Origin: a virus
Taxonomy: Duplodnaviria > Heunggongvirae > Uroviricota > Caudoviricetes
Virus record (IMG/VR): IMGVR_UViG_643348545_000008
Coordinates: 1-40,464 of that record
Reading direction: 5' to 3' (one strand)
Length of the DNA: 40,464 nucleotides
In this document: positions 1 to 40,464 of the stretch, piece by piece
Position numbering within the stretch: the first letter of the stretch is position 1
How the letters are laid out: each line of letters opens with the position of its first letter
Position numbers and translations under genes: made by a program
Notes under the pieces: model-generated
What the model saw: the letters and a program-made list of their open reading frames with translations, nothing else
What the model was told of the DNA's origin: nothing
Databases searched by the model: none

Positions 1-1131
1 TCAAATGACCAGTTTTTTCCATTCCTTACCGCGTGCGTCGTTGTAAATATCGGTCATTTTTTGATGCGAATGGCCTAGCAAAATTTTGGTATCAACCCCC
101 TGCTCTCTGAACAATCGCTCTGATAAAGATCTCTGCTCATGGAAAGAGGGAGGGGTGCCATTAGCACGCCAGTTGTAATCCACAGAATCCCGGGCTTTTT
201 TAAATGCAACGGTTAATGTTGCTGGCTTAACCATCCCGCCGCGCTTAGCTGTCCCTTTCGCGTGATGGTGGTGCAATAGCCACGGACTAAGAACGCAATC
301 GCGGCAGGATGACACCACATCATCCAGGGTGAGATTTAATTTATCGCAACGCAGAGCCAGAGGGATGGCAATCCGGGTTCCTGTTTTTTGCTGTTCGACA
401 TGAAGATAACCATCCCGGATATCCGAAAATTGCATTTTGCAAATATCTGAAAGGCGCTGGCCTGTCATCAGTGCCAGCAGCATACCGCGCTGTAAAAAGT
501 AACCATCCTTTTCCGCTGCGTTATAAATCATCATCCACTCATCAAAAGTCAGTCGCTGTCTTGATATCCGCACCTGCGGTTTTTTTGCCGATTCTGCAGG
601 GTTAAAGCCTGGCGGGACATCGCCCGTTTGCTGAGCTTCCCGGAAAACATCGATCAGTACTTTCCTGAAAATTTGTCCCATTCTGTTATGTCCTCTGGCC
701 TTGTACTCTTCCAGTACTGATACCACATCTTTTACGGTTATGGCATCTAACGGTCTGGTGCCAAAACGTTCATCAAATACCCTGAGAGGGGCCGCTTTCT
801 GTTTCAGCGTGTTGAGTTTGATCTCGCCGTTTTCATATCTTTCCTGTTGAATTTTTCTGTAATTATTCAGAAAAATGGTAACGGTTGATGAACCGCCGGT
901 ATCACTAATAATTTTCTCCTGCAGACTGAGCATTTGTTCCATTTGCTGCCGGGCAAGACGGCTGTTCGCTTCTGCTGCAATAGTTTCTGCCAGTTTCTGG
1001 TCAATACTGCCGAGACCGTGATTTTTGCCTGTTATGGGATGCCTGTAACGCCAGTAAACTTTGTTATTTCTTTTGTCAAAATACGGAGATAATCCCGGAA
1101 CATCGGTTTTATATTTTCGCGGGCGCGCCAT
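1..1131 (-). CDS. int: Phage tyrosine integrase (376 aa)
   Basis: Full-length minus-strand ORF ending at the window edge. Carries tyrosine-recombinase motifs (TGQRLSDI box; LLGHSHQKMTDIY near the C-terminus). Sits next to an Xis-like gene. Confidence 0.85.
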   Translation of the reverse strand: MARPRKYKTDVPGLSPYFDKRNNKVYWRYRHPITGKNHGLGSIDQKLAETIAAEANSRLARQQMEQMLSLQEKIISDTGGSSTVTIFLNNYRKIQQERYENGEIKLNTLKQKAAPLRVFDERFGTRPLDAITVKDVVSVLEEYKARGHNRMGQIFRKVLIDVFREAQQTGDVPPGFNPAESAKKPQVRISRQRLTFDEWMMIYNAAEKDGYFLQRGMLLALMTGQRLSDICKMQFSDIRDGYLHVEQQKTGTRIAIPLALRCDKLNLTLDDVVSSCRDCVLSPWLLHHHHAKGTAKRGGMVKPATLTVAFKKARDSVDYNWRANGTPPSFHEQRSLSERLFREQGVDTKILLGHSHQKMTDIYNDARGKEWKKLVI

Positions 1132-1357
1132 CTTCCAGTATCCTCTTCAAAGCAGGGTGATCTGTGGCGATCACCTCCGGCTTGTTTACCATTCCGACAA
1201 AGCGAGCTTGCGGATCCACTCGCCAGCGTCTTCCAACTTTTTTGGGGAGAGGAAATATCATTCCGGCTTTAGCGTATTTACTTAACGTACTCGGAGTTGG
1301 GACCGGTTCACTGAATTCCTCTTTTGCCCACTCAGTGAGCAGAATAAGTCTTGCCAT
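1109..1357 (-). CDS. xis: Excisionase (Xis-like, 82 aa)
   Basis: Small basic protein directly upstream of and overlapping the int start. LTEWAKEE...IFPLPKKVGRRWRV pattern resembles lambda Xis (LQEWNARQ...IFPPPVKDGREY). Confidence 0.6.
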   Translation of the reverse strand: MARLILLTEWAKEEFSEPVPTPSTLSKYAKAGMIFPLPKKVGRRWRVDPQARFVGMVNKPEVIATDHPALKRILEDGAPAKI

Positions 1358-1421
1358 GAGCGTCGTTCGCTAATCATGGTCGCCGCCACTATAGCTGGTG
1401 GGCAACGACCGGGGTTGAACA

Positions 1422-1766
1422 TTAAAAATCAGCCTGATTCGGGATCAGTTTTTGCCAGATAACTGAAACGTATTTTGCCTGGTAACGGGCGTCATCAAGT
1501 GCATTATGGCGCTCACCTTCGAATGGAATAGCCGTTCTGGCATCGAAGTCTATGGCTTTCCCCAGCTCAACGATTGTGCGTACATCGCGATCGTTGTAGT
1601 AACGCCACGGGCAGGGGATCCCCTGCCGTTCGTATGAACGGCGCAAAATCGTGTTGTCGAAGTTGGCTCCATTTCCCCAGACCTGAACAAAAAATTCACC
1701 GGAGTTTTCGTCGATAAATTCCCGCAATTGTAACAGTGCATCATCTAACGGGATTTCATCGGTCAT
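1422..1766 (-). pseudogene. 3'-5' exonuclease (DEDDh/DnaQ-like), N-terminally truncated fragment
   Basis: The 114-aa ORF has Exo II-like (NGANFDNTIL) and Exo III-like (HNALDDARY) motifs but no Exo I (DxE) segment. Its first codon lies 2 bp from the IS1 end, so the 5' part appears to be missing. Confidence 0.55.
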
Positions 1767-1783
1767 AAGGTAATGACTCCAAC

Positions 1784-2287
1784 TTACTGATAGTGTTTTA
1801 TGTTCAGATAATGCCCGATGACCTTGTCATGCAGCTCCACCGATTTTGAGAACGACAGTGACTTCCGTCCCAGCCTTGCCAGATGTTGTCTCAGATTCAG
1901 ATTATGTCGCTCAATGCGCTGAGTGTAACGCTTGCTGATAACGTGCAGCTTTCCCTTCAGGCGTGATTCATACAGCGGCCAGCCATCCGTCATCCATACC
2001 ACGACCTCAAAGGCCGACAGCAGGCTCAGAAGACGCTCCAGTGTGGCCAGAGTGCGTTCACCGGAGACGTGCGCCACAACAGTCCTCCGTATCCTGTCAT
2101 ACGCGTAAAACAGCCAGCGCTGACGTGATTTAGCACCGACGTAGCCCCACTGTTCGTCCATTTCAGCGCAGACAATCACATCACTGCCCGGTTGTATGCG
2201 CGAGGTTACCGACTGCGGCCTGAGTTTTTTAAGTGACGTAAAACCGTGTTGAGGCCAACGCCCATAATGCGTGCACTGGCGCGACAT
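1784..2287 (-). CDS. insB: IS1 InsB transposase frame (167 aa ORF; expressed as InsAB' by frameshift)
   Basis: Protein matches IS1 InsB. It overlaps the insA 3' end as in IS1. Confidence 0.9.
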
Positions 2288-2481
2288 CCGACGCCATTCA
2301 TGGCCATATCAATGATTTTCTGGTGCGTACCGGGCTGAGAGGCGGTGTAAGTGAACTGTAGTTGCCATGTTTTACGGCAATGAGAGCAGAGATAGCGCTG
2401 ATGTCCGGCAGTGCTTTTGCCGTTACGCACCACGCCTTCAGTAGCGGAGCAGGAAGGACATCTGATGGAAATGGAAGCCAC
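2206..2481 (-). CDS. insA: IS1 InsA (91 aa)
   Basis: Protein [43 protein letters not shown] matches IS1 InsA. Confidence 0.9.
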
Positions 2482-2632
2482 GCAAGCACCTTAAAATCAC
2501 CATCATACACTAAATCAGTAAGTTGGCAGCATTACCCGACGCCTGATGAAATACATGACGAAGCAAAAGATATTTTCTTTAACTACTGCAATTACTCATA
2601 TCACGAAATAAAAGACGAAGAGGAAGAGCAAA

Positions 2633-2809
2633 ATGGCTGATTTTGGTTCAACTAAATACAACGTCAGTTTTGAAGCATGGCATGAACTGTTAATGGACTA
2701 TGCAGAGTTACGTGGTGGCAGTGCTGCTGATGCTGAAGCATGGCGTGATGATTATGAAGCAGGAAAAACTCCGGTCGAAGCATATTGTGATGAGTGGGGC
2801 GATGAATGA
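2633..2809 (+). CDS. Hypothetical small acidic protein (58 aa)
   Basis: ATG preceded by a gaggaagag RBS. Its stop overlaps the next start (ATGA coupling). Confidence 0.45.
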   Translation: MADFGSTKYNVSFEAWHELLMDYAELRGGSAADAEAWRDDYEAGKTPVEAYCDEWGDE

Positions 2810-3321
2810 GCGAGATTAATTATCAGGAAGGGCATGAAACGGCAGGGCAGGCAAAACCAGTTGCATGGCGATATCGCTACGTGAAAAAAGACGTTACAGA
2901 CTTTCAGGGGAAGCCGTGGGCTGGTGACTGGAAATATGTACCGACAAAAGAGGATTGTAACGACAGGCCGAACTATGAAATTCAGGCCTTATTCATCGGC
3001 CCGCCAGTCCCGGTGACATCAGAAGGACTGGTTAAAGCCGTGCGCTTTTATGAACAGGTAAAGCGTGAGAATCCGCCAGTCGAAACAGGAGCATGGAAGG
3101 ATGCTGTTGACTGGGTGCTCAGAGAGGCCTGCTGCGCTGCCATTCTGGGTAAAGCCGACAATCCACCAGCATCCGGCAATCAGGTTAGCGAATTAACAAT
3201 GTGGGTTAAACGACTGGTCAGTCAACTGAAAAAAGCTCAGCCGGACTGCAAATTACCGGAGAAGGCGATGGATTACCTGAAACGAAATGGACTGATAAGC
3301 GTGGAGGATGTTTTACGATGA
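2806..3321 (+). CDS. Hypothetical prophage protein (171 aa)
   Basis: Long ORF translationally coupled to the upstream small ORF. No family recognised. Confidence 0.55.
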   Translation: MSEINYQEGHETAGQAKPVAWRYRYVKKDVTDFQGKPWAGDWKYVPTKEDCNDRPNYEIQALFIGPPVPVTSEGLVKAVRFYEQVKRENPPVETGAWKDAVDWVLREACCAAILGKADNPPASGNQVSELTMWVKRLVSQLKKAQPDCKLPEKAMDYLKRNGLISVEDVLR

Positions 3322-3441
3322 ATATTTAGACTAAAGAGTTTGTAACGCTATGTAAGTGATTTTTTCTGGTTTAGATATTTATATGTCCGGCCAAATTGAG
3401 GTGTGTTTAAATGTTATTGCACATTGATTGTAGGGGGAATA

Positions 3442-3621
3442 ATGAAAAACGCATTGCAGTTTTTGTTTGTTGCGTTCTGGTTGTTCGCATCATGTATGCC
3501 CATCATCTTCACAGCAAGGTATATGGAAAAAATTGATGTTTTGATATTAATGTTTGGACATATAAATGCCCTTTTTTTAGGGGTGTTCATGGCGGTCATG
3601 TGCATTGAATACTGGCGGTAA
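3442..3621 (+). CDS. Small hydrophobic membrane protein (59 aa)
   Basis: Internal ATG preceded by an agggggaa RBS. Two predicted hydrophobic helices. AT-rich gene with an AT-rich upstream region. Confidence 0.35.
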   Translation: MKNALQFLFVAFWLFASCMPIIFTARYMEKIDVLILMFGHINALFLGVFMAVMCIEYWR

Positions 3622-3879
3622 ATACAGCGAACGCCATTGGTTTAGTTGGATATTTACTGTGCCGGACAAAAACGGTTTGCGGGGAAATCTTAGTTAAGTA
3701 GAATAACTGCGGGTGCTTGAGGCTATCTGTCTCAGGCATGAACACCAAAAGGCAGATAGAGAAAAGCCCCAGTTAACATTACGCGTCCTGCAAGACGCTT
3801 AACATTAATCTGAGGCCATATCTATGCGACACATAGAGATTAGCCTCTTACGGACCGAAAGGTCAAGGAGAAGCAGGCT

Positions 3880-4035
3880 ATGAAGCAGCAAAAGGCGATG
3901 TTAATCGCCCTGATCGTCATCTGTTTAACCGTCATAGTGACGGCACTGGTAACGAGGAAAGACCTCTGCGAGGTACGAATCCGAACCGGCCAGACGGAGG
4001 TCGCTGTCTTCACAGCTTACGAACCTGAGGAGTAA
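3880..4035 (+). CDS. hok: Hok/Gef-family type I toxin (51 aa)
   Basis: MKQQKAMLIALIVICLTVIVTALVTRKDLCEVRIRTGQTEVAVFTAYEPEE is a clear Hok/Gef family sequence. A short upstream ORF ends at ATGA overlapping the start. A terminator follows. Confidence 0.85.
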   Translation: MKQQKAMLIALIVICLTVIVTALVTRKDLCEVRIRTGQTEVAVFTAYEPEE

Positions 4036-4105
4036 GAGACCCGGCGAGGGATAAATCCCTCGCCACCTCTGATGTGGCAGGCATCCTCAACGCACCCGCA
4101 CTTAA

Positions 4106-4130
4106 CCCGCTTCGGCGGGTTTTTGTTTTT
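4106..4130 (+). terminator. Intrinsic terminator of the hok transcript
   Basis: cccgc-ttcg-gcggg hairpin followed by tttttgttttt. Confidence 0.6.
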
Positions 4131-4251
4131 ATTTTCAACGCGTTTGAAGTTCTGGACGGTGCCGGAATAGAATCAAAAATACTTAAGTAGCGCGCAGGGA
4201 TAAGAGGGATGGTCCCTTAAAGGGGAGAGCTAATTATCCGGAAGGATTCTG

Positions 4252-4503
4252 ATGATGAACATCGAAGAACTGCGTAAAATTTTTTGTGAAGATGGCCTCT
4301 ATGCTGTGTGCGTTGAAAATGGAAACATTGTTAGTCATTACCGCATTCTGTGTTTGCGAAAGAATGGGGCTGCGTTAATTAATTTTGTGGATGCTCGGGT
4401 CACGGACGGATTTATCTTGCGCGAAGGTGAGTTTGTCACTTCATTACAGGCACTGAAAGAGATCGGAATAAAAGCAGGCTTTTCAGCTTTTGCAGAAGAA
4501 TAA
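4252..4503 (+). CDS. Hypothetical protein (83 aa)
   Basis: ORF with a ggaagga RBS. No family recognised. Confidence 0.45.
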   Translation: MMNIEELRKIFCEDGLYAVCVENGNIVSHYRILCLRKNGAALINFVDARVTDGFILREGEFVTSLQALKEIGIKAGFSAFAEE

Positions 4504-4569
4504 ACTCATCTACAATCTTGCGCGGGGCTGAACTCCCGCTGAGTAACACCGTGCCACCGGAGAAAACCG

Positions 4570-4848
4570 ATGGCACGCAACGTAAAATATTACAAACATG
4601 ATAATTCGACCGTTCTTGCCCACACGCACGAGCGGTATTCTCACGCATTCAAGTCTGAATGGTTCCAGCACCCTCCATGCACTGAAGAGCAGGCTGAATG
4701 GATAATTCAGTGTTACCGCAGGCGCGGATACGAGGTTAAGAAAGCCCTTAGTCTCGACTACCGTCACTGGATAATCTCAGTCAGGCTTCCTTACTCCGAA
4801 CGCCCACCGCGTCTGTCCCGCACATTCCAGCAACGCATCTGGAGGTAA
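4570..4848 (+). CDS. Hypothetical protein (92 aa)
   Basis: ORF with a ggagaaa RBS. No family recognised. Confidence 0.45.
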   Translation: MARNVKYYKHDNSTVLAHTHERYSHAFKSEWFQHPPCTEEQAEWIIQCYRRRGYEVKKALSLDYRHWIISVRLPYSERPPRLSRTFQQRIWR

Positions 4849-4849
4849 C

Positions 4850-5899
4850 GTGCGGGTATTACTTCGACCTGTTCTGGTACCGGAACTCGGGCTGGTGATC
4901 GTTAAGCCGGGCCGTGAATCCATGCCGGTATTCCACAATACCCGGGTACTGGTGGAGCCGGAACCGAAAAGCATGCGTAATCTGCCGTCCGGGGTCGTTC
5001 CTGCCGTTCGCCAGCCGCTGGCGGAGGATAAATCATTACTGCCATTTTTCAGCGACGAACGAGTGATTCGTGCTGCTGGTGGCGCTGGCGCATTGTCTGA
5101 CTGGTTACTGCGGCATGTTAAATCCTGCCAGTGGCCACACGGCGATTATCACCACAGTGAAACCGTCATTCACCGTTATGGTACCGGCGCAATGGTGTTG
5201 TGCTGGCACTGCGACAACCAGCTGCGTGACCAGACATCCGAATCACTCGAGCAACTTGCTCATCAAAACCTGTCAGCATGGATGATTGACGTCATCGGTC
5301 ACGCAATAAGCGGTACGCAGGAGCGTGAATTATCTCTGGCTGAATTATCCTGGTGGGCGGTCCGCAATCAGGTGGCGGACGCGCTACCGGAAGCGGTATT
5401 ACGTCGTTCGCTGGGGTTGCGTGCGGAAAAAATCCGCTCAATGTACCGTGAAAGCGACATCGTACCGGGAGAGCAGACCGCCACCAGCATACTGAAACAG
5501 CGCACAAAAAATCTTGCGCCGCTGCCTCACGCCCACCAGCAACAGAACCCACCACAGGAAAAGACGGTGGTCAGCATTGCCGTTGATCCTGAGTCTCCGG
5601 AATCTTTCATGAAACGACCTAAACGTCGCCGCTGGGTTAACGAGAAATACAAACGCTGGGTGAAGACACAGCCGTGTGCGTGTTGTGGTCAGCCAGCCGA
5701 CGATCCCCATCACCTGATTGGTCACGGTCAGGGAGGGATGGGAACAAAGGCCCACGATATTTTCACGCTACCGTTGTGCCGGGAACATCACAACGAACTT
5801 CATGCGGATCCGCTGGCGTTCGAAGAAAAGCATGGTTCTCAGGTTGATTTAATTTTTCGTTTTCTTGATCACGCCTTTGCAACTGGCGTGCTTGGGTAA
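4850..5899 (+). CDS. Nin-region protein, DUF968/YdfU-like, with C-terminal Cys/His HNH-like motif (349 aa)
   Basis: GTG start preceded by a ggaggt RBS. C-terminal CACCGQ...HHLIGHGQGG...CREHHNELH motif. Position immediately upstream of rusA is typical of lambdoid nin regions. The family name is recalled, not searched. Confidence 0.6.
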   Translation: MRVLLRPVLVPELGLVIVKPGRESMPVFHNTRVLVEPEPKSMRNLPSGVVPAVRQPLAEDKSLLPFFSDERVIRAAGGAGALSDWLLRHVKSCQWPHGDYHHSETVIHRYGTGAMVLCWHCDNQLRDQTSESLEQLAHQNLSAWMIDVIGHAISGTQERELSLAELSWWAVRNQVADALPEAVLRRSLGLRAEKIRSMYRESDIVPGEQTATSILKQRTKNLAPLPHAHQQQNPPQEKTVVSIAVDPESPESFMKRPKRRRWVNEKYKRWVKTQPCACCGQPADDPHHLIGHGQGGMGTKAHDIFTLPLCREHHNELHADPLAFEEKHGSQVDLIFRFLDHAFATGVLG

Positions 5900-5911
5900 A
5901 AGAGGTGACTG

Positions 5912-6286
5912 ATGCTCATAGATTTGGTTTTACCTTACCCGCCGACGGTGAACACTTACTGGCGACGCCGTGGCAGCACATATTTTGTATCAAAAGCCGG
6001 GGAGCGTTATCGCCGGGCAGTGGCGCTTATTGTTCGCCAGCAGCGCTTGAAATTAAGCCTGTCCGGACGGTTGGCAATAAAAATTATTGCAGAACCACCG
6101 GATAAGCGCCGCCGTGACCTGGACAATATTCTGAAAGCGCCGCTGGATGCGCTGACGCATGCGGGGTTGCTAATGGACGATGAGCAGTTTGATGAAATCA
6201 ATATCGTTCGTGCTCAGCCAGTATCTGGTGGACGTCTGGGGGTGAAGATTTACCCCATAATGCTTGAAGGGCAGGTCAAAAAATGA
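5912..6286 (+). CDS. rusA: Holliday junction resolvase RusA (124 aa)
   Basis: PYPPTVNTYWRRRG ... RRRDLDNILKAPLDAL ... GGRLGVKI are characteristic RusA motifs. Located just upstream of Q. Confidence 0.85.
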   Translation: MLIDLVLPYPPTVNTYWRRRGSTYFVSKAGERYRRAVALIVRQQRLKLSLSGRLAIKIIAEPPDKRRRDLDNILKAPLDALTHAGLLMDDEQFDEINIVRAQPVSGGRLGVKIYPIMLEGQVKK

Positions 6287-7104
6287 AACTGGAAGATTTA
6301 CCGAAATACTACTCCCCAAAATCCCCCGGCCTGACTGATGCATCGGCCTCAACGTCGAAAGATGCGCTGAGTATCACTGATGTGATGGCCGCGCAGGGCA
6401 TGACACAGAATCGGGCTGAGATGGGGTTTTCTGCGTTCCTGGGGAAAATGGGCATTAGTATGAATGACAGAGAGCGGGCAACAGAATTGCTGACAGAATA
6501 TGCACTCAGTCGGTGCGATCGTGTGGCGGCGTTGAGAAAACTTCCGGCAGAAATAAAACCGGTAGTGATGCGCATTATGGCTTCGTACGCTTTTGAGGAT
6601 TATGCCCGCAGCGCAGCGAGTAAAAAGCAGTGCCCCTGTTGCCGAGGGGAAAAATTTATTGAAGGCGAAGTTTTTACAAACAAGGTTCAGTATCCGGATG
6701 GCAAGCCGCCAGTATGGGCAAAGTGTACGAAAGGTGTGTATCCGTCTTACTGGGAAGAATGGAAAAAAATTCGGGAGGTGGTGAAAGTTTCTTGTCCTGA
6801 ATGTAAAGGGAAGGGGGAGATTTCCACTGCCTGTAAAGACTGCCGTGGGCGTGGTGTCGCCATTCATCGTGAAGAGTCGGTAAAACGTGGTATGCCTGTT
6901 ATCAGAGACTGCCAGCGTTGTGGTGGTCGTGGCTGTGAAAGACTACCATCAACGGAGGCATTTAATGCCATACGCAAAGTGACGAGTGCTATCACGCTTG
7001 ATACGTGGAAAAAATCAGTGAAACGCTTTTACGATACGTTGGTGGTTCGGTTTGACATTGAAGAGGCATGGGCGGAGCGGCAGTTAAAGAGGGTAACGCG
7101 ATAG
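6283..7104 (+). CDS. Late-gene antiterminator Q (Qin/phage-82-type, 273 aa)
   Basis: Overlaps the rusA stop (ATGA). Multiple CxxC zinc-finger pairs and an MKLEDLPKYYSPK N-terminus like QuuQ-type antiterminators. Followed by a promoter-terminator pair. Confidence 0.75.
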   Translation: MKLEDLPKYYSPKSPGLTDASASTSKDALSITDVMAAQGMTQNRAEMGFSAFLGKMGISMNDRERATELLTEYALSRCDRVAALRKLPAEIKPVVMRIMASYAFEDYARSAASKKQCPCCRGEKFIEGEVFTNKVQYPDGKPPVWAKCTKGVYPSYWEEWKKIREVVKVSCPECKGKGEISTACKDCRGRGVAIHREESVKRGMPVIRDCQRCGGRGCERLPSTEAFNAIRKVTSAITLDTWKKSVKRFYDTLVVRFDIEEAWAERQLKRVTR

Positions 7105-7109
7105 TGTTG

Positions 7110-7137
7110 TTGATTTTTCCCGAATCTGTGGTAAATT
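7110..7137 (+). promoter_or_regulatory. Candidate late promoter pR' (-35 TTGATT, 16-nt spacer, extended -10 TGgTAAATT)
   Basis: Sigma70-like hexamers directly after the Q stop, where pR'/qut is expected. Confidence 0.45.
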
Positions 7138-7186
7138 TGCCCTAACGATGGGCGTTTTATGCCTGACGTTAGAAGATTTTTTACAC

Positions 7187-7209
7187 CCCGCCGCCTGGCG
7201 GGTTTTTTA
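7187..7209 (+). terminator. Candidate tR' terminator
   Basis: cccgcc-gcct-ggcggg hairpin plus tttttt, about 50 nt downstream of the candidate pR'. Confidence 0.5.
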
Positions 7210-7330
7210 TGACTGAAATCGCGTCAGTACAGTAAACGCGCTGGTGGCGGTGAATACCTGTCTTTCAGCTTGCTGGCTTTTTCGACAAGAGTTATTGGTG
7301 TGTCACGTTAACCGGAAAAGGGAAAAAGAC

Positions 7331-7528
7331 ATGCTGAAACAGCAGGATATGACCGAAACCGCCAGAGTGGTGTTTAATGAATTAAGTGCCACCGAACCGG
7401 CGACAGTCGGGGAGATTGCGCAGAATACTTACCTTTCACGTGAACGCTGCCAGTTAATACTGACCCAGCTTGTTATGGCGGGACTGGCAGACTATCAGTT
7501 CGGTTGTTACAGACGCCTTCAGTCCTGA
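7331..7528 (+). CDS. Small putative winged-helix DNA-binding protein (65 aa)
   Basis: ATG with an aaaaggga RBS. ATVGEIAQNTYLSRERCQLILTQLVMAGLADY resembles a helix-turn-helix. Followed by a terminator. Confidence 0.4.
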   Translation: MLKQQDMTETARVVFNELSATEPATVGEIAQNTYLSRERCQLILTQLVMAGLADYQFGCYRRLQS

Positions 7529-7539
7529 AGGCTTTTTTA
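7515..7539 (+). terminator. Intrinsic terminator
   Basis: gccttcag-tcc-tgaaggc hairpin followed by tttttt. Confidence 0.55.
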
Positions 7540-7678
7540 TTTGTGGTAAATGGGCGGCTGGTGGGTGTTAGGGGCACTCACCAGCCATCTGCTCATGCGT
7601 CCGGATCACAAGCAAACCTCAGGCCCACTGCTTTGCGCAAAAGCAGAATGAGCCTATCAGAGACAGGCTTAATGATCC

Positions 7679-8737
7679 ATGCTTAATACTGTAAAAATAT
7701 CCAGTTGTGAGTTAATCAACGCCGACTGCCTGGAATTTATCCGGTCGTTACCCGAAAATTCTGTTGACCTGATAGTCACGGACCCGCCGTACTTTAAAGT
7801 GAAGCCTGAGGGCTGGGATAACCAGTGGAAGGGCGACGATGATTACCTGAAATGGCTGGACCAGTGTCTGGCGCAGTTCTGGCGGGTGCTGAAACCTGCC
7901 GGAAGTCTTTACCTGTTCTGTGGCCATCGCCTGGCGTCTGACATTGAAATCATGATGCGTGAACGCTTCAATGTGCTGAACCATATTATCTGGGCGAAGC
8001 CGTCCGGACGCTGGAACGGGTGCAACAAGGAAAGCCTGAGGGCATATTTCCCCGCCACAGAGCGCATTCTGTTCGCGGAACATTATCAGGGGCCGTATCG
8101 CCCGAAAGATGCCGGGTATGAGGCGAAGGGCAGGGCACTGAAACAGCATGTGATGGCCCCGCTGATTTCTTACTTTCGTGATGCGCGTGCTGCCCTGGGG
8201 ATAACGGCAAAACAGATTGCTGATGCCACAGGAAAGAAAAACATGGTGTCGCACTGGTTCAGTGCCAGCCAGTGGCAGCTACCGGACGAAAGCGATTATC
8301 TGAAATTACAGGCGCTGTTTGCCCGGGTGGCAGAAGAGAAGCATCAGCGCGGAGAACTGGAAAAGCCACATCACCAACTGGTCAGCACATACAGTGAACT
8401 GAACCGGTAGTATACGGAACTGCAGAGTGAATATAAGCATCTGCGGCGGTATTTTGGTGTGACGGTGCAGGTGCCGTACACCGATGTGTGGACGCATAAA
8501 CCGGTGCAGTACTATCCCGGGAAACATCCGTGCGAAAAACCGGCAGAAATGCTGCAGCAGATAATCAGCGCGAGCAGTCGTCCGGGTGACCTGGTTGCAG
8601 ATTTCTTCATGGGGTCAGGTTCGACAGTCAAAGCAGCGATAGCGCTGGGACGTCGTGCAACTGGCGTTGAGCTGGAGACTGAGCGTTTTGAGCAGACGGT
8701 CAGGGAAGTTCAGAATTTAGTCAGTCAGAACGGATGA
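7679..8737 (+). pseudogene. DNA methyltransferase (N6-adenine/N4-cytosine type) interrupted by one in-frame amber codon at 8408..8410
   Basis: ORFs 7679..8410 (DPPY motif) and 8459..8737 (FFMGSGST SAM-binding motif) are in the same frame. Only one TAG separates them and the 16 codons in between are open. Confidence 0.6.
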
Positions 8738-8777
8738 TATTGCAGAATTAGTTACGTACCGTTATTATCCTATGCCC

Positions 8778-8853
8778 GGCCCTTTAGCTCAGTGGTGAGA
8801 GCGAGCGACTCATAATCGCCAGGTCGCTGGTTCAAATCCAGCAAGGGCCACCA
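8778..8853 (+). tRNA. tRNA with CAT anticodon, closest to E. coli tRNA-Ile2 (ileX/ileY-like; formally Met/Ile)
   Basis: 76-nt cloverleaf with GGCCCTT/AAGGGCC acceptor stem, anticodon loop CTCATAA, TTCAAAT T-loop and encoded CCA. Confidence 0.8.
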
Positions 8854-8862
8854 TATCACATA

Positions 8863-8939
8863 CCGCCATTAGCTCATCGGGATAGAGCGCCAGCCTTCGA
8901 AGCTGGCTGCGCGGGGTTCGAGTCCTCGATGGCGGTCCA
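8863..8939 (+). tRNA. tRNA-Arg (anticodon TCG)
   Basis: 77-nt cloverleaf with CCGCCAT/ATGGCGG acceptor stem, anticodon loop CTTCGAA, TTCGAGT T-loop and encoded CCA. The discriminator base is unusual. Confidence 0.7.
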
Positions 8940-9217
8940 TTATCTGCATTATGCGTTGTTGGTTCTGATGAGTGAATCATTGTCTTTTGAGCAACAGGCT
9001 ATCATATAAGATAGCCTCAGACTTCCTTGTTTATTCTCGCCGGATGCTTCGTAGATATTTGCAGGCATCTGTATGCAGGGGTATTATTGCGGCATATATC
9101 ATCCGGAAAAATAAAAACTACATGCTGATCCGGAGATGATAGTTACAAGTCCTCCCGGATCCCGCATATTTACTATATTTTATAGATAATTGTTCTTGTT
9201 AATATGGAGATGGATAA

Positions 9218-9646
9218 ATGTATTGCCGTGCTGTACCAGTTCTTGTTTTGATATTAGCCAGTCTGACAACTGGCTGCACAAAAGATGTATCGACAAATAA
9301 TTATGATGCTTCTCTGTATCACTCAGATAAATTAATAAAGTCGCAAAATTTGAGCTCATCGGAACGTACCCCTGATGCCAGTGAAGAAATCAGGCAGTAT
9401 GCCATTCAGGTCAGGAAAGCCATAGAAGAACAGTTAAAGGATGCGAGTAAGTATTCAGGAAAAGAGTGTTCACTGAGAATGTATATGGCCCCGAATGGTC
9501 TTCTGCTACAGGTTAAAAGAGAAAGCGGTGATCCCGATTTATGTCGTGAAGCGATGAATGCAGTAAAGAATGCTGATATACCATCACCACCGTCTTCAGG
9601 AGTATATAAAGCATTTAGAAATGGCGTGCTGGATTTTAAACTCTGA
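9218..9646 (+). CDS. Lipoprotein with TolA C-terminal (domain III)-like domain (142 aa)
   Basis: Signal peptide with lipobox-like LTTGC. Residues 55-142 align by eye with E. coli TolA domain III (GKECSLRMYMAPNGLLLQVKRESGDPDLC...IPSPPSSGVYKAFRNGVLDFK versus GKTCTLRIKLAPDGMLLDIKPEGGDPALC...IPKPPSQAVYEVFKNAPLDFK). ggag RBS. Confidence 0.7.
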   Translation: MYCRAVPVLVLILASLTTGCTKDVSTNNYDASLYHSDKLIKSQNLSSSERTPDASEEIRQYAIQVRKAIEEQLKDASKYSGKECSLRMYMAPNGLLLQVKRESGDPDLCREAMNAVKNADIPSPPSSGVYKAFRNGVLDFKL

Positions 9647-10171
9647 CAGGGGGAGAAGATTTTCTCCTGTCCTGATGATTTTGGGGCGCTGGAAAGATAT
9701 TGTGCTGTGAAGTGTTAAATTCCTCACAATTCAGTAAGTTGACAGTTGCCTGTCAGACTGAGCATTTGTTAAAAAAATTTCGCATGGTGAATCCCCCTGT
9801 GCGGAGGGGCGACTGGTGAACGGTATGATCTCTTTGATGATCGTAAGCGAGAATATGCGGGTTTAGTGTCACCGGGCTGAACTCACCGGGAGGCACCCGG
9901 CACCATGCAATGGCACATAGCGCCACTCTCCAGCCCCTCTCCGGAGGGGCTTTCTTGTGGGCAAAAAAAAAGCCCGAGTGGGTTCGGGCAACAGCATGAG
10001 ATATACATTTTTATAATCGAATGGATTTTAACCAGAATTCATAAGGCTGCGCAACTGCGCGGCCTTTTTCGTATTGCGGGCTGTAGTCTTCCTCCTGCCA
10101 TTGTCCTGTAACTTCCGGACTTCAGCCCGCCCCTCATCTGACTCACAACATTATCCCGACCGGGAGGATTC

Positions 10172-12160
10172 ATGACATTTAAACACTACGATGTGGTCAG
10201 GGCGGCGTCGCCGTCAGACCTTGCGGAGCGACTGACACAAAAACTGAAGGAGGGGTGGCAGCCATTTGGCAGCCCTGTCGCCATCACGCCTTATACCCTG
10301 ATGCAGGCCATTGCGGCGGAAGGTGATGTCACCACACCTGTGGTGGTGAAGCCGTCGGATGGAGAAGGCACAGTTATCAGCACCACCAGCGAACCGGAGT
10401 ATTACTTTGTTGTTGTTCTGGCGGGGCAGTCAAACTCAATGTCTTTTGGTGAAGGGCTGCCGCTGCCGGAGACATATGACCGTCCGGACCCGCGTATTAA
10501 ACAGCTGGCGCGTCGCAGTACGGTGACGCCGGGTGGTGCCGCCTGTAAATATAACGACATCATTCCGGCAGACCACTGTCTGCATGATGTGCAGGATATG
10601 AGTAACCTGAATCATCCTGAAGCGGACCTTAATAAAGGGCAGTACGGTTGTGTGGGGCATGCTCTGCATGTTGGCAAAAAGCTGCTGCCGTTTATGCCTG
10701 CGAATGCGGGTATCCTTCTTGTTCCATGTGGCCGTGGCGATTCGGGATTTACTGCGGGGGCCGAGGGGGCGTTTAACGCAGCGTCGGGAGCGACCGCAGG
10801 CTCGTCCCTGTGGGGGGCGGATAAACCGCTGTATTATGACCTGGTCAGCAGAACCCGTGCGGCCCTGAAGAAAAATCCGAAGAACGTGCTGTTATCAGTG
10901 ATCTGGATGCAGGGAGAAAAAGATGTCAGTTCGGGGAGACATGCAGAACACAATGCGCTTTTCCTTGCCATGGTAAATCAGTTCCGTACGGAACTGGCAG
11001 ATGTGGCAGAGCAGTGTACTGGCGGGACAACGGCCAGCGTCCCGTGGATTTGCGGTGATACCACGTACTACTGGAAGGAAAGGTATGCAGCGCCGTATGA
11101 GGCGGTTTACGGTGGGTATAAAGGCAAAGCTGCGCAGAATATTCACTTTGTGCCGTTGATGACGGATGAGCATGGTGTGAATGTGCCGACAAACGAGCCG
11201 TCAGAAGATCCGGACATTATCCCGGCGGGATACTATGGCGCTGCGTCACGCACTGCCAGTAACTGGACGTCAGCCGATCGTAAAACGCACTTCAGTTCAT
11301 GGGCGCGAAGAGGCCTTGTTTCAGACCGCCTGGCAGGTGCCATTTTGCAGTACGCCGGGCGGACATTATCGTTCCTTACCGGGCAGAGCGCACCGCAGTC
11401 GGGTGGTACAACTCCCGGTGATGATGTCAGTCCGGGGGTACCGGGTGTTGAGAAACCGCAGGATGGCGGTGTTGCTGGTACTGGTCATGATGAGGCCGTG
11501 AGCAGTACCAGGACGGTGGCTGAATATGATGCGAACAGTGGAAATGGTGTATGGACAGAGCAGCAGTGGGGGGCTGCCGGTGGCAAAGGCACTGTGACTG
11601 ATGACGGTGGACGGAAAGCGCTGCGACTGGAAAAACAGCCCGGTAAACTGACGTCCTGGAAAATGTTCTGTACTGTTGCAGTGGAGGAGGCAAAAAATCT
11701 TCTCAGCAAGGGGGGTGAAATTGCCGTACGGTTCAAAATTCCGGACGGAAGCGAACTGGTGAACGGACAGTTTGTCTTTGGTCTCTACTGGCCGGTGTCG
11801 CAGTGGGCGTCAGGCGCGGCAGCAAACAGTATGCTGGCATCATTCTTCCTTCAGACGGATGCATCAAATCTGAATCTTATGCACCACAAGGGCACGTCGA
11901 ATGCACAACTGGGTACATTTGGTGCGTTTGACCATAACTGGCATACGGTTGTTTTCCGCTTTGCGGGAAATAACAGCGAAAGAGTCGTTCCGGTGATTGA
12001 TGGTACAGAGCAGACGGCGTTTGACCTTGTGATGTGGACAAATGATGGCTTTACAGCAGATACGCTGACGCTGACAGATATCACGGGGGCAAAAGCGACG
12101 TATCCGGTACTGCTTGATACGGTCACAGTCAAAGTTAACGAAAGCCGGGCATCATCATAA
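10172..12160 (+). CDS. nanS-p: Prophage sialate O-acetylesterase, NanS-p-like (DUF1737 N-terminus + SASA esterase domain, 662 aa)
   Basis: N-terminal MTFKHYDVV...GWQPFG module. VVLAGQSNSMSFGEG serine-esterase motif. gggagga RBS. Sits between the Q-tRNA region and the lysis genes, as nanS-p does in Stx-type prophages. Confidence 0.75.
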   Translation: MTFKHYDVVRAASPSDLAERLTQKLKEGWQPFGSPVAITPYTLMQAIAAEGDVTTPVVVKPSDGEGTVISTTSEPEYYFVVVLAGQSNSMSFGEGLPLPETYDRPDPRIKQLARRSTVTPGGAACKYNDIIPADHCLHDVQDMSNLNHPEADLNKGQYGCVGHALHVGKKLLPFMPANAGILLVPCGRGDSGFTAGAEGAFNAASGATAGSSLWGADKPLYYDLVSRTRAALKKNPKNVLLSVIWMQGEKDVSSGRHAEHNALFLAMVNQFRTELADVAEQCTGGTTASVPWICGDTTYYWKERYAAPYEAVYGGYKGKAAQNIHFVPLMTDEHGVNVPTNEPSEDPDIIPAGYYGAASRTASNWTSADRKTHFSSWARRGLVSDRLAGAILQYAGRTLSFLTGQSAPQSGGTTPGDDVSPGVPGVEKPQDGGVAGTGHDEAVSSTRTVAEYDANSGNGVWTEQQWGAAGGKGTVTDDGGRKALRLEKQPGKLTSWKMFCTVAVEEAKNLLSKGGEIAVRFKIPDGSELVNGQFVFGLYWPVSQWASGAAANSMLASFFLQTDASNLNLMHHKGTSNAQLGTFGAFDHNWHTVVFRFAGNNSERVVPVIDGTEQTAFDLVMWTNDGFTADTLTLTDITGAKATYPVLLDTVTVKVNESRASS

Positions 12161-12298
12161 CCGGCAAAAAAAGCCGCCAGCGGCAGGAACGGAAGCTGGC
12201 GGAGGTAATCCCAATGGAGAATGTAAAGAAAAGATGCTTTCGTATATCGGTTTTTAAATGAAAACAGTTCTCATTGTCAACCATAACGGTAAGAAACT

Positions 12299-12481
12299 AT
12301 GACATTTGTTCATCAGGTGATGCTGTACTTCTGTACGGCAGTCTGTGTTATGTATCTTCTTTCGGGTGGGTACAGGGCAGTGCGCGATTTCTGGCGCAGG
12401 CAGATTGATAAAAGGGCCGCAGAGAAAATCAGTGCCAGTCAGTCAGCCGGAAGCAAACCTGAAGATCCGCTCATTCCGTAG
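12299..12481 (+). CDS. Small membrane protein (60 aa), hypothetical
   Basis: ORF with an N-terminal hydrophobic helix. Weak RBS. Confidence 0.3.
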   Translation: MTFVHQVMLYFCTAVCVMYLLSGGYRAVRDFWRRQIDKRAAEKISASQSAGSKPEDPLIP

Positions 12482-12518
12482 TCACTTTCTTGACAACACC
12501 TTTCAACGAGAAAATCCT

Positions 12519-12809
12519 ATGTCAGAAATAAAATCGCTGGTCACTGCTGAGGCAGTGAAGGAAGTCCTGCGCTCTGAAGAAGTCCGGAGCGCACTGAAAC
12601 AGCAACTTCGGCAGAACCTTGAGGCGCGTCTTGATGCAGAAGTGGATGCCATTCTGGATGAATTGCTTGGTGCACAGCCGGAACCATCCCCGGAACTGCT
12701 TCCGGAACCACAGGCGGAAGATGTCACCACGGAAAATGGTGATATTCAGCCGGAGTCACCGGTGACGGATATGACAGACACACAACCCGAACCGGGCACA
12801 ATGCTGTAA
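12519..12809 (+). CDS. Acidic Pro/Glu-rich hypothetical protein (96 aa)
   Basis: Internal ATG of ORF 12345..12809. Followed by a hairpin plus T-run terminator around 12823..12853. Confidence 0.4.
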   Translation: MSEIKSLVTAEAVKEVLRSEEVRSALKQQLRQNLEARLDAEVDAILDELLGAQPEPSPELLPEPQAEDVTTENGDIQPESPVTDMTDTQPEPGTML

Positions 12810-12884
12810 CGGCGGGGCAGGGCCATCAGTAAAGAGCTGGTGGCCCTTTTGTTGTTGTGAGCTTCCGAGTACGGGAGACGGGGT

Positions 12885-13100
12885 ATGTACCAGATGGAAA
12901 AAATCACAACAGGTGTGTCATACACCACGTCAGCGGTGGGAACGGGCTACTGGTTCCTGCAGTTGCTGGACAGGGTTTCCCCGTCTCAGTGGGCGGCAAT
13001 AGGCGTGCTGGGGAGTCTGCTGTTTGGTCTGCTGACGTACCTGACGAACCTGTATTTCAAAATTAAAGAAGACCGGCGTAAGGCGGCCCGGGGAGAGTAA
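12885..13100 (+). CDS. Pinholin, phage 21 S-like (71 aa, dual-start M1/M4)
   Basis: [19 protein letters not shown]...[14 protein letters not shown]...[22 protein letters not shown] closely resembles S21. Two transmembrane segments and a charged C-terminus. Confidence 0.85.
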
Positions 13101-13104
13101 AGCG

Positions 13105-14094
13105 ATGAATAAAAAATATGAACTGGTTGTTAAAGGGATAAATCATTACCCGGATAAGATAACTGTTACTGTGGCACTGGAAATTGGTGGGTATCCGTCA
13201 CTGTTGTTGCCATATGTGGCGATTAGTCTTGACCGTACTGAAGGTGCCACGCTGGAGTTTTACGAAGCTGAGGCGAAAAAGCAGGCGAAGCAGTTTTTCA
13301 TGGATGTTGCTGCCGGGTTATGTGAAGGGAACGAACCGTTGCCGGAAAAGCGCCCCGTAATTTTAGAGGCGCAGGATGTGTTGATAACCTACAAAGGAAA
13401 GCTACCGGGAAGAATTACTGATGCTCTGAAGATGCCGCCGTCAACACTGCGGTCAGAAAAAGATGATGTTGAATCACGTATTGAAAAACTGGAGCGCTAT
13501 ATCGCTGAATTGAAAAAAAGCGCCCCAACAAAAAATGAGGTGCTTGCAGCAGATGAAATGAAAGAAGCTATTCTTGATCGCGCGGCGCATCTAAGCTGCG
13601 CTTCACGGTTGAAAGAGCATCTTCAGCGGCCTGAAGAAAAACGCCGCGATGAGCAGTTTGCTGCGTTTGACGATTATTGTCGGAAAGTGATGAGCAGAAA
13701 TCTCGCAGAGTGTTTCAGTATTCATAATGATAATTTCAGTGAGCTGGAATGGGAGTGTAACCGGCCATCCTTTGTTGTATCCGGTGATGCCGGGAAAATA
13801 ACCATCTCAGAAAATGGGAAAGTAACACCTCCATCGCACCAGCACAGTGAGGAGCTCATTGAATTTGCCATTGATTACCTGAAGAACAATAAAAAGCAGG
13901 GGCTGATGAAGCGCGTTGGCCGTTGCATGGGATATCTTCAGGTAGCCGCTGAGATTGAAGCGCTGGCCAGTGGTGCTGATAAGGATGCAATTGTGCGGGA
14001 GGCTCTTCTTCGTGATTTTAATACTCCACCCTTTAAAAAAGTGCCGGCTTACTGGCTTCATCCGGGGCTGACTTATCTTAAAGTGCGTATTTAG
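13105..14094 (+). CDS. Unrecognised soluble protein inserted between holin and endolysin (329 aa)
   Basis: Long ORF with clean start, in the same orientation as the lysis genes. More AT-rich than its neighbours. No transmembrane segment or known motif recognised. Confidence 0.6.
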   Translation: MNKKYELVVKGINHYPDKITVTVALEIGGYPSLLLPYVAISLDRTEGATLEFYEAEAKKQAKQFFMDVAAGLCEGNEPLPEKRPVILEAQDVLITYKGKLPGRITDALKMPPSTLRSEKDDVESRIEKLERYIAELKKSAPTKNEVLAADEMKEAILDRAAHLSCASRLKEHLQRPEEKRRDEQFAAFDDYCRKVMSRNLAECFSIHNDNFSELEWECNRPSFVVSGDAGKITISENGKVTPPSHQHSEELIEFAIDYLKNNKKQGLMKRVGRCMGYLQVAAEIEALASGADKDAIVREALLRDFNTPPFKKVPAYWLHPGLTYLKVRI

Positions 14095-14130
14095 TGGGCC
14101 AGGGACAGCGGCTGAATATTTAATATATCC

Positions 14131-14664
14131 ATGAACACCAAAATCAAATACGGCCTGTCGGCTGCCGTTCTGGCGCTGATTGCCGCTGGTGCGCCTGCGC
14201 CTGACATTCTCGACCAGTTTCTGGATGAAAAGGAAGGCAACCACACCACGGCATACCGTGATGGTGCAGGTATCTGGACCATCTGCCGTGGTGCCATCAT
14301 GGTGGATGGCAAACCTGTCGTTCCGGGCATGAAGTTGTCGAAGGAAAAATGCGACCAGGTTAACGCCATTGAGCGTGATAAAGCGCTGGCGTGGGTGGAG
14401 AAAAACATCAGAGTGCCGCTGACCGAACCCCAGAAAGCGGGGATCGCGTCATTCTGTCCGTACAACATTGGTCCCGGTAAGTGTTTCCCGTCGACGTTTT
14501 ACAGACGAATTAATGCTGGTGATCGAAAAGGTGCCTGCGAAGCGATTCGCTGGTGGATTAAGGACGGTGGCAGGGACTGCCGTATTCGCTCAAATAACTG
14601 TTACGGTCAGGTATCCCGGCGAGACCAGGAGAGCGCGCTGGCGTGCTGGGGAATCGACAGATAA
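14131..14664 (+). CDS. SAR endolysin (T4-lysozyme fold, R21/P1 Lyz-like, 177 aa)
   Basis: N-terminal signal-anchor-release helix (LSAAVLALIAAGAPA). Catalytic E-x8-D-x5-T arrangement (EGNHTTAYRDGAGIWTICRG). Confidence 0.85.
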   Translation: MNTKIKYGLSAAVLALIAAGAPAPDILDQFLDEKEGNHTTAYRDGAGIWTICRGAIMVDGKPVVPGMKLSKEKCDQVNAIERDKALAWVEKNIRVPLTEPQKAGIASFCPYNIGPGKCFPSTFYRRINAGDRKGACEAIRWWIKDGGRDCRIRSNNCYGQVSRRDQESALACWGIDR

Positions 14665-14858
14665 GCAGAATATTTTGCTAATAAATGACGTTGGCCAAGG
14701 CGGACGGATAACACGAAATCCTGCGAACTGGCAAAATGTAAGTGAATAAAAGTAAAAACCCCGTTTGTTGGCAGCAAGCGGGGTTTTGTTTTTATGGCAG
14801 TAAGCTATGGGAGGCTGCCTTGATTGATTTTAGCAAACTGATTAGGGAGTTGCGACTC

Positions 14859-14954
14859 ATGATTAGTCAATTACCAAACTGGAAATTTTTGCTGGTCTGG
14901 AGCATCCCTTTTTTATGGGTAGTATCCCAGTTAATTGTGGCAATTAAGGGGTAG
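14859..14954 (+). CDS. Small hydrophobic peptide (31 aa)
   Basis: gggag RBS 8 nt upstream. Single predicted transmembrane helix. First of four tandem small ORFs. Confidence 0.35.
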   Translation: MISQLPNWKFLLVWSIPFLWVVSQLIVAIKG

Positions 14955-14956
14955 CT

Positions 14957-15088
14957 ATGTCAGACAAACTCATAACGCCGGCAAAGGTCCTGTGTGTGAT
15001 TGTCGGTATTTCATTTTCACTAATGCTGGTTGCTCTTTTTCTGTCCCTCGCCTGGGTGATGTTGTCTTCGTCGGGGCTGCTGGGGTGA
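14957..15088 (+). CDS. Small hydrophobic peptide (43 aa)
   Basis: ATG 2 nt after the previous stop. aagggg RBS. Single transmembrane helix. Confidence 0.35.
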   Translation: MSDKLITPAKVLCVIVGISFSLMLVALFLSLAWVMLSSSGLLG

Positions 15089-15207
15089 CAGTGACTGATG
15101 ACATCAGCAGAGCGCTGGCTTTTGCTATTAAGTGGGTGGCTGTTGGTATTGCTGTGTCTCCGATGCTGTATGGGCTGGCAAAACTGGTCATTGCGCTGAA
15201 ATCGTGA
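15085..15207 (+). CDS. Small hydrophobic peptide (about 40 aa, GTG start)
   Basis: GTGA overlap with the previous stop. Sequence ALAFAIKWVAVGIAV is paralogous to the next peptide. Confidence 0.3.
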   Translation: MTVTDDISRALAFAIKWVAVGIAVSPMLYGLAKLVIALKS

Positions 15208-15218
15208 ACTTTAAAAAG

Positions 15219-15305
15219 ATGAGTGCTGAACTTATTCGGGCAATGGCATTTGCCATTCGTATTGTGGCCATTGCTGTTCTGGTCTGGGCAATTCGTTGGT
15301 GGTGA
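15219..15305 (+). CDS. Small hydrophobic peptide (28 aa)
   Basis: AMAFAIRIVAIAVLVW is paralogous to the preceding peptide. Its stop lies 1 nt before the Rz start. Confidence 0.3.
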   Translation: MSAELIRAMAFAIRIVAIAVLVWAIRWW

Positions 15306-15306
15306 T

Positions 15307-15801
15307 ATGAACCGTGTTCTGTGTGTGGTGATTATTGTCATGCTGGTAGCCTGTGGTGCGCTTAGTCTGGGGCTGAATCATTACCGTGATAACGCCATCA
15401 CCTACAAAGAGCAGCGCGATAAAAAAGTCAGTGAGCTGGAGCAGGCAAATGCAACCATTACTGATATGCAGCAGCGCCAGCGTGATGTTGCTGCACTTGA
15501 TGCCAGATACTCGAGGGAATTAGCCGATGCGAGAGCTGAAAATGAAACTCTGCGCGCTGACGTTGCCGCTGGTCGTAAGCGCCTGCGGGTCAACGCCACC
15601 TGCCCCGGTACCGTGCGTGAAGCCACCGGCACCTCCGGCGTGGATAATGCAACCGGCCCCCGACTGGCAGACACCGCTGAACGGGATTATTTCATCCTCA
15701 GAGAACGGTTGATGACAATGCAGAAGCAGCTGGAAGGGGCGCAGGACTATATCCGCACTCAGTGCACTAAGCTGGCTTTTTATTATCCGGAGGATACATG
15801 A
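15307..15801 (+). CDS. i-spanin Rz (164 aa)
   Basis: N-terminal transmembrane helix then a coiled-coil periplasmic domain. Contains an embedded +1-frame lipoprotein gene. Confidence 0.8.
   Translation: MNRVLCVVIIVMLVACGALSLGLNHYRDNAITYKEQRDKKVSELEQANATITDMQQRQRDVAALDARYSRELADARAENETLRADVAAGRKRLRVNATCPGTVREATGTSGVDNATGPRLADTAERDYFILRERLMTMQKQLEGAQDYIRTQCTKLAFYYPEDT
15542..15712 (+). CDS. o-spanin Rz1, embedded in Rz in the +1 frame (56 aa)
   Basis: MKLCALTLPLVVSACGS signal peptide and lipobox, followed by proline-rich sequence. Entirely inside Rz. Confidence 0.7.
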   Translation: MKLCALTLPLVVSACGSTPPAPVPCVKPPAPPAWIMQPAPDWQTPLNGIISSSENG

Positions 15802-16022
15802 AGAAATTACGGGTAACCGTAGAACCTTTTCAGGGAACAATTCCGTTCCGTATTTTGCAGCGTGGTCGTGTTCTTGTTGAAGGTTCGTTCAGTGGTAAAT
15901 GTACGCAATTACACTCCCGGACCTTTCAGGTGAATGCCACGAATGAAGAGCTAACCGTGGAGTGTACGATGAATGCCGCTAAATGCCGCATGGTATCCGC
16001 TGCATTACAGCCAGTGTGTTGA
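15798..16022 (+). CDS. Hypothetical protein (74 aa), translationally coupled to Rz
   Basis: ATGA overlap with the Rz stop. No family recognised. Confidence 0.35.
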   Translation: MKKLRVTVEPFQGTIPFRILQRGRVLVEGSFSGKCTQLHSRTFQVNATNEELTVECTMNAAKCRMVSAALQPVC

Positions 16023-16360
16023 GCGACCTTATTATCCATGCGCGGTATTGTCGCCGTATTCCTGCATTAACAGAGACCGCAGCCCGACAGGGAGACTCCT
16101 CTGCGAGAGTGTGCGGGGATAATCAAAAACGATACACACCGGGGTTTACCGCGTTAACGGAGCGCGGCGTTGTCCCCTCATGGTCGCTGGTCCGGTGCGA
16201 TGGTGGAAGAAACCGGACGATGTGTTACCTCGCAAGCTCTGTTATGTCATGTGTCTGATTTGTGATTTAAGTCGGATAATTGTCGTTGCCATTAAACAGA
16301 GGATTGATGACCGACAGGGTGGCATTGTTAGAATAAGACTTATTCTTATCTGTGCCGGGA

Positions 16361-16693
16361 ATGAAAATGAAAAGAAATCTTCCGTTAATTATTTTGTTGT
16401 CTTCTCTGGTTATGGGCTGTACGCAACATAAAACAGATATGCCCCGACAGTTGGTTAAGGCATTACCACAATATCCGGCCTATGCAGCGGCAAATTATAT
16501 AAAGGGACGGGTTGATGTGAAGTTTGATATTGGTGCTGATGGTACTGTCACCCGAATTGAGTTTATCCGTTCAGAGCCGCACCATTTGTTTGATGAGCAG
16601 GTTGTAAAGGCGATGGCAAAATGGCGATTTGAGAAGGACAGGCCGTGTAAAGGCGTGAAGAAAACGTTTATCTTTAGTCCTTCTGCACCCTGA
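16361..16693 (+). CDS. Lipoprotein with TonB C-terminal-like domain (about 110 aa)
   Basis: Signal peptide with lipobox-like LVMGC. PQYPAYAAANYIKGRVDVKFDIGADGTV...FDEQVVKAMAKWRFE aligns with the TonB C-terminal domain ([28 protein letters not shown]...FEREVKNAMRRWRYE). Confidence 0.7.
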   Translation: MKMKRNLPLIILLSSLVMGCTQHKTDMPRQLVKALPQYPAYAAANYIKGRVDVKFDIGADGTVTRIEFIRSEPHHLFDEQVVKAMAKWRFEKDRPCKGVKKTFIFSPSAP

Positions 16694-26275: not shown

Positions 26276-26992
26276 ATGTCTGCTTTGTATGAACGCTCAC
26301 AGCTGACGCAGGTGATGATTTCATCTGCCCCGGCGACTGCTGAAACTATGGATAAGGCGGAATATCTGCGCCTGGACTGCACCATCAAGGAAGTCCAGTT
26401 CACCGCCGGTCAGAAACAGGATATTGATGTGACCACGCTCTGCTCCACAGAGCAGGAGAACATCAACGGTCTGGGGGCGTCGTCCGAGATTTCCATGTCG
26501 GGTAATTTTTATCTGAATCAGGCCCAGAACGCCCTGCGTGATGCCTATGACAATGACACGGTGTATGCGTTTAAGGTGCAGTTTCCGTCCGGTAAGGGCT
26601 TTAAGTTCCTGGCGGAAGTGCGTCAGCACACCTGGTCATCCGGTACCAACGGCGTGGTGGCTGCAACGTTTTCACTGCGCCTGAAGGGTAAACCGGTGTC
26701 CTATGTGGTACCGCTGGCGTTTGTGAAAAATCTGGAGAAGACACTTACCGTGAATACCGGTGCGCTGCTGACAATGTCAGTCAGTGTCAACGGGGGAACG
26801 CCGCCTTATAAACACGCCTGGAAGAAGGATGGTCAGCCGGTAGAGGGACAGACTACTGACACTTTCAGTAAAGCCAATACGCAGTCAGGTGATAAGGGGG
26901 CTTATACCTGCGAGGTAACGGATTCTGCAGAACAGCCGCAGAGCATTACCTCTGACGCGTGTACAGTAACGGTTAATGGTGCGGGCGGATAA
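26276..26992 (+). CDS. Major tail protein with C-terminal Ig-like domain (lambda V-like, 238 aa)
   Basis: aggagg RBS. C-terminal module (KHAWKKDGQPVEGQTTDTFSKANTQSGDKGAYTCEVTD) resembles an Ig-like domain. Lies upstream of the G/GT chaperone. Confidence 0.7.
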   Translation: MSALYERSQLTQVMISSAPATAETMDKAEYLRLDCTIKEVQFTAGQKQDIDVTTLCSTEQENINGLGASSEISMSGNFYLNQAQNALRDAYDNDTVYAFKVQFPSGKGFKFLAEVRQHTWSSGTNGVVAATFSLRLKGKPVSYVVPLAFVKNLEKTLTVNTGALLTMSVSVNGGTPPYKHAWKKDGQPVEGQTTDTFSKANTQSGDKGAYTCEVTDSAEQPQSITSDACTVTVNGAGG

Positions 26993-26997
26993 GGCTT

Positions 26998-27372
26998 ATG
27001 GCAAAAGATCTGAAAACGCTGGCGCTGGCCAGACTGTCAGGGTTTCGTCATAAAACGGTGAAGGTGCCGGAATGGGGTAATGTCAGCGTGGTGCTGCGGG
27101 AGCCTTCGGCAGAGGCCTGGTATCTGTGGCAGGAAGTGCTCAATGGTGATGGAGAGGATGACGATACCCTGTCGGTGGTGGCGAAAACCCGCCGTAACCT
27201 GGAAGCGGATGTGACGCTGTTCTGCGATGTGCTGTGTGATACGGATCTGCAGCGGGTGTTCACTCCGGACGACCGTGAGCAGGTGCTGGCCGTCTATGGT
27301 CCGGTACATGCCCGGTTGCTGCGTCAGGCACTGGAACTGATCGCTGATGCAGAGTCGGCCAGAAAAAAGTAG
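26998..27372 (+). CDS. Tail assembly chaperone G (124 aa)
   Basis: Ends at the slippery A_AAA_AAG immediately before its stop. Located upstream of the tape measure gene. Confidence 0.7.
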   Translation: MAKDLKTLALARLSGFRHKTVKVPEWGNVSVVLREPSAEAWYLWQEVLNGDGEDDDTLSVVAKTRRNLEADVTLFCDVLCDTDLQRVFTPDDREQVLAVYGPVHARLLRQALELIADAESARKK

Positions 27373-27677
27373 CCCGCCCGGAAATTCGCTTTCTGATGCG
27401 ACTTGCGCTCCGTCTGGGGCGCACCTTATCCGAACTGCGGCACAGCCTGAGTGCGAGCGAGGCGATGATGTGGATGGAGTTCGACAGGGTATCCCCGCTG
27501 GGTGATGAGCGCGGGGATATCCGTAATGCACAGATCGTGAAAGCGGTTTTTGGGGCACAGGGGATGAATGTTGCACTGAAGGACGCCATGCTCTGCTGGG
27601 GCGAGGATGAGGATAAGCCGGAGGTGGATCCGTTTGCGGCGCTGGAAGACGCGCTGAGCTTTGCAGCACAGTCATGA
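26998..27677 (+). CDS. Tail assembly chaperone G-T fusion, made by programmed -1 ribosomal frameshift at 27363..27369
   Basis: The -1 frame ORF 27396..27677 is open back to the heptamer A_AAA_AAG (27363..27369). This is the conserved G/GT arrangement of lambda-like tails. Confidence 0.6.
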
Positions 27678-27724
27678 ATGATGAGAACCGCTGAGGCGGT
27701 TTTTTTACGCCCGGAGAAAGGTGA

Positions 27725-30700
27725 ATGGCGACGTTACGTGAACTGATTATCAAAATTTCGGCAAATTCGCAGTCATTCCAGTCGGAGATCCAGCGGGCTT
27801 CCCGCATGGGCAGTGAATATTACCGGACCCTGCAGAATGGCGGGCGTCAGGCTGCCGCAGTCGCCCGGGAGCAGCGACGCGCCCTGGCTGAGCTGAACAG
27901 CCAGTTGACGGAAATCCGCGCTTCAGCTGCCGGAACGGCGGGGGCATTTGCAGGTGCCTTTGCCACCGGGCACCTGATTTCTCTGGCCGATGAATGGAGT
28001 TCCGTGAATGCCCGACTGAAACAGGCGTCGCAGTCATCCGATGAATTTTCGTCATCACAGAAAGTGCTGATGGATATCAGCCAGCGGACGGGCACGGCAT
28101 TTTCAGATAATGCGGCCCTGTTTGCCCGCTCGGCAGCCTCAATGCGTGAATATGGCTACAGTGCCGGTGATGTACTGAAGGTGACGGAGGCCATTTCCAC
28201 GGGGCTGAAAATCTCCGGTGCCAGTACGGCAGAGGCGGGCTCGGTGATCACCCAGTTCAGCCAGGCGCTGGCACAGGGTGTGTTACGCGGTGAGGAATTT
28301 AATTCGGTCAATGAAAGCGGAGACCGGATCGTACGTGCACTGGCTGCGGGTATGGGCGTGGCCCGTAAAGACCTTAAGGCGATGGCGGACGACGGCAAAC
28401 TGACGGCGGATAAAGTCGTTCCTGCGTTAATCAGCCAGCTGGGGGTATTGCGTGATGAATATGCCGCCATGCCGGAAACGGTTTCCGGTAGTATCACAAA
28501 GGTGGAAAACGCCTTTATGGCCTGGGTGGGTGGCGCGAATGAAGCCAGCGGAGCGACGAAAACGCTCTCCGGCGTGCTGAACGGTGTTGCCGGACATATT
28601 GATAATGTGGCAACAGCCGCGGGGGCGCTGGTTGCCGTCGGGGTTGCCCGGTACTTTGGCAATATGGCCTCCGGAGCGGTGTCTGCCACGGCAGGACTTG
28701 TGACGGCAGCACGTAATGAAGTGGCACTGGCGGAAGCACAGCTCAGGGGGACGCAGATTGCCACGGCGCGGGCAAGGGCAGCCGTGTACCGTGCACAGCA
28801 GGCTGTGGCGGCAGCCCGCGGGACGGAGATGCAGATTGCTGCAGAAGCCCGTCTGGCGGCCACACAGGAACGCCTGAACAGAAATATTGCTGCCAGAACC
28901 GCAGCCCAGAATGCGCTGAACAGTACAACGGCGGTGGGCTCACGTCTGATGACTGGTGCGTTGGGACTGGTTGGTGGCGTACCCGGACTGGTGATGCTGG
29001 GGGCAGCAGCATGGTATACGCTGTACCAGAATCAGGAGCAGGCCAGGGAGTCAGCGCGCCAGTATGCACTGACGATAGATGAAATCGCGCATAAAACGCC
29101 GTCAATGTCTTTGCCTGAAGCCTCAGATAATGAAGGACGAACACGGGCGGCGCTGGCAGAGCAGAACCGGCTGATTGATGAACAGGCCAGCCGGGTGAAA
29201 TCCCTGCAGGAAAAAATCGCTGGATATCAGTATGTTCTGGCTAACCCTGGCTGGACAACCGGTGACGGATTCATGATAAACCATCTGACATCGGTGAAGA
29301 CCGTAACGGAAGGGCTTTCTCAGGCAACAGAGCAGCTTGCCGTTGAGCAGTCCCGTCTGGCACAGATGCAGGAAAAAGCGCAGTCCATTCAGGATGTGCT
29401 TGCCGGGCTGGAAGACCGTCGTGTGGCGTTAATTCGTCAGCAGGCGGCAGAGCAGAATAAGGTGTACCAGTCCATGCTGGTTATGAACGGTCAGCATACG
29501 GAATTCAACCGTCTGCTGGGGCTGGGGAATGAACTGCTTCAGCAGCGTCAGGGACTGGTGAATGTACCGTTACGGCTGCCGCAGGCCACCCTGGATGATA
29601 AACAGCAGAGCGCCCTGACAAAAACAGAACGTGAGCTGGCCCTGTCCCGACTGAAGGGGGAGGAAAAAGAGCGTGCCCGGCTGGGGTATGCGGCGGATGA
29701 CCTTGGTTTTGTGGGGGATTCGTATCAGGAGGCGAGACAGCGTTATATCAGTAATGCTCTGGAAGCCTGGCGTAATAACGAGGCGAACAAACCTAAATCC
29801 CGGGGTGGAAAATCAGAGACGGAAAAAGCGGAAGACAGTTTCTCCCGGCTACTGAAGCAGCAGAAAGAGCAACTGGCACTGGCGGGTCAGAATACAGAGC
29901 TGGCGAAGCTGAAGTACCAGACTGCGCAGGGCGAACTGAAAACCCTGACGGAGATGCAGAAGCATGAACTGCTGCGTAACGCGGCCCTGATTGACCAGCA
30001 AAAAATCCGGGAACAGTTGCGATCCCGGGAAGAGACCCTGAAGAATGATAATGTGGCTGCGCGTGCATCAAATGAAGCCGAACTGCTGGGATACGGGCAG
30101 GGAGAACGAGCCAGGGAACGCATGCGGGAGTTGCAGCAGATCCGCGACAGCTTCCGCCAGAAGGATGCGGACCTTCAGTCTCAGTATCAGACCGGGGATA
30201 TCAGTGAGGATTTTTACAGACAGGCACGGGCACAGAACGCGCAGTATCTGAGCGAACGCCTTAAGGACCAGGCAGCCTTTTATGCCGAATCGGATGCGCA
30301 GCGTGCGGACTGGCAGAAAGGCTTGCAGGAGGGGCTCAGTAACTGGGTGGATAATGCGTCCGATTACGCCTCTCAGGCAGCACAGCTTGCGACGGAGGGT
30401 ATCTCAGGGATGGTGAATAACATCACGGAGATGCTGAACGGGAATAAAGTGGAATGGCGCAACTGGGCCTCATCAGTGCTGCAGGAAATATCAAAAGTTC
30501 TTATGAATGCCGCGATTGTCAACGGGATCAAGACGGCGGCAAACAGTATGTCCGGTGCAGGAGGATTTATTGGCAGTATTGGTGACTGGCTGGGCGGTGC
30601 GGTGGCCAATGCAAAAGGCGGCGTGTATACCTCGGCAAACCTGAGTGCGTACAGCAACAGCATTGTGGATACGCCCACGTACTTTGCCTTTGCAAAAGGG

Positions 30701-30967
30701 GCCGGGCTGATGGGGGAAGCCGGACCTGAAGCCATAATGCCCCTGACCCGGGCGGCGGATGGCTCGCTGGGCGTACGTGCCGTGGGCAGGATGAACGGGA
30801 GTGCGGGTCTGGTGTATTCCCCGGTCTACCACATCGCCATTCAGAATGACGGGGCCAACGGTCAGATAGGGCCGGAGGCGGCAGGCAGCCTTGTGCAGCT
30901 GATTGACCAGCGGGTGCAGGCGGTGATGCTGTCCATGCGACGAGACGGAGGAATGCTGAGTGGCTGA
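27725..30967 (+). CDS. Tail tape measure protein (lambda H-like, 1080 aa)
   Basis: Very long Ala/Gln-rich alpha-helical protein between G/GT and M. Confidence 0.85.
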   Translation: MATLRELIIKISANSQSFQSEIQRASRMGSEYYRTLQNGGRQAAAVAREQRRALAELNSQLTEIRASAAGTAGAFAGAFATGHLISLADEWSSVNARLKQASQSSDEFSSSQKVLMDISQRTGTAFSDNAALFARSAASMREYGYSAGDVLKVTEAISTGLKISGASTAEAGSVITQFSQALAQGVLRGEEFNSVNESGDRIVRALAAGMGVARKDLKAMADDGKLTADKVVPALISQLGVLRDEYAAMPETVSGSITKVENAFMAWVGGANEASGATKTLSGVLNGVAGHIDNVATAAGALVAVGVARYFGNMASGAVSATAGLVTAARNEVALAEAQLRGTQIATARARAAVYRAQQAVAAARGTEMQIAAEARLAATQERLNRNIAARTAAQNALNSTTAVGSRLMTGALGLVGGVPGLVMLGAAAWYTLYQNQEQARESARQYALTIDEIAHKTPSMSLPEASDNEGRTRAALAEQNRLIDEQASRVKSLQEKIAGYQYVLANPGWTTGDGFMINHLTSVKTVTEGLSQATEQLAVEQSRLAQMQEKAQSIQDVLAGLEDRRVALIRQQAAEQNKVYQSMLVMNGQHTEFNRLLGLGNELLQQRQGLVNVPLRLPQATLDDKQQSALTKTERELALSRLKGEEKERARLGYAADDLGFVGDSYQEARQRYISNALEAWRNNEANKPKSRGGKSETEKAEDSFSRLLKQQKEQLALAGQNTELAKLKYQTAQGELKTLTEMQKHELLRNAALIDQQKIREQLRSREETLKNDNVAARASNEAELLGYGQGERARERMRELQQIRDSFRQKDADLQSQYQTGDISEDFYRQARAQNAQYLSERLKDQAAFYAESDAQRADWQKGLQEGLSNWVDNASDYASQAAQLATEGISGMVNNITEMLNGNKVEWRNWASSVLQEISKVLMNAAIVNGIKTAANSMSGAGGFIGSIGDWLGGAVANAKGGVYTSANLSAYSNSIVDTPTYFAFAKGAGLMGEAGPEAIMPLTRAADGSLGVRAVGRMNGSAGLVYSPVYHIAIQNDGANGQIGPEAAGSLVQLIDQRVQAVMLSMRRDGGMLSG

Positions 30968-31301
30968 GATAAAAACGCTGCATCTGGTCCCGCGTGAAGG
31001 GATGCAGGTGAGTGAGAAACCGTCGGTGGTGAGGGTCCGGTTTGGTGACGGTTATGAACAGCGCCGACCGACGGGACTGAATGCCCAACTGAAGACGTTT
31101 CAGGCGGTGTTCCGGGTGACGGATGAGGCGACCCGGCGCTGGCTGGATGAATTTTTATCGTGGCATGGTGGTTACCGTGCCTTTTTGTGGCGACCGCCGA
31201 AACATAACCGGACGGTGAGGGTGGTGTGCCGGGAGTGGAGTATTACGGATAACGCCAGGTACAGCGATTTCAGTTGTATGATGGAACAGGTAATAAGATA
31301 A
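30960..31301 (+). CDS. M: Minor tail protein M (113 aa)
   Basis: VRFGDGYEQRRPTGLNAQLKT ... HGGYRAFLWRPP resembles lambda gpM (VRFGDGYSQRAPAGLNANLKT ... HGGWKSFLWTPP). Confidence 0.8.
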   Translation: MAEIKTLHLVPREGMQVSEKPSVVRVRFGDGYEQRRPTGLNAQLKTFQAVFRVTDEATRRWLDEFLSWHGGYRAFLWRPPKHNRTVRVVCREWSITDNARYSDFSCMMEQVIR

Positions 31302-31507
31302 GTTTTTGAGAAAAAACCTAAAAGCATCGTTTATTAATTTGCTTGCTTGTTATTTTTGTTTTGTCTTGACATAAAGTGCTATCAAAGTTGTTTTTTTACA
31401 TTTTGAAACAAAATAAAAATTGAACCCGTAATTTAATTTACAATATTTTGAGTTTTGTTCATGACATCTCTATGCATGAATAGTTCAGTTTAAATAAGGA
31501 TTAAATC

Positions 31508-32671
31508 ATGAAAAAAATGACAGTGGCACTTTCAGCTGTGGCAGCAGCTGTAATTTTTGCAGCGGGGGCGCAGGCTGCAGAAGTATACAATAAAGATGGC
31601 AATAAACTTGATGTGTATGGGCGTGCAACTGCACTCCATTATTTCTCCAGTGATAAGGGGGATGATGGAGATAAGACATACGCACGTCTGGGCTTTAAAG
31701 GTGAAACTCAGATTAATGACCAGTTGACTGGTTTTGGTCAGTGGGAATATCAGTTCTCTGGTAATAAAGCTGAATCAGAGGGTGCTGCGGGTAATAAAAC
31801 CCGTCTTGCATTTGCAGGTCTGAAGTTTGGTGAGTTTGGCACCATTGATTATGGTCGTAACTATGGTATTGCGTACGATGTTGGTTCTTATACTGACGTA
31901 TTACCAGAGTTTGGCGGTGATGGCTGGACCCAGACCGATAACTTCATGACAGCCCGTACTTCCGGGGTATTAACCTATCGTAATACAGATTTCTTTGGGC
32001 TTGTCGATGGCCTGAATTTTGCGGCACAGTACCAGGGTAAAAATGATCGGGGTGATCTCCGGAAAGCTAATGGTGATGGTCACGGTTTCTCAGCCAGTTA
32101 TGAATATGAAGGTTTTGGTATCGTTGCCGCATATATTAATGCGGACCGAACCAATAATCAGGAAAAAGGTCTGAATGGTACTCTGACGATTGAACAAACT
32201 GATCCTTTAACCGGTAAAGTGACTGAAAAGCAGATCGTTGTTGATTCCGGTAGTGTTGCAAAAGGTAAACACGCTGAGATGTGGGGAGTCGGACTAAAAT
32301 ACGATGCTGACAACCTTTACCTGGCTACAACATATTCCGAAACTCAGAATCTGACGACCTTTGGTGATAAAGGAGTTGCAGATAAAGCGCAAAACTTTGA
32401 AGCGGTACTGCAGTATCAGTTTGATTTCGGTCTGCGTCCATCTCTGGCATTCCTGCAGTCTCGTGCTCAGGATGTCATTGTAGGTGGTAAAAACTATGGT
32501 GACCAGGATTTGGTTAAGTATGTTGACGTAGGTGCGAAATATTACTTCAATAAAAATATGTCCACCTATGTTGATTATAAAATCAATCTGGTTGATGAGA
32601 ATAAGTTTACCAGGGATGCGGGCATTGCAACGGATGATATCGTTGCTGTTGGTATGACTTATCAGTTCTGA
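31508..32671 (+). CDS. Outer-membrane general porin, OmpC/NmpC/Lc family (387 aa)
   Basis: Signal peptide ending [19 protein letters not shown]-terminus. Conserved PEFGGD and [13 protein letters not shown] motifs. C-terminal ...YQF. Confidence 0.85.
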
Positions 32672-32829
32672 TGATTACTGGTAAATAAATACAGGCCATC
32701 TGCCCTCACAGATGGCCTGTATCAGTGGAAGTTATATTTCCACTGGTCACTGCGATCAGCTATTAGCTGATTTAATTTTCATTTTATTACCTTCATCGTT
32801 TTTGATTTTTTAATTGAACTATTTTATCA

Positions 32830-32852
32830 GGGGCGCATTGCGCCCCTTTTTT
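32830..32852 (+). terminator. Intrinsic terminator at the right end of the porin insert
   Basis: ggggcgc-att-gcgcccc hairpin plus tttttt, 10 nt upstream of L. Confidence 0.55.
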
Positions 32853-32866
32853 ATGGGTGGATGTTT

Positions 32867-33565
32867 ATGCAGGAGATCAACGAAGAAAGCCTGAATGAGT
32901 CGGTTAAATCAGAGCAGTCACCGCGGGTGGTACTCTGGGAAATTGACCTGACGGTGCAGGGTGGTGAGCGGTATTTTTTCTGTAATGAGCTGAATGAAAA
33001 AGGGGAGCCGGTCACCTGGCAGGGGCGGAAGTACCAGGCATACCCGATTGACGGCAGCGGCTTTGAGATGAACGGGAAAGGGAGCAGTGCCCGCCCGTCA
33101 CTGACGGTGTCGAATCTGTTCGGGCTGGTTACCGGGATGGCGGAGGATTTGCAGAGCCTGGTGGGGGCCACGGTGGTTCGTCGCCGGGTGTATGCGCGTT
33201 TTCTGGATGCGGTGAATTTTGTGGCAGGCAATCCGGAGGCTGACCCGGAGCAGGAGCTGACGGACCGCTGGGTGGTGGAGCAGATGTCGCAGCTCACAGC
33301 CATGACGGCCTCGTTTGTGCTGGCGACACCGACGGAGACGGACGGTGCGTTGTTTCCCGGCCGCATCATGCTGGCGAACACCTGTATGTGGACCTACCGC
33401 TCTGATGAGTGTGGTTACACGGGCGGGGCGGTGGCGGATGAGTTCGATAAACCCACCACCGATATCCGTAAGGACAGATGCAGCAAGTGCATGCGCGGGT
33501 GTGAACTGCGCAGGAATGTCGGCAATTTTGGCGGTTTCCTTTCCATTAATAAACTTTCGCAGTAA
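32867..33565 (+). CDS. L: Minor tail protein L (about 232 aa)
   Basis: VVLWEIDLTVQGGERYFFCNELNEKGEPVTWQGRKYQAYPI is near-identical to the lambda gpL N-terminus. Ends GNFGGFLSINKLSQ. Confidence 0.85.
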   Translation: MQEINEESLNESVKSEQSPRVVLWEIDLTVQGGERYFFCNELNEKGEPVTWQGRKYQAYPIDGSGFEMNGKGSSARPSLTVSNLFGLVTGMAEDLQSLVGATVVRRRVYARFLDAVNFVAGNPEADPEQELTDRWVVEQMSQLTAMTASFVLATPTETDGALFPGRIMLANTCMWTYRSDECGYTGGAVADEFDKPTTDIRKDRCSKCMRGCELRRNVGNFGGFLSINKLSQ

Positions 33566-33575
33566 ATCCCGGTTT

Positions 33576-34319
33576 ATGACACAGACTGAATCAGCGATTC
33601 TGGCGCATACCCGGCGGTGTGCGCCTGCGGAGTCGTGCGGCTTCGTGATAACCACGACGGAGGGCGAGCGGTACCTGCCCTGTGTGAATATCTCCGCAGC
33701 GCCGGAGGCGTATTTTCGTATTGCCCCGGAAGACTGGCTGCGGGCGGAGATGCAGGGTGAGATTGTGGCGCTGGTTCACAGTCATCCCGGTGGTCTGCCC
33801 TGGCTGAGTGAGGCAGACCGGCGACTGCAGATAAAAAGTGCCCTGCCCTGGTGGCTGGTCTGCCGGGGTGACATTCACAAATTCCGCTGCGTTCCGCACC
33901 TGACCGGACGGCGCTTTGCGCACGGGGTGACGGACTGTTACACGCTGTTCCGGGATGCATACCATCTGGCAGGCATTGATATGCCGGATTTTCACCGTGA
34001 GGATGACTGGTGGTGCAACGGTCAGAACCTTTACCTGGACAATATGGAGGCAACGGGCTTTTACCGGGTGCCCCTGTCCTCTGCACTGCCGGGCGATATC
34101 CTGCTGTGCTGCTTCGGCGCATCGGTGGCTAATCATACCGCCATTTACTGCGGCAACGGTGAACTGCTTCACCATCTGCCTGAACAACTGAGTAAACGGG
34201 AGAGGTATTCCGAAAAATGGCAACGACGAACGCATTCTGTCTGGCGTCACCGCCACTGGCACGCATCTGCCTTCACGGGGATTTACAACGATTTGGCCGC
34301 CGCTTCAGCCTGTATGTGA
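33576..34319 (+). CDS. K: Tail assembly protein K (about 247 aa)
   Basis: MTQTESAILAHTRRCAPAESCGFV ... HSHPGG ... matches lambda gpK. Start taken at the internal ATG of the longer ORF. Confidence 0.8.
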   Translation: MTQTESAILAHTRRCAPAESCGFVITTTEGERYLPCVNISAAPEAYFRIAPEDWLRAEMQGEIVALVHSHPGGLPWLSEADRRLQIKSALPWWLVCRGDIHKFRCVPHLTGRRFAHGVTDCYTLFRDAYHLAGIDMPDFHREDDWWCNGQNLYLDNMEATGFYRVPLSSALPGDILLCCFGASVANHTAIYCGNGELLHHLPEQLSKRERYSEKWQRRTHSVWRHRHWHASAFTGIYNDLAAASACM

Positions 34320-34897
34320 ACACGGCGGCGGAAGCCATCCGCGCCCTGTCGCTGCAGGTGCCGGGATTCCGCCGTCAGATGAACGAAGGCTGGTACCAGA
34401 TACGCATTGCCGGTGAGGATACGGCACCGGAGGCGGTGTATGCCCGCCTTCACGAACCACTGGGTGAGGGAACGGTTATCCATATTGTGCCGCGACTGGC
34501 CGGAGCCGGAAAGGGCGGACTACAGATTGTGCTGGGGGCAGCTGCCATTGTGGGGTCTTTCTTCACGGCCGGAGCATCAATGGCGTTATGGGGTTCAGCC
34601 CTGGCAGCCGGTGGTTTTTCTGCCACCACGATGCTGTTTTCACTGGGTGCCAGCATGATACTGGGCGGTGTGGCCCAGATGCTGGCCCCGAAGGCAAAAA
34701 CACCGGATTACCGCGCAACGGATAACGGCAGACAGAACACGTATTTTTCCTCACTGGACAACATGATTGCCCAGGGCAACCCGATGCCGGTGCCCTACGG
34801 TGAAATGCTGGTTGGTTCACGACGTATCTCTCAGGACATCAGCACCCGTGATGAAGGCGGAGACGGAAAGGTGGTGGTTATTGGTCGACAGGGATAA
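34217..34897 (+). CDS. I: Tail assembly protein I (226 aa)
   Basis: ARICLHGDLQRFGRR ... IVLGAAAIVGSFFTAG ... QNTYFSSLDNMIAQGN matches lambda gpI. Overlaps the 3' end of K as in lambda. Confidence 0.8.
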   Translation: MATTNAFCLASPPLARICLHGDLQRFGRRFSLYVNTAAEAIRALSLQVPGFRRQMNEGWYQIRIAGEDTAPEAVYARLHEPLGEGTVIHIVPRLAGAGKGGLQIVLGAAAIVGSFFTAGASMALWGSALAAGGFSATTMLFSLGASMILGGVAQMLAPKAKTPDYRATDNGRQNTYFSSLDNMIAQGNPMPVPYGEMLVGSRRISQDISTRDEGGDGKVVVIGRQG

Positions 34898-35073
34898 AAC
34901 ATAAAAAAATCCCGCAGTGATCGCGGAGCTGCGGGGACAGACAAATGAAGATTAGTGTTAAGGAGTTGTTTTTTTATGTCACGGCAAAAAAACACTAACG
35001 CAGCGAAATTATACGCGCCACAGTCAGTGTGTGAAAATGTGAAGATATTCAGAATTTTTATTCAGTCATGATA

Positions 35074-35106
35074 CAGGCATCCTCCGGGGTGCCTGTTGTT
35101 TTTTGG
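35074..35106 (+). terminator. Hairpin plus T-tract, candidate terminator just upstream of J
   Basis: caggca-(10 nt)-tgcctg followed by ttgttttttgg. Confidence 0.4.
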
Positions 35107-35147
35107 GCATAAACAGATTCAGACATCAGACAGGAGAGGGGGACAGA

Positions 35148-37539
35148 GTGGGTAAAGGTGGCGGCAAGGCACACACGCCTCGTGAGGCGAAGGATAATCT
35201 CAAATCCACGCAGATGATGAGCGTGATTGATGCCATTGGTGAGGGACCGATAGAAGGTCCGGTGAAGGGACTGCAGAGTATCCTGGTGAACAAAACCCCG
35301 CTGACGGACACGGACGGTAATCCCGTGATACACGGTGTGACCGCCGTCTGGCGTGCCGGGGAGCAGGAGCAGACACCACCGGAAGGCTTTGAGTCCTCCG
35401 GAGCTGAAACTGTACTGGGTGTGGAAGTGACGAAGGCAAAACCGGTGACACGCACCATTACGTCAGCGAACATTGACCGCCTGCGGGTGACCTTCGGGGT
35501 GCAGTCACTGGTGGAGACCACGTCAAAGGGTGACCGTAATCCGACGTCTGTCCGCCTGCTGATTCAGCTTGAGCGTGGTGGTAAATGGATGACGGAAAAG
35601 GATGTCACCATTAACGGCAAGACCACCTCGCAGTTCCTGGCGTCGGTGATTCTGGATAATCTGCCGCCCCGGCCCTTTAACATCCGGATGGTCAGGGAGA
35701 CGGCGGACAGCACCACGGACCAGCTGCAGAATAAGACGCTCTGGTCGTCATACACCGAAATCATCGATGTGAAACAGTGCTACCCGAACACGGTCATTGT
35801 GGGGCTGCAGGTGGATGCGGAGCAGTTCGGCGGCCAGCAGATGACGGTGAACTACCATATCCGTGGTCGCATCATCCAGGTGCCGTCAAACTATGACCCG
35901 GAAAAACGCACGTACAGCGGTATCTGGGACGGCAGTCTGAAACCGGCATACAGCAACAACCCGGCCTGGTGTCTGTGGGACATGCTGACTCACCCGCGCT
36001 ACGGCATGGGAAAACGCCTGGGGGCGGCGGATGTGGACAAGTGGGCGCTGTATGCCATCGGGCAGTACTGCGACCAGACGGTCCCGGATGGTTTCGGGGG
36101 CACAGAGCCGCGGATGACCTTTAATGCGTACCTGGCACAACAGCGTAAGGCATGGGACGTGCTCAGTGATTTCTGCTCGGCGGTTCCGGATTAACGCACC
36201 GGCAGCGCCTGCCGGTGTTGAACTGACGCCGGGGTATTTTCAGATAACGGCAGTCCCGCGTCTTGCGGTGTATGACCCGACGGTGCAGTTTGAGTTCTGG
36301 TTTTCGGAGGCAAAAATTGCAGACGCCGCACAGGTGGAAACCTCTGTCCGTTATCTGGGGACCGGCAGTCAGTGGAGTGTCTCCGGTCCGCACATTAAGC
36401 CCGGAAAGGATTTCTGGTTTTATGTGCGCAGCGTCAACCTGGTGGGTAAATCTGCTTTTGTGGAAGCCAGTGGACGGGCGAGCAATGATGCTGCGGGCTA
36501 TCTGGAACTTTTCCGGGAAAAGATAGGAAAACTGCATCTGGCAGAGGCGCTGTGGGCAGAGATTGACAACAGTCAGCTGAAGGACGAGATGGCGGAAATG
36601 CAGACCACCATCACCGAAACCCGCAATGAAATCACACAGACGGTCAGTAAAACGCTGGAGGACCAGAGCGCCACCATACAGCAGATACAGCGCGTGCAGA
36701 AGGACACAAATGATGACCTTGCTGCACTTTACATGCTGAAGGTACAGAAAACAAAAAATGGCATACCCTATGTTGCCGGTATTGGAGCGGGGATTGAGGA
36801 TACTGATGGCCAGCCCCTGAGCAACATACTGCTGCTGGCTGACCGTATTGCGATGATTAACCCGGAGGACGGCAACACCACGCCGTTATTTGTGGCGCAG
36901 GGGAATCAGTTGTTCATGAACGATGTGTTCCTGAAGCGACTGTTTGCGGTGAGTATCACCTCGTCCGGCAATCCCCCGACGTTTTCCCTGACGCCGGAGG
37001 GCAGGCTGACCGCAAGAAATGCTGATATCAGCGGTAACGTGAATGCGAATTCCGGGACGCTCAACAACGTCACGATTAACGAGAACTGTCGGGTTCTGGG
37101 AAAACTGTCCGCGAACCAGATTGAAGGCGATCTCGTTAAAACAGTGGGCAAAGCTTTCCCCCGGGATTCCCGTGCACCGGAGCGGTGGCCATCAGGGACC
37201 ATTACCGTCAGGGTTTATGACGATCAGCCGTTTGACCGGCAGATTGTTATTCCGGCGGTGGCATTCAGTGGCGCTAAGCATAAGAGAGAGCATACTGATA
37301 TTTACTCCTCATGCCGTCTGATAGTGCGGAAAAACGGTGCTGAAATTTATAACCGTACCGCGCTGGATAATACGCTGATTTACAGTGGCGTTATTGATAT
37401 GCCTGCCGGTCACGGTCACATGACACTGGAGTTTTCGGTGTCAGCATGGCTGGTAAATAACTGGTATCCCACAGCAAGTATCAGCGATTTGCTGGTTGTG
37501 GTGATGAAGAAAGCCACTGCAGGCATCACGATTAGCTGA
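35148..37539 (+). pseudogene. J: Central tail fibre / host-specificity protein J with internal out-of-frame deletion (N-terminal part 35148..36194, C-terminal part about 36190..37539)
   Basis: First ORF matches the lambda J N-terminus (KAHTPREAKDNLKSTQ ... [10 protein letters not shown]) then stops. A second ORF in another frame matches the J C-terminal third ([19 protein letters not shown] ... [10 protein letters not shown] ...). About 400 central residues are absent. Confidence 0.7.
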
Positions 37540-37558
37540 ATTTTATAACCCAGATACG

Positions 37559-37583
37559 GGCGCCAGAAATGGCGCCTTTTTTA
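37559..37583 (+). terminator. Intrinsic terminator after J
   Basis: ggcgcc-agaaat-ggcgcc hairpin plus tttttt. Confidence 0.6.
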
Positions 37584-37606
37584 TTGCAGAAAAGCGAGAG
37601 GTAATT

Positions 37607-38206
37607 ATGCGTAAAGTTTGTGCAGCCATTTTGTCCGCAGCCATCTGTCTGTCCGTATCCGGTGCGCCTGCATGGGCGTCTGAGCAGCAGGCCACGCTGA
37701 GTGCGGGGTATCTTCATGCCCTGACGAACACTACCGGTAGTGATGATCTGAACGGGATTAACGTGAAATACCGTTATGAATTTACGGACACGCTGGGGCT
37801 GATTACGTCATTCAGTTATGCCAATGCTGAAGGTGAGCAAAAAACGCACTACAACGATACCCGCTGGCATGAGGATTCTGTGCGTAACCGCTGGTTCAGC
37901 GTGATGGCGGGGCCATCTGTGCGCGTGAATGAATGGTTCAGCGCTTATGCGCTGGCCGGAGTGTCGTATGCCCGGGTGTCGTCTTTTGCCGGTGATTATG
38001 TGACCCTCACGTCAGATGAGGGTAAAAAGCAGGAGCACCTGACCCGTTCGGACAGCGGACGCCGCAGCCATACCGCACTGACATACAGTGCAGGCGTGCA
38101 GATTAACCCGACAGAAAATATCGTGGTCGACCTGGCTTATGAAGCCTCAGGACGTGGTGACTGGCGTACGGAGGCGTTTATTGTCGGCACCGGATACCGG
38201 TTCTGA
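37607..38206 (+). CDS. lom: Outer membrane protein Lom (Ail/PagC family, 199 aa)
   Basis: Signal peptide. Beta-barrel signature ending GTGYRF. Position immediately after J as in lambda. Confidence 0.85.
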   Translation: MRKVCAAILSAAICLSVSGAPAWASEQQATLSAGYLHALTNTTGSDDLNGINVKYRYEFTDTLGLITSFSYANAEGEQKTHYNDTRWHEDSVRNRWFSVMAGPSVRVNEWFSAYALAGVSYARVSSFAGDYVTLTSDEGKKQEHLTRSDSGRRSHTALTYSAGVQINPTENIVVDLAYEASGRGDWRTEAFIVGTGYRF

Positions 38207-38312
38207 GAGTATATGACGATTTATCTTCTGCAAACATTGTTATAATTCGCAGGTTCATCCGCCTCATGTGATGAACTGCGTTTGAGGAAACGTAAAGTTA
38301 CACTGTCCTGAA

Positions 38313-38345
38313 GCCCGTGGCGTCACTGCTGCGGGCTTTTTTTTA
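38313..38345 (+). terminator. Intrinsic terminator after lom
   Basis: gcccg-(14 nt)-cgggc hairpin followed by ttttttttt. Confidence 0.5.
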
Positions 38346-38357
38346 TGGGAGAAATCT

Positions 38358-39866
38358 ATGACAGTCAGAATATCGGGCGTGCTGAAGGACGGCACCGGGA
38401 AGCCGGTGCCGGGATGCACCATAGAGCTGAAAGCGCGACGCACCACAGAGACAGTGATAGTCACCACGGTGGCGCAGGGGCAGCCGGGGGAAACCGGCAG
38501 TTACAGTTTTGATGTGGAGCCGGGGTGGTACCGGGTGACGCTGAACACGGAAGGGTACGCCCCGTCGTATGTGGGTGACATTCTGGTGAAGGCGGATTCT
38601 GAGCCGGGAACGCTGAATAAATTTCTGATGGAACAGGATGAGGCGCAGTATTACCCGAAAGCGCTTGCAGAGCTGGAAGCGGTGGCAGCGGAAATCCTGA
38701 AGCGTGCTGAAGCGTCGGCGGCGAGTGCAGAGGAAGCGAAGAAACGGGCAGAGAATGCCCGGGGACCGGCGGGCGAGAAGGGAGACACAGGTCCACAGGG
38801 TGCCACAGGGGCACAGGGACCAGCCGGGGCAACGGGGGCGGTCGGACCAAAAGGTGAGCCGGGGCCAAAGGGAGAACGGGGAGAAACAGGTCCACAGGGA
38901 CCGAAGGGCGATAAAGGTGACCCGGGCGGACCGCCGGGGCCGAAAGGTGACACCGGCCCACGTGGAGAGGCCGGACCACCCGGACCACAGGGTCCGGCAG
39001 GGCAAACCGGCCCGAAAGGGGATAAAGGTGAACCCGGCGCAACAGGTCCGGCAGGTCCCGCAGGCCCTCGGGGAGAAACCGGCCCCGCAGGTCCTGCGGG
39101 TCCCGCAGGCAGTGTCGCCAGTGTTCCGGATGCCAGCACATCACAGAAAGGTGTTGTACAGCTGAGCAGCGATACCAACAGCGATGATGAAACAAAAGCG
39201 GCAACCCCAAAGGCTGTGAAAGCGGTAATGGCAGAAGTGCAGGCGGCAAAAACGAAGGCAGAAGAGGCAGCAACCCGGGCAGCAGTCCCCGGACCGAAGG
39301 GGGACAGGGGGGAACCTGGCGCACCTGGTGCAGTGGGGCCCGCAGGCCCACGGGGACCGGCTGGTGCAGCTGGTCCCAAAGGTGATGCAGGCCCGGCAGG
39401 GCCACGAGGTGAAAGGGGACCTGCGGGGGCACAGGGTGTTCCGGGGCCGGTTGGTCCGGCAGGTCCTGCGGGTAAAACGGGGCCACGAGGTTTGCAGGGA
39501 GAAACAGGAAGACAGGGCCCGACAGGTCCACAGGGCCCGACAGGTGAACCCGGACCACAGGGACCACAAGGGCCAACCGGAAGGCTGGTACCCGGGGAAA
39601 TTTACAGCATCGGAACATACATTATTGCCGCACTAGCCCCGTATACAACCGACATCGGCAGAACCTATCAGCCAGGAGAAACTGTACAGGGTTCACGCCT
39701 TAAGCGATGCGCCATAATCAAAGATGCAAGCGGGAACTATATGAAAGCTAACACCGATGGCATTGACGGCAACCTATCCTCAGTTCCGGGCTCATGGATG
39801 GTGTGTAATGAAATTACGTCGACAAATGACAATGAAGGCATCGGGCTGTTCCAGCGCGCATACTGA
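38358..39866 (+). CDS. stf: Side tail fibre protein with collagen-like G-X-Y repeats (Stf-like, 502 aa)
   Basis: N-terminus [28 protein letters not shown] matches lambda Stf. Two long Gly-X-Y tracts. The [28 protein letters not shown] motif is shared with Stf. Confidence 0.75.
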
Positions 39867-39885
39867 CAGACAGGAGATGACATGA

Positions 39886-40464
39886 ATGTGGAAAAAAATA
39901 AGCAATCCGCAATGGGCAGATAAAGATCACACTGCTGTTAATTGCATGGTGAAGTTTGAGCACATTGAGCAGGCGGTTCCTTTCACTGCAACAGCCAGCG
40001 ATACCGAAGCATACGGGCGGGATATTTATGCCGCTTGTCTGAGAGGAGAGGCCGGTGAAATTGCAGAATATGTACAGCCATCCATCAGCCCGGAAAAAGC
40101 CAGAGAACTCAAAACCGCCGGGATCAACGCCTGGCGTAATGCGATGGAAGCGGCGAACTACACGTTTGAGCACAATGGGCGTAAATGGGACTACGGGAAG
40201 TCAACGCAGACGCGTCTTGAGCCGTCGGTGGCGGCAGCGAAAGCGGGGAAACTGCCGGAGGCGTTTTTCTGGACGGATGCGGACAATAATGACGTACCGA
40301 TGGACGCTGAAACACTGATTGCTCTGAGTGCTGCTGCAGAGCAGGCGATGTTTACCAAAGGGATGGAAATTCATGTCAGACAGCGCACGATGAAAAAAGA
40401 GATTGAAGCGCTGGATGATGCGGAAGCTATACTGGCGTATAAAATCGGTATCACAGACGGCTGA
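39886..40464 (+). CDS. tfa: Tail fibre assembly / chaperone-like protein (192 aa)
   Basis: Position immediately downstream of stf. Acidic protein. Stop codon coincides with the window end. Confidence 0.5.
   Translation: MWKKISNPQWADKDHTAVNCMVKFEHIEQAVPFTATASDTEAYGRDIYAACLRGEAGEIAEYVQPSISPEKARELKTAGINAWRNAMEAANYTFEHNGRKWDYGKSTQTRLEPSVAAAKAGKLPEAFFWTDADNNDVPMDAETLIALSAAAEQAMFTKGMEIHVRQRTMKKEIEALDDAEAILAYKIGITDG

Follow-up and report, generated by a model that had tools for sequence, protein, structure and literature searches.

The early region of the lambdoid prophage adjacent to ompW in Escherichia coli ED1a has very probably been lost in an IS1-associated deletion, which left one intact IS1 between the 3' remnants of an exonuclease gene and a DUF7167 gene. 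The DNA analysed, hereafter the window, was the complete 40,464-nucleotide stretch of the IMG/VR virus record IMGVR_UViG_643348545_000008. The 114-aa product encoded beside IS1, together with the 6 kb around it, was 100% identical to E. coli ED1a CU928162.2, in which the coordinates equal the window position plus 1,395,643. The window started at the integrase stop codon and ended in a tail-fibre-associated gene, with attR outside it. When the window was scanned for the att core, nothing but short chance matches came up. Its first genes, both on the minus strand, encoded a full-length lambda-type integrase of 376 aa (1..1131; Pfam Arm-DNA-bind_1 and Phage_integrase) and an excisionase of 82 aa (1109..1357; Pfam Exc, E=1.3e-7). 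The integrase was of identical length across all relatives, with ompW adjoining in loci L004 and L015. A search for literature specific to ED1a, IS1 and this prophage found none.

The IS1 was 768 bp long (1769..2536), with its transposase genes on the minus strand, and was the only copy in the window. IS1 is characterised by imperfect terminal inverted repeats of ~23 bp beginning GGTAATG, and the ends of this copy, GGTAATGACTCCAACTTACTGAT and, as the reverse complement, GGTAATGCTGCCAACTTACTGAT, matched at 20 of 23 positions. The transposase frames insA (2206..2481) and insB' (1784..2287), both on the minus strand, were present as ORFs of 91 and 167 aa, respectively. In IS1, these two frames are joined via a -1 frameshift at an A6C motif, which was found in the insA/insB' overlap as TTAAAAAAC (2224..2230, minus strand). 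The 232-aa product called on ED1a contained the Pfam domains Zn_ribbon_InsA, HTH_Tnp_IS1 and DDE_Tnp_IS1. Over its 768 bp, the element was 99.9% identical to copies in many E. coli genomes. A promoter scan at the IS1 ends gave promoter-like sites at chance level (5 vs 4.4 in shuffled sequence) and no support for an outward promoter; only the element's own promoter-like site (2529..2502, minus strand) stood out.

The left 9-bp flank of IS1, cggtcataa (1760..1768), was native exonuclease sequence (TTATGACCG on the coding strand), and the right 9-bp flank, cgacgcctg (2537..2545), was native sequence of the DUF7167 gene (CGACGCCTG). The two flanks matched at 2 of 9 positions. A first-pass annotation, made from the sequence alone, had given the same IS1 coordinates, canonical ends and differing flanks, of which the coordinates and flanks proved exact on re-examination. 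It had also named matching direct repeats as an observation that would speak against its reading; no direct repeat of at least 5 bp (5–14 bp searched) was found within 25 bp of either IS1 end. The missing duplication bears on the history of this copy, not on its identity as IS1. The premise that a simple IS1 insertion generates a duplication of 8–9 bp was examined in a control set of ten further IS1 copies from E. coli, located within such prophages or next to them, and it was true of all copies with contiguous flanking genes (7/7). These were located in the nin-type region of strain 55989 (duplication AAAATTGAT), inside the exonuclease gene of TOE17 (CGGCTCTGG), in ompW of E1739 (CCGTTCATC), in int of HSP60 (TGATTCCTT), in VG12A2 (8 bp, CATCCATT) and in LR-06 (L022), where two direct IS1 copies bracketed exo–dicB, each with its own 9-bp duplication. 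The copies with discontinuous flanks had no duplication (0/3; FELIX_MS533, FDAARGOS_1259 and 23CRST051).

To the left of IS1, the ORF at 1422..1766 (minus strand) was the 3' remnant of an exonuclease gene, a pseudogene fragment made up of the last 114 codons of an 824-aa gene. It started 2 bp from the IS1 end, and its ATG was an internal Met of the 824-aa gene (SREAQSAIM followed by TDEIPLDD in the relatives). The 114-aa ORF matched only positions 77–177 of the 177 positions of the Rv2179c-like 3'-5' exonuclease family (PF16473). The DEDD ExoI motif (D-x-E; MIDLETMG), which sits upstream of the break in intact genes, was absent from it. In the relatives, the native exonuclease DNA was uninterrupted and read CAATCTGCCA, TTATGACCG and ATGAAATC in succession, tggcagattgcg being the continuation of the exonuclease, and the gene ran on past the IS1 position in AR_0013 (L003), L007 and L012. 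The partial Pfam domain and the uninterrupted longer gene in these three relatives agree with the earlier description of an exonuclease ORF without its N-terminal motif, and rule out that 1422..1766 is a complete gene of a shorter family. An identical 114-aa product is annotated in numerous assemblies: different truncations without an IS, which lie a few dozen bp farther upstream, also make this ATG the first one in frame (L005 and L006).

To the right of IS1, positions 2537..2640 (plus strand) contained the 3' remnant of a 60-codon DUF7167 gene (Pfam DUF7167, positions 39–60 of 60). IS1 abutted codon 27, of which two bases were kept, followed by codons 28–60 and the stop codon, while the first 79 nt of the gene and all upstream genes of the rightward operon were gone. 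Residues 28–60 were 100% identical to AR_0013, and the native sequence of the gene read GATGATGATG, CGACGCCTG and ATGAAATAC in succession. A chimeric ORF of 79 aa led from IS1 into the DUF7167 remnant; a look-up found ED1a alone as its carrier.

In the intact relative AR_0013, the two flanks lay in collinear order on one strand, at a distance of 9,040 bp (window 1768 corresponding to position 11038 of L003, and window 2537 to position 1997), a length that, like the gene content, is an estimate of the lost segment from mosaic relatives, as no single relative combines the left and right arms of ED1a. In strain 55989, the flanks were ~9.1 kb apart by arithmetic from the annotation. The flanks had their native order and orientation, and the event was therefore a deletion, not an inversion. 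Its left end point was codon 710 of the exonuclease gene (824 codons), which belongs to the leftward early operon, and its right end point was codon 27 of the DUF7167 gene, which belongs to the nin-type portion of the rightward operon. On its left side, the intervening DNA of AR_0013 contained the 710 other exonuclease codons, DUF1482, dicB, a hypothetical gene and DUF1391. The segment also contained an HTH repressor, cro and ydaT, and, for replication, a DnaT-like O-type gene and the gene for replication protein P. The right side, where several nin-type genes lay in the segment, contained DUF1627, DUF977, DUF4406, an ead/Ea22-like gene, another hypothetical gene and the first 79 nt of DUF7167.

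A tblastn search of the 40-kb window with 23 early-region proteins of two intact relatives found no homologue beyond the two truncated flank genes. The matches were to the exonuclease C-terminus, the DUF7167 C-terminus and a site inside the capsid gene, the last being weak and probably due to chance. Relocation of the early region to elsewhere in the ED1a chromosome appears unlikely, because the flanks are collinear and on the same strand. The first-pass annotation had reported that repressor, cro, N and O/P-type replication genes were absent between xis and the nin-like genes, had concluded that IS1 removed the immunity and replication region, and had called for a comparison with intact relatives. 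The tblastn result upheld the absence of repressor, cro and the O/P-type genes, and the comparison defined a missing segment that holds these genes between native collinear flanks. An N gene is not expected in a Rac/Qin-type early region anyway.

As had also been noted at first pass, gene orientation switched at IS1, with int, xis and the exonuclease remnant on the minus strand and all genes to the right on the plus strand. The distal part of the rightward early operon survived (2633..7104, plus strand), collinear with AR_0013 at 97.9% identity, and was without its upstream pR-type region. It consisted of a 58-aa ORF, a 171-aa ORF, sok/hok (3711..4035), rem, a 92-aa ORF, DUF968, rusA and the antiterminator gene Q (6283..7104). 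Pfam matches and collinearity with the prophage of DETEC-S792 confirmed the presence of the integrase, excisionase, Q antiterminator, lysis and head genes; the Q, lysis, head and tail regions were collinear with that prophage at 95–98% identity. The suggestion that the cryptic prophage still carries its morons was likewise sound. The accessory genes and RNAs kept were sok/hok, two tRNAs, a gene with a TolA C-terminal domain, the STnc100 and AsxR sRNAs, a SASA esterase, a porin, which was an insert between tail genes, and lom.

The intact ompW-site prophages of DETEC-S792 and S1-CAM-02-A had the same int, xis and exonuclease 3' end as ED1a, with 99.3% identity over 1..1768, and Q, lysis, head and tail regions collinear with those of ED1a (95–98%). 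Unlike ED1a, they retained a full early region between xis and the nin-type genes, comprising the complete exonuclease gene, dicB, racR, a cro-like gene, ydaT and replication genes. They could also be distinguished from ED1a by a full-length tail tip gene J and methylase gene, by queH in place of the DUF7167, 58-aa and 171-aa genes, and by having no porin insert.

Of the routes by which IS1 could have brought about the deletion, a transposase-mediated adjacent deletion from a single IS1 is favoured on parsimony, and we give it about an even chance. What was observed is a deletion with defined end points, an intact IS1 and no duplication; from this we infer the order of events and the responsible enzyme. 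IS1 would first have inserted into the exonuclease or the DUF7167 gene with a normal 9-bp duplication. Its transposase would then have transposed the element intramolecularly into the other site, a reaction that would remove all DNA from the IS end up to the new target, keep the IS and leave non-matching flanks. Missing duplications are usually put down to adjacent deletion or IS–IS recombination (PMC11708052). In a long-term evolution experiment, all traced IS-associated deletions (14/14) were adjacent and had followed a prior insertion (PMC11708052).

We also searched for the simple insertions from which such a deletion would start. Such precursor junctions would read GCATTACC-CGGTCATAA-TGGCAGATTGCG and GATGATGATG-CGACGCCTG-GGTAATGACTCC. 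The synthetic precursors, consisting of IS1 with a cggtcataa duplication in the exonuclease gene or with a cgacgcctg duplication in the DUF7167 gene, were not matched in one piece by any of 5,426 complete E. coli genomes, and the order of events is undocumented for that reason. The exact left and right junctions of ED1a were likewise absent from these genomes. The collection does not include ED1a itself, which is why no complete genome in it holds the whole junction. Near-matches to the junctions were in two pieces with different spacing and represented other IS1 insertions nearby.

Appreciably less probable than the adjacent deletion, and still a serious candidate, is a RecA-dependent recombination by which 9 kb and one IS1 were deleted. 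Its substrates would have been two IS1 copies in direct orientation and of one isoform, inserted independently in the exonuclease gene with a cggtcataa duplication and in the DUF7167 gene with a cgacgcctg duplication. The product predicted, with a flank from each site and one intact IS1, is the one observed. The pair of direct IS1 copies bracketing exo–dicB in LR-06 demonstrates that such arrangements do occur, IS1 is abundant in E. coli (median ~11 places per genome), and IS–IS recombination is listed as a frequent cause of missing duplications (PMC11708052). Against this, two independent insertions in the same orientation within 9 kb are needed, compared with one for the adjacent deletion, and no genome was found with IS1 at either exact site. 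The ED1a copy, at 99.9% identity to a common isoform, also had no hybrid signature, though identical parents leave none; the hybrid signature was consequently set aside as uninformative with regard to IS1–IS1 recombination. The first-pass annotation had attributed the missing duplication to an adjacent deletion or to inter-IS1 recombination. Both routes fit, and the sequence does not separate them: the end product is identical for an adjacent deletion, for recombination of two direct IS1 copies and for deletions on two sides.

An improbable course of events is that IS1 resided inside the early region and gave rise to successive adjacent deletions on both sides, or that it was captured at the break of an unrelated deletion, so that neither flank would ever have belonged to a duplication. 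Adjacent deletions that grow stepwise beside a resident IS have been documented, and the insertion of ISs into breaks has been proposed in print (PMC11708052). The region has also been lost without an IS, as at the exo'–DUF977' junction of NCTC9066 and the exoD'–peaD' junction of the K-12 prophage DLP12. However, these routes require more steps or a mechanism not yet established, and the sequence offers nothing that favours them over a single adjacent deletion.

It is very unlikely that the structure is an assembly artefact, in which two IS1 copies flanking the early region were collapsed into one. Such a collapse would be compatible with the distribution of the junctions. The right junction was found in the ED1a assembly alone, and its exact 34-mer had 0 matches in each of the metagenome, viral and species-representative genome collections. 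The left junction was shared exactly with two other independent draft assemblies (L008 and L009), in support of the deletion, but both break inside IS1 and cannot decide between a single copy and a collapse. However, CU928162.2 is a finished chromosome, the IS1 in it was full length and uninterrupted with no hint of collapse in its sequence, and the same type of structure was found with different end points in three other complete genomes. A simple IS1 insertion into a pre-existing exo'–DUF7167' junction, followed by decay of the duplication through point mutation, has a negligible probability: IS-less deletions of the region exist, but 7 of 9 positions would have to have changed, and both flanks are identical to the native exonuclease and DUF7167 sequences.

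The three genomes in question contained IS1 without a duplication between an exonuclease remnant and a gene further to the right. In the ompW prophage of FELIX_MS533, a 549-bp exonuclease remnant was followed by IS1 and a truncated cro-like gene. In the ompW prophage of FDAARGOS_1259, a 1,971-bp remnant was followed by IS1A and an O-like gene, and in the Qin-type prophage of 23CRST051, a 438-bp remnant was followed by IS1A and ydfV. Like ED1a, all three had int, xis, the exonuclease 3' remnant, IS1 and then a 5'-truncated or later rightward gene, and had lost the repressor. Unlike ED1a, their right ends lay in the cro-like gene, upstream of the O-like gene and at ydfV, respectively. Their IS1 isoforms were 91–92% identical to the copy in the window. 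Because the end points and the IS1 isoforms differ, the three are independent losses of the immunity region that share no ancestry with the ED1a event. The shared IS1 orientation across the compared loci was dropped as evidence, as the search joins same-strand pieces only.

The same decay layout was observed in the cryptic prophage DLP12 of K-12; its exonuclease may belong to a different family. In DLP12, intD, xisD' and a 264-bp exoD' 3' fragment on one strand directly abut the 5'-truncated replication gene peaD', which is followed on the other strand by ren, nin-type genes, rusA and Q. The immunity region is wholly lost and accessory genes are kept. In contrast to ED1a, no IS is present at the exoD'–peaD' junction; the IS3 of DLP12 is a separate simple insertion in renD, and this prophage has another integrase and attachment site (argU).

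Adjacent deletions promoted by IS1 were reportedly described in the classical case of the gal region by Reif and Saedler in 1975. The classical IS1 deletions and those of the evolution experiment (PMC11708052) resemble ED1a in the intact IS at the junction, the absence of a duplication, the one or both flanks that are new and the loss on a kilobase scale. Unlike both, the ED1a event was deduced from its end product in a natural isolate with no known precursor.

IS1 was not the sole lesion, since a DNA methylase gene and the tail tip gene J were also broken. The methylase pseudogene (7679..8737, plus strand) had a CAG to TAG change in codon 244, with the stop at 8408..8410, which split it into ORFs of 243 and 92 aa that carried the halves of the Pfam N6_N4_Mtase domain. 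It differed at 2 of 1,059 nt from the intact 352-aa gene of DETEC-S792. Alignment to J of DETEC-S792 revealed an internal, out-of-frame deletion of 1,082 bp in J (35103..37539, plus strand; junction 36182/36183), and the Pfam GpJ domains were divided between two overlapping ORFs. This deletion by itself would prevent the formation of infectious particles. Measured against an inducible lambdoid prophage, the ED1a element thus fell short in its tail, with J broken, and in the immunity switch and replication genes, which were gone. The prophage is predicted to lack an immunity switch, replication genes with their origin, and any early promoter that would feed Q or int–xis, and would therefore not be inducible. 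Together with the broken J and methylase genes, this points to a fixed remnant in decay, where accessory genes could matter only if they have promoters of their own.

An IS1-marked deletion is an ordinary, recurrent route to a permanently defective lambdoid prophage, and both the class of mechanism and its outcome are already known from textbooks. The finding opens no new question and is unsurprising, but it is useful for annotation: it accounts for the ED1a prophage being non-inducible, and the element should be annotated as a defective remnant and the exonuclease and DUF7167 ORFs beside IS1 as pseudogene fragments. It adds one documented example, with three parallel strains, of IS1 marking the loss of the immunity region in Rac/Qin-type prophages. 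The same layout was shared by four independent IS1-bounded cases and by at least two that had no IS. Loss of the immunity and early-left region, with the break in the exonuclease gene and with int–xis and the late and accessory genes kept, may tentatively be regarded as a recurrent, selected form of E. coli prophage domestication rather than neutral decay, with IS1 as its commonest agent, a reading that we consider doubtful. If it were true, the likely driver would be the removal of toxic early genes (dicB) and of inducibility.

The tail tip gene J (35103..37539) has undergone an out-of-frame internal deletion of 1,082 bp relative to the intact prophage of strain DETEC-S792, with the junction at 36182/36183, where microhomology was not obvious. 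The gene for an N6/N4 DNA methylase (7679..8737) was split by a nonsense codon at 8408..8410 (Gln244 to stop); a relative carries this gene intact (352 aa), and the two copies differ by only 2 nt. The portal region (22158..24742) comprised two ORFs, which encode 454 and 407 aa and overlap at an ATGA, and contained internal repeats around 23710..24276. The portal was annotated as one 915-aa protein in DETEC-S792 and as frameshifted in S1-CAM-02-A, the other intact relative.

Downstream of the antiterminator gene Q, positions 8778..10019 contained, in order, tRNA-Met(cat), tRNA-Arg, a 142-aa TolA C-terminal-domain protein (9218..9646), the sRNA STnc100 (9753..9962) and the anti-stx2 sRNA AsxR (9967..10019, minus strand). 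In Stx phages, the toxin genes are located at this position. The tRNA-Met(cat) was annotated as tRNA-Ile in relatives. An insert between tail genes M and L (31292..32866) encoded a 387-aa OmpC/NmpC-type porin (ORF 31508..32671; Pfam Porin_1, E = 1.8e-139), whereas DETEC-S792 lacked a porin gene at this position.

Around the integrase stop codon, an 11-bp inverted repeat (AAAACTGGTCA / TGACCAGTTTT), formed by positions 1..20 and the adjacent ED1a sequence (11767..11777 of L004, the ED1a locus with ompW adjacent), was followed by a T run. This structure resembles the ompW terminator, which would overlap the 3' end of the integrase gene and possibly the att region.

An 8-bp inverted match (ATTTCATC / GATGAAAT; 1753..1760 and 2545..2552) lay symmetrically 8 bp beyond either end of IS1. 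Both arms encoded Asp-Glu-Ile, within M-T-D-E-I and T-P-D-E-I of the two divergent truncated genes. Since the symmetry was not seen in the native partner sequences of either site, the match is probably a coincidence.

Other ompW-site prophages (locus L005, around 4137..4535; locus L006, around 2476..2874) also had a truncated exonuclease gene, but with no IS; their break lies further upstream than that of ED1a, by approximately 55 bp, and they still kept the repressor, cro and replication genes. Because of such IS-less truncations, the identical 114-aa exonuclease product is widespread, occurring in 232 collection blocks. In a Qin-type prophage of strain LR-06 (locus L022), two IS1 copies in direct orientation (4004..4771 and 8047..8814), each with its own 9-bp duplication, lay on either side of exo, ydfD and dicB. 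This direct pair offers IS1–IS1 recombination a naturally occurring substrate from which to generate a deletion.

Follow-up and report, generated by a model that had tools for sequence, protein, structure and literature searches.

How completely does a small toxin gene in a lambdoid prophage of Escherichia coli retain the RNA machinery of a hok/sok system, and how could the toxin be controlled through an upstream reading frame of 19 codons? The hok/sok system is the textbook type I toxin-antitoxin system, in which Hok, a membrane-killing peptide, is checked by an antisense RNA. The questions are raised by a locus in a 40,464-nt stretch of Caudoviricetes DNA (hereafter the window; positions 1 to 40,464 of IMG/VR record IMGVR_UViG_643348545_000008), in which an earlier note, made from the letters alone, had proposed a Hok/Sok-type type I locus at 3790-4130. 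At the level of sequence, that reading is supported by a toxin identical to HokD, a match of the leader to Rfam family RF01794, a predicted fold-back between the mRNA ends (tac/fbi), a mok-type upstream frame and homology of the sok region to known systems, and we conclude with high confidence that the nin-like region of this defective lambdoid prophage contains a type I toxin-antitoxin cassette that is complete, belongs to the hok/sok family and is of hokD/hokW lineage. The 3' side of the proposed extent stands, while its start does not: the locus begins approximately 110 nt further upstream, with a predicted hok promoter (3677..3704) and mRNA 5' end (about 3709-3711), and spans about 3677..4131 as a whole. 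Cassettes of this kind, here hosted by an E. coli prophage that is lambda-like and defective, are already known. As a discovery the locus counts for little, since the exact sequence is common in E. coli as hokD and the sister system hokW-sokW has been dissected experimentally. What is modestly new is confined to a three-frame polymorphism of mok and a natural “minimal mok” allele, the shortened 19-codon leader frame being the sole unusual detail. Moreover, mok, sok and both promoters are now placed for an allele of which RefSeq annotates only hokD.

The toxin gene, hok (3880..4035, plus strand), is the hokD allele and encodes a 51-aa membrane toxin (MKQQKAMLIALIVICLTVIVTALVTRKDLCEVRIRTGQTEVAVFTAYEPEE), as had been noted from the open reading frame. 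The peptide covers the whole of the Pfam HOK_GEF profile (PF01848, positions 1-42 of 42) with an E value of 1.2e-23 and 82.9 bits against a cut-off of 22, and all 51 of its residues are identical to those of E. coli K-12 HokD/RelF (b1562); in RefSeq, the identical locus is annotated as hokD (WP_000813254.1). Overexpression of the HokD coding sequence is reported to lead to cell lysis (bioRxiv 10.1101/2025.08.07.668861). The gene also carries a TACG motif at Tyr47 (4018..4021), read from the sequence as a TadA A-to-I editing site at which Tyr would be recoded to Cys. Editing of K-12 hokD has been reported at the aligned Tyr codon (PMC5630033), and the K-12 hokD coding sequence is identical to that of the window at the TACG site, although a short local fold of the editing site in the window scored no better than shuffled sequences.

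Identity with K-12 HokD extends beyond the peptide. From the hok Shine-Dalgarno (SD) sequence through fbi, the terminator and rem, very few differences separate the window from the DNA of hokD (relF) in the cryptic prophage Qin, where the neighbors are also those of the window, namely rem, DUF968/YdfU and Q. The two part company upstream: in K-12, the hok promoter, tac, mok and the sok gene are replaced by relBE, whereas the window retains all of them. Because everything upstream of the hok SD has been replaced, K-12 hokD is without antisense control. By this sequence comparison, the window holds the intact form of the locus that is rearranged in K-12, and shows how K-12 hokD (relF) was arranged prior to the replacement of its control region by relBE.

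The promoter of hok is predicted by homology at 3677..3704 on the plus strand, with a -35 hexamer TTGCGG (3677..3682), a 16-nt spacer and a -10 hexamer TAGAAT (3699..3704). The distance from this -10 hexamer to the GGGTGC at the mRNA 5' end equals that found for TAGAAT in hokW, TATAAT in hokC, TAGGAT in hokB and TATGAT in an R1-like plasmid, and the complete TTGCGG-16-TAGAAT arrangement recurs in one hokW locus of our collection (L125). A generic promoter scan left both the hok and the sok promoters below threshold; as both are weak matches to the consensus, homology was used for their placement instead. The full-length transcript predicted from this promoter runs from 3709 to 4127 (approximately 417 nt), its 5' end having been taken from the start of the Rfam model match (3711) and the reach of complementarity to the 3' end (3709). 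Specifically, the 5' segment GCGGGTGCTTGAGG (3709..3722, tac) can pair with the 3' segment CCTCAACGCACCCGC (4085..4099, fbi). The minimum free energy (MFE) fold of 3711..4127 reaches -168.7 kcal/mol (z -8.59 against 100 shuffles), and in it the first 12 nt of the mRNA pair with CCUCAACGCACCC near the 3' end. A repeat search agrees with the tac/fbi pairing, returning an inverted repeat of 3704-3716 with 4092-4104 that is 92% complementary. In R1, this fold-back keeps the full-length hok mRNA inert (PMC1635323).

The leader matches a known RNA family, and the match could be misread. When the whole window was scanned against Rfam, the covariance-model search that the earlier note had suggested matched RF01794, a family named “sok”, over its complete length (model 1-157) at 3711..3882 on the plus strand (172 nt), with 106.7 bits against a gathering score of 59 and an E value of 2e-23. 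We considered and rejected the reading of this match as the antisense RNA: it has the same sense as hok, with its end falling on the hok AUG, and the same orientation is found in the R1-like plasmid, Rac and mEp460. RF01794 therefore models the hok leader, within which the complement of Sok lies. When 69 distinct leaders were folded to a consensus, only one clearly compensatory pair emerged (3725:3757, A-U to G-C in 13 sequences); the relatives are too similar and the variable hairpin misaligns, and our claim of covariation is limited to the Rfam score. A candidate long-range pairing of 3791..3805 with 3898..3912 (80% complementary) is absent from the MFE structure, and may match the ucb/dcb boxes of R1.

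Two further elements shape the 3' end. A perfect 10-bp hairpin at 4043..4064 (GGCGAGGGAT/ATCCCTCGCC; 100% complementary in the repeat search) occupies a position equal to that of the hairpin behind which the mature mRNA of R1 stops, as judged from the primer hok R (PMC1635323) and our alignment. It is likely, by this analysis, to be the road-block that sets the 3' end of a processed, active mRNA of approximately 358 nt. When the RNA is truncated to 3711-4068, its 5' end is predicted to refold into a local 9-bp hairpin. Transcription would end at an intrinsic terminator, which had been noted at 4106..4130 and is borne out as a hairpin with a T-run at 4104..4131: a 7-bp stem with five GC pairs and a TTCG loop (AACCCGC-TTCG-GCGGGTT, 4104..4121), followed by TTTGTTTTTA.

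For the antisense partner, the earlier expectation needed revision. A Sok-like RNA had been proposed on the minus strand at 3790..3880, with no confident promoter; the strand appears to be right and the coordinates are not, as the RNA is placed by sequence homology at about 3756..3830, with only its promoter at 3837..3866. The proposed search of the minus strand for that promoter was fruitful on homology grounds, in spite of the generic scan having missed it: a -35 hexamer TTGACC (3866..3861) and a -10 hexamer TAATCT (3842..3837) are separated by 18 nt and form the probable homologue of the R1, sokW and sokC promoters. In position they correspond to TTGCGC-17-TATCCT of R1 and TTGCCT-17-TAACCT of hokW, and every survey variant with a recognizable sok promoter carries TTGCCT or TTGACC together with TAACCT or TAATCT. 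The weak points of the predicted promoter are its 18-nt spacer and a -10 hexamer that matches the consensus at three of six positions. Its -10 also coincides with the position mutated, as we interpret primer YO-421, in the “pro-less” sokW construct of Sp5, which unmasked HokW toxicity (PMC8621323).

The predicted Sok RNA is approximately 70-75 nt long and consists of a 5' tail (3830..3818), a terminator-like stem-loop (3817..3766) and a U-tract (3765..3762). Its 13-nt tail, GUCGCAUAGAUAU, is complementary to the mok AUG region and is left single-stranded in the fold (-31.7 kcal/mol, z -5.2), which also displays the UUUU tract. In an alignment of five leaders, the annotated ends of K-12 sokC and sokB map to 3830 (5') and 3756 (3'), and the 5' end of R1 Sok, ACUAGACAUAGGGAUGCCUC (from primers in PMC1635323), maps to the place of the sokB and sokC 5' ends. 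The pairing length published for sokW is 71 nt (PMC8621323), with which the predicted size of Sok agrees.

Among characterized systems, the closest to the window is hokW-sokW of the Stx2 prophage Sp5 and 933W-like phages, with approximately 90% DNA identity. The two share the leader, tac/fbi and a Sok hairpin with an extra GCGTCC..GACGC insert, and hokW-sokW, too, is a lambdoid prophage locus, flanked by the early genes and Q. They differ in the sequence of the Sok tail and target loop, in the C-terminus of Hok, in the hexamers and spacer of the sok promoter given above, and in the mok frame, which in hokW is in frame with hok (57-nt offset; the sokW probe matches the CTCAATCCATGCTGAAC variant) as opposed to 56 nt in the window. 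HokW is toxic and is neutralized by sokW expressed from its own promoter, in a manner partly dependent on RNase III and Hfq (PMC8621323).

The archetypal hok/sok (parB) of plasmid R1 has positional homologues of all the elements of the window, including the geometry from the -10 hexamer to +1, tac/fbi, the hairpin holding the mok SD and AUG, the hairpin of the anti-SD and hok SD, the Sok promoter inside mok, the Sok 5' tail and terminator hairpin, and the 3' road-block hairpin. The Hok coding sequence itself is only partly similar between the two (published identity of HokW to R1 Hok is 44%; PMC8621323), and R1 Sok measures 64 nt (PMC1635323), the Sok of the window being longer on account of its longer hairpin. 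The R1 system resides on a plasmid, whereas the cassette of the window resides in a prophage. We rejected the R1-like plasmid locus in our set (L004) as a stand-in for canonical R1, given that its mok is in frame with hok and the primers of PMC1635323 show another hairpin loop, and used it for the conserved parts only. The leaders of K-12 hokC/mokC/sokC and hokB/mokB/sokB also align with that of the window.

With the remaining elements in place, the question narrows to mok. The upstream frame at 3824..3883 reads, as noted earlier, as an ATG, 18 further codons (MRHIEISLLRTERSRRSRL) and a TGA (3881..3883) that overlaps the hok ATG as ATGA; at 19 codons, it falls below the 20-aa minimum of the ORF listing, in which it is not found. 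Its SD, GAGG (3812..3815), lies 8 nt before the mok ATG inside the outer stem of a predicted hairpin (3812..3847) that doubles as the Sok target, with the outer stem formed by GAGGC (3812..3816) and GCCTC (3843..3847), the inner stem by 3821..3826 and 3832..3837, and the loop by CGACA (3827..3831). Downstream, an anti-SD CTCTT (3845..3849) pairs in the MFE structure with the hok SD AAGGAG (3865..3870) around a GGACC-GAAA-GGTC stem, giving a second hairpin at 3845..3870 whose segments TAGCCTCTTAC and CAAGGAGAAG are conserved across the window, hokW and the R1-like locus. The outer stem of the mok hairpin is paired in 68-69 of the 69 distinct relatives. Variation among relatives peaks in the inner stem and loop of this hairpin, yet most variants are still predicted to form one. 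This hypervariable block (3817..3842) encodes mok codons 2-7 as well as the Sok tail.

Variation in this region has placed mok in every possible frame relative to hok. Compared with Rac, in which mok is annotated with 68 codons and overlaps hok, the window has a 2-nt gap directly after the mok ATG, which shifts mok to the frame with its stop on the hok AUG. A separate 1-nt indel in mEp460 puts mok in frame with hok and yields a 70-aa extended Hok. R1 mok, of approximately 70 codons, overlaps hok out of frame with an offset of 58 nt (reconstructed from the primers of PMC1635323). In K-12, mokC starts 57 nt upstream of hokC, in frame and with a shared stop, and mokB starts 58 nt upstream of hokB, out of frame, and ends inside it after 55 codons, so that the 56-nt offset of the window is the third possible frame. 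In R1, Rac and hokB, most of hok is covered by an overlapping mok; in hokC, hokW and most phage copies, mok is in frame. In a survey of IMG/VR loci sharing the hok start (119 stretches found), in which the spacing of the mok and hok ATGs was measured, the in-frame offset of 57 nt was the commonest (82 loci); the 56-nt offset was found in 12 loci, the window and its identical copy among them, and the 58-nt offset of the R1/Rac type in four. A further 11 loci were not caught by the SD pattern, at least seven of which carry another 57-nt variant and two of which are relE-hokD junctions like that of K-12. The 19-codon mok ending at the hok ATG is therefore a minority allele. The offset classes trace to two indel sites, one in the loop of the mok hairpin and one in the GGACC/GGTC stem within the sok promoter spacer. 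As mok occurs in all three frames among relatives, selection would seem to act on the RNA (its structure, promoter and antisense target) and on the act of translating the leader, rather than on the peptide that mok encodes. In a 2026 survey of Hok diversity, Mok is called hard to define and was excluded, and we found no description of, or experiment on, the 19-codon class in the literature.

It may be asked whether such a frame is translated at all. Were it untranslated and without a role, hok would be expressed from its own SD, and Sok would act only through mRNA decay by RNase III. The good quality of that SD, 9 nt from the hok AUG, would permit this, and a frame that varies and a peptide sequence that is not conserved sit comfortably with it, as does the remark of the survey authors that Mok is hard to define. 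Against this, almost all relatives have the mok ATG and its GAGG SD at one and the same position within the Sok-complementary hairpin, the conserved anti-SD sequesters the hok SD, and Sok pairs with the initiation region of mok, not that of hok; in R1, moreover, hok translation requires mok translation (Thisted and Gerdes, 1992, as summarized in PMC4147584). We consider an idle frame very unlikely.

The main rival to a working cassette is that the locus is structurally complete yet silent, the 2-nt difference after the mok ATG being a frameshift that uncouples or weakens hok translation, with no killing as a result. Several facts are in keeping with such a relic. The 19 codons of mok compare with 68 in Rac and 70 in the in-frame form, the 56-nt offset is present in only about 12 of about 100 sampled loci, and the prophage is defective, with an IS1 beside int. 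Chromosomal hokA, hokB and hokC, furthermore, showed no post-segregational killing in the tests of Pedersen and Gerdes (1999), as these are cited in bioRxiv 10.1101/2025.08.07.668861. The intact architecture of the locus and the wide distribution of its allele argue in the other direction: hok, the two promoters, tac/fbi and the Sok terminator have stayed intact, and each of the three mok frames is found in loci that are otherwise intact, among them hokW (57 nt) and R1 (58 nt), which are experimentally active. Nor is the allele a private mutation, as 777 E. coli records contain a best match of at least 99% identity to the 91 nt of 3800..3890. The full 551-nt locus finds some match in 4,938 of 5,426 complete E. 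coli genomes and is 100% identical in the top E. coli chromosomes among the matches listed, the annotation there being limited to hokD; across the phage collection, it goes under the annotations MokW, Hok, HokD, gef and “host killer”. Finally, a frame that stops exactly on the hok AUG (ATGA) suits reinitiation, and ribosomes translating it would still cross the anti-SD hairpin. On balance, we regard a silent cassette as unlikely.

We therefore return to a functional cassette, for which the R1 and Sp5 paradigm suggests the following course. The weak hok promoter would produce an mRNA of approximately 417 nt that is inert at full length, locked by the pairing of its 5' and 3' ends. Slow 3' trimming to the hairpin at 4043..4064 would free the 5' end and allow the leader to refold. 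The tail of Sok could then bind the mok initiation region, blocking translation of mok and in turn that of hok, and RNase III would cut the duplex. Where the unstable Sok is no longer made, ribosomes moving along mok would open the anti-SD hairpin and initiate at hok, and the 51-aa peptide would depolarize the inner membrane. With a mok of 19 codons whose stop lies on the hok AUG, coupling in the window allele would proceed by hairpin melting and termination-reinitiation at AUGA, and not through a long overlapping frame. A broader proposal, to which we assign about even chances, is that mok is free to lie in any frame, that the Mok peptide is irrelevant, that the window represents a “minimal mok” reduced to hairpin melting and termination-reinitiation, and that the hairpin at 3817..3842 is a specificity determinant insulating hok/sok copies of the same genome from one another. 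The three mok frames in close relatives offer natural alleles for testing the coupling mechanism and, if the “minimal mok” allele is fully functional, it would be a clean natural test of mok-hok coupling.

The placement in a nin-like region was well founded, as hok is followed by rem (4252..4503), a DUF968 protein, RusA, Q, a DNA methylase, tRNA-Met and tRNA-Arg, STnc100 and AsxR. This downstream gene set resembles that of Stx-type lambdoid phages. Upstream, the nin-like region directly abuts an integrase, a fragment of an exonuclease and the transposase of an IS1 that adjoins int; neither a repressor nor a replication region was found between int and hok, nor was an early promoter found in the window. 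Because these remnants adjoin the nin-like region without repressor or replication genes, the prophage is very probably defective, in contrast to the inducible Sp5.

The role of the cassette might not be prophage addiction at all, but aid to lysis and phage release upon induction, or abortive-infection defence against other phages. Precedents come from both sides: in Sp5, hokW-sokW hastens the growth arrest that follows mitomycin C, doubles phage release and aids lysis, being activated as sokW disappears on RecA-dependent induction (PMC8621323), and R1 hok/sok lowers the plating of T4 (as cited in PMC8621323). In the window, however, with only the exonuclease fragment and IS1 between int and hok, and with no immunity or replication region or early promoter, the induction-coupled role shown for Sp5 is unlikely, and the 2026 survey did not find hok to be enriched near defence systems. 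We hold such a role to be rather doubtful here, and the identity of the locus as a hok/sok cassette would be unchanged under any of them. As a minor observation, the cassette is flanked by direct repeats, TAGTTAAGTAG (3691..3701) and TACTTAAGTAG (4180..4190), which are short, present in two copies and possibly due to chance.

Every locus searched gave the same orientation for the Rfam family RF01794 ("sok antitoxin"), whose match lies on the hok-sense strand and ends at the hok AUG in the window (3711..3882), in the phage loci L002 and L003, and in the R1-like plasmid locus L004. Because it is sense to hok and terminates on the hok AUG, a match to this family is a marker of the hok leader and lies on the strand opposite to that of the antisense RNA, so that it misplaces the latter. 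The repeat search returned an inverted repeat of 15 nt (3791..3805/3898..3912; 80% complementary) that joins the leader with hok codons 7-11. These arms could be the counterpart of the upstream and downstream complementary boxes known from R1 hok mRNA; the pairing is absent from the predicted minimum free energy structure of the hok mRNA.

The plasmid locus also bears on the reading frame of mok, the upstream ORF. L004 (IncFII plasmid NZ_CP128973.1, 344..559) encodes a Hok identical to the R1 Hok query, and RefSeq annotates there only a "Hok family toxin" truncated to 33 aa (458..559). Here mok starts 57 nt before the hok start codon and shares the frame of hok, which indicates that mok frame polymorphism is present among R1-type plasmid loci too.

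The hok coding sequence in the window is identical to that of K-12 hokD, and its Tyr47 codon (TAC), together with the following G, reads as a TACG motif (4018..4021). In K-12 hokC, hokD, and hokE, TadA-mediated A-to-I editing at TACG turns the Tyr codon into one for Cys (PMC5630033). Given the identity to hokD, the site in the window should likewise be editable; its short local fold was no better than those of shuffled sequences.

A generic promoter scan of 3550..4300 yielded a sole sigma-70-like site, TTGAAG-18-TAGAAT (4144..4173), positioned directly past the terminator of hok and ahead of the rem gene (4252..4503). The repeat search also found near-identical 11-mers, one on each side of the hok cassette: TAGTTAAGTAG (3691..3701), which overlaps the hok -10, and TACTTAAGTAG (4180..4190). 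These could denote a module boundary or have arisen by chance.

At the start of the window, minus-strand genes for an integrase (1..1131), a 3'-5' exonuclease fragment (1422..1766), and an IS1 transposase (1784..2287) directly adjoin the nin-like region. No cI, cro, O, or P gene lies between this block (1..2287) and the nin-like region, and the region for immunity and replication therefore seems to have been lost from the prophage. The late region at 8778..12160 looks like that of Stx phages, carrying tRNA-Met and tRNA-Arg(tcg), the STnc100 sRNA (9753..9962), AsxR (9967..10019, minus strand), and a NanS-p-like esterase (10172..12160). Going by the gene order of Stx phages, stx would be expected at the site occupied here by an ORF of 142 aa (9218..9646) that carries a TolA C-terminal domain.

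Follow-up and report, generated by a model that had tools for sequence, protein, structure and literature searches.

The window analysed here, the whole stretch of 40,464 bases, is a lambdoid prophage. It opens with an integrase gene (1-1131, minus strand), followed by hokD, DUF968, RusA, the late antiterminator gene Q, an open reading frame (ORF) of 65 amino acids, a DNA methylase gene and two tRNA genes. Past the tRNAs come a gene for a lipoprotein with a TolA C-terminal domain, a SASA esterase gene, the lysis, terminase, head and tail genes, Lom and a tail fibre gene. The methylase gene occupies positions 7679-8737, and all features described from Q to the tRNAs lie on the plus strand. The sequence and the ORF listing, read from 7400 to 9300, give a single 352-codon frame for the methylase, interrupted only by a TAG at 8408-8410. 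The ORF that begins at ATG 7679 ends at this amber codon after 243 codons. Sixteen open codons (8411-8458) then lead, in frame, to GTG 8459, the first in-frame start past the stop and the sole plausible restart site. From this GTG (residue 261), the ORF list calls a mechanical ORF of 92 amino acids (8459-8737) that ends at the TGA at 8735-8737. The remainder of the gene after the amber codon amounts to 108 codons plus the TGA (8411-8737), and the frame thus adds up to 243 + 1 + 108 = 352 codons.

The two parts on either side of the stop codon carry the elements of a beta-class DNA methyltransferase. The upstream 243 codons (7679-8407), recognised from the ORF list, Pfam PF01555 and the PHROG DNA-methyltransferase families, encode the initial portion of the catalytic domain, including motif IV (DPPY, 7781-7792, residues 35-38), and a helix-turn-helix target-recognition domain, with domain limits borrowed from the published M.EcoGII model (PMC11551740). 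The downstream 108 codons, which also match PF01555, encode the second catalytic part with the SAM-binding motif I, read as F-M-G-S-G (FxGxG) at 8606-8620 (residues 310-314). The N-terminal piece matches PF01555 (N6_N4_Mtase) over profile positions 1-107 (E 1e-17, 65.2 bits) and the C-terminal piece over positions 134-220 of 221 (E 4e-24, 86.3 bits), both above the gathering score of 26.7. Since the same Pfam model is matched in its first half by one piece and in its second half by the other, the two do not adjoin by chance. The order of DPPY (IV), recognition domain and FxGxG (I) is that of the beta class. A first-pass annotation had reported one frame at these coordinates with a single TAG and 16 open codons after it, the DPPY motif upstream and the SAM-binding motif downstream, and had predicted that read-through would yield a 352-residue beta-class methyltransferase. 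The ORF listing, the reading of the motifs, and the length and PF01555 match agree with it on each of these points. An uninterrupted polypeptide with both halves of the fold is absent from the locus. Since the TAG at 8408-8410 parts the two halves, we file the locus as a pseudogene of its family and not as a functional member.

The surroundings of the gene are those of a lambdoid late region. Q (6283-7104; PF03589 Antiterm, E 1e-50; same synteny in relatives) defines the late operon that contains the methylase, and the 65-residue ORF (7331-7528) matches phrog_331. A terminator scan found a GC hairpin with a T run 3' of Q (7187-7211, hairpin 7187-7202), a candidate tR', and a second terminator-like hairpin with a T run (7515-7541, hairpin 7515-7532) after the 65-residue ORF and before the methylase. 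Read by eye, a weak promoter-like sequence at 7110-7137 (TTGATT-16-TAAATT) may be pR'-like; it falls below the scan threshold, and the sigma-70 promoter scan of the plus strand from Q to the methylase gave zero sites above threshold. In an intact phage, the methylase would be transcribed only after antitermination by Q. This reading is drawn from the position of the gene and fits the published account, in which lysogens keep M.EcoGI and M.EcoGII silent and constitutive expression does harm (PMC5778455). The first tRNA gene lies 40 nt past the end of the methylase. In all 40,464 bases, ARAGORN predicts just two tRNA genes, one with a CAT anticodon (8778-8853) and a tRNA-Arg with a TCG anticodon (8863-8939), the latter identical to the annotated tRNA-Arg next to the nearest intact methylase alleles (loci L005 and L006). 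There is no CTA-anticodon (amber suppressor) tRNA among the ARAGORN tRNAs of the window, in keeping with the earlier remark that neither of the two tRNAs is an amber suppressor. ARAGORN labels the CAT tRNA as Met. It is most likely a tRNA-Ile that reads AUA, because it is base-for-base identical to the ileZ or tRNA-Ile annotated in Stx phages and in RefSeq (four loci, L005 and L006 among them). The window prophage and phiP27 have two tRNA genes here, whereas most of the Stx-phage relatives have three.

The family to which the gene belongs is well known. The full 1059 nt match phage records at 86-96% DNA identity (megablast), always as a single annotated 'DNA methylase' CDS. The phages concerned are Stx2 phages, phiP27 and 1720a-02, and the matching gene is flanked by Q on one side and, on the other, by the ileZ/argN/argO tRNAs ahead of stxAB. 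The highest identity, 96%, is to the methylase of phage 1720a-02, which was named as a close relative of M.EcoGII in the work that described this enzyme as a non-specific adenine methyltransferase from a large prophage-borne E. coli family (Murray et al., 2018; PMC5778455). The nearest intact allele shares 329 of 349 residues (94%) with M.EcoGII, and the window protein, repaired by reading codon 244 as Gln, is likewise 94% identical over 349 residues. The reference sequence was taken from Table S1 of the SUPREM paper (PMC11551740), a PDF read by machine in which a few characters are evidently misread, and the true identity is for that reason probably slightly higher than 94%. E. coli 55989 carries a 349-residue copy, also 94% identical to M.EcoGII, in the order Q, small ORF, methylase and tRNA. 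The closest solved structures are those of other beta-class methylases, including M.RsrI and CcrM. Judged by its sequence and its place in a prophage, after Q (PF03589) and before the genes for tRNAs, lysis and morphogenesis, the window gene is, stop codon apart, a member of the M.EcoGI/M.EcoGII family.

Comparison with the relatives brings out likeness and difference. M.EcoGII shows the beta-class order of motifs seen in the window protein (DPPY, recognition domain, FxGxG) and comes from the same type of element, a lambdoid prophage. It is intact with 349 residues, whereas the window copy has an amber codon at 244 and a C-terminus three residues longer (352). The lack of specificity of M.EcoGII is a characterised property, while the window allele and its intact parent are known from sequence alone. 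The Stx2 phages (for example Stx2a_1447/WGPS2, phiP27 and 1720a-02) share with the window the gene order of Q, 65-residue ORF, methylase, tRNAs and moron locus. Their methylase genes are intact, whereas that of the window is interrupted by the amber codon. Where the Stx2 phages have stx genes after the tRNAs, the window prophage has the gene for the lipoprotein with the TolA C-terminal domain. The latter (9218-9646) encodes a 142-residue protein with a lipoprotein-like signal (…LTTGC) and the TolA C-terminal domain (PF06519, E 6e-23), at the site past the tRNAs where Stx phages carry stxAB. An identical RefSeq protein is called 'TolA'. Speculatively, this could be a moron whose product hinders Tol-dependent entry of colicins or phages.

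The origin of the stop codon can be read from close relatives. Twelve complete E. coli genomes hold an intact 352-residue allele (WP_021565040.1, 99.8% identical, annotated as DNA-methyltransferase) with the same neighbours. The window gene differs from the nearest intact alleles (L005 and L006) at only two of 1059 nt, positions 8338 and 8408, and downstream of 8408 there is no difference within the gene. Over 7105-9217, the window and L005 differ at three positions in total. At 8408 the window has T and the intact alleles have C, a transition that turns CAG (Gln244) into TAG and is the sole disabling difference. At 8338 the window encodes Glu220 and the 12 intact genomes Asp; the window state is the one common to M.EcoGII and the phage homologues, which leaves the nonsense change as the only derived change of the window gene. 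The four diverged phage homologues of the DNA alignment use CAG or CAA at codon 244, whose residue is Gln in E. coli 55989 and Lys in M.EcoGII. In IMG/VR, the flanking 27-mer was matched 19 times, each time with CAG, and none of the 14 matches with a full-length gene has an internal stop at codon 244. Deamination at a Dcm site was dropped as the cause of the C-to-T change, as the context ACCGGCAGT contains no CCWGG site. The proposal of a recent nonsense mutation, made in the first-pass annotation, is thus supported by intact alleles only two nucleotides away, with the change at 8408 as the disabling one. Both halves of the methylase are otherwise intact, and the divergence is so low that 'very recent' and 'still maintained' look the same.

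The prophage around the gene is itself in decay. An IS1 element (1769-2536, minus strand; InsA 2206-2481, InsB 1784-2287) is flanked on one side by a truncated exonuclease gene of which the C-terminal 113 codons are left (1422-1766) and on the other by a truncated phrog_519 ORF (2633-2809). Genes for a repressor, Cro or replication are missing between integrase and Q, a stretch that holds a replication module in close relatives. The immunity and replication region has been lost to an IS1-associated deletion. The tail-tip gene J (35103-37539) has, compared with an intact gpJ gene of 3474 nt, an out-of-frame internal deletion of 1082 bp with its junction at 36182/36183. It leaves two overlapping, out-of-frame ORFs of 363 and 471 residues. 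From the IS1-associated loss together with the frameshifting deletion in J, we infer a cryptic prophage that would be unable to yield infectious phage. In such a cryptic element, an anti-restriction function for the phage would presumably no longer be under selection. Cryptic lambdoid prophages in E. coli, for example DLP12, Rac and Qin, show the same kind of decay, with insertion sequences accompanied by loss of immunity and replication genes, tail deletions and nonsense changes in accessory genes. By comparison with them, most late genes of the window prophage are still open, which places it at an early to intermediate stage.

Several other genes of the prophage deserve mention. A complete general porin gene (31508-32671; PF00267, E 2e-139, 387 residues) lies within the tail cluster, an unusual site for cargo. 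Its flanks are ORFs at 30960-31301 and 32861-33565, putatively gpM and gpL from the lambda-like order of tail genes. The deposited gene call at 12299-12809 is 511 nt long, not a multiple of three, with a product of 154 residues; relatives have two small genes here, DUF1378 and DUF826, and the call may be another fused or frameshifted gene. Typical lambdoid accessory genes include the SASA-family esterase (10172-12160), which Stx phage records list as 9-O-acetyl-N-acetylneuraminic acid deacetylase, the hokD toxin (3880-4035) and the outer-membrane protein Lom (37607-38206). The tail fibre (38358-39866) has collagen-like repeats.

The consequence of the stop codon for the protein can be placed on the published AlphaFold-based description of M.EcoGII. 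In this enzyme, the catalytic Rossmann domain is formed by residues 1-134 and 260-349, a four-helix recognition domain spans residues 160-237 with a charged linker between the domains, and the dimer interface involves residues 97-110 and 116-140 (PMC11551740). The numbering of the window protein and M.EcoGII is collinear up to residue 272, which puts codon 244 in the linker, before the segment with FxGxG. Our own single-sequence AlphaFold2 model of the intact allele was poor (mean pLDDT 40.8, pTM 0.26) and was excluded from domain placement; the position of residue 244 accordingly rests on the published model and the Pfam mapping. The 243-residue product retains the DPPY motif, the recognition domain and the reported dimer interface and is without the SAM-binding half. 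As this half with FxGxG is missing, the truncated product should be catalytically dead and should not methylate DNA.

Could the stop codon be an artefact, or could it be bypassed? The window is identical to E. coli ED1a (CU928162.2) over the 10.7 kb compared, with window position 2679 at record position 1398322. A single-base difference from the nearest relatives looks like the kind of thing an error in this record would produce, the true codon being CAG. The same 243-residue product, however, is found in 31 index blocks, and of the 24 contigs read 20 have the exact sequence; the nearest intact allele is on 250 contigs. The sources of the truncated product are ED1a, other NCBI isolates, gut-type metagenomes from ENA and Logan assemblies, and the downstream 92-residue ORF is likewise called on the contigs that bear it (about 20-30). 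Six further loci all translate to the truncated product, some of them with other flanking SNPs, and one contig with the TAG allele has a divergent DUF968/RusA module upstream; the methylase segment is identical in all compared. With so many independent assemblies agreeing, the suggestion of a sequencing error is rejected, and the chance that the record is wrong at this codon is close to nil. The TAG allele is heritable and is in circulation among members of a small natural lineage. Its presence on several slightly different flanks means that it has persisted long enough to acquire them, which is a point against the pseudogene reading. A real amber codon might still allow the full-length enzyme to be made at a lower level by suppression or read-through. 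A change from CAG to TAG is the one that a glutamine suppressor of the supE type repairs perfectly, restoring the parental protein, and position 244 accepts Gln or Lys in active relatives. Over-expressed M.EcoGII is harmful (PMC5778455), so attenuation of a toxic enzyme could be tolerated. Against this, the tRNAs of the window include no suppressor, and the defective prophage offers no evident selective benefit. The TAG is limited to one near-identical haplotype: it was seen only in copies identical across the gene and is not conserved in the other, more diverged homologues examined, as it would be in a recoded gene. The stop is followed by T, an efficient release context in E. coli termination studies, and strong amber suppressors are, to our knowledge, usually missing from natural isolates. 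We consider continued synthesis by suppression very unlikely, and the earlier idea of a gene expressed only in suppressor backgrounds finds no support.

A different set of readings lets the pieces themselves keep a function, either as an enzyme of two polypeptides (the 243-residue fragment and a product restarted at GTG 8459) or through the N-terminal fragment as a subunit that poisons intact enzymes of the M.EcoGII type. The polypeptide is broken in the linker between the domains, and GTG 8459 (residue 261) falls where the second catalytic segment begins (residue 260; PMC11551740). The C-terminal piece could conceivably be made, as an SD-like GCGGCGG stands about 10 nt 5' of the GTG, with a duplex dG of -6.3 kcal/mol as against -6.4 for the neighbouring TolA-like gene. 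The dimer-interface residues are all within the N-terminal fragment, beta-class methylases are thought to work as dimers (PMC7544214), and several copies of this gene are frequent in E. coli genomes (up to seven places per genome). A fragment with the dimer interface and recognition domain and without the SAM pocket could conceivably act in a dominant-negative way on the M.EcoGII-type enzymes of co-resident or superinfecting phages, and a rival phage would then be stripped of its anti-restriction methylation; or the fragments might reassemble into a split enzyme of low activity and lower toxicity. We give either outcome only a slim chance, and we regard retained function of the pieces in general as very unlikely. 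The SD-like bases are plain coding sequence that is also present in the intact homologues and thus nothing new, this sequence analysis gave no evidence that GTG 8459 is used as a restart, and one substitution from an intact gene leaves no time for adaptation. No homologue was found split at this place. Splits do occur elsewhere. In PHROGs, an N-terminal family (phrog_6025, 192 residues), matched by 7679-8407, is kept apart from a C-terminal family (phrog_6952, 181 residues), matched by 8459-8734, and a few phage records (Vibrio VP585, Hafnia yong2, Yersinia P840) have two features or pieces under the methylase match. One might take the PHROG division as a sign that the methylase is naturally bipartite, its two ORFs normally being separate genes. 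Yet the close annotated homologues are all single CDSs of about 349-352 residues, and a tblastn survey of phage records found 96 with a match, SfV, cdtI, mEp460, N15, PY54 and phiKO2 among them; in 94 of these, a single location matches 80% or more of the protein, which indicates that both parts are normally one gene. The PHROG split also falls near residue 170-200, unlike the break at 244, and the two families hence reflect other disrupted or mis-called copies. A bipartite enzyme is next to impossible on these grounds. Taken with the few split records, the PHROG division suggests that disruption or mis-calling of this methylase recurs at other positions.

We put the probability at about 0.9 that the locus is, as its sequence and context suggest, a recent nonsense pseudogene of an M.EcoGI/M.EcoGII-family N6-adenine methyltransferase in a decaying prophage. 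Before the change, one gene of 352 codons, situated between Q and the tRNA/moron locus, would have encoded a beta-class N6-adenine DNA methyltransferase. In the E. coli ED1a lineage, a C-to-T transition at 8408 appears to have turned Gln244 (CAG) into an amber codon. Translation from ATG 7679 would now halt after 243 residues, giving a product that lacks the FxGxG half and is predicted not to methylate DNA. In intact phages, the enzyme would be made only during lytic growth, after antitermination by Q, and would weaken host restriction through broad methylation of the progeny DNA; this anti-restriction role combines a proposal from the literature with the position of the gene. In the window prophage, such a function would have been lost. 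The loss was probably neutral, because the immunity and replication region is gone and gene J carries a frameshifting deletion. The first-pass annotation was right about the beta class and the recent nonsense mutation. Its reading of a sequencing error is rejected and that of suppression lacks support, and it had missed both the M.EcoGII family and the defective state of the prophage.

This is ordinary gene decay in a well-characterised enzyme family, of a kind already known and with no new mechanism, and it matters little beyond showing what looks like a recent inactivation of an M.EcoGII-type methylase in a defective lambdoid prophage of E. coli ED1a. As no more than an idea, the break in the inter-domain linker of a widely used biotechnology enzyme is a candidate site for engineered split versions. 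For annotation, 7679-8737 should be marked as one pseudogene and not as two methyltransferase CDSs. In methylome work on strains like ED1a, no activity is to be expected from this gene.

Follow-up and report, generated by a model that had tools for sequence, protein, structure and literature searches.

A lipoprotein-type copy of TolA domain III in the stx slot of a tailed prophage, a possible decoy for TolA ligands

Introduction

What does a lambdoid E. coli prophage gain from a gene that resembles the C-terminal tip of its host's TolA, placed where Stx phages carry their toxin genes? The question is raised by an open reading frame for 142 amino acids in the window analysed here, the whole 40,464-nucleotide stretch of a Caudoviricetes record (IMGVR_UViG_643348545_000008). 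An earlier, sequence-only reading had described its product as a lipoprotein with a homologue of TolA domain III and had proposed that it might act as a decoy. Here we follow up that proposal by comparing the gene, its product and its surroundings with known proteins, prophages and genomes.

Results

The features of the locus are listed in Table 1. The same open reading frame was called by PGAP in identical Escherichia coli genomes, in which the gene was 100% identical. Residues 54–141 of the product aligned with domain III of E. coli TolA with 45 of 88 residues identical (51%) and zero gaps, which bears out the homology at about half of the positions that the sequence-only reading had claimed. 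The match to Pfam PF06519 (E = 5.7e-23; 81.4 bits, cut-off 25) covered profile positions 7–96 of 96, and a phmmer search of the PDB matched TolA domain III structures at E ~1e-25. Cys84 and Cys109 aligned with the disulfide cysteines of TolA and were invariant in an alignment of 46 relatives. In an AlphaFold model of the 142-aa protein, pLDDT was 70–85 over residues 52–142, while residues 1–51 were predicted to be disordered. The best Foldseek match of this model was 3QDR_A (target-normalised TM-score 0.86, rmsd 1.6 Å), the outcome expected under the structure-prediction check that had been suggested. A fold search of BFVD returned zero viral structures with the fold of TolA domain III. By sequence and predicted fold, the gene codes for a complete copy of TolA domain III that is carried by a phage.

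Table 1. Positions of the TolA-like gene, its companion lipoprotein gene and neighbouring features in the window
Feature	Position	Strand	Evidence or remark
Antiterminator Q	6283..7104	+	Pfam Antiterm, E = 1.2e-50
Terminator-like hairpin 3' of Q	7187-7202		Terminator scan
Two phage tRNA genes, abutting the left of the cassette	8778..8853, 8863..8939	+	ARAGORN, Rfam, PGAP
763-bp low-GC cassette with the TolA-like gene	8961..9723	+	BLAST breakpoints against Stx2_95 (LC567838); composition
Weak sigma-70 promoter-like site	9058..9087	+	TTTGCA-18-TATTAT, 9/12, 130 nt 5' of the gene; consensus scan only
Shine-Dalgarno-like GGAG, 8 nt 5' of the ATG	9206..9209	+	Read from the sequence
TolA-domain-III lipoprotein gene	9218..9646	+	ATG open reading frame, 142 aa; Pfam, NCBIfam and PDB matches; AlphaFold/Foldseek
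TolA-like gene, signal peptide and lipobox Cys20	9218-9277	+	Sequence reading
TolA-like gene, disordered linker	9278-9376	+	Residues 21-53 (~33 residues)
TolA-like gene, TolA domain III	9377-9643	+	Residues 54-142, followed by the stop codon
STnc100 sRNA, abutting the right of the cassette	9753..9962	+	Rfam, 179 bits, E = 3.7e-42
STnc100 terminator hairpin	9932-9951		Terminator scan
nanS-p-like SASA carbohydrate esterase	10172..12160	+	Pfam DUF1737, SASA, DUF6645; alignment with yjhS from Stx2 phages
Lysis cassette, between the two lipoprotein genes	12885..15801	+	Open reading frames, translations, annotation of the identical prophage
Holin	12885-13100	+	
Lysozyme	14131-14664	+	
Rz	15223-15801	+	
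Rz1, embedded in Rz	15527-15712	+	Proline-rich lipoprotein
Promoter-like site of the TonB C-terminal-domain gene	16307-16334		Promoter scan
TonB C-terminal-domain lipoprotein, 108 aa	16367..16693	+	Pfam TonB_C, E = 1.3e-14; PDB TonB C-terminal domain 1U07 (E. coli), E = 6e-16

TolB and the N1 domain of the filamentous-phage protein g3p bind strand beta3 of TolA domain III, and colicin A binds beta2, in each case by strand augmentation (PMC7391070). The beta3 edge strand of the prophage protein is NGVLDFK (NAPLDFK in TolA, five of seven residues kept) and its beta2 edge strand LLQVKRESG (LLDIKPEGG in TolA, five of nine kept). Since strand augmentation works through backbone contacts, the conservation of the edge strands cannot by itself show binding.

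The PGAP name "TolA" is a misannotation, because the gene lies outside the tol-pal operon, between the prophage tRNA genes and the nanS-p-like esterase gene; membership of that operon was rejected on this ground. A bona fide TolA was rejected as well, the 142-aa product having neither the helix that couples to TolQ and TolR nor the long helical domain II. The NCBIfam TolA model NF007065 scored 103 bits against a cut-off of 213, with only positions 297–386 of 387 matched, and the cut-off of TIGR02794 (TolA) was passed on the C-terminal domain alone. In PHROGs, the TolA-like family is PHROG 5772, listed as function unknown. Of the families returned by scans with Pfam, PHROGs and PADLOC, TolA, TonB and PHROG 5772 alone were significant, with no Llp or Cor family among them; PADLOC contained zero models for the TolA-like or the TonB C-terminal-domain lipoprotein. 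No functional study or expression data on the TolA-like gene were found in full-text searches that covered few subscription journals, in keeping with the doubt about prior characterisation that had been voiced. A "TolA" in PMC11125564 (EDL933_2012, 32-fold up with ciprofloxacin) was discarded as expression evidence, as it is a tail fiber protein in that paper's own table.

A signal peptide with a lipobox had been noted at the N-terminus, and this description held: MYCRAVPVLVLILASLTTGC comprises a basic n-region, a hydrophobic core and [T][T][G]C20. Thr at −3 is atypical but allowed, and Thr is also found at +2; we take this lipobox to satisfy the PROSITE-style lipoprotein rule. A lipobox was kept in all three allelic types found in E. 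coli and in a divergent tandem paralogue (LAAGC, LTAGC and IIIGC in other allelic types, VAGC in the paralogue). When the best 150 cluster representatives of a profile search were sorted by length, 49 of the 73 short (100–190 aa) proteins with a TolA C-terminal domain had a lipobox, against only 4 of the 76 other representatives, 3 of these 4 being confirmed TonB–TolA fusions. None of the 49 had Asp at +2. The TolA-like protein is accordingly predicted to be lipidated and located at the outer membrane.

The TolA-like gene was detected with blastn in 897 of 5,426 complete E. coli genomes (~16%), in the three allelic types. In the commonest type, a second TolA-III lipoprotein gene, diverged from the first, always comes next, and this tandem pair occurs in Qin-like prophages, ~250 bp from the holin gene. 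A recent capture from E. coli tolA was rejected: chromosomal tolA occurs in all genomes, and because blastn, with a sensitivity of 65–70% in this comparison, matched only the 897, the DNA of the TolA-like gene must be too diverged from chromosomal tolA for a blastn match. Short TolA-III lipoproteins are widespread in Enterobacterales. In Kosakonia and other relatives they are encoded on the chromosome, away from lysis genes, and chromosomal genes of the family are kept across Kosakonia sacchari genomes. All loci retrieved in a search with an E. coli alignment were on prophage contigs of the E. coli type.

The TolA-like domain is under purifying selection, with dN/dS of 0.23–0.29 compared with 0.40–0.59 in the signal and linker. 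This selection makes it highly improbable that the gene is a functionless relic, that is, a fragment of an enterobacterial tolA gained by illegitimate recombination and now drifting. The PGAP name would suit such a fragment, as would C-terminal frameshifts in some alleles and the near absence of the gene from isolated phages (1 of 50,697 phage records). A drifting fragment is, however, at odds with a signal peptide and lipobox that were gained and then kept in four divergent lineages, with the presence in 897 genomes, with the divergence from chromosomal tolA and with the recurrence of the same architecture across many clusters.

The gene order at the locus is Q, methylase, tRNAs, TolA-like gene and SASA/nanS-p-like esterase, the last being the gene that comes after stx in Stx phages. 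The tRNA anticodons are CAT (Met according to ARAGORN, Ile according to PGAP) and TCG (Arg). In a comparison with the Stx2a phage Stx2_95, window positions 7188–8960 aligned at 95.6% and 9724–10695 at 81.5%, and the 763 bp in between stand in place of 1,445 bp that hold a third tRNA, stx2A and stx2B in Stx2_95. The cassette is thus a discrete insert with sharp breakpoints and conserved phage genes on both sides, and its GC content is 38–42%, compared with about 50–55% in the flanks. This confirms the earlier assignment of the gene to the late-transcribed moron site at which Stx phages carry the toxin. The TolA-like gene is intact here although the methylase and J (tail-tip) genes are broken; the prophage also encodes Lom and a porin.

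Q and the hairpin 3' of it define a late operon that contains the TolA-like gene. Expression in the lysogen is therefore only a possibility, and the gene may be silent there. The single promoter-like site upstream of the allele studied here is weak and comes from a consensus scan in which such sites were no more frequent than in shuffled sequences. In the commonest allelic type, the same kind of scan placed a 10/12 promoter-like site at 30 nt 5' of the gene, and the gene pair is followed by a terminator-like hairpin.

The sequence-only reading had also pointed to a second lipoprotein, with a TonB C-terminal domain, in this prophage. It was recovered with a different start, as PGAP places it at 16367 rather than at the in-frame ATG at 16361; a GTG at 16352 lies further upstream. 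Its lipobox is LVMGC, with Thr at +2, and its gene sits directly 3' of Rz/Rz1. It was present in 6 of ~11 type-a prophage loci with sufficient downstream DNA, and the TonB version was found in 1,616 of the 5,426 complete E. coli genomes (~30%), among them ST131 isolates, and in Stx1a phages. PHROGs labels the family (PHROG 1267) 'Rz-like spanin'. A spanin role was rejected, as separate Rz and Rz1 genes are present (Table 1) and the protein itself is a TonB C-terminal domain. In Citrobacter prophages and in metagenomes, TonB_C and TolA_C were fused in single lipoproteins, and the gene for the Citrobacter fusion belongs to the early nin region, with the replication gene P on one side and NinG/Q on the other. 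These fusions and the tandem TolA-III lipoprotein strengthen the idea that both import pathways may be targeted, which remains a "may".

The main rival explanation, which we consider unlikely, is sabotage of the envelope during lysis by a protein expressed solely from the late transcript that depends on Q. Bound to the N-terminus of TolB at the outer membrane, it would block the TolA-driven release of Pal, so that the outer membrane would be less tightly tied to the cell wall. Spanin-mediated lysis would then be easier, vesicles more numerous or progeny released more readily. Its molecular contact would be identical to that of a decoy and only the payoff would differ. A place in the late operon, with the lysis cassette following directly, fits such a role, as do the closeness of the Qin-like pair to its holin gene, the TonB gene 3' of Rz/Rz1 with the spanin label of its family, and the lack of a convincing private promoter for the allele studied here in the consensus scan. 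Mutants in tol-pal hypervesiculate and leak (PMC7391070). Sabotage would not explain why a TonB C-terminal domain is fused to TolA domain III in one lipoprotein, nor why the Citrobacter fusion lies outside the late operon. It is also hard to reconcile with relatives that are stable chromosomal genes without lysis genes near them, and with the survival of an intact gene in a prophage that has a broken tail-tip gene. Spanins are already there, and the affinity of TolA for TolB is weak. To our knowledge, TonB blockage has no role in weakening the envelope, which further counts against sabotage.

Less probable again is a moron for host physiology or virulence, in which the lipoprotein would tune Tol-Pal, and through its partner TonB, in the lysogen, for a benefit other than exclusion. 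Examples of such benefits, by analogy with Bor and Lom of lambda, are the output of vesicles, resistance to serum or bile, biofilm or a surface antigen. The stx slot and the accompanying Lom and porin genes are consistent with it, and so are the chromosomal genes kept across K. sacchari genomes in the wider family. The TonB gene 3' of Rz/Rz1 can be read likewise; lambda carries bor in this position, downstream of Rz/Rz1. The case suffers from zero evidence for any specific phenotype, and the fusion to a TonB C-terminal domain points to the import machinery and not to surface functions. The sole known ligands of the TolA-III fold are TolB, g3p and colicins (PMC7391070).

Discussion

The domain, its fold, its edge strands and the lipoprotein-type signal led us to a tentative reading, with a rough probability of 0.45, in which the TolA-like protein is an outer-membrane-tethered decoy that captures ligands of TolA and gives tolerance or exclusion. 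As a copy of TolA domain III that has lost the inner-membrane anchor and helical domain II, the lipoprotein would sit next to the ligands for which host TolA normally reaches out from the inner membrane, and binding them without transmitting force would make it a competitive decoy. Candidate ligands are the N1 domain of g3p, the translocation domains of the TolA-binding group A colicins A, N, K and E1 and, as a weaker candidate, the N-terminal strand of TolB. For the lysogen or the infected cell, the payoff would be tolerance or superinfection exclusion. The TonB C-terminal-domain lipoprotein could act in parallel in the same way on TonB-box ligands.

Isolated C-terminal domains of this kind are said to be effective when exported: Levengood-Freyermuth et al. 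(1993) reportedly found periplasmic TolA domain III to be dominant-negative, with tolerance to colicins and phages, and Howard et al. (2001) reportedly found the same for the TonB C-terminal domain. Parasitic ligands of TolA bind with near-micromolar affinity. TolA and TolB bind each other weakly (Kd 40–200 µM; PMC7391070). On these affinities, a low-abundance decoy could intercept invaders while costing Tol-Pal little. [quoted passage not shown]

The decoy reading further agrees with the purifying selection on the domain, the moron-like cassette, the recurrence of the architecture and the fusion to a TonB C-terminal domain. The absence of a tie to lysis genes, as in the Citrobacter fusion at P–NinG/Q and the chromosomal Kosakonia relatives, also speaks for it. 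The Q-dependent late operon, the weak promoter-like site, Thr at −3, the rarity in phage records, the frameshifted alleles and the lack of a PADLOC model count against it. If a decoy also bound TolB or TonB boxes, the integrity of the envelope or the uptake of iron could suffer. Colicins E2–E9 bind TolB and not TolA, so that protection by a decoy might be narrow.

The prophage protein shares with domain III of E. coli TolA (1S62, 1TOL, 3QDP/3QDR, 2X9A) the domain itself, the disulfide pair, the alpha/beta fold and strands beta2 and beta3. Unlike TolA, it has no TolQR-coupled helix and no domain II and thus no means of being energised; its predicted lipid would anchor it in the opposite membrane, and its gene is in the late region of a prophage instead of the tol-pal operon. 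The recombinant periplasmic fragments of TolA and TonB are likewise isolated C-terminal domains, exported and uncoupled from the motor, but they are soluble, overproduced laboratory constructs, whereas here a natural gene provides a linker and a predicted lipid tether. Cor of phi80, N15 and HK022 is a phage outer-membrane exclusion lipoprotein. Phage origin and a lipoprotein signal are common to Cor, Llp and the TolA-like protein, for which blocking is only predicted. The sequences are unrelated, and while Llp and Cor bind the barrel of a receptor, the TolA-like protein copies the tip of an energy transducer and would bind that transducer's ligands. Exclusion by pIII of filamentous phages involves the same interface in mirror image: there the ligand saturates TolA, and here the TolA domain of a tailed prophage would saturate the ligand. 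The late-operon morons of lambdoid phages include stx1/2, bor, lom and the Lc porin of PA-2, and the cassette, low in GC content and with conserved phage genes on either side, occupies the stx2AB slot at nucleotide resolution; its cargo differs in being a host-gene-derived envelope protein and not a toxin.

More tentatively still, we suggest that tailed temperate phages of Enterobacterales may have repeatedly copied the tips of TolA and TonB as outer-membrane lipoproteins, separate, in tandem or fused, which would serve as natural dominant-negative decoys and close the two energised routes of import to colicins, microcins and phages. Whatever the function, the names "cell envelope integrity protein TolA", "colicin import membrane protein" and "Rz-like spanin" are wrong for thousands of database entries. 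Should the decoy reading be true, a common prophage cargo would set the colicin and phage sensitivity of a large share of E. coli strains, with a bearing on colicin- or phage-based therapeutics, competition in the gut and hosts for phage display. Current defence catalogues do not include mimicry of a transducer tip, and a TolA/TonB decoy would be a broad, receptor-independent exclusion system. Such proteins would be natural inhibitors of Tol-Pal and Ton tuned by evolution, and could reveal which contacts can be blocked at a tolerable cost.

TolA-tip identity of the predicted lipoprotein

The TolA-like ORF has a GGAG 8 nt 5' of its ATG, and its product begins with MYCRAVPVLVLILASLTTGC, which comprises a basic residue, an unbroken hydrophobic core and a lipobox ending in Gly-Cys. 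The residue after the lipobox Cys is Thr. Residues 52–140 matched the Pfam TolA C-terminal family (PF06519; E = 5.7e-23, 81 bits, cut-off 25), and residues 54–141 matched E. coli TolA domain III (TolA-III; E about 1e-25) in a phmmer search of PDB sequences, with hits to 1S62, 3QDP, 2X9A, 1TOL and recent TolQRA cryo-EM entries. The alignment to E. coli TolA-III was gap-free with 45 of 88 residues identical (51%), and both disulfide cysteines were retained. In an AlphaFold model built from seven family members, residues 1–51 were disordered (pLDDT below 50) and residues 52–142 folded (pLDDT 70–85). The best PDB matches of the model in Foldseek were TolA-III structures (3QDR_A: target-normalised TM 0.86, rmsd 1.6 Å across 89 columns). 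The sequence-only reading had described a TolA-III homologue at roughly half identity behind a signal peptide with a lipobox-like end, and had proposed a structural comparison; the ORF, Pfam, phmmer, alignment, AlphaFold and Foldseek results therefore bear it out in every structural detail. Profile, fold and disulfide all place the protein in the TolA C-terminal domain family, and its sequence features are those of a predicted lipoprotein.

The protein is not TolA itself, since it has neither the transmembrane helix nor domain II, scores under the NF007065 equivalog cut-off and is encoded outside the tol-pal operon. The PGAP label of the identical gene, "tolA: cell envelope integrity protein TolA" (WP_000271631.1), is wrong, and the architecture is common.

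Position in the stx slot

A 6-kb query of the region matched 381 phage records, the majority of them Stx-converting phages, and stx2A and stx2B fall within the joined span of the matches. Against the Stx2a phage Stx2_95 (LC567838), the window aligned at 7188–8960 (95.6%) and 9724–10695 (81.5%). Between these blocks, 763 bp (8961–9723) stand in place of 1,445 bp that contain a third tRNA, stx2A and stx2B. The breakpoints show that the TolA-like gene occupies the stx slot at nucleotide resolution, in agreement with its earlier placement between the Q-methylase-tRNA block and the nanS-p-like esterase. The GC content of the cassette falls to 38–42%, with flanks of roughly 50–55%, and the gene bears the cassette features of a moron. 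Both small RNAs listed in the table lie within the flank common to the window and Stx2 phages.

Features of the window and of compared loci
Feature	Locus	Position	Strand	Remarks
Q	window	6283..7104		Pfam Antiterm; 5' of TolA-like gene
Terminator-like hairpin	window	7187-7202		between Q and methylase
DNA methylase	window	7679..8737	+	after hairpin, before tRNAs
tRNA	window	8778..8853	+	5' of TolA-like gene; Met (anticodon CAT) by ARAGORN, tRNA-Ile in PGAP annotation of identical gene
tRNA	window	8863..8939		5' of TolA-like gene
TolA-like ORF	window	9218..9646	+	ATG start, 142 codons
sRNA STnc100	window	9753..9962	+	Rfam, 179 bits; starts 107 nt past TolA-like stop codon
AsxR-like anti-sRNA	window	9967..10019	-	Rfam, 63 bits, exactly at gathering score
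SASA/DUF6645 esterase, nanS-p/yjhS type	window			662 aa; 3' of TolA-like gene
Rz	window	15223..15801		
Rz1	window	15527..15712		embedded in Rz
TonB C-terminal domain lipoprotein	window	16367..16693	+	PGAP start; in-frame ATG 16361 and GTG 16352 upstream
General porin	window	31508..32671	+	387 aa; Pfam Porin_1 E=1.8e-139; inside tail-gene block
J (tail tip)	window	34900..37539	+	apparently degraded
Lom protein	window	37607..38206	+	Ail_Lom E=3.9e-126
Second TolA-III lipoprotein	L003 (E. coli JE86-ST05)	7547..7921		
Second TolA-III lipoprotein	L002 (phage mEp460_ev081)	6512..6907		
TonB_C-TolA_C fusion lipoprotein	L068 (Citrobacter freundii GCA_018423075.1)	8001..8630		nin region; other fusion loci L065, L069

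Distribution, allelic types and selection

A relative was present in 897 of the 5,426 complete E. coli genomes, encoded in nearly all cases by the chromosome. They fell into three allelic types: the window allele (a), one about 72% identical to it (b) and one about 66% identical (c), the last being by far the commonest. All three types kept a signal peptide ending in Gly-Cys-Thr and the gene order Q, tRNAs, TolA-like gene, lysis genes. The type-c prophages, which are Qin-like, encode a further and highly divergent TolA-III lipoprotein (WP_001348108.1; beginning VGLKKIVMLTFWVGFVAGC; Pfam TolA E = 1e-14) downstream, 600 bp from the start of the first gene, with the holin start about 250 bp past it; this tandem was present at every IMG/VR type-c locus with enough sequence. 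Among 50,697 phage records, mEp460_ev081 alone carried the family, and none of the BFVD viral structures had the fold, so this is a prophage trait missed by phage-centred catalogues. PHROG 5772, which corresponds to the family, is annotated "unknown function", and PADLOC includes no model for the protein.

Between types, Nei–Gojobori dN/dS was 0.23–0.29 in the domain and 0.40–0.59 in the signal peptide and linker. The gene did not reach chromosomal tolA by blastn (65–70% sensitivity) and is therefore not a recent fragment. The window ORF is intact although the methylase (nonsense codon) and J (truncated, frameshifted) are broken; some type-c alleles, a minority, carry frameshifts close to the C-terminus. 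That the gene is a drifting relic is highly improbable.

The methylase has an in-frame stop at codon 244 (Gln in Stx2_95), leaving ORFs of 243 and 92 aa. J has stops in all frames at 34900–35040, then one frame open from 35043 to 36192 and another from 36118 to 37537. The window prophage is probably defective.

A TonB companion and natural fusions

The second lipoprotein named in the sequence-only reading, with a TonB C-terminal domain (CTD), was recovered as well: its product starts with MKRNLPLIILLSSLVMGC, followed by the domain (Pfam TonB_C E = 1.3e-14; E. coli TonB CTD 1U07 E = 6e-16). Its gene lies directly 3' of Rz and the embedded Rz1 and, like the TolA-like gene, within a GC trough. 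It was present in 1,616 of 5,426 complete E. coli genomes, and the protein also occurs in classical phage 21, Stx1a phages, ev017, Perceval and JLK-2012. The PHROGs label of its family (phrog_1267), "Rz-like spanin", is probably a misannotation carried over from the neighbours, as Rz and Rz1 are separately present. Together with the porin and Lom genes, the TolA-III and TonB-CTD lipoprotein genes bring the envelope-directed cargo of the prophage to four genes.

Searching 1.84 billion cluster representatives with a profile yielded 478 matches at E ≤ 1e-3. Among the best 150, 73 were 100–190 aa long and 49 of these had a lipobox, compared with 4 of the 76 others (full-length TolAs, fragments, others); several further short proteins had ordinary signal peptides. 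None of these 49 short lipobox proteins had Asp at +2, and their estimated Cys-to-domain linker had a median of 27 residues. The named members belong to Serratia, Kosakonia, Klebsiella michiganensis and Citrobacter, and each bears an automatic name, either TolA or "colicin import membrane protein". Some relatives were chromosomal, away from any phage genes. One match, P0040 (323 aa), has a signal peptide without a lipobox and two reported TolA stretches. It shares 77% identity with E. coli TolA-III in its C-terminal TolA domain and is a further export-only TolA-tip protein.

Three long lipoproteins (P0046, P0109 and P0162), as well as the relatives P0189–P0191, combined the two domains in a single chain, with TonB_C ahead of TolA_C. 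The P0109 gene belongs to a Rac/lambdoid prophage of Citrobacter freundii, where it is flanked by replication gene P and NinG/Q, and that of P0046 adjoins an N6/N4 DNA methylase, as in the window. These natural fusions provide the strongest evidence for a shared purpose of the two window lipoproteins.

Proposed function

TolA-III is a hub at which the TolB N-terminal strand and phage g3p-N1 bind beta3 and colicin A contacts beta2, all by strand augmentation; the TolA–TolB complex resembles that of TonB with a TonB box and is weak (Kd 40–200 µM; PMC7391070). Both strands are conserved in the TolA-like protein (beta3, NGVLDFK versus NAPLDFK in TolA; beta2, LLQVKRESG versus LLDIKPEGG). We tentatively favour, at a probability of roughly 45%, a decoy function, in which the lipid-anchored tip would compete with host TolA for its ligands. 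The affinity of the parasitic ligands for TolA-III is micromolar, far higher than that of TolB, so that a moderate level of decoy could confer tolerance while stopping short of a full tol phenotype. At TonB boxes, the TonB-CTD lipoprotein would act in the same way. One precedent for such action is that periplasmic TolA-III and TonB-CTD fragments made in the laboratory are dominant-negative.

The main alternative, late-lytic sabotage of Tol-Pal through the same contact but with the payoff at lysis, draws on the position of the gene in the late operon beside the lysis genes and on the window allele having no convincing private promoter. We consider it unlikely, given that TolA-III occurs fused to TonB-CTD, that the Citrobacter fusion maps to the early region, that some relatives are chromosomal and that the gene has survived in a probably defective prophage. 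In type c, a promoter-like site (10 of 12 positions) precedes the first gene by 30 nt, and the gene pair is followed by a terminator-like hairpin; both are consensus matches only, and would allow lysogenic expression. Some other host benefit, Bor- or Lom-like, is a quite improbable explanation.

Precedents for the decoy function are Ff phage pIII, which excludes via TolA sequestration (PMC10424213), and T5 Llp, described in a preprint as an outer-membrane lipoprotein that blocks FhuA (bioRxiv 10.64898/2026.03.26.714494). The action proposed here resembles that of Llp and Cor, without relatedness to them. In the literature searched, in which subscription journals were thinly covered, we found no description of the function of the gene or of the decoy idea. 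The anatomy of the TolA-like protein is solid and widespread; on the favoured reading, it would be a phage exclusion lipoprotein made from a copied host energy-transducer tip.

Follow-up and report, generated by a model that had tools for sequence, protein, structure and literature searches.

The 990-bp ORF that separates the holin and lysozyme genes in the window (the whole 40,464-nucleotide stretch of viral DNA analysed here, an E. coli prophage) almost certainly belongs, judging from profile matches, to the YdfR/DUF1327 family of prophage proteins of enterobacteria, as an intact member of the long form. The gene lies on the + strand at 13105..14094, with an ATG start at 13105 and a TAG stop at 14092-14094, and encodes 329 aa. 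It is an accessory gene and not a fixed component of the lysis cassette, and the junction between holin (S) and lysozyme (R) in which it lies is a hypervariable slot and a recombination hot spot.

Residues 1-100 of the protein matched Pfam DUF1327 (PF07041) with an E of 4e-42 and 142.7 bits against a gathering cut-off of 25, although the earlier note, made from the sequence alone, had found no recognisable motif. The protein also matched PHROG 1085 from end to end (protein 1-329 vs profile 1-296 of 296, E 8e-181). An identical protein is public (CAR07628.1; UniRef A0A376D7Q5) and was present on 57 contigs, and RefSeq names the relatives "YdfR family protein". The gene had been described as unrecognised, but it belongs to a named family and is already catalogued, so it is not a discovery. 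All 11 PHROG matches of the protein were labelled "unknown function". The hundreds of full-length homologs, with support from the dN/dS values given below, showed that it is a real gene.

The previously claimed position of the ORF, 4 nt past the holin gene and 36 nt ahead of the lysozyme gene, was exact, and the identification of its neighbours as an S21-like holin and a SAR endolysin agreed with their Pfam matches. The upstream gene (12885..13100, +) encodes an S21-type class II holin (pinholin) of 71 aa, which matched PF04971 (Phage_holin_2_1, the phage 21 S family) with an E of 7e-33 as well as PHROG holin families, and a Met1/Met4 dual start was read directly from its sequence. The downstream gene (14131..14664, +) encodes a SAR-type lysozyme of 177 aa, which matched PF00959 (Phage_lysozyme, E 2e-24) and has the Gly/Ala-rich N-terminus typical of a SAR domain. 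The Rz i-spanin gene followed at 15307..15801 on the + strand (PF03245, E 6e-50), with the Rz1 lipoprotein ORF embedded in it at 15527-15712 and a directly read LVVSAC lipobox.

A Shine-Dalgarno-like sequence, GGGGAGAG, was found at 13090..13097 (+) within the final holin codons, followed by the holin stop TAA (13098-13100), the 4 nt AGCG and the ATG of the 329-aa gene. Comparison of the junctions of the window, Stx2_95, mEp460, Evi and the gene-less phage 75/02 Stx showed that this site serves the YdfR-family gene if it is present and the lysozyme gene if the slot is empty. The 4-nt junction after the holin stop was kept in Stx2_95, mEp460 and Evi, and the lysozyme of 75/02 Stx used the same 4-nt offset. 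In blastn alignments, homology to 75/02 Stx stopped at the ATG past the holin stop (window 13108) and restarted at window 14167, which is lysozyme codon 13. These breakpoints, together with the 4-nt start of the lysozyme gene in 75/02 Stx, mark the S-R slot as a recombination hot spot.

The spacer of 36 nt before the lysozyme ATG at 14131 (14095..14130, +) was AT-rich, and direct reading revealed no obvious Shine-Dalgarno sequence in it. The context ...AATAT(C/A)TCC-ATG was common to the lysozyme alleles linked to the YdfR family when Stx2_95, mEp460 and Evi were compared. In a comparison with loci L004 and L005, the YdfR-linked lysozyme alleles had in common an AT-rich leader that lacks a Shine-Dalgarno sequence, ...AAATATCC-ATG, and were distinct in their N-terminus (MNTKIKY, MSAKIKY). 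In the empty-slot cassettes the lysozyme was translated from the ribosome-binding site embedded in the holin gene.

A second variable slot lay between lysozyme and Rz (window 14665-15306). It contained small hydrophobic ORFs at 14742-14954, 14957-15088 and 14935-15207 (PHROGs 6632, 4906 and 3246, "unknown function") and a strong terminator-like hairpin at 14755-14787; related prophages carried ant, a methyltransferase gene or other small ORFs there. Downstream of Rz, an ORF of 113 aa (16352-16693) matched PHROG 1267 "Rz-like spanin", a label that seems doubtful given the complete Rz/Rz1 pair before it. In the closest relative, a gene at a similar place is named "TonB family protein" by RefSeq.

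Further features were recorded upstream of the lysis genes. Rfam searches located a sok-type antitoxin RNA in the early region at 3711-3882 (RF01794, 106.7 bits), which indicates a hok/sok-like type I toxin-antitoxin locus. The Q-like region was followed at 8778-8939 by two tRNA genes with the anticodons CAT and TCG, an arrangement shared with Stx-type lambdoid phages; the CAT tRNA was called Met by ARAGORN and is called Ile in RefSeq relatives. Just upstream of the nanS-p-like esterase gene, Rfam detected the STnc100 sRNA (9753-9962, +) and the anti-stx2 sRNA AsxR (9967-10019, -), the latter with a score exactly at the gathering threshold. There were no stx genes at this sRNA/nanS-p-like region of the window, and the usual stx place was occupied by a 142-aa ORF at 9218-9646 (phrog_5772; "TolA" in RefSeq relatives).

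The GC content of the 329-aa gene was 46.3% (GC3 0.44), in comparison with 54.2% (0.68) for the holin gene, 54.9% (0.61) for the lysozyme gene and 53.2% for the whole window; it is thus more AT-rich than the flanking lysis genes, as had been observed earlier. The search for sigma-70-like sites on the + strand from 12100 to 16300 was negative, so that the gene has no promoter-like site of its own, and a terminator-like hairpin lies upstream of the holin gene. Both features imply that the gene depends on antiterminated late transcription. It is near certain that it is transcribed with the late operon and translated from the ribosome-binding site at the end of the holin gene, and the co-expression with the lysis genes that the earlier note had expected is reasonable given this position and the absence of a promoter-like site. 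The protein has no membrane segment (highest 19-residue Kyte-Doolittle mean 1.29, GRAVY -0.45), which bears out the same note, and no signal peptide was found.

The frequency of the gene between S and R was determined in two samples. Among the phage records, 434 encode this holin type, and the DUF1327 domain was encoded in 101 of these (23%). Similarity to the C-terminal part of the protein was present in only eight of the 434, and in three of these it covered the whole of that part. Among the Stx phage records with this holin, DUF1327 was found in 41/47 of the Stx1a, 15/17 of the Stx2c and 2/124 of the Stx2a type. The second sample was drawn from IMG/VR contigs whose holin shares at least 97% identity with that of the window, which biases it toward this holin allele; of 80 contigs fetched, 70 included the lysozyme. 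The slot was filled in 58 of these 70 contigs, and 44 distinct slot sequences were present among the 70 loci. S and R were adjacent (gap 1-4 nt) in 12 contigs. The DUF1327 domain alone occupied the slot in 29, the long form with N-terminal, helical and C-terminal parts in ten (nine of 296 aa and one of 328 aa), and a C-domain-only gene of about 185 aa in nine. N-terminal and helical parts were combined in four contigs, and N- and C-terminal parts with a different middle in another four; one contig had a C-domain gene, a 75-aa DUF1327 gene and a reverse-strand ORF, and one had another content.

Adjacency of S and R, which had been taken as the rule in phage 21-type cassettes, is therefore not general: Qin carries ydfR at this place, and most of the slots sampled were occupied. 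Of the proposal that the gene is an acquired insertion, the accessory nature stood, with the gene missing from about three quarters of the phages with this holin type and lower in GC than its surroundings, while the adjacency premise did not. The variability of the S-R junction bears on the annotation of lysis cassettes and on the comparison of lysis and toxin-release kinetics among Stx phages. With DNA resembling the gene in 3,203 of 5,426 complete E. coli genomes (59%), at a median of two places per genome, the YdfR/DUF1327 family is extremely common; at least 80% of the gene was covered in 492 complete genomes.

An AlphaFold2 model was built from a 53-sequence alignment (mean pLDDT 72.9). 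The N-terminal DUF1327 domain (aa 1-75; 13105..13329, +; PF07041) was predicted, over residues 1-73, as three strands and a long helix with a pLDDT of 80-98. It was followed on the + strand by a predicted disordered linker (aa 76-115; 13330..13449), of which residues 76-112 had a pLDDT under 50 in both models, and by a helical, coiled-coil-like region (aa 116-208; 13450..13728), with predicted helices at 122-208, a pLDDT of about 72-82 and weak coiled-coil matches. Alignments showed that part of the helical region is variable (aa 137-183; 13513-13653, +); the common 296-aa form has 33 aa fewer there. The conserved C-terminal domain (aa 215-329; 13747..14091, +) was predicted, from about residue 217, as three strands and helices with a core pLDDT of 87-96. 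It contains the motifs GRCMGYLQVAAEIEA and (D/N)xPPFK...W..PG..YLK.R, and the Pfam scan assigned no family to it. The possibility that the N- and C-terminal domains (both beta3-alpha) arose by internal duplication was rejected (hhalign probability 0.4%).

The modules occur fused, split and permuted. The C-terminal domain is also part of separate proteins of 185 aa and 213 aa. In a split and permuted E. coli arrangement the holin gene was followed by a 213-aa gene (helical part and C-domain), a 75-aa DUF1327 gene, a reverse-strand ORF and the lysozyme gene; this order was seen in 5/5 loci examined, and the 213-aa protein is recorded for about 200 contigs. In the split loci L016 (3001-4189) and L017-L020 the reverse-strand ORF encoded 95 aa (phrog_10490, unknown function).

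The range of homologs was taken from a profile search of 1.84 billion representative proteins, which returned only 112 clusters. A scan of genome contigs with one peptide pattern found two Escherichia loci only and says little about taxonomic range. Homologs with 27-30% identity, at least two of them from Salmonella enterica, retained the N-terminal, helical and C-terminal parts, and the C-domain motifs were preserved in distant homologs as GRCMGxLQxAAEIE and DNPPFK..P.GW..PG..YLK.R. Because the Salmonella homologs keep all three parts, sequence comparison suggests that the long form came first and that the 103-aa protein of K-12 is a truncation of it. If K-12 YdfR is a truncated remnant of a two-domain protein, as it appears to be, experiments on YdfR only may miss the function.

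Distant members of the family were located outside the S-R slot. The Salmonella-type homologs followed the Q antiterminator gene, just upstream of a Phage_holin_2_3 holin or of an S21-type holin, and did not lie between S and R. In Salmonella-type prophages (L008, L011 and L106, at about 3040-3780), an opposite-strand hicA/hicB toxin-antitoxin pair was placed between Q and the homolog. DUF1327 proteins that stand alone (72-76 aa; one is from Sodalis ligni) were encoded within clusters of lambda-like tail genes, either between L and K or between M and L (for example, L103 4001-4231 and L101 4001-4219). Some of these genes were followed by unrelated reverse-strand ORFs. Such ORFs, which are frequent behind DUF1327 genes, were considered as a conserved partner of these genes and discarded, as they are mutually unrelated; Pfam scans of the distant homologs and of the neighbouring reverse-strand ORFs gave no consistent family. 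Because the distant members lie upstream of a holin gene or among tail genes, the family is not tied to lysis: it is a late-strand accessory gene found at several moron-type sites.

In comparison with the Stx2_95 copy, the dN/dS of the gene was 0.35 overall, 0.28 in the N-terminal domain and 0.18 in the C-terminal domain; both folded domains are under purifying selection. The helical segment had a dN/dS of about 1.3, from only 12 changes. The neighbouring genes had values of 0.06 (holin) and 0.05 (lysozyme) against the same phage. The nearest relative, with 99% identity in strain AR_0017, was frameshifted, and the gene is thus dispensable for prophage maintenance.

Searches for a function of the 329-aa protein gave no functional homology. 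PADLOC-DB 2.0 returned 0 families, even at E <= 10; the NCBIfam scan returned nothing meaningful; and Pfam returned nothing besides DUF1327, with no enzymatic or sensor domain. Only noise was obtained with phmmer against PDB sequences (best E 0.15), and the AlphaFold2 model had no significant structural match in PDB or BFVD. The PDB sequence search and the structure searches also revealed no similarity to any RNase E partner. Among the lysis-annotated PHROG families there was no match, and the protein lacks a transmembrane segment or SAR domain of the kind present in known lysis proteins. A HicB-like antitoxin fold for the N-terminal domain was rejected on an hhalign probability of 0.35% against a HicB_lk_antitox protein, a weak test with a single-sequence target. 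The remote homology and structure prediction that had been recommended earlier therefore found the family (DUF1327, PHROG 1085) and no functional or fold homology, and none of the three roles suggested with them (lysis regulator, cargo released at lysis, anti-phage factor) was confirmed. No publication on genes located between S and R of lambdoid phages turned up in a literature search, and experimental data on DUF1327 or ydfR were found solely in PMC13232886.

In that study, K-12 YdfR was recovered in a bacterial two-hybrid screen for which residues 1-72 were sufficient, and purification of Strep-YdfR brought along RNase E 1-598 as well as nucleic acid that resisted DNase (PMC13232886). Full-length YdfR gave a two-hybrid signal with only one RNase E construct, few transcripts were altered by YdfR overproduction, and YdfR was placed in the interaction class of RapZ (PMC13232886). 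The ydfR gene of K-12 was essentially silent, with almost no RNA-seq reads in normal growth (PMC13232886).

On these data we tentatively favour the possibility that the window protein is a late cytoplasmic protein whose N-terminal domain docks on RNase E and modulates late RNA decay, and that it is not a lysis effector. In this model the DUF1327 domain of the soluble late protein would contact host RNase E at its N-terminal, catalytic half. The catalytic part of RNase E is a tetramer, and the central helical region would oligomerise the phage protein. The conserved C-terminal domain would offer a second putative binding surface, and the net effect might be that RNA decay or processing by RNase E is modulated late in the lytic cycle. 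Among the affected RNAs could be the long late transcript with the lysis genes on it; any effect on lysis timing would then be indirect.

The model is consistent with the predicted architecture, in which folded N- and C-terminal domains are joined by a disordered linker and helices, and with the homology of the window N-domain to the RNase E-interacting region of K-12 YdfR (44% identity, aa 1-78), which is encoded at the same position between holin and lysozyme in Qin. The modules occur as adjacent separate genes in the split E. coli loci, and the distant members, in late-transcribed regions that have nothing to do with lysis, would suit a general function late in growth. The lack of a membrane segment and of an own promoter-like site, the conserved 4-nt junction, the purifying selection on both domains and the architecture retained in Salmonella count on the same side. 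On the other side, the RNase E interaction comes from the truncated K-12 paralog only, and not from the window protein or its C-domain. The N-domain is acidic (pI 5.2), which makes direct RNA binding not obvious, and the C-domain-only slot gene without DUF1327 in nine of the 70 viral contigs shows that the modules can stand alone. The frameshift in the 99%-identical relative, the two-hybrid signal of full-length YdfR with only one RNase E construct, the small number of transcripts changed by YdfR overproduction and the negative searches for similarity to an RNase E partner also speak against docking on RNase E.

A more extended form of the proposal is unlikely. It states that DUF1327 on one side and the helical and C-terminal parts on the other would form a modular two-part system, fused, split or permuted, placed in the S-R junction of S21-type cassettes and in equivalent late-operon sites of Salmonella and other enterobacterial phages, that acts as an RNase E adaptor controlling the stability of the late transcript. 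If the proposal is true, a two-part RNase E adaptor would set burst size, lysis timing and, for the Stx1a and Stx2c phages, nearly all of which would have it, the quantity of toxin set free.

It is doubtful, and less probable than docking on RNase E, that the gene is a conflict-type moron, that is, a factor for phage defence, superinfection exclusion or counter-defence whose polymorphism an arms race maintains. Its GC content below that of its neighbours, the presence/absence polymorphism and module shuffling with 44 distinct slot sequences among 70 loci, and the unrelated reverse-strand ORFs that share the slot are consistent with such a role. The several different late-region insertion sites of the family and the dN/dS above that of the neighbouring lysis genes point in the same direction, and a defence gene adjoining the holin in a Clostridioides difficile prophage provides a precedent (PMC12373285). 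However, no PADLOC model matched, which left the anti-phage role without support from that database, and the protein has no detectable enzymatic or sensor domain. Given the missing promoter-like site and the terminator-like hairpin ahead of the holin gene, expression in the lysogen is not expected, and the K-12 ydfR gene had almost no reads in normal growth (PMC13232886).

An accessory regulator of lysis timing, which would bind the cytoplasmic tail of the holin or the SAR lysozyme and delay or sharpen triggering, like T4 RIII or P1 LydB, appears somewhat less probable still. The gene directly follows the holin gene, the 4-nt junction is conserved and the ribosome-binding site is shared, and the Salmonella homologs also adjoin the lysis genes of another holin family, Phage_holin_2_3. 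Its insertion moves the lysozyme gene from a coupled start to an AT-rich leader without a Shine-Dalgarno sequence, which could alter the S:R ratio. A ydfR knockout scored in an envelope-integrity screen, according to its citation in PMC13232886, but we infer that a polar effect on the downstream rrrQ explains this result equally well. The gene is missing from most phages with the same holin type and from the 12 contigs of the 70 with a near-identical holin in which S and R adjoin, either module can come first in the slot, and the protein has neither a membrane segment nor homology to the lysis-category PHROG families. The position of the stand-alone DUF1327 genes of distant phages in tail-gene clusters, far from lysis genes, weakened the role of lysis regulator further.

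We consider it improbable that the gene is a decaying or neutral passenger, a remnant of mosaic recombination without a current function in this prophage. The frameshifted AR_0017 copy, the many truncated and fragmentary forms, and the high dN/dS of the helical segment, from those few changes, would fit decay. However, the reading frame of 329 aa is unbroken, 57 contigs encode the identical protein, the two folded domains have a dN/dS of 0.18-0.28, and the architecture is conserved from Escherichia to Salmonella at 27-30% identity. It is very improbable that the protein is a cargo released at lysis and acting outside the cell, like Stx or the upstream-encoded NanS-p esterase: it is encoded in the same late region as nanS-p and would escape at cell burst, but it has no signal peptide and no extracellular-type enzymatic or binding domain, a predicted coiled coil with a disordered linker would be typical of an intracellular adaptor, and the K-12 homolog binds a cytoplasmic enzyme (PMC13232886). 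The probability that remains falls to a function that was not foreseen.

Protein BCI50300 of the Stx2a-converting phage Stx2_95 is a full-length homolog in the same slot, with 94.5% identical DNA and identical flanks, and orf5 of the Stx2-converting phage 86 is also a full-length homolog in the same slot. The PHROG 1085 profile and most relatives represent the 296-aa form, in which 33 aa of the helical segment of the window protein are absent. PHROG 1085 and the homologs in Stx2_95 and phage 86 are all annotated as hypothetical.

YdfR of K-12 (P76160), encoded by the cryptic prophage Qin, has a homologous N-terminal domain. In the K-12-type genome, the Qin order of holin (RefSeq essD), ydfR, rrrQ and rzpQ places ydfR in the same slot, and its start is also 4 nt past the holin stop. 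The K-12 protein has 103 aa and lacks the linker, helical region and C-terminal domain that the window protein has; its stop codon overlaps the lysozyme start, whereas the window gene leaves 36 nt. Both proteins are cytoplasmic.

T4 RIII and P1 LydB are small soluble antiholin cofactors, encoded with or near holins, that tune lysis timing; they have no homology to the window protein, and the YdfR family is not confined to lysis cassettes. A link of RIII to RNA metabolism, through ribosomal protein S1 and RegB, is mentioned in PMC9409239. RapZ is an oligomeric cytoplasmic protein that contacts the N-terminal domain of RNase E, and its likeness to the window protein is a functional analogy only: its kinase-like and RNA-binding domains are absent from the window protein, and no sequence or fold similarity was detected. 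The phage-encoded proteins phiKZ Dip (gp37) and T4 Srd bind RNase E and change RNA decay in infection (PMC4980113), which gives a precedent for a phage protein directed at this enzyme.

Follow-up and report, generated by a model that had tools for sequence, protein, structure and literature searches.

In phage P2, the lysis genes run in the order Y-K-lysA(antiholin)-lysB-lysC, and LysA, a non-essential membrane protein, is encoded in the late lysis operon after the endolysin gene and before the Rz/Rz1-like genes (PMC3091744). Another accessory lysis protein, the releasin gp25 of phage Mu (DUF2730), is small and membrane-tethered, is encoded a few genes from the SAR endolysin and affects endolysin activation at its membrane step; it has 99 aa, an N-out/C-in orientation and a 73-aa acidic cytoplasmic domain (PMC9239132).

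Here, we describe the interval between the endolysin gene R and the i-spanin gene Rz of an E. coli prophage, in a Caudoviricetes record (IMGVR_UViG_643348545_000008), of which the whole stretch of 40,464 nt, referred to below as the window, was analysed. Judged from sequence comparison, four real genes in the same orientation (o1 to o4) occupy the interval and encode very small proteins predicted to cross the inner membrane once. Together, the genes make up an accessory module, subject to recombination, that is inserted into the lysis cassette between the endolysin and i-spanin genes.

The peptide genes resemble P2 lysA in standing between the endolysin and spanin genes, as membrane-protein genes of the cassette that are distinct from the holin. 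Unlike the peptides, which have a single TM helix and occur one to four at a time, LysA is a far larger protein with four TMDs, and the two share neither sequence similarity nor a Pfam family. The peptides also differ from Mu gp25: they have 28-44 aa here and 28-60 aa with their relatives included, are predicted to lie N-in with basic heads and N-terminal flanks, have no DUF2730 match and also occur with non-SAR endolysins.

Moron-encoded small membrane exclusion proteins, such as HK97 gp15, P22 SieA and SieB and lambda RexB, offer a further comparison, as do the Pseudomonas 'anti-Kronos' genes located beside late genes. Like these, the peptides are small membrane proteins encoded between conserved late genes, are variable and lower in G+C, and are sometimes flanked by terminators. 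Unlike them, they have no homology to exclusion proteins, and in the window their genes have no promoter or terminator of their own and are translationally chained into Rz. In size, hydrophobicity and possession of a single TM helix, the small ORFs are also like the type I toxins Hok, Ldr, Ibs, ShoB and TisB, from which they differ in lacking an antisense or divergent sRNA gene, a long structured leader, a promoter of their own and an Rfam match, and in their tandem arrangement within an operon.

The peptide families themselves are already catalogued. The peptides are members of PHROGs 6632 (o1, long form), 4906 (o2) and 1115, 3246 and 4493 (o3 and o4) and of the RefSeq 'hypothetical protein' entries WP_001280935.1, WP_042004856.1, WP_032140280.1, WP_001303555.1 and WP_000675931.1, and annotated proteins with the same or almost the same sequence are found in hundreds of E. 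coli genomes, as well as in induced phages, vB_EcoS-569R3 and PhiR5_1 among them. These entries carry no function and do not record the relationship between the families of o1 and of o3/o4 (families A and C), their mosaic arrangements or their recurrent position before the i-spanin gene. Literature searches with the peptide strings and with phrases describing the R-Rz interval found no paper or experiment on the peptides.

Layout and gene models of the R-Rz interval

Features of the R-Rz interval and its flanks (window coordinates)
Feature	Coordinates	Strand	Support
Endolysin R, SAR-type phage lysozyme	14131..14664	+	PF00959 2.4e-24; phrog_7 1.9e-62
Conserved R 3' untranslated region, hypervariable core	14665..14754	+	alignment of 41 distinct interval heads
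Intrinsic-terminator-like hairpin and T-run, 5' of first peptide gene	14755..14793	+	terminator scan, folding
o1, family A, predicted single-pass membrane protein, 44 aa (most likely start)	14820..14954	+	phrog_6632 1.3e-12 (long form)
o2, predicted single-pass membrane protein, 43 aa	ATG 14957..15088	+	phrog_4906 4.5e-21
o3, N-terminally truncated family C member, 40 aa	GTG 15085..15207	+	phrog_1115 6.4e-25
o4, truncated family C paralogue, C-terminus IRWW	15204..15305	+	phrog_4493 4.4e-7
Rz i-spanin	15307..15801	+	PF03245 5.7e-50; phrog_13 2.6e-77
Rz1 o-spanin lipoprotein gene (presumed), embedded in Rz	15527..15712	+	lipobox LVVSAC, proline-rich body
123-aa antisense ORF	14970..15341	-	synonymous codon score -0.219 per codon

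The earlier note on this DNA had described four abutting ORFs between R and Rz, each with one hydrophobic helix and linked by stop/start overlaps or near-overlaps, and both parts of this description were confirmed from the sequence. The gap between o1 and o2 is 2 nt, GTGA overlaps join o2 to o3 and o3 to o4, and the Rz ATG at 15307 lies 1 nt past the o4 stop. Four ORFs chained within 4 nt are produced by 16 of 2000 dinucleotide shuffles. On the 5' side, the neighbour is R, whose stop codon is 14662-14664 and whose N-terminus, MNTKIKYGLSAAVLALIAAGAPAP, is weakly hydrophobic; the ORF within Rz we take to be Rz1, relying on the established Rz/Rz1 architecture. All of the operon around the cluster is on the + strand, from Q (6283) through to terminase. 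With a G+C of 0.459 (0.385 in o1), the cluster falls below R (0.549) and Rz (0.541), and for this reason it resembles an insertion.

The sizes given earlier hold for o2 (43 aa) and o3 (40 aa) and need revision for o1, which most likely has 44 aa rather than 31. We place its start at TTG 14820 because a Shine-Dalgarno sequence (GGAGG) precedes it with a 5-nt spacer, the phrog_6632 profile has 45 positions and the homologues have 44-45 aa; those in Citrobacter, Enterobacter and Klebsiella begin MIDFSKLIRELR. The alternative start, ATG 14859..14954, yields the 31-aa form. A 70-aa ORF from GTG 14742 was rejected, as it simply runs through the terminator hairpin, which makes up its first 26 codons. 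For o4, the proposed 28 aa are possible from ATG 15219, and GTG 15204, within the GTGA overlap, may give 33 aa. Of these forms, the 28-aa one is WP_032140280.1 in the PGAP annotation, where o2 is WP_001280935.1 and o3 appears as a 51-aa version starting at a TTG upstream of the GTG that sits in the overlap with the o2 stop. Neither o3 nor o4 has a Shine-Dalgarno sequence of its own.

A terminator-like hairpin had been proposed after R and is indeed present: AAAACCCCGTTTGTTGGCAGCAAGCGGGGTTTT occupies 14755-14787, with the T-run reaching 14793. The 86-nt fold has a free energy of -33.3 kcal/mol (z = -4.07), and none of 200 shuffles is as stable. Query bases 1-129 are conserved even in relatives whose remaining interval differs. 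A similar hairpin with altered stem bases (CCCCGA..TCGGGG) lies 5' of family A genes in Enterobacter and in locus L142, and in loci carrying the Ant antirepressor gene a different hairpin occupies the same site. In the window, the terminator lies on the 5' side of the peptide cluster, and the genes have none of their own on the 3' side. No promoter-like site was found on the + strand between R and o1; a weak minus-strand site at 14963-14934 is no more than chance would give (4.0 such sites expected, 3 found). No Rfam family reaches the gathering threshold in 14500-15500, where the best match, ohsC RNA on the same strand (E = 1.4), is driven by the terminator and was discarded. A genuine hok/sok-type locus is present elsewhere in the window.

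Coding evidence, families and arrangements

The frames are conserved in related prophages, a comparison that the earlier note had proposed: they are shuffled among relatives as intact units, and their variation is of the coding type. In the called frames pN/pS is 0.09-0.57, against 0.8-1.7 in other + frames, variable sites are distributed 39/30/65 over the three codon positions (p = 6e-4, third-position bias), and every peptide family shows a signal of purifying selection. The synonymous codon score per codon is +0.195 for o2-o4 and +0.185 for the real genes of the window. Each module retains its own start and stop across more than 10 arrangements, and all four peptides are called independently, in about 1000 contigs each, in a collection of 15 billion proteins. 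Damaged copies also occur, with a premature stop in o1 (locus L007) and frameshifts in o3 (L005) and o2 (L058/L062). The literature text and the supplements of two EHEC Ribo-seq studies contained no translation evidence for the peptides.

The opposite strand carries a 123-aa ORF, and it is conceivable, at very low odds, that this is the real gene and the + strand peptides its shadows. Its frame is free of stops opposite o2, o3 and o4 in both E. coli and Salmonella, and pN/pS and BLOSUM replacement scores are equal for the two frames, which share their wobble position. The sense frame was chosen because of synonymous codon usage, the stops opposite o1/o5 and the module boundaries: the antisense ORF uses synonymous codons as a shadow does, while o2-o4 are gene-like, and its frame is interrupted opposite o1/o5. 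Its start lies inside Rz and varies with the arrangement, so that no start is conserved, and no Shine-Dalgarno sequence is visible. It is uncalled in the 15-billion-protein collection and in all annotations examined, and its transcription would run head-on into the late operon. We regard it as a shadow that o2-o4 cast on the opposite strand, rather than as a gene in its own right.

In every peptide, a single 19-residue window reaches a mean Kyte-Doolittle value of 1.9-2.9 and is followed by a C-terminal tail of 2-7 residues (KG, SSSGLLG, KS and RWW), and charge is placed at the N-terminus. In the AF2 model of o1 (pLDDT 78.9), a helix over residues 4-16 and a break are followed by a second helix over residues 21-43. 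The peptides o1, o3 and o4 belong to one superfamily of Enterobacteriaceae prophages, whose members combine a basic or amphipathic head in the cytoplasm with a single TM helix and a tail of 2-4 residues (KG, KS, RWW), and o2 stands separate from it. Family A (o1) spans five genera with homologues of 44-45 aa, is conserved at the protein level and shows synonymous changes in its head. Families A and C are linked by hhalign over the C-terminal half (80.7% probability, E 1.3e-5), and natural hybrids exist in which a family A head is joined to a family C tail.

The suggestion that o3 and o4 are paralogues was substantiated. Both match phrog_1115, phrog_3246 and phrog_4493, their Smith-Waterman score of 47 is equalled in 1 of 2000 shuffles, and their full-length relatives align end to end. 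In the window, both are N-truncated versions of 50-60 aa forms: full-length relatives of o3 have 60 aa (M.KYKRILLRLTMKNGLE...), and o4 has relatives of 50 aa (VRKYKRFFLRLSIMKGIE...AIRWW). The o2 family is confined to E. coli/Shigella, its 103 clusters at 90% identity all being from E. coli, and has a strongly conserved core, DKLI..AK.LCVIVGISFSLMLVA.

Relatives hold one to four such genes in variable order, so that one-gene and four-gene variants exist naturally. The genes almost always lie directly 5' of the i-spanin gene, even where holins and endolysins are unrelated, and each arrangement ends no more than 22 nt before the i-spanin start. This position recurs with an S21-type holin and lysozyme in E. 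coli, with a PF16080 holin and lysozyme, with a lambda-type holin and GH19 endolysin in Salmonella, and with phrog_198/217 holins, a non-SAR GH19 endolysin and the small spanins phrog_1026/1275 in Enterobacter. The earlier statement that R normally lies next to Rz holds for the K-12 prophages DLP12 and Qin, in which the two genes overlap, and does not describe the norm for R and Rz of this type. The interval is occupied and spans at least 300 nt in all E. coli relatives recovered through Rz; in other prophages of Escherichia and Phytobacter, R and Rz are separated by 0-6 nt. Matches to part of the R-Rz interval are found in 2078 of 5426 complete E. coli genomes, over one third.

Copies also occur away from lysis genes. 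In Citrobacter, family A is found beside a lipoprotein, with tail genes I and J on either side and with a terminator and a promoter-like site upstream; the terminator-like hairpin downstream was read by eye and is absent from the terminator scan list. In Salmonella, family C lies past the tail-fibre genes with terminators on both sides. Only at locus L142 does o1-o2 stand 5' of a lambda-type holin; this layout is not matched in any complete E. coli genome or phage, and the locus was set aside as probably a tandem-cassette recombinant. A scan of genome contigs with Rz returned chiefly phage-lambda control DNA in unrelated assemblies.

Possible modulation of lysis and competing explanations

The earlier note had suggested three roles, those of lysis-timing modulator, depolarising toxin and exclusion factor; of these, the toxin reading gained no support, while the exclusion reading gained some from the terminator-flanked copies among tail genes. 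The most plausible role for the peptides, to which we assign a probability of about 0.4, would be that of late-expressed, non-essential modulators of lysis in the inner membrane. Having no promoter of their own, the genes would be transcribed only when the Q-modified late RNA polymerase passes the terminator behind R. Ribosomes would enter at o1, with its good Shine-Dalgarno sequence, and at o2, and would be handed on by the stop/start overlaps to o3, o4 and Rz. Late in infection, the peptides would insert N-in into the inner membrane, where helix-helix contacts with membrane-embedded lysis proteins (the pinholin or holin, or the i-spanin TMD) could modulate disruption of the envelope. The timing or efficiency of lysis would thereby be tuned, much as by the separately encoded antiholin LysA at the same gene position in P2. 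The presence of the same families between endolysin and i-spanin in cassettes with unrelated holins and endolysins has strengthened the link to lysis. Several observations count against it. The cluster is dispensable for lysis cassettes generally, given the R/Rz overlap in DLP12 and Qin; family members flanked by terminators among tail genes fit morons better than lysis regulators; adjacency to Rz may merely reflect a permissive recombination site; and o3 and o4, truncated and lacking a Shine-Dalgarno sequence, may be translated poorly.

Searches against known families returned zero matches for any peptide form in Pfam, NCBIfam (E <= 0.1) and PDB sequences, and Pfam, NCBIfam and hhalign gave no homology to holin, antiholin, releasin or spanin families. 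The peptides have one TMD and short tails, not the TMD plus highly charged hydrophilic C-terminal cytoplasmic domain of holins. They are also too short for the periplasmic domain of a spanin, carry no lipobox and have no spanin match in PHROG or Pfam.

The main rival to lysis modulation, which we consider possible but somewhat unlikely, takes the peptides for products of moron-type accessory genes that would serve the prophage or its progeny and not lysis as such, for instance as inner-membrane superinfection-exclusion factors that keep the DNA of competing phages out or as protection of progeny from re-adsorption, and the R-Rz junction for a tolerated insertion site. The cluster is indeed additional DNA, separating two genes that stand side by side in related phages, its G+C is unlike that of its flanks, its paralogues have diversified and its copy number and order differ among relatives. 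The terminator-flanked copies among tail genes and the joint occurrence of o2 and the antirepressor moron Ant in phages of the Stx type point the same way, and exclusion genes beside late or lysis genes have precedents (bioRxiv 10.1101/2024.03.05.583538). However, a promoter and downstream terminator, found only with the stand-alone Citrobacter and Salmonella copies, are replaced in the window by tight coupling into Rz, and late-only expression would be of little use for classical exclusion. PADLOC-DB gave 0 families for six peptide forms (E <= 0.1), and recurrence before the i-spanin gene in four unrelated cassette types seems too specific for a generic insertion site. Alternatively, the ORFs, and especially o3 and o4 in their truncated state, might have little or no protein function here and be recombination debris, whose translation would only relay ribosomes from the entry site behind the terminator to Rz; all arrangements finish within 22 nt of the i-spanin start. 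The missing N-terminal heads and Shine-Dalgarno sequences of o3 and o4 and the broken copies of o1, o2 and o3 agree with such a relay. We hold it to be improbable, as every family shows purifying selection, the family A protein is conserved in five genera, some copies stand alone at a distance from all spanin genes and the R-Rz overlap of K-12 prophages works without a relay.

Two further proposals keep the peptides in the lysis pathway. As auxiliary holins or type-I-toxin-like peptides, they might damage the membrane, so that collapse of the proton-motive force would bring about pinholin firing and release of the SAR endolysin. They are small, very hydrophobic single-TM peptides beside a depolarisation-triggered pinholin/SAR-endolysin pair, and the family C TM segment weakly resembles TMD2 of the S21-type pinholin, with a Smith-Waterman score of 36 reached in 15 of 2000 shuffles, which is not significant over about 20 comparisons. 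We find this quite improbable: Pfam gave no holin match, hhalign against the S21-type holin reaches a probability of 13.9% for family C and 0.07% for family A, and there is neither an antisense or antitoxin RNA family nor an independent promoter. Moreover, about one in ten complete E. coli genomes tolerates as many as four copies, and the families also co-occur with canonical non-SAR endolysins. The other proposal, a speculative one to which we give low odds, sees the R-Rz interval of S21/R21-type cassettes, Stx phages included, as a hypervariable lysis-tuning locus whose interchangeable peptides would mimic TMDs and co-assemble with the pinholin or i-spanin. Family C would resemble pinholin TMD2 and o2 the Rz TMD, the latter likeness being reached in 105 of 2000 shuffles and again not significant over about 20 comparisons; both likenesses are treated as leads. 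Co-assembly would advance, delay or sharpen lysis; the peptides would then constitute a novel class of antiholins or 'anti-spanins', and recombination would set strain-specific timing of lysis and of toxin or phage release.

Should the peptides modulate the action of the pinholin, SAR endolysin or spanin, one of the best-studied lysis pathways would gain a new component, and the mosaicism of the R-Rz junction would be explained; should they serve in exclusion instead, few known exclusion factors would be as small. The comparative map of families, true starts and natural one-gene and four-gene variants opens the question to simple lysis-curve genetics. Lysis timing determines burst size and, in Stx phages, also when and how much Shiga toxin is released; in Stx phages of the 933W/P27 type, the o2 family lies immediately before Rz.

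Gene models and coding evidence

The window holds a lambdoid E. coli prophage that resembles Stx phages but has no stx. The region of the STnc100 and AsxR matches and the tRNA genes is the site of the stx genes in Stx phages; no stx gene is present there in the window. Every gene of the late region lies on the + strand.

Features of the late region, in the order of the window
Feature	Position	Strand	Remark
Q-type antiterminator	6283..7104	+	
Two tRNA genes	8778-8936		within late region
STnc100 RNA match	within 9753-10019	+	Rfam, 179 bits
AsxR RNA match	within 9753-10019, directly adjoining STnc100	-	Rfam, 63 bits, equal to the gathering score
662-aa phrog_143 protein	between AsxR/STnc100 matches and holin	+	
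S21-type class II holin	12885..13100	+	PF04971
DUF1327/YdfR-family gene	13105-14094, between holin and R	+	329 aa
R, SAR-type lysozyme	14131..14664	+	PF00959
Hairpin	14755..14787, T-run to 14793	+	terminator-like
o1, ATG form	14859..14954	+	
o2	14957..15088	+	
o3	15085..15207	+	GTG start
o4	GTG 15204 or ATG 15219 to 15305	+	
Rz	15307..15801	+	PF03245
Rz1	15527..15712	+	embedded in Rz
Terminase	downstream of Rz/Rz1	+	

The earlier note described a cluster of four small ORFs (o1 to o4) between R and the i-spanin gene Rz, and every feature it listed was found on re-reading the sequence. Each ORF has one hydrophobic helix (a single 19-residue window with a Kyte-Doolittle mean of at least 1.9), and neighbouring ORFs nearly touch or overlap: o1 and o2 are 2 nt apart, o2/o3 and o3/o4 share a GTGA, and 1 nt separates the o4 stop from the Rz ATG at 15307. 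Taken alone, this chain is unusual, not overwhelming: a comparable one arose in 16 of 2000 dinucleotide shuffles.

The model of o1 should be extended to TTG 14820, giving 44 aa. GGAGG lies 5 nt before this codon, the 45-position phrog_6632 profile begins at it, and the 45-aa homologues in Citrobacter, Klebsiella grimontii and the Enterobacter cloacae complex begin MIDFSKLIRELR and have a GTG with its own SD at the matching codon. Against the long form, a stop shortly before the internal Met is found in three loci of o5, a fifth relative, so the true start may instead lie at this Met. The AF2 model of the 44-aa protein has helices at 4-16 and 21-43 separated by a break at QLPN (pLDDT 78.9). Neither o3 nor o4 has an SD; ribosomes can start on them only by reinitiating where the ORFs overlap at GTGA.

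Coding was assessed in 91 R-Rz intervals, 53 of them distinct, which were drawn from phage records, IMG/VR contigs and complete E. coli genomes. In the called frame, pN/pS, calculated as pairwise sums without phylogenetic correction, was 0.47 for o1, 0.57 for o2, 0.31 for o3, 0.38 for o4 and 0.09 for o5, and in the other two + frames it was 0.8-1.7; variable sites were distributed 39/30/65 over codon positions 1/2/3 (p = 6e-4), these selection statistics resting on few independent changes because near-identical E. coli copies dominate the relatives. Opposite o2-o4, the antisense frame with the same wobble position contains no stop; it forms a 123-aa ORF (14970..15341, - strand) and has the same pN/pS and similar replacement scores as the sense frame, in Salmonella homologues too. 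Synonymous codon usage, scored per codon against the window's own genes, was +0.195 for o2-o4 (real genes average +0.185) and -0.219 for the antisense ORF (shadow frames of real genes average -0.10). The antisense frame is also broken opposite o1 and o5, is without a conserved start and is never called in protein-collection records, where all four sense ORFs are present, each on about 1000 contigs; PGAP annotation of an identical interval calls o2, o3 and o4. On these grounds we conclude that the + strand ORFs are the genes, and that an antisense gene in their place is very improbable.

Two peptide families and o2

The o2 protein matches phrog_4906 and has the consensus core DKLI..AK.LCVIVGISFSLMLVA; its 103 clusters at 90% identity are all from E. 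coli and all 'hypothetical', with Shigella sonnei the source of one recorded cluster member. The paralogy of o3 and o4, also proposed earlier, was borne out by sequence comparison. Each is shortened at the N-terminus relative to proteins of 50-60 aa, the long forms M.KYKRILLRLTMKNGLE..APVTDD.SRALAFAIKWVAVGIAVSPMLYGLAKLVIALKS and VRKYKRFFLRLSIMKGIE...AAAFAIRIVAIAVLVWAIRWW. The family as a whole (family C) was found in E. coli, E. marmotae and Salmonella. Family A (o1 and o5) gave 16 clusters in an indexed search and, when 1.84 billion representatives were searched exhaustively with an HMM, only 38 at 50% identity. Their lengths are 24-86 aa, excepting one 710-aa match that was judged spurious, with only 18 profile positions matched. 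Because the C-terminal half is common to families A and C (hhalign 80.7%, E 1.3e-5) and natural proteins join an A head to a C tail (e.g. ...SSAPFLYGVARLIEVVKQ), we treat the two as a single superfamily with exchangeable cytoplasmic heads. No relatives of the peptides were found in Pfam, NCBIfam, PADLOC or PDB.

Two transmembrane likenesses were seen. The family C segment (KWVAVGIAVSPMLYGL, window 15120-15170) weakly resembles TMD2 of the window's S21-type pinholin (12990-13040), with an SW score of 36 that 15 of 2000 shuffles reached and an hhalign value of 13.9%; a faint likeness also links o2 (KVLCVIV..MLVA) with the Rz TMD (RVLCVVI..MLVA). Allowing for multiple testing, neither is significant, and both are weak leads only.

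A mosaic interval in several lysis cassettes

Arrangements between the R stop and the Rz start among the 91 loci
Content	Length (nt)	Loci
o1-o2-o3-o4	645	28
o5 alone	300/301	29
Long o4 alone	338/339	14
Long o3 + o2	481-495	6
Long o3 + o4	441	1
o1 + o2	429	1
Ant (antirepressor gene) + o2, P27 type	1002	1
Larger versions with 231-aa gene or methyltransferase-like genes	1416-1901	4
Damaged o1-o2-o3 copy (L005)	607	1
No peptide gene	0-34	6

Every module retains its own start and stop, all modules lie on the same strand, and the last stop is 1-7 nt from Rz. Many Stx-phage entries in the phage collection also have the Ant + o2 form, the matching stretches being annotated there as antirepressor and endopeptidase. 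Among 5426 complete E. coli genomes, some of the interval is matched in 2078, and 80% or more of it in 587. The cluster has a G+C of 0.459, compared with 0.55 for R and 0.54 for Rz. In L055 and L031/L033, DNA-methyltransferase-like genes (311 aa and 255 aa) lie between the peptide genes and Rz, and the junction therefore accepts larger cargo too.

The R 3' UTR (14665-14754, ~90 nt), which ends at the hairpin terminator, is conserved in more than 2000 E. coli genomes and has a hypervariable, partly palindromic core near 14690-14710. It matches no Rfam family and could be a 3'UTR-derived small RNA. The fold of the hairpin, at -33.3 kcal/mol for 86 nt, is much more stable than those of shuffled sequences (z = -4.07), and UTR and hairpin are kept across interval arrangements. 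Where Ant or the 231-aa gene follows R (L004, L002, L031, L033), the CCCCG...CGGGG hairpin is replaced at the same position, about 100-130 nt after the R stop, by GGCACCGTAATGGTGCC + TTTGTCATTT. What is conserved after R is a structure and not its sequence.

In Enterobacter prophages, holins (phrog_198/217) and a GH19 endolysin without SAR domain are followed by a hairpin of the same kind with altered stem bases, a family A gene and i-/o-spanins from different families (phrog_1026/1275). Salmonella family C genes stand directly before Rz in three settings: behind a PF16080 holin and lysozyme, behind Ant, and behind a lambda-type holin and GH19 endolysin. Given these cassettes, the order endolysin, hairpin, peptide, i-spanin recurs with non-homologous partners.

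There are exceptions. In Citrobacter, family A is found between tail genes I and J, with a terminator and promoter-like site upstream and a downstream terminator-like hairpin read by eye and unlisted by the scan. Family C occurs in Salmonella after tail-fibre genes, with terminators on both flanks. A family C gene also stands next to a SASA-family, nanS-like esterase (PF03629). In one assembly (L142; Logan SRR28696687, 1-720), a lambda-S-type holin comes straight after hairpin-o1-o2; a lambda-R-like transglycosylase is next and, at a greater distance, a gene for a pertussis-toxin-like ADP-ribosyltransferase. Complete genomes hold no counterpart of this o1-o2-before-holin order, and the locus probably belongs to a prophage whose lysis cassettes are in tandem or recombinant.

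Possible function and neighbouring genes

The peptide sequences are already catalogued as hypothetical proteins and PHROGs of unknown function, and literature searches found no published study of them. New here are the corrected gene models, the A/C superfamily, the mosaic map and the recurrence before i-spanin genes in unrelated cassettes. The peptides belong to a known kind, that of small accessory membrane proteins encoded in the late and lysis regions of phages.

A simple consensus search found no promoter-like site between R and o1. The four ORFs would be expressed late, when Q-modified polymerase passes the hairpin; ribosomes would enter at o1 and o2 and go on from there to o3, o4 and Rz. 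The positive-inside rule predicts an N-in orientation for the long forms: the heads, basic or amphipathic, would be cytoplasmic, and very little of the chain would reach the periplasm. The simplest view of their function is that the peptides may be accessory, non-essential inner-membrane lysis modulators, to which we assign a probability of about 0.4. P2 lysA, an antiholin gene located between the endolysin and Rz/Rz1 equivalents (PMC3091744), has the same gene position and offers a precedent. The main rival, in our judgement rather unlikely, is a moron-type exclusion or progeny-protection factor, towards which point the stand-alone copies in the tail region, the deviating nucleotide composition of the cluster and precedents for exclusion-type genes beside late genes (bioRxiv 10.1101/2024.03.05.583538). 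That the ORFs serve as relays only is improbable, and a toxin or holin-like action still more so. Mu releasin was ruled out as a relative: it is a 99-aa DUF2730 protein whose topology is the reverse of that predicted for the peptides.

Among the neighbours, the DUF1327/YdfR-family protein has 329 aa in the window, and K-12 Qin and O157 EC4115 have versions of ~103-114 aa; its piecewise matches to several separate PHROGs suggest a mosaic fusion. A 74-aa ORF at 15798-16022 (+), which overlaps the end of Rz at an ATGA, corresponds to part of phrog_2571, a family of unknown function, and is listed as the hypothetical protein WP_000735655.1; with it, one more uncharacterised late gene is coupled to the cassette. 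A 113-aa lipoprotein at 16352-16693 (+), with lipobox LVMGC, carries the phrog_1267 label 'Rz-like spanin', which looks doubtful; apparently the same gene in strain G1/2 is a PGAP 'TonB family protein' (WP_000828068.1) with a later start and 108 aa. In the early region, a sok antitoxin match at 3711-3882 (+; Rfam, 106.7 bits) points to a putative hok/sok-type type I toxin-antitoxin locus in the same prophage.

Follow-up and report, generated by a model that had tools for sequence, protein, structure and literature searches.

A small prophage lipoprotein with the C-terminal domain of TonB, a possible competitor of the host energy transducer

What is the C-terminal end of a host energy transducer doing in a prophage? 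The question is raised by a small gene on the late strand of an Escherichia coli prophage, a Caudoviricetes genome of 40,464 nucleotides (IMG/VR record IMGVR_UViG_643348545_000008, analysed over its full length and called the window below), which has the lysis cassette on one side and HNH/terminase genes on the other and whose product combines a signal peptide of the lipoprotein type with a domain that resembles TonB's C-terminal domain (CTD). The gene and its domain are already in public records under the names 'TonB family protein', 'TonB C-terminal domain protein' and 'TonB fragment'. Within the searchable full-text literature we found neither a functional study of the gene nor a statement that its product might compete with TonB; it is mentioned only as an expressed moron in the adherent-invasive Escherichia coli (AIEC) strain LF82 (PMC9928086).

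The region contains a single clear open reading frame on the + strand, ending with its stop codon at 16693, and two ATG codons, at 16361 and 16367, that could open it. The preliminary description had chosen the former, which gives a product of 110 residues plus the stop and adds only Met-Lys. The reading frame of about 110 codons is indeed present, but the probable gene is the slightly shorter one listed in Table 1. We take the second ATG as the likely start because PGAP places the start there in the identical locus of strain SCU-104 (WP_000828068.1, 'TonB family protein'), because the phage 21 homologue begins at the equivalent MKRR and because a GGGA Shine–Dalgarno motif is found 7 nt upstream. 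The gene had also been placed just downstream of the spanins, which is too close: a 74-aa ORF (15798-16022) and approximately 340 bp of noncoding DNA separate it from the Rz/Rz1 pair.

Table 1. Features of the window discussed in the text (positions are those of the window)
Feature	Position	Strand	Basis and remarks
TolA-C-terminal-domain lipoprotein moron	9218..9646	+	142 aa; Pfam TolA E=5.7e-23; lipobox LTTGC
Rz i-spanin	15307..15801	+	Pfam Phage_lysis E=5.7e-50
Rz1 o-spanin, embedded in Rz	15527-15712	+	ORF with lipobox VVSAC
Moron cassette, 595 bp	16220..16814	+	Absent from phage vB_EcoS-569R3; flanked by near-repeat AACCGGACG / AACCGAACG
Candidate sigma-70 promoter	16307..16334	+	ATGACC, 16-nt spacer, TG-n-TAGAAT extended -10; consensus scan 9/12 plus TG
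Perfect 8-1-8 palindrome AGAATAAG-A-CTTATTCT	16330..16346		Overlaps candidate -10; best Fur-box-like match of region, 13/19
TonB-C-terminal-domain lipoprotein CDS	16367..16693	+	ORF, Pfam TonB_C, NCBIfam, PDB TonB CTD, PGAP; 108 aa
Predicted lipoprotein signal peptide, MKRNLPLIILLSSLVMG followed by Cys	16367..16420	+	PS51257 pattern match; Cys18 codon 16418-16420; +2 = Thr
TonB C-terminal domain proper	16442..16675	+	Residues 26-103 = E. coli TonB 153-230; alignment, AlphaFold2, Foldseek
Porin gene inside tail cluster	31508-32671
lom	37607-38206

The product had been described as having a signal peptide with a lipobox-like LVMGC, and this reading is borne out by the PROSITE pattern PS51257, which fits LVMGC followed by Thr and places the cysteine at position 18 or 20 according to the start that is used. 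The pattern calls for a basic n-region, a hydrophobic h-region and a lipobox of the [LVI][ASTVI][GAS]C type with its cysteine at position 15-35. The lipobox is kept in 14 of 15 representatives of the family, down to 34% identity, and the residue at +2 is never Asp. Under the Lol sorting rule of E. coli, the family-wide absence of Asp at +2 predicts outer-membrane sorting, and we infer both lipidation and an outer-membrane location for the protein, which would be a lipoprotein of the inner leaflet. Only eight residues tether the TonB domain to the cysteine that is predicted to carry the lipid anchor.

The remainder of the protein had been aligned with the TonB CTD, and profile searches leave little room for another assignment. 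The protein reaches 54.8 bits with Pfam PF03544 (TonB_C; cut-off 24.6, E=1.3e-14) and 54.5 bits with TIGR01352 (tonB_Cterm; cut-off 27.1), the E. coli TonB CTD structures 1u07, 2gsk and 2grx match at E values of about 1e-15, and the only Pfam domains found are TonB_C and TonB_2. The domain aligns without gaps with E. coli TonB, with 31 of the 78 positions identical (40%). The residues that are kept include the YP motif (Y163, P164), F180, G186, F202, W213 and F230, and the TonB CTD's five aromatic positions all remain aromatic (F180, F202, W213, Y215F and F230). The WRFE motif is present, but in the last third of the protein and away from the C-terminus to which it had been ascribed. The protein ends four residues short of TonB, with prolines after the β3 strand. 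Three positions deserve attention: Q160 is replaced by Leu, R158 by Lys and R166 by Tyr, and all three vary across the family. In TonB, these residues have been linked to contact with the TonB box or with the transporter by genetics or crystal structures.

The structure prediction suggested in the preliminary description was carried out with AlphaFold2, using five sequences of the family as input, and again gave the TonB CTD fold. The domain is predicted with a pLDDT of 93-98, and its secondary structure (strands at residues 47-55, 61-70 and 94-103, a helix at 76-84) is in keeping with the three-stranded sheet plus two helices of that fold. The top Foldseek matches of the model are all TonB CTDs (TM up to 0.92), and the modelled domain superposes with an r.m.s.d. 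of 1.1 Å over 79 residues on the TonB chain bound to BtuB (2gsk_B, TM 0.91) and likewise with an r.m.s.d. of 1.1 Å on the chain bound to FhuA (2grx_C). It spans the same residues as the TonB fragment crystallized on BtuB, and the β3 strand, which pairs with the TonB box in both 2GSK and 2GRX, is modelled with high confidence. The prophage domain thus resembles the E. coli TonB CTD (residues ~150-239) in fold and in the extent of the fragments crystallized with BtuB and FhuA. It differs from E. coli TonB in the replaced Q160, R158 and R166, and in belonging to a separate, older lineage of stand-alone lipoproteins.

Could the protein be a TonB in its own right? The NCBIfam TonB equivalogs (NF008080-NF008084) give at best 74 bits against a cut-off of 315, and the alignment is limited to model positions 152-240. 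The protein has neither the N-terminal transmembrane anchor through which TonB couples to ExbB/ExbD nor the proline-rich spacer, and has a predicted, cleavable lipoprotein signal peptide instead; without anchor and spacer energy transduction is impossible, and we rule out this identity. A different name is suggested by PHROGs, in which the protein strongly matches phrog_1267, labelled 'Rz-like spanin' (E=5.7e-43). An o-spanin is a short, proline-rich lipoprotein of the outer membrane whose gene lies inside or beside that of the i-spanin, and the i-spanin consists of an N-terminal transmembrane segment and a coiled coil. We do not retain a spanin identity either: the protein has a globular TonB_C domain, its gene is 560 bp from Rz, and a canonical Rz/Rz1 pair is already present. 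In our reading the family is misannotated under this PHROG label, probably because of gene position or lipoprotein status. Searches for homology to the Llp and Cor exclusion proteins in Pfam, PHROGs and the Foldseek PDB set returned only TonB- and TolA-type domains, the PADLOC-DB 2.0 defence models gave no match beyond a chance-level E=0.022, and no sequence relation to Bor, Iss or Lom was found with Pfam.

The claim that the gene is a moron is supported by comparison with the related phage vB_EcoS-569R3, which is 96-98% identical on both flanks and lacks the intervening cassette. The blastn breakpoints fall at 16219 and 16815 and share 9 bp of microhomology, and the TonB-like gene is the sole gene inside. 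The G+C content drops to 0.39-0.45 in the cassette, from 0.50-0.57 outside. Both the insertion or deletion and the dip in composition favour an insertion of the moron type, and the absence of the gene from vB_EcoS-569R3 indicates that it is dispensable.

The cassette may bring its own promoter. The candidate sigma-70 site, recognized by pattern alone, includes an extended -10 element (TG-n-TAGAAT, 16326-16334) located 33 nt upstream of the ATG; in the phage 21 allele, TGTCAGAAT occupies the equivalent position. A perfect palindrome overlaps this -10 element and is not conserved in the phage 21 allele, so that its significance is uncertain, and we dropped the Fur regulation that its likeness to a Fur box might suggest. 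An Rfam search of the conserved noncoding region upstream gave no match at E<=1, and no terminator-like site was found downstream of the gene. The gene shares the late strand with the lysis cassette and the HNH/terminase genes, between which it lies, and the late promoter should therefore transcribe it as well. Transcription in a lysogen is known for the 72%-identical, phage-21-type homologue of LF82 only: the 'TonB fragment' LF82_160 of prophage Perceval is transcribed eightfold above the prophage background in the uninduced lysogen, and the NmpC porin and sitABCD morons are expressed alongside it (PMC9928086).

The family is widespread. Of 5426 complete E. coli genomes, 417 (O157:H7, O103, O111 and O145 strains among them) carry an allele at least 95% identical to that of the window, always on the chromosome, and 1225, including UTI89, carry the phage-21-type allele. 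Fifteen deposited phage genomes carry the gene, among them four Stx1a phages, Lys8385Vzw, JLK-2012, phage 21, ev017, Perceval, three PhiR phages and a Klebsiella phage (40% identity). An HMMER search of 1.8 billion representative sequences retrieved further proteins of about 110-130 residues with the same architecture, down to 34% identity. The matches of a first viral scan were all near-identical E. coli prophages; once divergent members had been added, the scan also revealed divergent P0035- and P0037-like subfamilies on about 40 IMG/VR prophage contigs. The gene is under purifying selection, with a dN/dS of 0.12 against the 72%-identical phage 21 allele, at a dS of about 1.5 that is close to saturation.

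We compared seven genomic contexts: the window, phage 21, Klebsiella phage ST13-OXA48phi12.4 and four IMG/VR loci (L090, L094, L120 and L121). In every one of them the gene occupies the late strand, with the lysis cassette to one side and the terminase to the other, although the neighbouring modules differ. The holins belong to a PGAP class II holin family, to the phage 21 pinholin or to the Pfam families holin 3_1, 3_7 and 8, the endolysins are of the lysozyme/SAR type, GH19 or GH108, and the terminases are Terminase_2, Terminase_4 with TerL, or DUF1441 with GpA. With carriers as diverse as their lysis and terminase modules indicate, a link to the receptor of the carrier phage itself appears unlikely. 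In phage 21, the gene adjoins bor. A scan of genomes (five loci) also located a 45%-identical member in Enterobacter sp. JUb54, between lacZ/lacI, a gene for a glycine-zipper lipoprotein and a hydrolase gene, and a similar 45%-identical match in Raoultella planticola. The JUb54 member is outside any prophage, and the function of the family need therefore not concern phages.

The window contains a second lipoprotein gene of a similar kind, with which the TonB-like gene had been proposed to make up a two-component import-blocking system. This TolA-like lipoprotein, annotated by PGAP as 'cell envelope integrity protein TolA', likewise joins a lipobox to a C-terminal domain through which an inner-membrane energy transducer, exploited by colicins and phages, binds its partners, and its gene is likewise a low-G+C moron. 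It differs in its domain (Pfam TolA), in its distribution and in its slot, which follows Q downstream of tRNA-Met and tRNA-Arg (8778-8939), the position occupied by stx in Stx phages. The distributions of the two genes speak against a pair. The TolA-like gene is absent from all 15 phage records that carry the TonB-like gene, and the sole phage record in which it occurs, mEp460_ev081, is without the TonB-like gene. The window alleles are found in 417 (TonB-like) and 125 (TolA-like) complete E. coli genomes, and in strain JNEC-KY176 the two genes are more than 1 Mb apart (H45 versus H79). On these grounds we reject the pairing: the two genes are independent morons that have come together by chance in one prophage, and they share a common design without forming a system. 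Finally, it should be noted that four envelope-directed accessory genes occur in this one prophage (the TonB-like gene, the TolA-like gene, a porin gene and lom), a common theme that counts in favour of the scheme proposed below, and that its J protein is split into two ORFs.

If the protein cannot transduce energy, we may wonder whether it gets in the way of the one that does. In the scheme that we tentatively propose, the lipid anchor in the inner leaflet of the outer membrane and the eight-residue tether would hold the domain at the periplasmic face of this membrane, where TonB boxes emerge. The domain could then pair with exposed TonB boxes by β-strand addition at its β3 strand, possible partners being those of FhuA, BtuB, FepA and Cir and perhaps those of imported group B colicins. 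Such binding would be nonproductive, since the protein is without membrane anchor and proline-rich spacer, and the scarce TonB of the host would meet competition for the boxes. Phages, colicins and microcins that depend on TonB would then be expected to enter less readily, though probably without being shut out altogether, and the uptake of siderophores and vitamin B12 would suffer to some degree. Expression would be low in the lysogen, from the gene's own promoter, and high late in lytic growth by way of the late operon. That the lipoprotein competes nonproductively with TonB, and so lowers the entry of TonB-dependent phages and colicins, appears to us a serious possibility that still falls short of being probable, because all the steps beyond 'a lipoprotein with a TonB CTD' are ones that we infer.

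The premise taken from the preliminary description, that periplasmic TonB fragments inhibit TonB-dependent uptake, is established according to PMC9841981: an overexpressed periplasmic TonB domain inhibits iron import through TonB-dependent transporters (Howard et al. 2001 via PMC9841981), and a TonB-box pentapeptide inhibits both the killing by colicins that TonB mediates and infection by phi80 (Tuckman & Osburne 1992 via PMC9841981). Such laboratory fragments share with the prophage protein the lack of coupling to membrane energy; they are constructs, soluble or anchored in the inner membrane, whereas the prophage protein is natural and predicted to be lipid-anchored in the outer membrane. 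A natural parallel is offered by Llp of phage T5, a lipoprotein of the inner leaflet of the outer membrane that excludes phages by binding FhuA from the periplasm (10.1101/2022.06.28.497910; 10.64898/2026.03.26.714494). Llp is thus an established precedent for the strategy, and the overproduced TonB domain for the mechanism, that the TonB-like protein might use. Llp and the Cor proteins of phi80, N15 and T1 are also small phage lipoproteins with a predicted location in the inner leaflet of the outer membrane and a periplasmic action on a TonB-dependent transporter, and as accessory genes they protect, via FhuA, against other phages and some colicins. They have no kinship of sequence or fold with the TonB-like protein, and they are receptor-specific, whereas a mimic of the TonB CTD could in principle reach every TonB box.

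Several points count against competition with TonB. The equivalents of TonB residues 158, 160 and 166 are not conserved in the aligned family. Members on bacterial chromosomes outside prophages, as in JUb54, also speak against it, as do the diversity of the carriers and the lack of a PADLOC model for the protein. A strong block of TonB would starve the cell of iron. Moreover, phage 21 lysogens are classical plating hosts for the heteroimmune phage phi80, which argues against a strong block at the levels at which the gene is expressed in a lysogen.

Other explanations can be weighed against the same evidence. Varying residues at 158, 160 and 166 are what would be expected if different subfamilies had different partners, and the protein might accordingly act as an allosteric blocker that docks on one particular TonB-dependent receptor from the periplasm and locks its surface loops or its plug, which would prevent a specific phage or colicin from binding, instead of titrating TonB boxes at large. 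T5 Llp acts on FhuA in this way according to the two reports cited above, but the TonB-like protein has no homology to Llp or Cor and its diverse carriers have no obvious common receptor to protect, and we regard such docking as rather unlikely. We give about the same low credence to an accessory function late in the cycle, as opposed to lysogenic conversion, in which the protein would be produced chiefly along with the lysis proteins, off the Q-antiterminated late transcript, and act in the dying cell or at lysis, for instance by closing TonB-dependent entry late in infection or, at about the time of spanin action, by binding transporters or peptidoglycan at the outer membrane. The constant place of the gene next to lysis cassettes whose holins and endolysins, like the terminases beyond, belong to different families would fit such a role, as would the lysis label of phrog_1267, although this label was probably inherited from position or lipoprotein status. 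However, morons are well known to favour the slot between the lysis genes and cos/terminase, as in the case of bor in phage lambda, and such a hotspot explains the position equally well. The canonical Rz/Rz1 pair is already there, vB_EcoS-569R3 does without the gene, which is hence dispensable, and the LF82 homologue is transcribed in an uninduced lysogen.

The comparison with bor leads to a further reading, in which the protein would be an envelope or virulence lipoprotein like Bor/Iss or Lom, with a domain that binds peptidoglycan or a protein without competing with TonB and that alters serum resistance, outer-membrane stability, vesiculation or iron-related signalling. The TonB CTD has reportedly been found by Kaserer and colleagues, in 2008, to bind peptidoglycan. 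Like lambda bor, iss and lom, the gene is a moron, and like bor it sits downstream of Rz and encodes a predicted lipoprotein, expressed in the lysogen in the case of the LF82 homologue; in phage 21 the two genes are neighbours. The prophage also carries Lom and a porin, in LF82 the NmpC porin and SitABCD morons are expressed together with the homologue, chromosomal members outside prophages lie beside another small lipoprotein gene, and pathogenic lineages, O157:H7, O103, O111, UTI89 and LF82 among them, are enriched for the alleles. Against this, Pfam shows no kinship in sequence with Bor, Iss or Lom; Bor has an unrelated fold, a gene on the opposite strand and a serum-resistance function without known link to TonB. 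In addition, the entire TonB-box-binding fold, β3 included, is kept at an r.m.s.d. of 1.1 Å, beyond what a generic anchor would need, and the eight-residue tether would hold the domain at the membrane and off the peptidoglycan layer. An envelope role of this kind thus seems improbable to us, if worth keeping in mind. A last possibility, that the gene is a functionless remnant of captured host tonB DNA, is hinted at by the wording of two records ('Partial tonB-like membrane protein encoded within prophage CP-933N' in LR597643.1 and 'TonB fragment' in OV696612.1). The low dN/dS at a near-saturated dS is not that of a remnant. A dedicated lipoprotein signal peptide, which TonB does not have, persists in members as distant as 34% identity, at least 1,600 complete genomes contain an intact gene, a homologue is transcribed, and at only 40% identity to E. 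coli TonB the capture cannot be recent. Selection and conservation together effectively refute this reading, which we consider extremely improbable.

We therefore return to competition with TonB as the working explanation, held with the reserve expressed above. A broader proposal is more doubtful: enterobacterial temperate phages might carry outer-membrane-tethered mimics of the partner-binding domains of TonB and TolA that close the TonB and Tol import routes, and thereby provide superinfection exclusion independent of the receptor together with tolerance to bacteriocins. Even if the TonB-like protein turned out not to compete with TonB, the PHROG label 'Rz-like spanin' needs correcting. The clean fold assignment and the prevalence of the gene, which is also carried by the classical laboratory phage 21, make it a favourable object for follow-up. 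If the protein does act as a competitor, entry would be blocked by mimicry of a host transducer, unlike the dedicated receptor binders, in what would be a natural counterpart of the pharmacological blocking of the interaction between TonB and the TonB box. A very common prophage gene would then modulate sensitivity to TonB-dependent phages, with a bearing on phage therapy and host-range prediction, and would alter sensitivity to group B colicins, catecholate microcins and siderophore–antibiotic conjugates of the cefiderocol type. The acquisition of iron and vitamin B12 by pathogenic E. coli (STEC, UPEC and AIEC) would be affected as well.

The gene for a lipoprotein with a TolA C-terminal domain is a second mimic-type moron, in addition to the TonB-like gene, which encodes a small lipoprotein with a TonB C-terminal domain. 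It is AT-rich in composition, is preceded by the tRNA-Met/tRNA-Arg genes and occupies the slot held by the stx genes in Stx phages. PGAP names it ‘tolA’. The allele of the window is present in 125 complete E. coli genomes and an 81%-identical variant in about 770; mEp460_ev081 is the only deposited phage with a TolA-type gene.

A full-length general porin gene is located within the tail gene cluster, flanked by tail genes at 30960-31301 and 32861-33565. Perceval, a prophage of E. coli LF82, likewise combines an NmpC porin moron with the TonB-like gene, the two being expressed in its lysogen (PMC9928086). Further along the tail region, the gene for the tail-tip protein J is apparently split into two overlapping ORFs, which combined fall about 1 kb short of the 3.5-kb J in strain SCU-104, whose prophage is near-identical. 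The prophage of the window may be defective, or J may be rearranged.

Features in and outside the window
Feature	Position	Strand	Details
tRNA-Met/tRNA-Arg	window 8778-8939		
TolA-type lipoprotein gene	window 9218-9646	+	142 aa; lipobox LTTGC; moron
74-aa ORF	window 15798-16022	+	directly 3′ of the i-spanin gene Rz; start/stop overlap at ATGA
Apparently non-coding stretch	window 16039-16219		about 180 bp; downstream of Rz
Palindrome	window 16330-16346		perfect 8-1-8, AGAATAAG-A-CTTATTCT; overlaps candidate −10 of TonB-like gene
Porin gene	window 31508-32671	+	Pfam Porin_1, E = 1.8e-139
J, two ORFs	window 35103-36194, 36124-37539	+	apparently split
Family member, 45% identical	L006 (JUb54 family locus) 5426-6333		Enterobacter sp. 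JUb54 chromosome

Between Rz and the 595-bp insertion carrying the TonB-like gene (the TonB cassette), the 74-aa ORF has no match in a Pfam search, carries a ‘hypothetical’ annotation in related prophages and is kept in phages without the cassette as well. The stretch that follows is conserved at about 70% with phage 21 and at 96% with phages without the cassette; an Rfam search of it gave no match, and the small ORF annotated at the equivalent position in phage 21 is not conserved. Within the cassette, the palindrome is the top Fur-box-like match of the region (13/19, a score reached at just 14 positions window-wide); the phage 21 allele lacks it.

The family includes chromosomal members, since the one in JUb54 lies outside any prophage, directly 3′ of a gene for a glycine-zipper (Rick_17kDa_Anti) lipoprotein, with lacZ/lacI nearby. 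Many of the best profile matches among representative proteins (P0034, P0038, P0044 and others) are proteins of 300-1000 residues with two to six tandem TonB_C-like stretches, an architecture very different from that of TonB. Finally, phrog_1267, labelled ‘Rz-like spanin’ (category lysis) in PHROGs, matches the TonB_C lipoprotein from end to end (E = 5.7e-43). This label looks wrong, and it will spread into phage annotations.

What the first reader, a model, noticed from the sequence alone, without database searches (positions are those of the whole stretch)
31302..32860. OmpC-family porin gene inserted as a self-contained unit inside the tail operon between M and L
Seen: about 200 bp of AT-rich sequence with promoter-like elements precede a 387-aa porin with signal peptide and canonical N- and C-terminal porin motifs. 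A perfect 12-bp inverted repeat (32691..32720) and a hairpin plus T-tract terminator (32830..32852) follow, ending 10 nt before L. Established: lambdoid prophages carry porin morons (NmpC, Lc), but usually near Q or the lysis genes; in lambda M and L are contiguous. Inference: lysogenic conversion that changes outer-membrane permeability or removes or alters a phage receptor. The terminator in front of L-K-I-J could attenuate tail-tip expression unless Q antitermination overrides it.
Basis: partly seen in the sequence, partly recalled or inferred. Interest (0 to 1): 0.55.

Follow-up and report, generated by a model that had tools for sequence, protein, structure and literature searches.

The report
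Phage porin cassette with anti-porin RNA tail
A prophage carries, wedged between two tail genes, a complete outer-membrane porin gene whose conserved untranslated tail resembles the known phage RNA IpeX and is complementary to the host's ompC and ompF messages, so it probably swaps the host's porins for the phage's own.

Summary
A 387-aa porin gene (31508..32671) sits between tail genes M and L. It is low in G+C and ends in a strong terminator.

It is not an artefact. The same cassette, at the same junction, occurs in about 2% of complete E. coli genomes (111 of 5426). It also occurs in 29 IMG/VR contigs and one Citrobacter assembly, as deeply diverged alleles. None of 50,697 deposited phage records has it.

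The porin is under strong purifying selection (dN/dS 0.06-0.11) and has one hypervariable surface loop.

A covariance model of this 3'UTR finds the ipeX regions downstream of nmpC/lc in DLP12, PA-2 and P7 (E 1e-6 to 1e-9). IpeX is reported to repress OmpC and OmpF.

The seed is complementary to the translation start regions of host ompC and ompF (z -3.4 to -6). It is not complementary to ompA or to the cassette's own porin.

Best reading: a porin-replacement moron of the Lc/NmpC-IpeX kind, at a new genomic position. Expression and repression are inferred, not shown.

The parts
30960..31301 (+). Tail gene M. Its last codons were altered by the insertion: ...EQVIR* here, against ...EQVVN* in empty sites.
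   Evidence: Pfam Phage_min_tail, E 3.9e-28. Junction comparison.
31302..31507 (+). AT-rich 5' regulatory region and 5'UTR of the porin gene.
   Evidence: G+C 0.25. Conserved blocks among 10 alleles. No consensus sigma-70 hit.
31366..31386 (+). Block matching 18 of 21 bases of the K-12 ompC-micF intergenic sequence next to the micF promoter (TTGACATTCAGTGCTGTCAAA; the marbox region, identified from memory).
   Evidence: one match in the window, none in 100 shuffles.
31395..31410 (+). A 16-nt exact copy of the first 16 bases of the K-12 ompC upstream sequence TTTACATTTTGAAACATCTA. From memory this is the OmpR C1 site. It is a candidate OmpR box.
   Evidence: The core TTTACAT is invariant in the cassette alleles.
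31420..31449 (+). Weak candidate promoter: TTGAAC, an 18-nt spacer, then TATTTT (8 of 12 consensus positions). Both hexamers are conserved among alleles.
   Evidence: Read. Below the threshold of the scan. Inferred only.
31508..32671 (+). Porin CDS, 387 aa. Signal peptide at 31508-31576. Hypervariable surface loop at about 32168-32254 (residues 221-249).
   Evidence: dN/dS 0.06-0.11.
32672..32852 (+). Conserved structured 3'UTR, an IpeX-family element.
   Evidence: Consensus fold (RNAalifold) with 8 compensated pairs. Covariance-model hits to ipeX regions. Fold z -8.45. Evolves about 5 times slower than synonymous sites.
32689..32722 (+). The loop is complementary to the GAGGG of the ompF and ompC Shine-Dalgarno sequences.
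   Evidence: The same loop sequence occurs in a hairpin of the DLP12 and P7 3'UTRs.
32723..32745 (+). Hairpin 2, a 10-bp stem.
   Evidence: Four of its pairs show compensatory changes among the cassette alleles.
32754..32772 (+). Hairpin 3. It is preceded by the invariant GUCACUGC at 32746-32753.
32769..32798 (+). Unpaired conserved seed GAUUUAAUUUUCAUUUUAUUACCUUCAUCG. It is complementary to ompF mRNA positions -17..+9 and ompC mRNA positions -14..+12.
   Evidence: JC distance 0.13-0.16 against dS 1.3-1.4.
32765..32853 (+). Sub-threshold, full-length resemblance to MicF (RF00033): 26.8 bits against a gathering score of 79.
32829..32852 (+). Intrinsic terminator GGGGCGC-AUU-GCGCCCC followed by U6. 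The stem is invariant in all cassette alleles.
32853..32866 (+). Remnant of the original 3' end of M. It keeps a Shine-Dalgarno-like GGGTGG for L.
   Evidence: Compare GGTGGTGAACTGATG in the empty site with GGTGGATGTTTATG here.
32867..33565 (+). Tail gene L. Probable start at 32867.
   Evidence: Pfam Phage_tail_L, E 2.1e-92. RefSeq annotations of homologues.

Best explanation
This is a porin-replacement moron, a cargo unit inserted into the phage genome. About 1.56 kb was inserted into the last codons of tail gene M. It carries three things:

- an upstream region that retains motifs of an enterobacterial ompC-micF intergenic region;
- a functional general porin of a distinct clade, closest to Lc/NmpC;
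- a 185-nt structured 3'UTR of the IpeX family, ending in a strong terminator.

Proposed mechanism in the lysogen: the porin is made and inserted into the outer membrane. The 3'UTR acts either as part of the porin mRNA or after processing. It pairs through its unpaired seed, and perhaps through the CCCUCA loop, with the ribosome-binding regions of host ompC and ompF mRNAs and lowers their expression. The cassette's own mRNA escapes because it has a different Shine-Dalgarno region.

The expected outcome is a cell whose major porins, which are common phage and colicin receptors and antibiotic entry routes, are replaced by a phage-encoded porin with a variable surface loop.

The terminator insulates L-K-I-J from this transcription in the lysogen. 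During lytic growth, Q-modified polymerase is expected to read through it.

What is shown: the anatomy, its recurrence, selection on the protein and on the RNA, the similarity to ipeX regions, and the complementarity.

What is inferred: promoter activity, porin expression, and repression of OmpC and OmpF.
For: Insert and junction:
- Related phages have M and L overlapping.
- The cassette sits at the identical junction in all 10 loci inspected and in 29 of 29 IMG/VR loci.
- It is present in 111 of 5426 complete E. coli genomes.

Protein function:
- Full-length Porin_1 match. Solved OmpC structures match at E 1e-128.
- dN/dS is 0.06-0.11 with dS up to 1.4.
- Variation is concentrated in one loop that carries indels.
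- The porin is intact in a decayed prophage remnant and in this window, where J is disrupted.

RNA element:
- The fold z-score is -8.45.
- 8 of 45 pairs are compensated among 9 alleles.
- Across both porin clades, 93% of cells are paired against 71% in shuffles, and 36 of 45 pairs show double changes, reached by 0 of 500 shuffles.
- The seed and terminator evolve 8 to 30 times slower than synonymous sites, while the spacer between them is near neutral.

IpeX kinship:
- The model built only from M-L cassettes hits the stretch starting at or within about 20 nt of the porin stop codon. Scores are 48 bits (E 1e-9) in P7, and 34-40 bits (E about 1e-6) in DLP12, PA-2, other lambdoid phages and 50 IMG/VR loci.

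Targeting:
- The 30-nt seed gives -21.5 kcal/mol against ompC and -18.9 against ompF. It gives -13.5 against ompA and -10.8 against its own start region.
- None of 300 shuffled seeds and none of 70 real translation start regions does as well on ompC or ompF.
- The other cassette alleles tested (the L003 and L008 seeds), DLP12 ipeX and the P7 element show equivalent complementarity.
Against: - No expression data exist here. No consensus promoter was found.
- The upstream profile is not significantly similar to the lc/nmpC or ompC upstream regions as a whole.
- Reviews say that IpeX does not act by base-pairing with ompC or ompF (PMC3617542), or not only by it (PMC12197685). The pairing mechanism is therefore contested for the founding member.
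- AU-rich seeds pair promiscuously when long stretches are used. With the full 60-nt unpaired region, the cassette's own start region scores as well as ompF.
- The covariation counts come from a model-fitted alignment.
- The receptor used by this prophage is unknown, so the benefit of self-exclusion is speculative.
Confidence: 0.68

Rival explanations
1. A plain porin moron. The porin is the only cargo. The conserved 3' hairpins and terminator only stabilise the mRNA and insulate the tail genes, and have no effect on host porins.
For: Morons typically carry their own terminator. Stable 3' hairpins protect mRNAs (established knowledge). No functional data exist for this element. Reviews deny simple base-pairing for IpeX.
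Against: The most conserved part outside the terminator is an unpaired stretch, not a hairpin. Its JC distance is 0.13-0.16, against 0.7-0.95 for the neighbouring spacer. That stretch is specifically complementary to ompC and ompF, and not to ompA or the cassette's own mRNA. Related ipeX regions are reported to repress OmpC and OmpF.
Confidence: 0.17
2. The 3'UTR acts in cis. It would control the cassette's own porin mRNA (stability, translation, or 5'-3' pairing) or the translation of L, rather than host genes.
For: GAUUUAAU in the seed is complementary to AUUAAAUC in the cassette's own ribosome-binding region. With long windows the cassette's own start region scores -28 to -34 kcal/mol. A Shine-Dalgarno sequence for L lies just after the terminator.
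Against: With the conserved 30-nt core, the cassette's own start region is indistinguishable from background (z -0.5; 22 of 70 real start regions do as well). The same architecture occurs downstream of nmpC/lc, where no tail gene follows.
Confidence: 0.08
3. A late lytic function. Because the cassette is co-oriented with the tail operon, it would be expressed mainly from the Q-dependent late transcript and serve the lytic cycle rather than the lysogen.
For: It has the same orientation as M and L, unlike nmpC/lc, which converge on Q. No consensus promoter was found.
Against: The porin stays intact under purifying selection in defective prophages that cannot complete a lytic cycle: this window, where J is split, and the L013 remnant. 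Conserved upstream motifs and a dedicated terminator fit autonomous expression. Changing outer-membrane porin content minutes before lysis would have little effect (inference).
Confidence: 0.06
4. An assembly artefact or an accidental host-derived fragment with no function.
For: The composition is foreign to the flanks.
Against: Identical junctions occur in 111 complete genomes, 29 IMG/VR contigs and a Citrobacter assembly. The alleles differ by dS up to 1.4, yet the ORF stays intact.
Confidence: 0.01

Closest known systems
Lc (phage PA-2) / NmpC (DLP12, P7) porin gene with its ipeX 3'UTR
   Same: - A phage-borne general porin, 72% identical to Lc and 70% to P7 NmpC.
- It is followed directly by a structured 3'UTR of about 170-190 nt: three hairpins, an unpaired U/A-rich seed containing UUAUUACC, and a GGGGCG-type terminator.
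- Papers report that ipeX is made as part of the porin transcript and lowers OmpC and OmpF.
   Different: - Position and orientation. Lc/NmpC lie between Q and the lysis genes and converge on Q. This cassette lies between tail genes M and L and is co-oriented with them.
- The porins form a separate clade, at most 72% identical, with its own hypervariable loop.
- The primary sequence of the 3'UTR is hardly alignable. BLAST finds nothing. Only the covariance model does.
- The seed of this allele also covers the start codon.
MicF (RF00033), the chromosomal antisense RNA of ompF
   Same: The seed block UUUAUUACCxUCAU, the CUAUUU motif before the terminator and the overall length all align with MicF. 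The predicted pairing is with the same ompF region, -17..+9. The cassette's upstream region keeps two motifs of the ompC-micF intergenic region.
   Different: The score is 26.8 bits against a gathering score of 79. It is not an independent gene divergent from ompC. It is embedded in the 3'UTR of a porin mRNA on the same strand. It carries three extra 5' hairpins and is predicted to pair with ompC as well.
Classical lambdoid morons in the tail region (lom, bor, HK97/HK022 morons; from established knowledge)
   Same: An insert between genes that are adjacent in relatives, with deviant composition, its own terminator, and an outer-membrane protein as cargo.
   Different: No porin cargo or M-L insertion point was found in the 50,697 phage records searched or in the papers searched. 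The cargo here includes a regulatory RNA.
3'UTR-derived regulatory RNAs of enterobacteria (for example CpxQ, SroC; from established knowledge)
   Same: A seed located between the stop codon and the intrinsic terminator of an mRNA. It would share the terminator as an Hfq-type 3' end.
   Different: It is phage-borne and is aimed at paralogues of the gene that carries it.

Membership tests
General bacterial porin (Pfam Porin_1, OmpC/OmpF/PhoE/Lc type) | Full-length match to the family profile above the curated cut-off | tested here: met
   PF00267: 465 bits against a cut-off of 23.7, covering profile positions 1-337 of 337.
General bacterial porin (Pfam Porin_1, OmpC/OmpF/PhoE/Lc type) | Cleavable signal peptide, the loop-3 PEFGGD constriction motif and a C-terminal aromatic residue | tested here: met
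   The mature N-terminus aligns with residue 1 of solved OmpC. LPEFGGD and ...TYQF are seen in the alignment. Cleavage itself was not tested.
General bacterial porin (Pfam Porin_1, OmpC/OmpF/PhoE/Lc type) | Trimeric 16-strand barrel that conducts solutes | not testable with these tools
   Only homology to solved OmpC, OmpK36 and OmpF chains, E 1e-115 to 1e-128.
Moron (autonomous insert in a phage operon) | Lies between two genes that are adjacent in related phages | tested here: met
   152 phage records match only the flanks. M and L overlap in the empty sites.
Moron (autonomous insert in a phage operon) | Base composition different from the neighbouring genes | tested here: met
   G+C 0.25-0.46 against 0.55-0.65.
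Moron (autonomous insert in a phage operon) | Own terminator | tested here: met
   Top terminator-like site at 32829-32852, invariant among alleles. Termination activity was not tested.
Moron (autonomous insert in a phage operon) | Own promoter active in the lysogen | tested here: inconclusive
   No consensus sigma-70 site. Conserved TTGAAC-18-TATTTT and an exact 16-nt OmpR-C1-like box. Activity is not testable here.
IpeX-type porin-mRNA 3'UTR regulator | Lies between the stop codon of a phage porin gene and its intrinsic terminator | tested here: met
   32672-32852. The same position in every related locus that had the sequence.
IpeX-type porin-mRNA 3'UTR regulator | Sequence and structure similarity to ipeX of DLP12 and PA-2 | tested here: met
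   Covariance model from the M-L cassettes: DLP12 and PA-2 36.8 bits (E 6e-7), P7 48.2 bits (E 1e-9), all full length. Shared helices with covariation. Plain BLAST finds nothing. The relationship is therefore distant, and common descent versus convergence is not settled.
IpeX-type porin-mRNA 3'UTR regulator | Lowers OmpC and OmpF expression | not testable with these tools
   Only the predicted complementarity.
MicF (Rfam RF00033) | Score at or above the Rfam gathering threshold | tested here: not met
   26.8 bits against 79.
MicF (Rfam RF00033) | Independent gene transcribed divergently from ompC | tested here: not met
   The element lies downstream of the porin gene on the same strand. K-12 micF is upstream and divergent.
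MicF (Rfam RF00033) | [quoted passage not shown] | tested here: met
   -18.9 kcal/mol over ompF -17..+9, reached by 0 of 300 shuffles. 19 of 21 antisense identity.
Lc/NmpC moron of lambdoid phages | Located between Q and the lysis genes, converging on Q | tested here: not met
   This clade is always M-porin-L. The clade at about 68% identity always has Q downstream on the opposite strand.

The most novel reading that the evidence does not exclude
Phage porin genes as a class would carry an antisense regulator in their 3'UTR that silences the host's major porins by direct base-pairing. This covers Lc/NmpC near Q, NmpC of P1-like phage-plasmids, and this new M-L clade.

The pairing would use a MicF-like linear seed plus a CCCUCA anti-Shine-Dalgarno loop. 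This would settle the 20-year-old question of how IpeX works, since reviews say it does not base-pair. Here DLP12 ipeX shows blocks of 9 and 15 nt complementary to the ompC leader at -32..-6.

The M-L cassette would then be an independent, widespread and unannotated second home of such a 'swap the porin' module. Its upstream region derives from an ompC-micF locus and may still answer to OmpR.
Probability: 0.4. Interest if true: 0.72.

Novelty: new variant of a known kind. Interest (0 to 1): 0.55.

Why it matters
OmpC and OmpF are the main entry routes for beta-lactams and other small hydrophilic antibiotics. They are also receptors for many phages and colicins.

A prophage cassette that replaces them with a variable phage porin would alter antibiotic permeability, phage susceptibility and surface antigenicity in about 2% of sequenced E. 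coli, including many Shiga-toxin-producing (STEC) strains. Genome annotation currently calls the gene simply 'ompC' and does not annotate the RNA at all.

The finding also offers a concrete, testable base-pairing model for IpeX-type regulation. And it shows that a tail operon can host a cargo unit that carries its own regulatory RNA.

Tried and rejected
- **BLAST against ipeX.** Plain BLAST of the 3'UTR against the DLP12 ipeX region found no alignment outside the coding end. The relationship appeared only with the covariance model.
- **Upstream profile.** An nhmmer profile of the upstream region found nothing significant in the lc, nmpC, ompC or ompF upstream regions. I therefore claim only two short exact or near-exact motifs. 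The full 20-nt C1 site does not match within 3 mismatches.
- **Long-window duplex energies.** Energies computed with the whole 60-nt unpaired region were uninformative, because the cassette's own start region and background scored alike. I replaced them with the conserved 30-nt core and controls. One background run timed out.
- **Genome-wide motif scan.** The genome-contig scan with the degenerate seed motif was far too unspecific.
- **Primary literature.** The original IpeX paper (PMC1347279, PubMed 16385048) is not held. What I say about it rests on later papers and on memory. A first literature search for 'IpeX' returned only the human IPEX syndrome.
- **EAEC 042 porin.** I looked for the 'phylogenetically distinct porin Ec042-2121' (PMC2808357). 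The prophage I inspected there has an empty M-L junction. The link stays open.
- **MicF membership.** Rejected on score and on genomic context.
- **Receptor of J.** The receptor-binding domain of J could not be assigned. It is 98.7% identical to that of phage 2G7b and 43% to that of lambda.
Full report
**1. What is there**

The window encodes a lambdoid prophage, with these features:
- integrase at 1-1131;
- a Q-family antiterminator at 6283-7104;
- lysis, terminase and head genes;
- a 1080-aa tape measure at 27725-30967;
- M at 30960-31301;
- L from 32867;
- then K, I, J, lom and a tail fibre.

Between M and L lies a 1.56-kb segment of low G+C, 0.25-0.46 against 0.55-0.65 in the flanks. It contains one ORF, 31508..32671, of 387 aa. 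This ORF is a full-length Porin_1 protein (E 1.8e-139). Its mature part aligns end to end with solved OmpC, OmpK36 and OmpF structures (E down to 1.7e-128).

The likely start of L is the ATG at 32867. And no consensus sigma-70 promoter is detectable upstream.

**2. It is a real, recurrent insert**

Among 50,697 phage records, 152 match the M and L flanks at 90-95% identity, and none contains the insert. In these empty sites the M stop overlaps the L start (TGATG). A more sensitive search of the phage records finds only NmpC/Lc/OmpD-type porins, at no more than 73% DNA identity.

In complete E. coli genomes the picture is different:
- The cassette covers at least 80% of the query in 89 of 5426 genomes.
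- Its 3' non-coding part is found in 111 genomes at 120 places. All are chromosomal and none is annotated.
- All ten loci I inspected have the order M-porin-L with the same junctions. These include a different M and tape-measure lineage (L008, L009), a decayed remnant next to IS66 in which the tape measure and L are pseudogenes but the porin is intact (L013), and a Citrobacter farmeri assembly (L020).

In IMG/VR, the 29 loci with at least 80% porin identity all have L downstream. M is upstream in 28 of them, and the remaining one starts at a contig end. The 51 loci at about 68% identity are the NmpC/Lc type. All 50 of those that reach far enough have a convergent Q gene instead.

The junction comparison suggests that the insertion fell within the last codons of M. 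The C-terminus of M changes from ...EQVVN* to ...EQVIR*. The 14 nt before L (GGGTGGATGTTTATG) look like the old 3' end of M (GGTGGTGAACTGATG), so L keeps a Shine-Dalgarno sequence although translational coupling to M is lost.

**3. The porin is functional and old**

The ten alleles are 84-90% identical to the window protein. Lc of PA-2 is 72% identical, P7 NmpC 70%, K-12 OmpC 64% and OmpF 61%. A search of a very large protein collection shows the same gap: a cluster of E. coli alleles at 76-93%, then NmpC/Lc/OmpD at 69% or less.

Pairwise dN/dS is 0.06-0.11, while dS reaches 1.3-1.4. This means long divergence under strong purifying selection.

Variation is concentrated in one segment, residues about 221-249. 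There the alleles differ by insertions or deletions of 0 to about 29 residues. This segment falls in the gap of the alignment with solved OmpC. By homology, and from my memory of the OmpC topology, it is an external loop, probably L5.

In this window the prophage is defective. J is split by a deletion of about 1.08 kb (35103-36194 and 36124-37539), and the early region is very short. The porin is nevertheless intact.

**4. The 3' region is one structured, conserved RNA element**

Aligning nine alleles from the stop codon to the T-tract gives a consensus fold with:
- hairpin 2, 10 bp;
- an invariant GUCACUGC;
- hairpin 3, 7 bp;
- an unpaired stretch of about 55 nt;
- an invariant terminator.

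Eight pairs show compensatory double changes, and almost none is broken. Several pairs are G-U on the + strand, which would be mismatches on the other strand. This points to an RNA read from the + strand.

The window sequence folds at -67.6 kcal/mol, against -35.0 +/- 3.9 for shuffles (z -8.45).

The rates give an internal control for window versus L003 or L008, where dS is 1.3-1.4:

| Part | JC distance |
|---|---|
| whole 3'UTR | 0.26-0.28 |
| seed | 0.13-0.16 |
| terminator | 0.045 |
| spacer between seed and terminator | 0.72-0.95 |

The seed and the helices are therefore constrained, while the spacer drifts almost neutrally.

**5. It belongs with ipeX**

Rfam gives only a sub-threshold, but full-length, match to MicF (26.8 bits against a gathering score of 79). 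The shared blocks are UUUAUUACCxUCAU, CUAUUU and the terminator.

The region downstream of nmpC in DLP12 is where papers place the 167-nt ipeX. Reading it shows the same plan: three hairpins, one of them with the same CCCUCA loop; an unpaired CCUUCUGUUAUAUAUUACCCUUUAUUUUU; and a GGGGCG...CGCCCC terminator. PA-2, other lambdoid phages and P7 have this plan too.

A covariance model built only from the nine M-L alleles finds these regions full length, starting at or within about 20 nt of the porin stop codon:
- P7: 48.2 bits, E 1.3e-9;
- DLP12, PA-2, PhiR70_1 and ev207: about 36.8 bits, E about 6e-7;
- 50 of 51 NmpC/Lc-type IMG/VR loci: 34-40 bits;
- all 29 M-L loci: 187-244 bits.

On an alignment of 24 distinct sequences from both clades, 93.3% of cells are paired. 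Shuffles give 71%, and shifting one strand of each pair by 1-3 columns gives 38-46%. Thirty-six of 45 pairs show double changes, a level reached by 0 of 500 shuffles. The caveat is that this alignment was fitted to the model.

Rfam has no family for the DLP12 ipeX region. That explains why nothing stronger than MicF appeared.

Papers describe ipeX as made from the phage porin promoter as part of the porin transcript. They report that it represses OmpC and OmpF.

**6. Predicted targets**

RNAduplex energies (kcal/mol) with the conserved 30-nt core against translation start regions:

| Seed | ompC | ompF | ompA | own porin |
|---|---|---|---|---|
| window | -21.5 (-14..+12) | -18.9 (-17..+9) | -13.5 | -10.8 |
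| L003 type | -24.9 (-31..-4) | -15.4 | -8.9 | -8.6 |
| DLP12 ipeX | -26.1 | -18.6 | -9.6 | -11.9 |
| P7 | -20.8 | -23.4 | -9.1 | -6.6 |

The DLP12 ipeX pairing with ompC consists of blocks of 9 and 15 nt, AAAUAAAGG and AUAUAACAGAGGGUU.

Two controls were used: 70 real start regions from K-12 and from a prophage, and 300 dinucleotide-preserving shuffles of each seed. The ompC values lie at z -4.2 to -6.0, reached by no control. The window-allele ompF value lies at z -3.4, also reached by no control. The cassette's own start region and ompA are within background. BLAST shows the same antisense matches, for example 19 of 21 to ompF -3..-23.

The cassette's own mRNA has AAGGA instead of GAGGGU(U)AAUAA, which would let it escape.

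This complementarity contradicts the statement in reviews that IpeX does not base-pair with ompC or ompF (softened). I could not read the original paper. I therefore present pairing as the most likely mechanism, not as an established one.

**7. Upstream region**

Among the alleles, the conserved blocks are TTTACAT, TTGAA(C/T), AATATTTT, a 5'UTR block G(T)TCATGACA...ATGAATAGTTCA, and AAGGA before the ATG.

Two motifs match the K-12 ompC-micF intergenic region, in the same order and orientation:
- a 16-of-16 identity with the start of TTTACATTTTGAAACATCTA, at 31395-31410;
- an 18-of-21 identity with the sequence next to the micF promoter, at 31366-31386.

Each was absent from 100 shuffles. That the first is the OmpR C1 site and the second the marbox region is from my memory.

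A weak TTGAAC-18-TATTTT lies just downstream. The lc, nmpC and P7 upstream regions show similar blocks by eye, but a profile search is not significant. Autonomous, possibly OmpR-dependent transcription is therefore an inference.

**8. How it most likely works, and what it is**

Taken together, the cassette is a porin-replacement module of the Lc/NmpC-IpeX kind. It sits at a different genomic position and orientation, carries a separate porin clade, and has a distantly related 3'UTR.

It fits the definition of a moron, except that promoter activity is unproven. It is not a MicF family member. It probably works like MicF or MicC on ompF and ompC.

The strong terminator would keep L-K-I-J silent in the lysogen. 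A Q-family antiterminator is encoded, so read-through in the late phase is expected from lambda biology.

From memory, PA-2 uses OmpC as its receptor, and lysogens that make Lc lose OmpC. By that analogy, a benefit through exclusion of OmpC- and OmpF-dependent phages and colicins is plausible. The receptor of this prophage's J is unknown.

**9. Novelty**

I found no paper that describes a porin between M and L. One genome paper mentions an extra, distinct porin of unknown function in EAEC 042, which I could not locate.

RefSeq labels the gene 'porin OmpC' and leaves the RNA unannotated.

The kind of system, a phage porin plus ipeX, has been known since 2006. The position, the clade, the breadth (about 2% of complete E. 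coli genomes) and the explicit antisense seeds are new as far as these searches show.

Noticed in passing
window 35103-37539: The host-specificity gene J is split into two ORFs (35103-36194 and 36124-37539) by a deletion of about 1.08 kb relative to the near-identical prophage in E. coli G1/2. The early region between the integrase (1-1131) and the DUF968/RusA/Q genes (4850-7104) is also unusually short. The prophage in this window is probably defective, yet the porin cassette is intact.
   Followed up: partly
L007 (K-12 DLP12) 1864-2029, minus strand; L005 ompC leader: The published ipeX region of DLP12 contains blocks of 9 and 15 nt complementary to the ompC 5'UTR at -32..-6 (-26.1 kcal/mol, reached by 0 of 300 shuffles). 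Reviews state that IpeX does not base-pair with ompC.
   Followed up: partly
window 32726-32745 against L006 2221-2240: Hairpin 2 of this allele matches, 19 of 20, the antisense of the K-12 ompF coding sequence at about +244..+263 (the conserved GQWEYNF codons; BLAST E 9e-4). Other alleles lack this match. It may be a relic of a porin gene fragment, or chance.
   Followed up: no
window 32746-32753 and 31519-31527: The octamer GUCACUGC between hairpins 2 and 3 is invariant in all alleles. From memory, it resembles the 5' seed of RybB (GCCACUGC). It is complementary to the GCAGUGGC found in the ompC and ompF leaders. The cassette's own coding start contains ACAGUGGCA, a possible RybB-type target. 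This was not tested statistically.
   Followed up: no
L013 (E. coli DETEC-P1056) 1-3900: A decayed prophage remnant flanked by IS66 and other transposase fragments. The tape measure and L are pseudogenes, but a 373-aa porin and its 3'UTR are intact. This suggests that the cassette is retained for the host's benefit.
   Followed up: partly
L017 (phage P7) 2638-2828; plasmid hits: The P1-like phage-plasmid P7 carries nmpC with the same 3'UTR plan. Its seed contains the 12-mer UUAUUUAUUACC, which is identical to MicF. Ninety-nine of the E. coli matches to the porin were on plasmids, probably of this type.
   Followed up: partly
window 9218-9646: An ORF of 142 aa with a TolA C-terminal domain (E 5.7e-23). 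It lies between the tRNA genes downstream of Q (tRNA-Met 8778-8853, tRNA-Arg 8863-8939) and the NanS-p-like esterase gene (10172-12160). Stx phages carry their toxin genes at this position. It may be another cargo gene that interferes with Tol-dependent uptake.
   Followed up: no
L155 (IMG/VR): This locus combines a porin 97% identical to the window's with an M gene of the 83% type and a 3'UTR of the other seed type. Porin, 3'UTR and tail genes therefore recombine as separate modules.
   Followed up: no
window 37060-37536: The receptor-binding domain of J is 98.7% identical to that of phage 2G7b, which carries an NmpC-type porin near Q. It is only 43% identical to that of lambda J. A link between this J type and porin-swap modules, for example OmpC as the receptor, is conceivable but untested.
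   Followed up: partly
window 31293-31301: In this allele the new 3' end of M (GGTAATAAGATAA), read on the opposite strand, is CUUAUCUUAUUACC. This again resembles the MicF/IpeX seed. Other alleles lack it, so it may be chance, or a remnant of a truncated divergent micF at the left edge of the captured ompC-micF segment.
   Followed up: no

Follow-up and report, generated by a model that had tools for sequence, protein, structure and literature searches.

Gene content of the prophage and organization of the J locus

The DNA analyzed here, a stretch of 40,464 nucleotides referred to as the window, carries a lambdoid prophage that is inserted beside ompW and bordered at its other end by the trp operon. 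It is 100% identical to the Escherichia coli ED1a sequence CU928162.2 over the 11.3 kb that were compared. The tail operon has the order M-L-K-I-J-lom-stf, and J occupies the same position as the gene of lambda gpJ (P03749), which follows L, K, and I and precedes lom. Comparison with the DETEC-S792 prophage found Q and the lysis, terminase, capsid, portal, connector, tail tube, and G/T genes at full length, and the same was true in the tail region of the tape measure, M, L, K, I, lom, and tail fibre genes. J is present as two fragments in different reading frames. These fragments, the junction between them, and an IS1 element are listed below.

1769..2536, minus strand: IS1, 768 bp, with InsA/InsB ORFs and terminal inverted repeats, and no 9-bp target duplication
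35148..36194, plus strand: 5' fragment of the tail-tip gene J; GTG start, codons 1-345, then VPD and TAA; 348 aa; domain FNIII-A_GpJ
36182..36183, plus strand: J deletion junction; nt 1036-2117 of the 3,474-nt gene missing; 0 bp microhomology
36184..37539, plus strand: 3' fragment of J in the +1 frame; codons 707-1157 and the stop codon; domains Ig_J_second (FNIII-2), Phage_Tail_Tip, and Ig_GpJ_C

The original prediction had assigned the ORF at 35148..36194 to the N-terminal part of J. This ORF exists as described, with a strong Shine–Dalgarno sequence before its GTG start, and encodes J residues 1-345. The two fragments had been described as the N- and C-terminal thirds of the protein, but the actual remainders are ~30% of J at the N terminus and ~39% at the C terminus. 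The second frame was said to start near 36190; J-homologous reading begins at 36184, and the frame is open back to ATG 36124 or GTG 36166.

Size, endpoints, and junction of the deletion

Blastn alignment with the intact J allele of strain SW071611 revealed that 1,082 bp are absent from the middle of J in the window. The window positions 35149-36182 correspond to 3001-4034 of the SW071611 sequence (98.5% identity), and 36183-39001 correspond to 5117-7935 (98.9% identity), so that the missing block is 4035-5116. The lost codons are 346-705 together with 2 nt of codon 706 (360 codons and 2 nt, about 361 codons). Because 1,082 leaves a remainder of 2 when divided by 3, J lies in the +1 frame downstream of the junction, and its reading frame is disrupted relative to the intact orthologues at the same locus. 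A deletion with loss of frame had been proposed from the sequence alone; alignment to the intact allele upheld both points, but corrected the size from ~400 to ~361 codons. In megablast searches of phage records and of 5,426 complete E. coli genomes, the 2.5-kb interval of the window likewise matches intact J in two separate pieces, which span ~3.58 kb in those records.

The endpoints were defined using two intact alleles. Their flanks are GCG/ATG and CAC/GTT (the slash marks the endpoint), and the window has GCG/GTT, which makes the junction unambiguous with an endpoint overlap of 0 bp. Slipped mispairing between repeats was considered as the deletion mechanism and is unsupported, since the endpoint microhomology is 0 in both alleles. 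Here, we propose that one illegitimate, homology-free event removed the 1,082 bp, probably by blunt-end illegitimate recombination. In the resulting gene, codon 345 is followed directly by the third base of codon 706, and translation from the J start reads three out-of-frame codons before reaching a stop, yielding a predicted 348-aa stub. We conclude with high confidence that J of the ompW-site lambdoid prophage in E. coli ED1a is a pseudogene that arose by this single deletion.

Domains lost from the tail-tip protein

In the intact allele, Pfam identifies FNIII-A_GpJ (residues 86-207), Phage-tail_3 (331-492), and Ig_J (609-712), followed by Ig_J_second (714-816), Phage_Tail_Tip (871-998), and Ig_GpJ_C (1027-1157). 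The intact relative and lambda J are collinear; their alignment covers residues 1-833 and 863-1156 (E = 0), and the six-domain Pfam architecture is common to both. Against the lambda J chain in the Protein Data Bank (8IYK_J), homology extends across the hub, the C-terminal fibre, and the receptor-binding domain, and the E value of 0 means that a chance match is not an issue. Phage-tail_3 and Ig_J are within the deleted block. The N-terminal fragment contains only FNIII-A, and the C-terminal fragment contains Ig_J_second, Phage_Tail_Tip (the central fibre), and Ig_GpJ_C (the receptor-binding domain); no single polypeptide of the window locus carries the six-domain gpJ set. Compared with lambda gpJ, J of the window lacks residues 346-706, and the rest is distributed over two frames. 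The receptor-binding domain has diverged from that of lambda, with a score of 191 bits for lambda J compared with 260 bits for the OmpC-binding A8 gpJ chimera. It is thus related to the LamB-binding domain of lambda and, more closely, to the OmpC-binding domain of A8 gpJ, but is identical to neither.

Structures of lambda gpJ have been solved (PDB IDs: 8IYK, 8K35, 8XCG, 8XCI, and 9E7M), and the deletion corresponds to about residues 346-708 of the lambda protein. HDIV forms the core of the lambda hub domains, and the ring of HDIV and gpL HDI links the gpM hexamer to HDIII-HDII (PMC11101478). A β-sandwich of residues 483-569 is inserted in HDIV, and a linker lies between HDIV and FNIII-1/FNIII-2, the latter two domains closing the cone (PMC10721106). 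By correspondence with lambda gpJ, the predicted lost segment is the HDIV hub core with its inserted β-sandwich, the linker, and FNIII-1. Restoration of the frame would still not yield a J trimer that docks under the gpM ring and closes the tail tip. A trimeric tail tip and binding to a porin receptor should be impossible without HDIV, and we infer loss of J function from the homology to the lambda gpJ structures. The prediction that no full-length tail-tip protein can be made therefore holds, because the deletion is out of frame and the hub domains of the tail tip are gone.

Coding potential of the remaining J fragments

The 3' fragment comprises 451 J codons without a stop and is ~99% identical to the intact alleles. 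In public annotation, it appears as a 457-aa ORF starting at GTG 36166. The predicted pairing energies with the anti-Shine–Dalgarno sequence are -3.3 kcal/mol for ATG 36124 and -5.8 kcal/mol for GTG 36166, compared with -11.1 kcal/mol for the true J start. GTG 36166 has a GGGA motif 8 nt upstream, and its pairing is comparable to that of some real genes of the window. The 3' fragment has no convincing ribosome-binding site; the restart signals appear weak to moderate, and a putative 457-aa product may be translated from them. Codon changes specific to the window lineage are few, with one nonsynonymous and seven synonymous changes in the N-terminal fragment and two of each kind in the C-terminal fragment, so that neither decay nor constraint since the deletion is demonstrable.

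The original prediction also held that the C-terminal receptor-binding part remains available for recombination. This is plausible as judged from the sequence, because the fragment is uninterrupted and ~99% identical to intact alleles, and because marker rescue between lambdoid phages and prophages is published: in experiments, temperate lambdoid phages gained DNA of defective prophages (PMC3945230). The defective prophages of O157 likewise interact and recombine (PMC2669165).

Distribution of the junction and alternative explanations

Searches of public assemblies bear on whether the true J is intact and the 1.08-kb gap or frameshift was introduced by sequencing or misassembly. The junction gave no single-piece match among the 5,426 complete RefSeq E. 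coli genomes (megablast with a 201-bp probe), a collection that evidently does not include ED1a itself, and an exact-pattern scan of the GTDB representative genomes returned 0 matches. This absence could be taken to favor an artefact, and it indicates that the J allele is rare. However, an identical 60-nt junction string was found at seven loci in five of nine assemblies, and the four further assemblies have the same pair of 457-aa and 348-aa ORFs. The exact 348-aa product was found in seven contigs and the junction-specific 457-aa product in 15-16 contigs; the two ORFs lie side by side in at least nine distinct public assemblies, whose contigs range in size between 4 kb and 5.2 Mb and include both draft contigs of 4-6 kb and Mb-scale chromosomes. 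The carriers are 99.5-100% identical over the region and differ elsewhere in the prophage, namely in an RVT_1/GIIM gene, in Eib-like and SPATE cargo, and in the number of collagen repeats. The same junction in nine assemblies that differ elsewhere excludes an error of reads or assembly for practical purposes, and we give an intact J in this lineage a vanishing probability. A genuine division of labor is just as improbable, in which two adjacent polypeptides, or a product of programmed frameshifting, together replace J. In its favor, there is a 29-nt overlap of the two ORFs, which is common for coupled genes, and both ORFs are listed as proteins in public annotations. Nevertheless, 361 codons with Phage-tail_3 and Ig_J are missing from both ORFs combined, and the product of a +1 shift would still lack HDIV and FNIII-1. 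In split tail genes with programmed frameshifting, such as lambda G/GT, the full content is spread over two frames, which is not the case here, and J is one gene in the annotated phage and prophage relatives listed. Among the complete E. coli genomes, 3,181 have a locus that matches at least 80% of the J query; the best 30 of these all match in two pieces over ~3.58 kb, and each is annotated as one J gene or tail-tip protein. Two close relatives examined in detail, DETEC-S792 (WP_271290539.1) and SW071611 (WP_447310350.1), have intact J at the ompW site as one 3,474-nt CDS. Their J genes are single ORFs of 1,157 aa, unlike that of the window, with the same flanking genes on both sides, and the parts retained in the window are 97-99% identical to them. 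The two alternatives that would have undone the original prediction, a sequencing error and a natural two-gene arrangement, thus both fail, the latter because the relatives have a single J of 1,157 aa, which the two ORFs combined do not reach.

A different question is whether the truncated J is kept because it benefits the host, as a poison of tail tips, a recombination reservoir, or a receptor blocker. In one version, the N-terminal HDII-insertion and FNIII-A surfaces of the stub, which contact gpI, would poison the tail tips of super-infecting lambdoid phages; in another, selection would keep the receptor-binding frame open as a reservoir or receptor blocker. The absence of stops from the 451-codon fragment, the persistence of the allele in several strains, and the uptake of DNA from defective prophages by temperate phages (PMC3945230) are in favor of such a benefit. 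On the other hand, expression is unsupported and the restart signals are weak, the near identity of the carriers means that persistence may reflect recent common descent, and the lineage-specific changes are too few for selection to be detected. We regard a host-beneficial function as improbable. Slightly less probable still is the more specific idea that the 348-aa stub, made when a super-infecting lambdoid phage provides a compatible Q, acts as a dominant-negative inhibitor of tail-tip assembly or that the receptor-binding fragment, its frame intact, serves as a recombination cassette for receptor switching by incoming phages. Under the preferred reading, a pseudogene left by one deletion, the cryptic prophage would simply have been passed down vertically within a small group of strains.

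A second lesion beside IS1

IS1 is flanked by CGGTCATAA and CGACGCCTG. Homology to the DETEC-S792 prophage ends exactly at 1768/1769, as does homology to an ompW-site prophage of a second type. An IS1 at this homology breakpoint, without a target duplication, is the arrangement characteristic of an IS1-associated deletion or rearrangement. A gene-by-gene comparison with the DETEC-S792 prophage, which keeps racR, cro-like, ydaT, O/P-like, and exonuclease genes, found no match in the window for its racR, cro-like, ydaT, O-like, and P-like genes and no counterpart for the exonuclease and most early-left genes. The repressor, cro, and the replication region, absent from the interval 1-4640, would have been lost in the IS1-associated rearrangement. 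A 114-aa ORF at 1422-1766 was considered as an exonuclease gene truncated by IS1, but it is a stand-alone Rv2179c-like gene found in many ompW-site prophages.

Because repressor and replication functions were lost beside IS1, the J deletion is not the only lethal lesion. The prophage is cryptic for at least two independent reasons, with the loss on the IS1 side as the second; J is not the sole cause of the defect and is possibly not the first lesion. The predicted inability to form infectious particles is supported by the gene content and even appears over-determined, given the missing repressor, cro-like, and replication genes.

Other features of the prophage

The 250-bp spacer between I and J (34898-35147) contains a promoter-like sequence on the minus strand (TTCACA, 16 nt, TATAAT; 35035 to 35008; 11/12 matches) and, ~80 nt past it, a minus-strand terminator hairpin with a run of seven T (34927 to 34901). 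The arrangement looks like a candidate gene for a small RNA of ~100 nt antisense to the tail operon, and the candidate matched no Rfam family. The spacer block is 72-96% conserved in 147 phage records (Stx1/Stx2 phages, BP-4795, and PPompW), with conserved -35 and -10 boxes and terminator stem and a variable loop. A plus-strand terminator-like hairpin at 35073-35096 lies directly 5' of J.

Between the tail genes M and L, a 387-aa OmpC-like porin (Pfam Porin_1) is encoded at 31508-32671; its homologue in a relative is annotated as "porin OmpC." The gene is present in the ED1a-type and SW071611 prophages and absent from the DETEC-S792 prophage. It presumably resembles the Lc porin of phage PA-2 and may have a role in lysogenic conversion or superinfection exclusion by analogy.

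The portal region (22158-24742) consists of a 454-aa ORF and a 407-aa ORF with tandem repeats of ~54 aa, which overlap at ATGA. DETEC-S792 has a run of six G in place of the five in the window, and its portal ORFs are fused to 915 aa. The split portal was rejected as a second structural lesion, since two adjacent "portal" genes are given in most of the Stx phage records listed with annotation of this stretch; two separate genes thus appear to be the usual state.

The side tail-fibre gene (38358-39866) encodes 502 aa with long collagen-like Gly-X-Y repeats, whose number varies between strains (402, 480, and 502 aa). One paper is reportedly devoted to collagen-like proteins from prophages of E. 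coli O157:H7 (PMC3368898). Downstream of the tail-fibre genes, ED1a leads straight into yciE/trpA, unlike two assemblies with the J deletion (L011, L012, and L014, ~14,800-21,100), in which YadA-anchor (Eib-like) and Peptidase_S6 autotransporter (SPATE) cargo is found 3' of these genes. In GCA_900449405.1 (L011), positions 805-4104 contain a group II intron-type reverse-transcriptase gene (RVT_1, GIIM) among fragments of the tape-measure gene.

Rfam matches in 3711-4035, 8778-8936, and 9753-10019 are sok, which adjoins a hokD-type toxin ORF (3880-4035), two tRNAs, and the sRNAs STnc100 and AsxR ("anti-stx2 sRNA"). These lie between Q/methylase and a nanS-like esterase, the interval in which Stx phages carry stx; comparison of the window with the relative showed no stx-like gene.

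Comparison with other lambdoid prophages and implications

Lesions of this kind have precedents. The lambdoid prophages among Sp1-Sp18 of O157 Sakai carry scattered inactivating lesions, including ones in host-specificity genes, as in the window (Asadulghani et al. 2009, PMC2669165). In O145 strains, J is annotated as "frameshifted" and is ~490 bp shorter than intact J. The endpoints of the J deletion in the window differ from those of the O145 and Sakai lesions, and the event is independent of them. The ED1a sequence, with both J fragments annotated, has been public since deposition of the genome. What is described here is known in kind: a cryptic lambdoid prophage whose host-specificity gene has undergone ordinary decay.

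As a documented case of such decay, the locus matters mainly for correct annotation. Lacking both the repressor and replication genes and a functional tail tip, the ompW-site prophage of the commensal strain ED1a is not countable as an inducible phage and should be scored as cryptic. Its intact 3' part of J, lom, and tail-fibre genes are possible sequence donors for related temperate phages.
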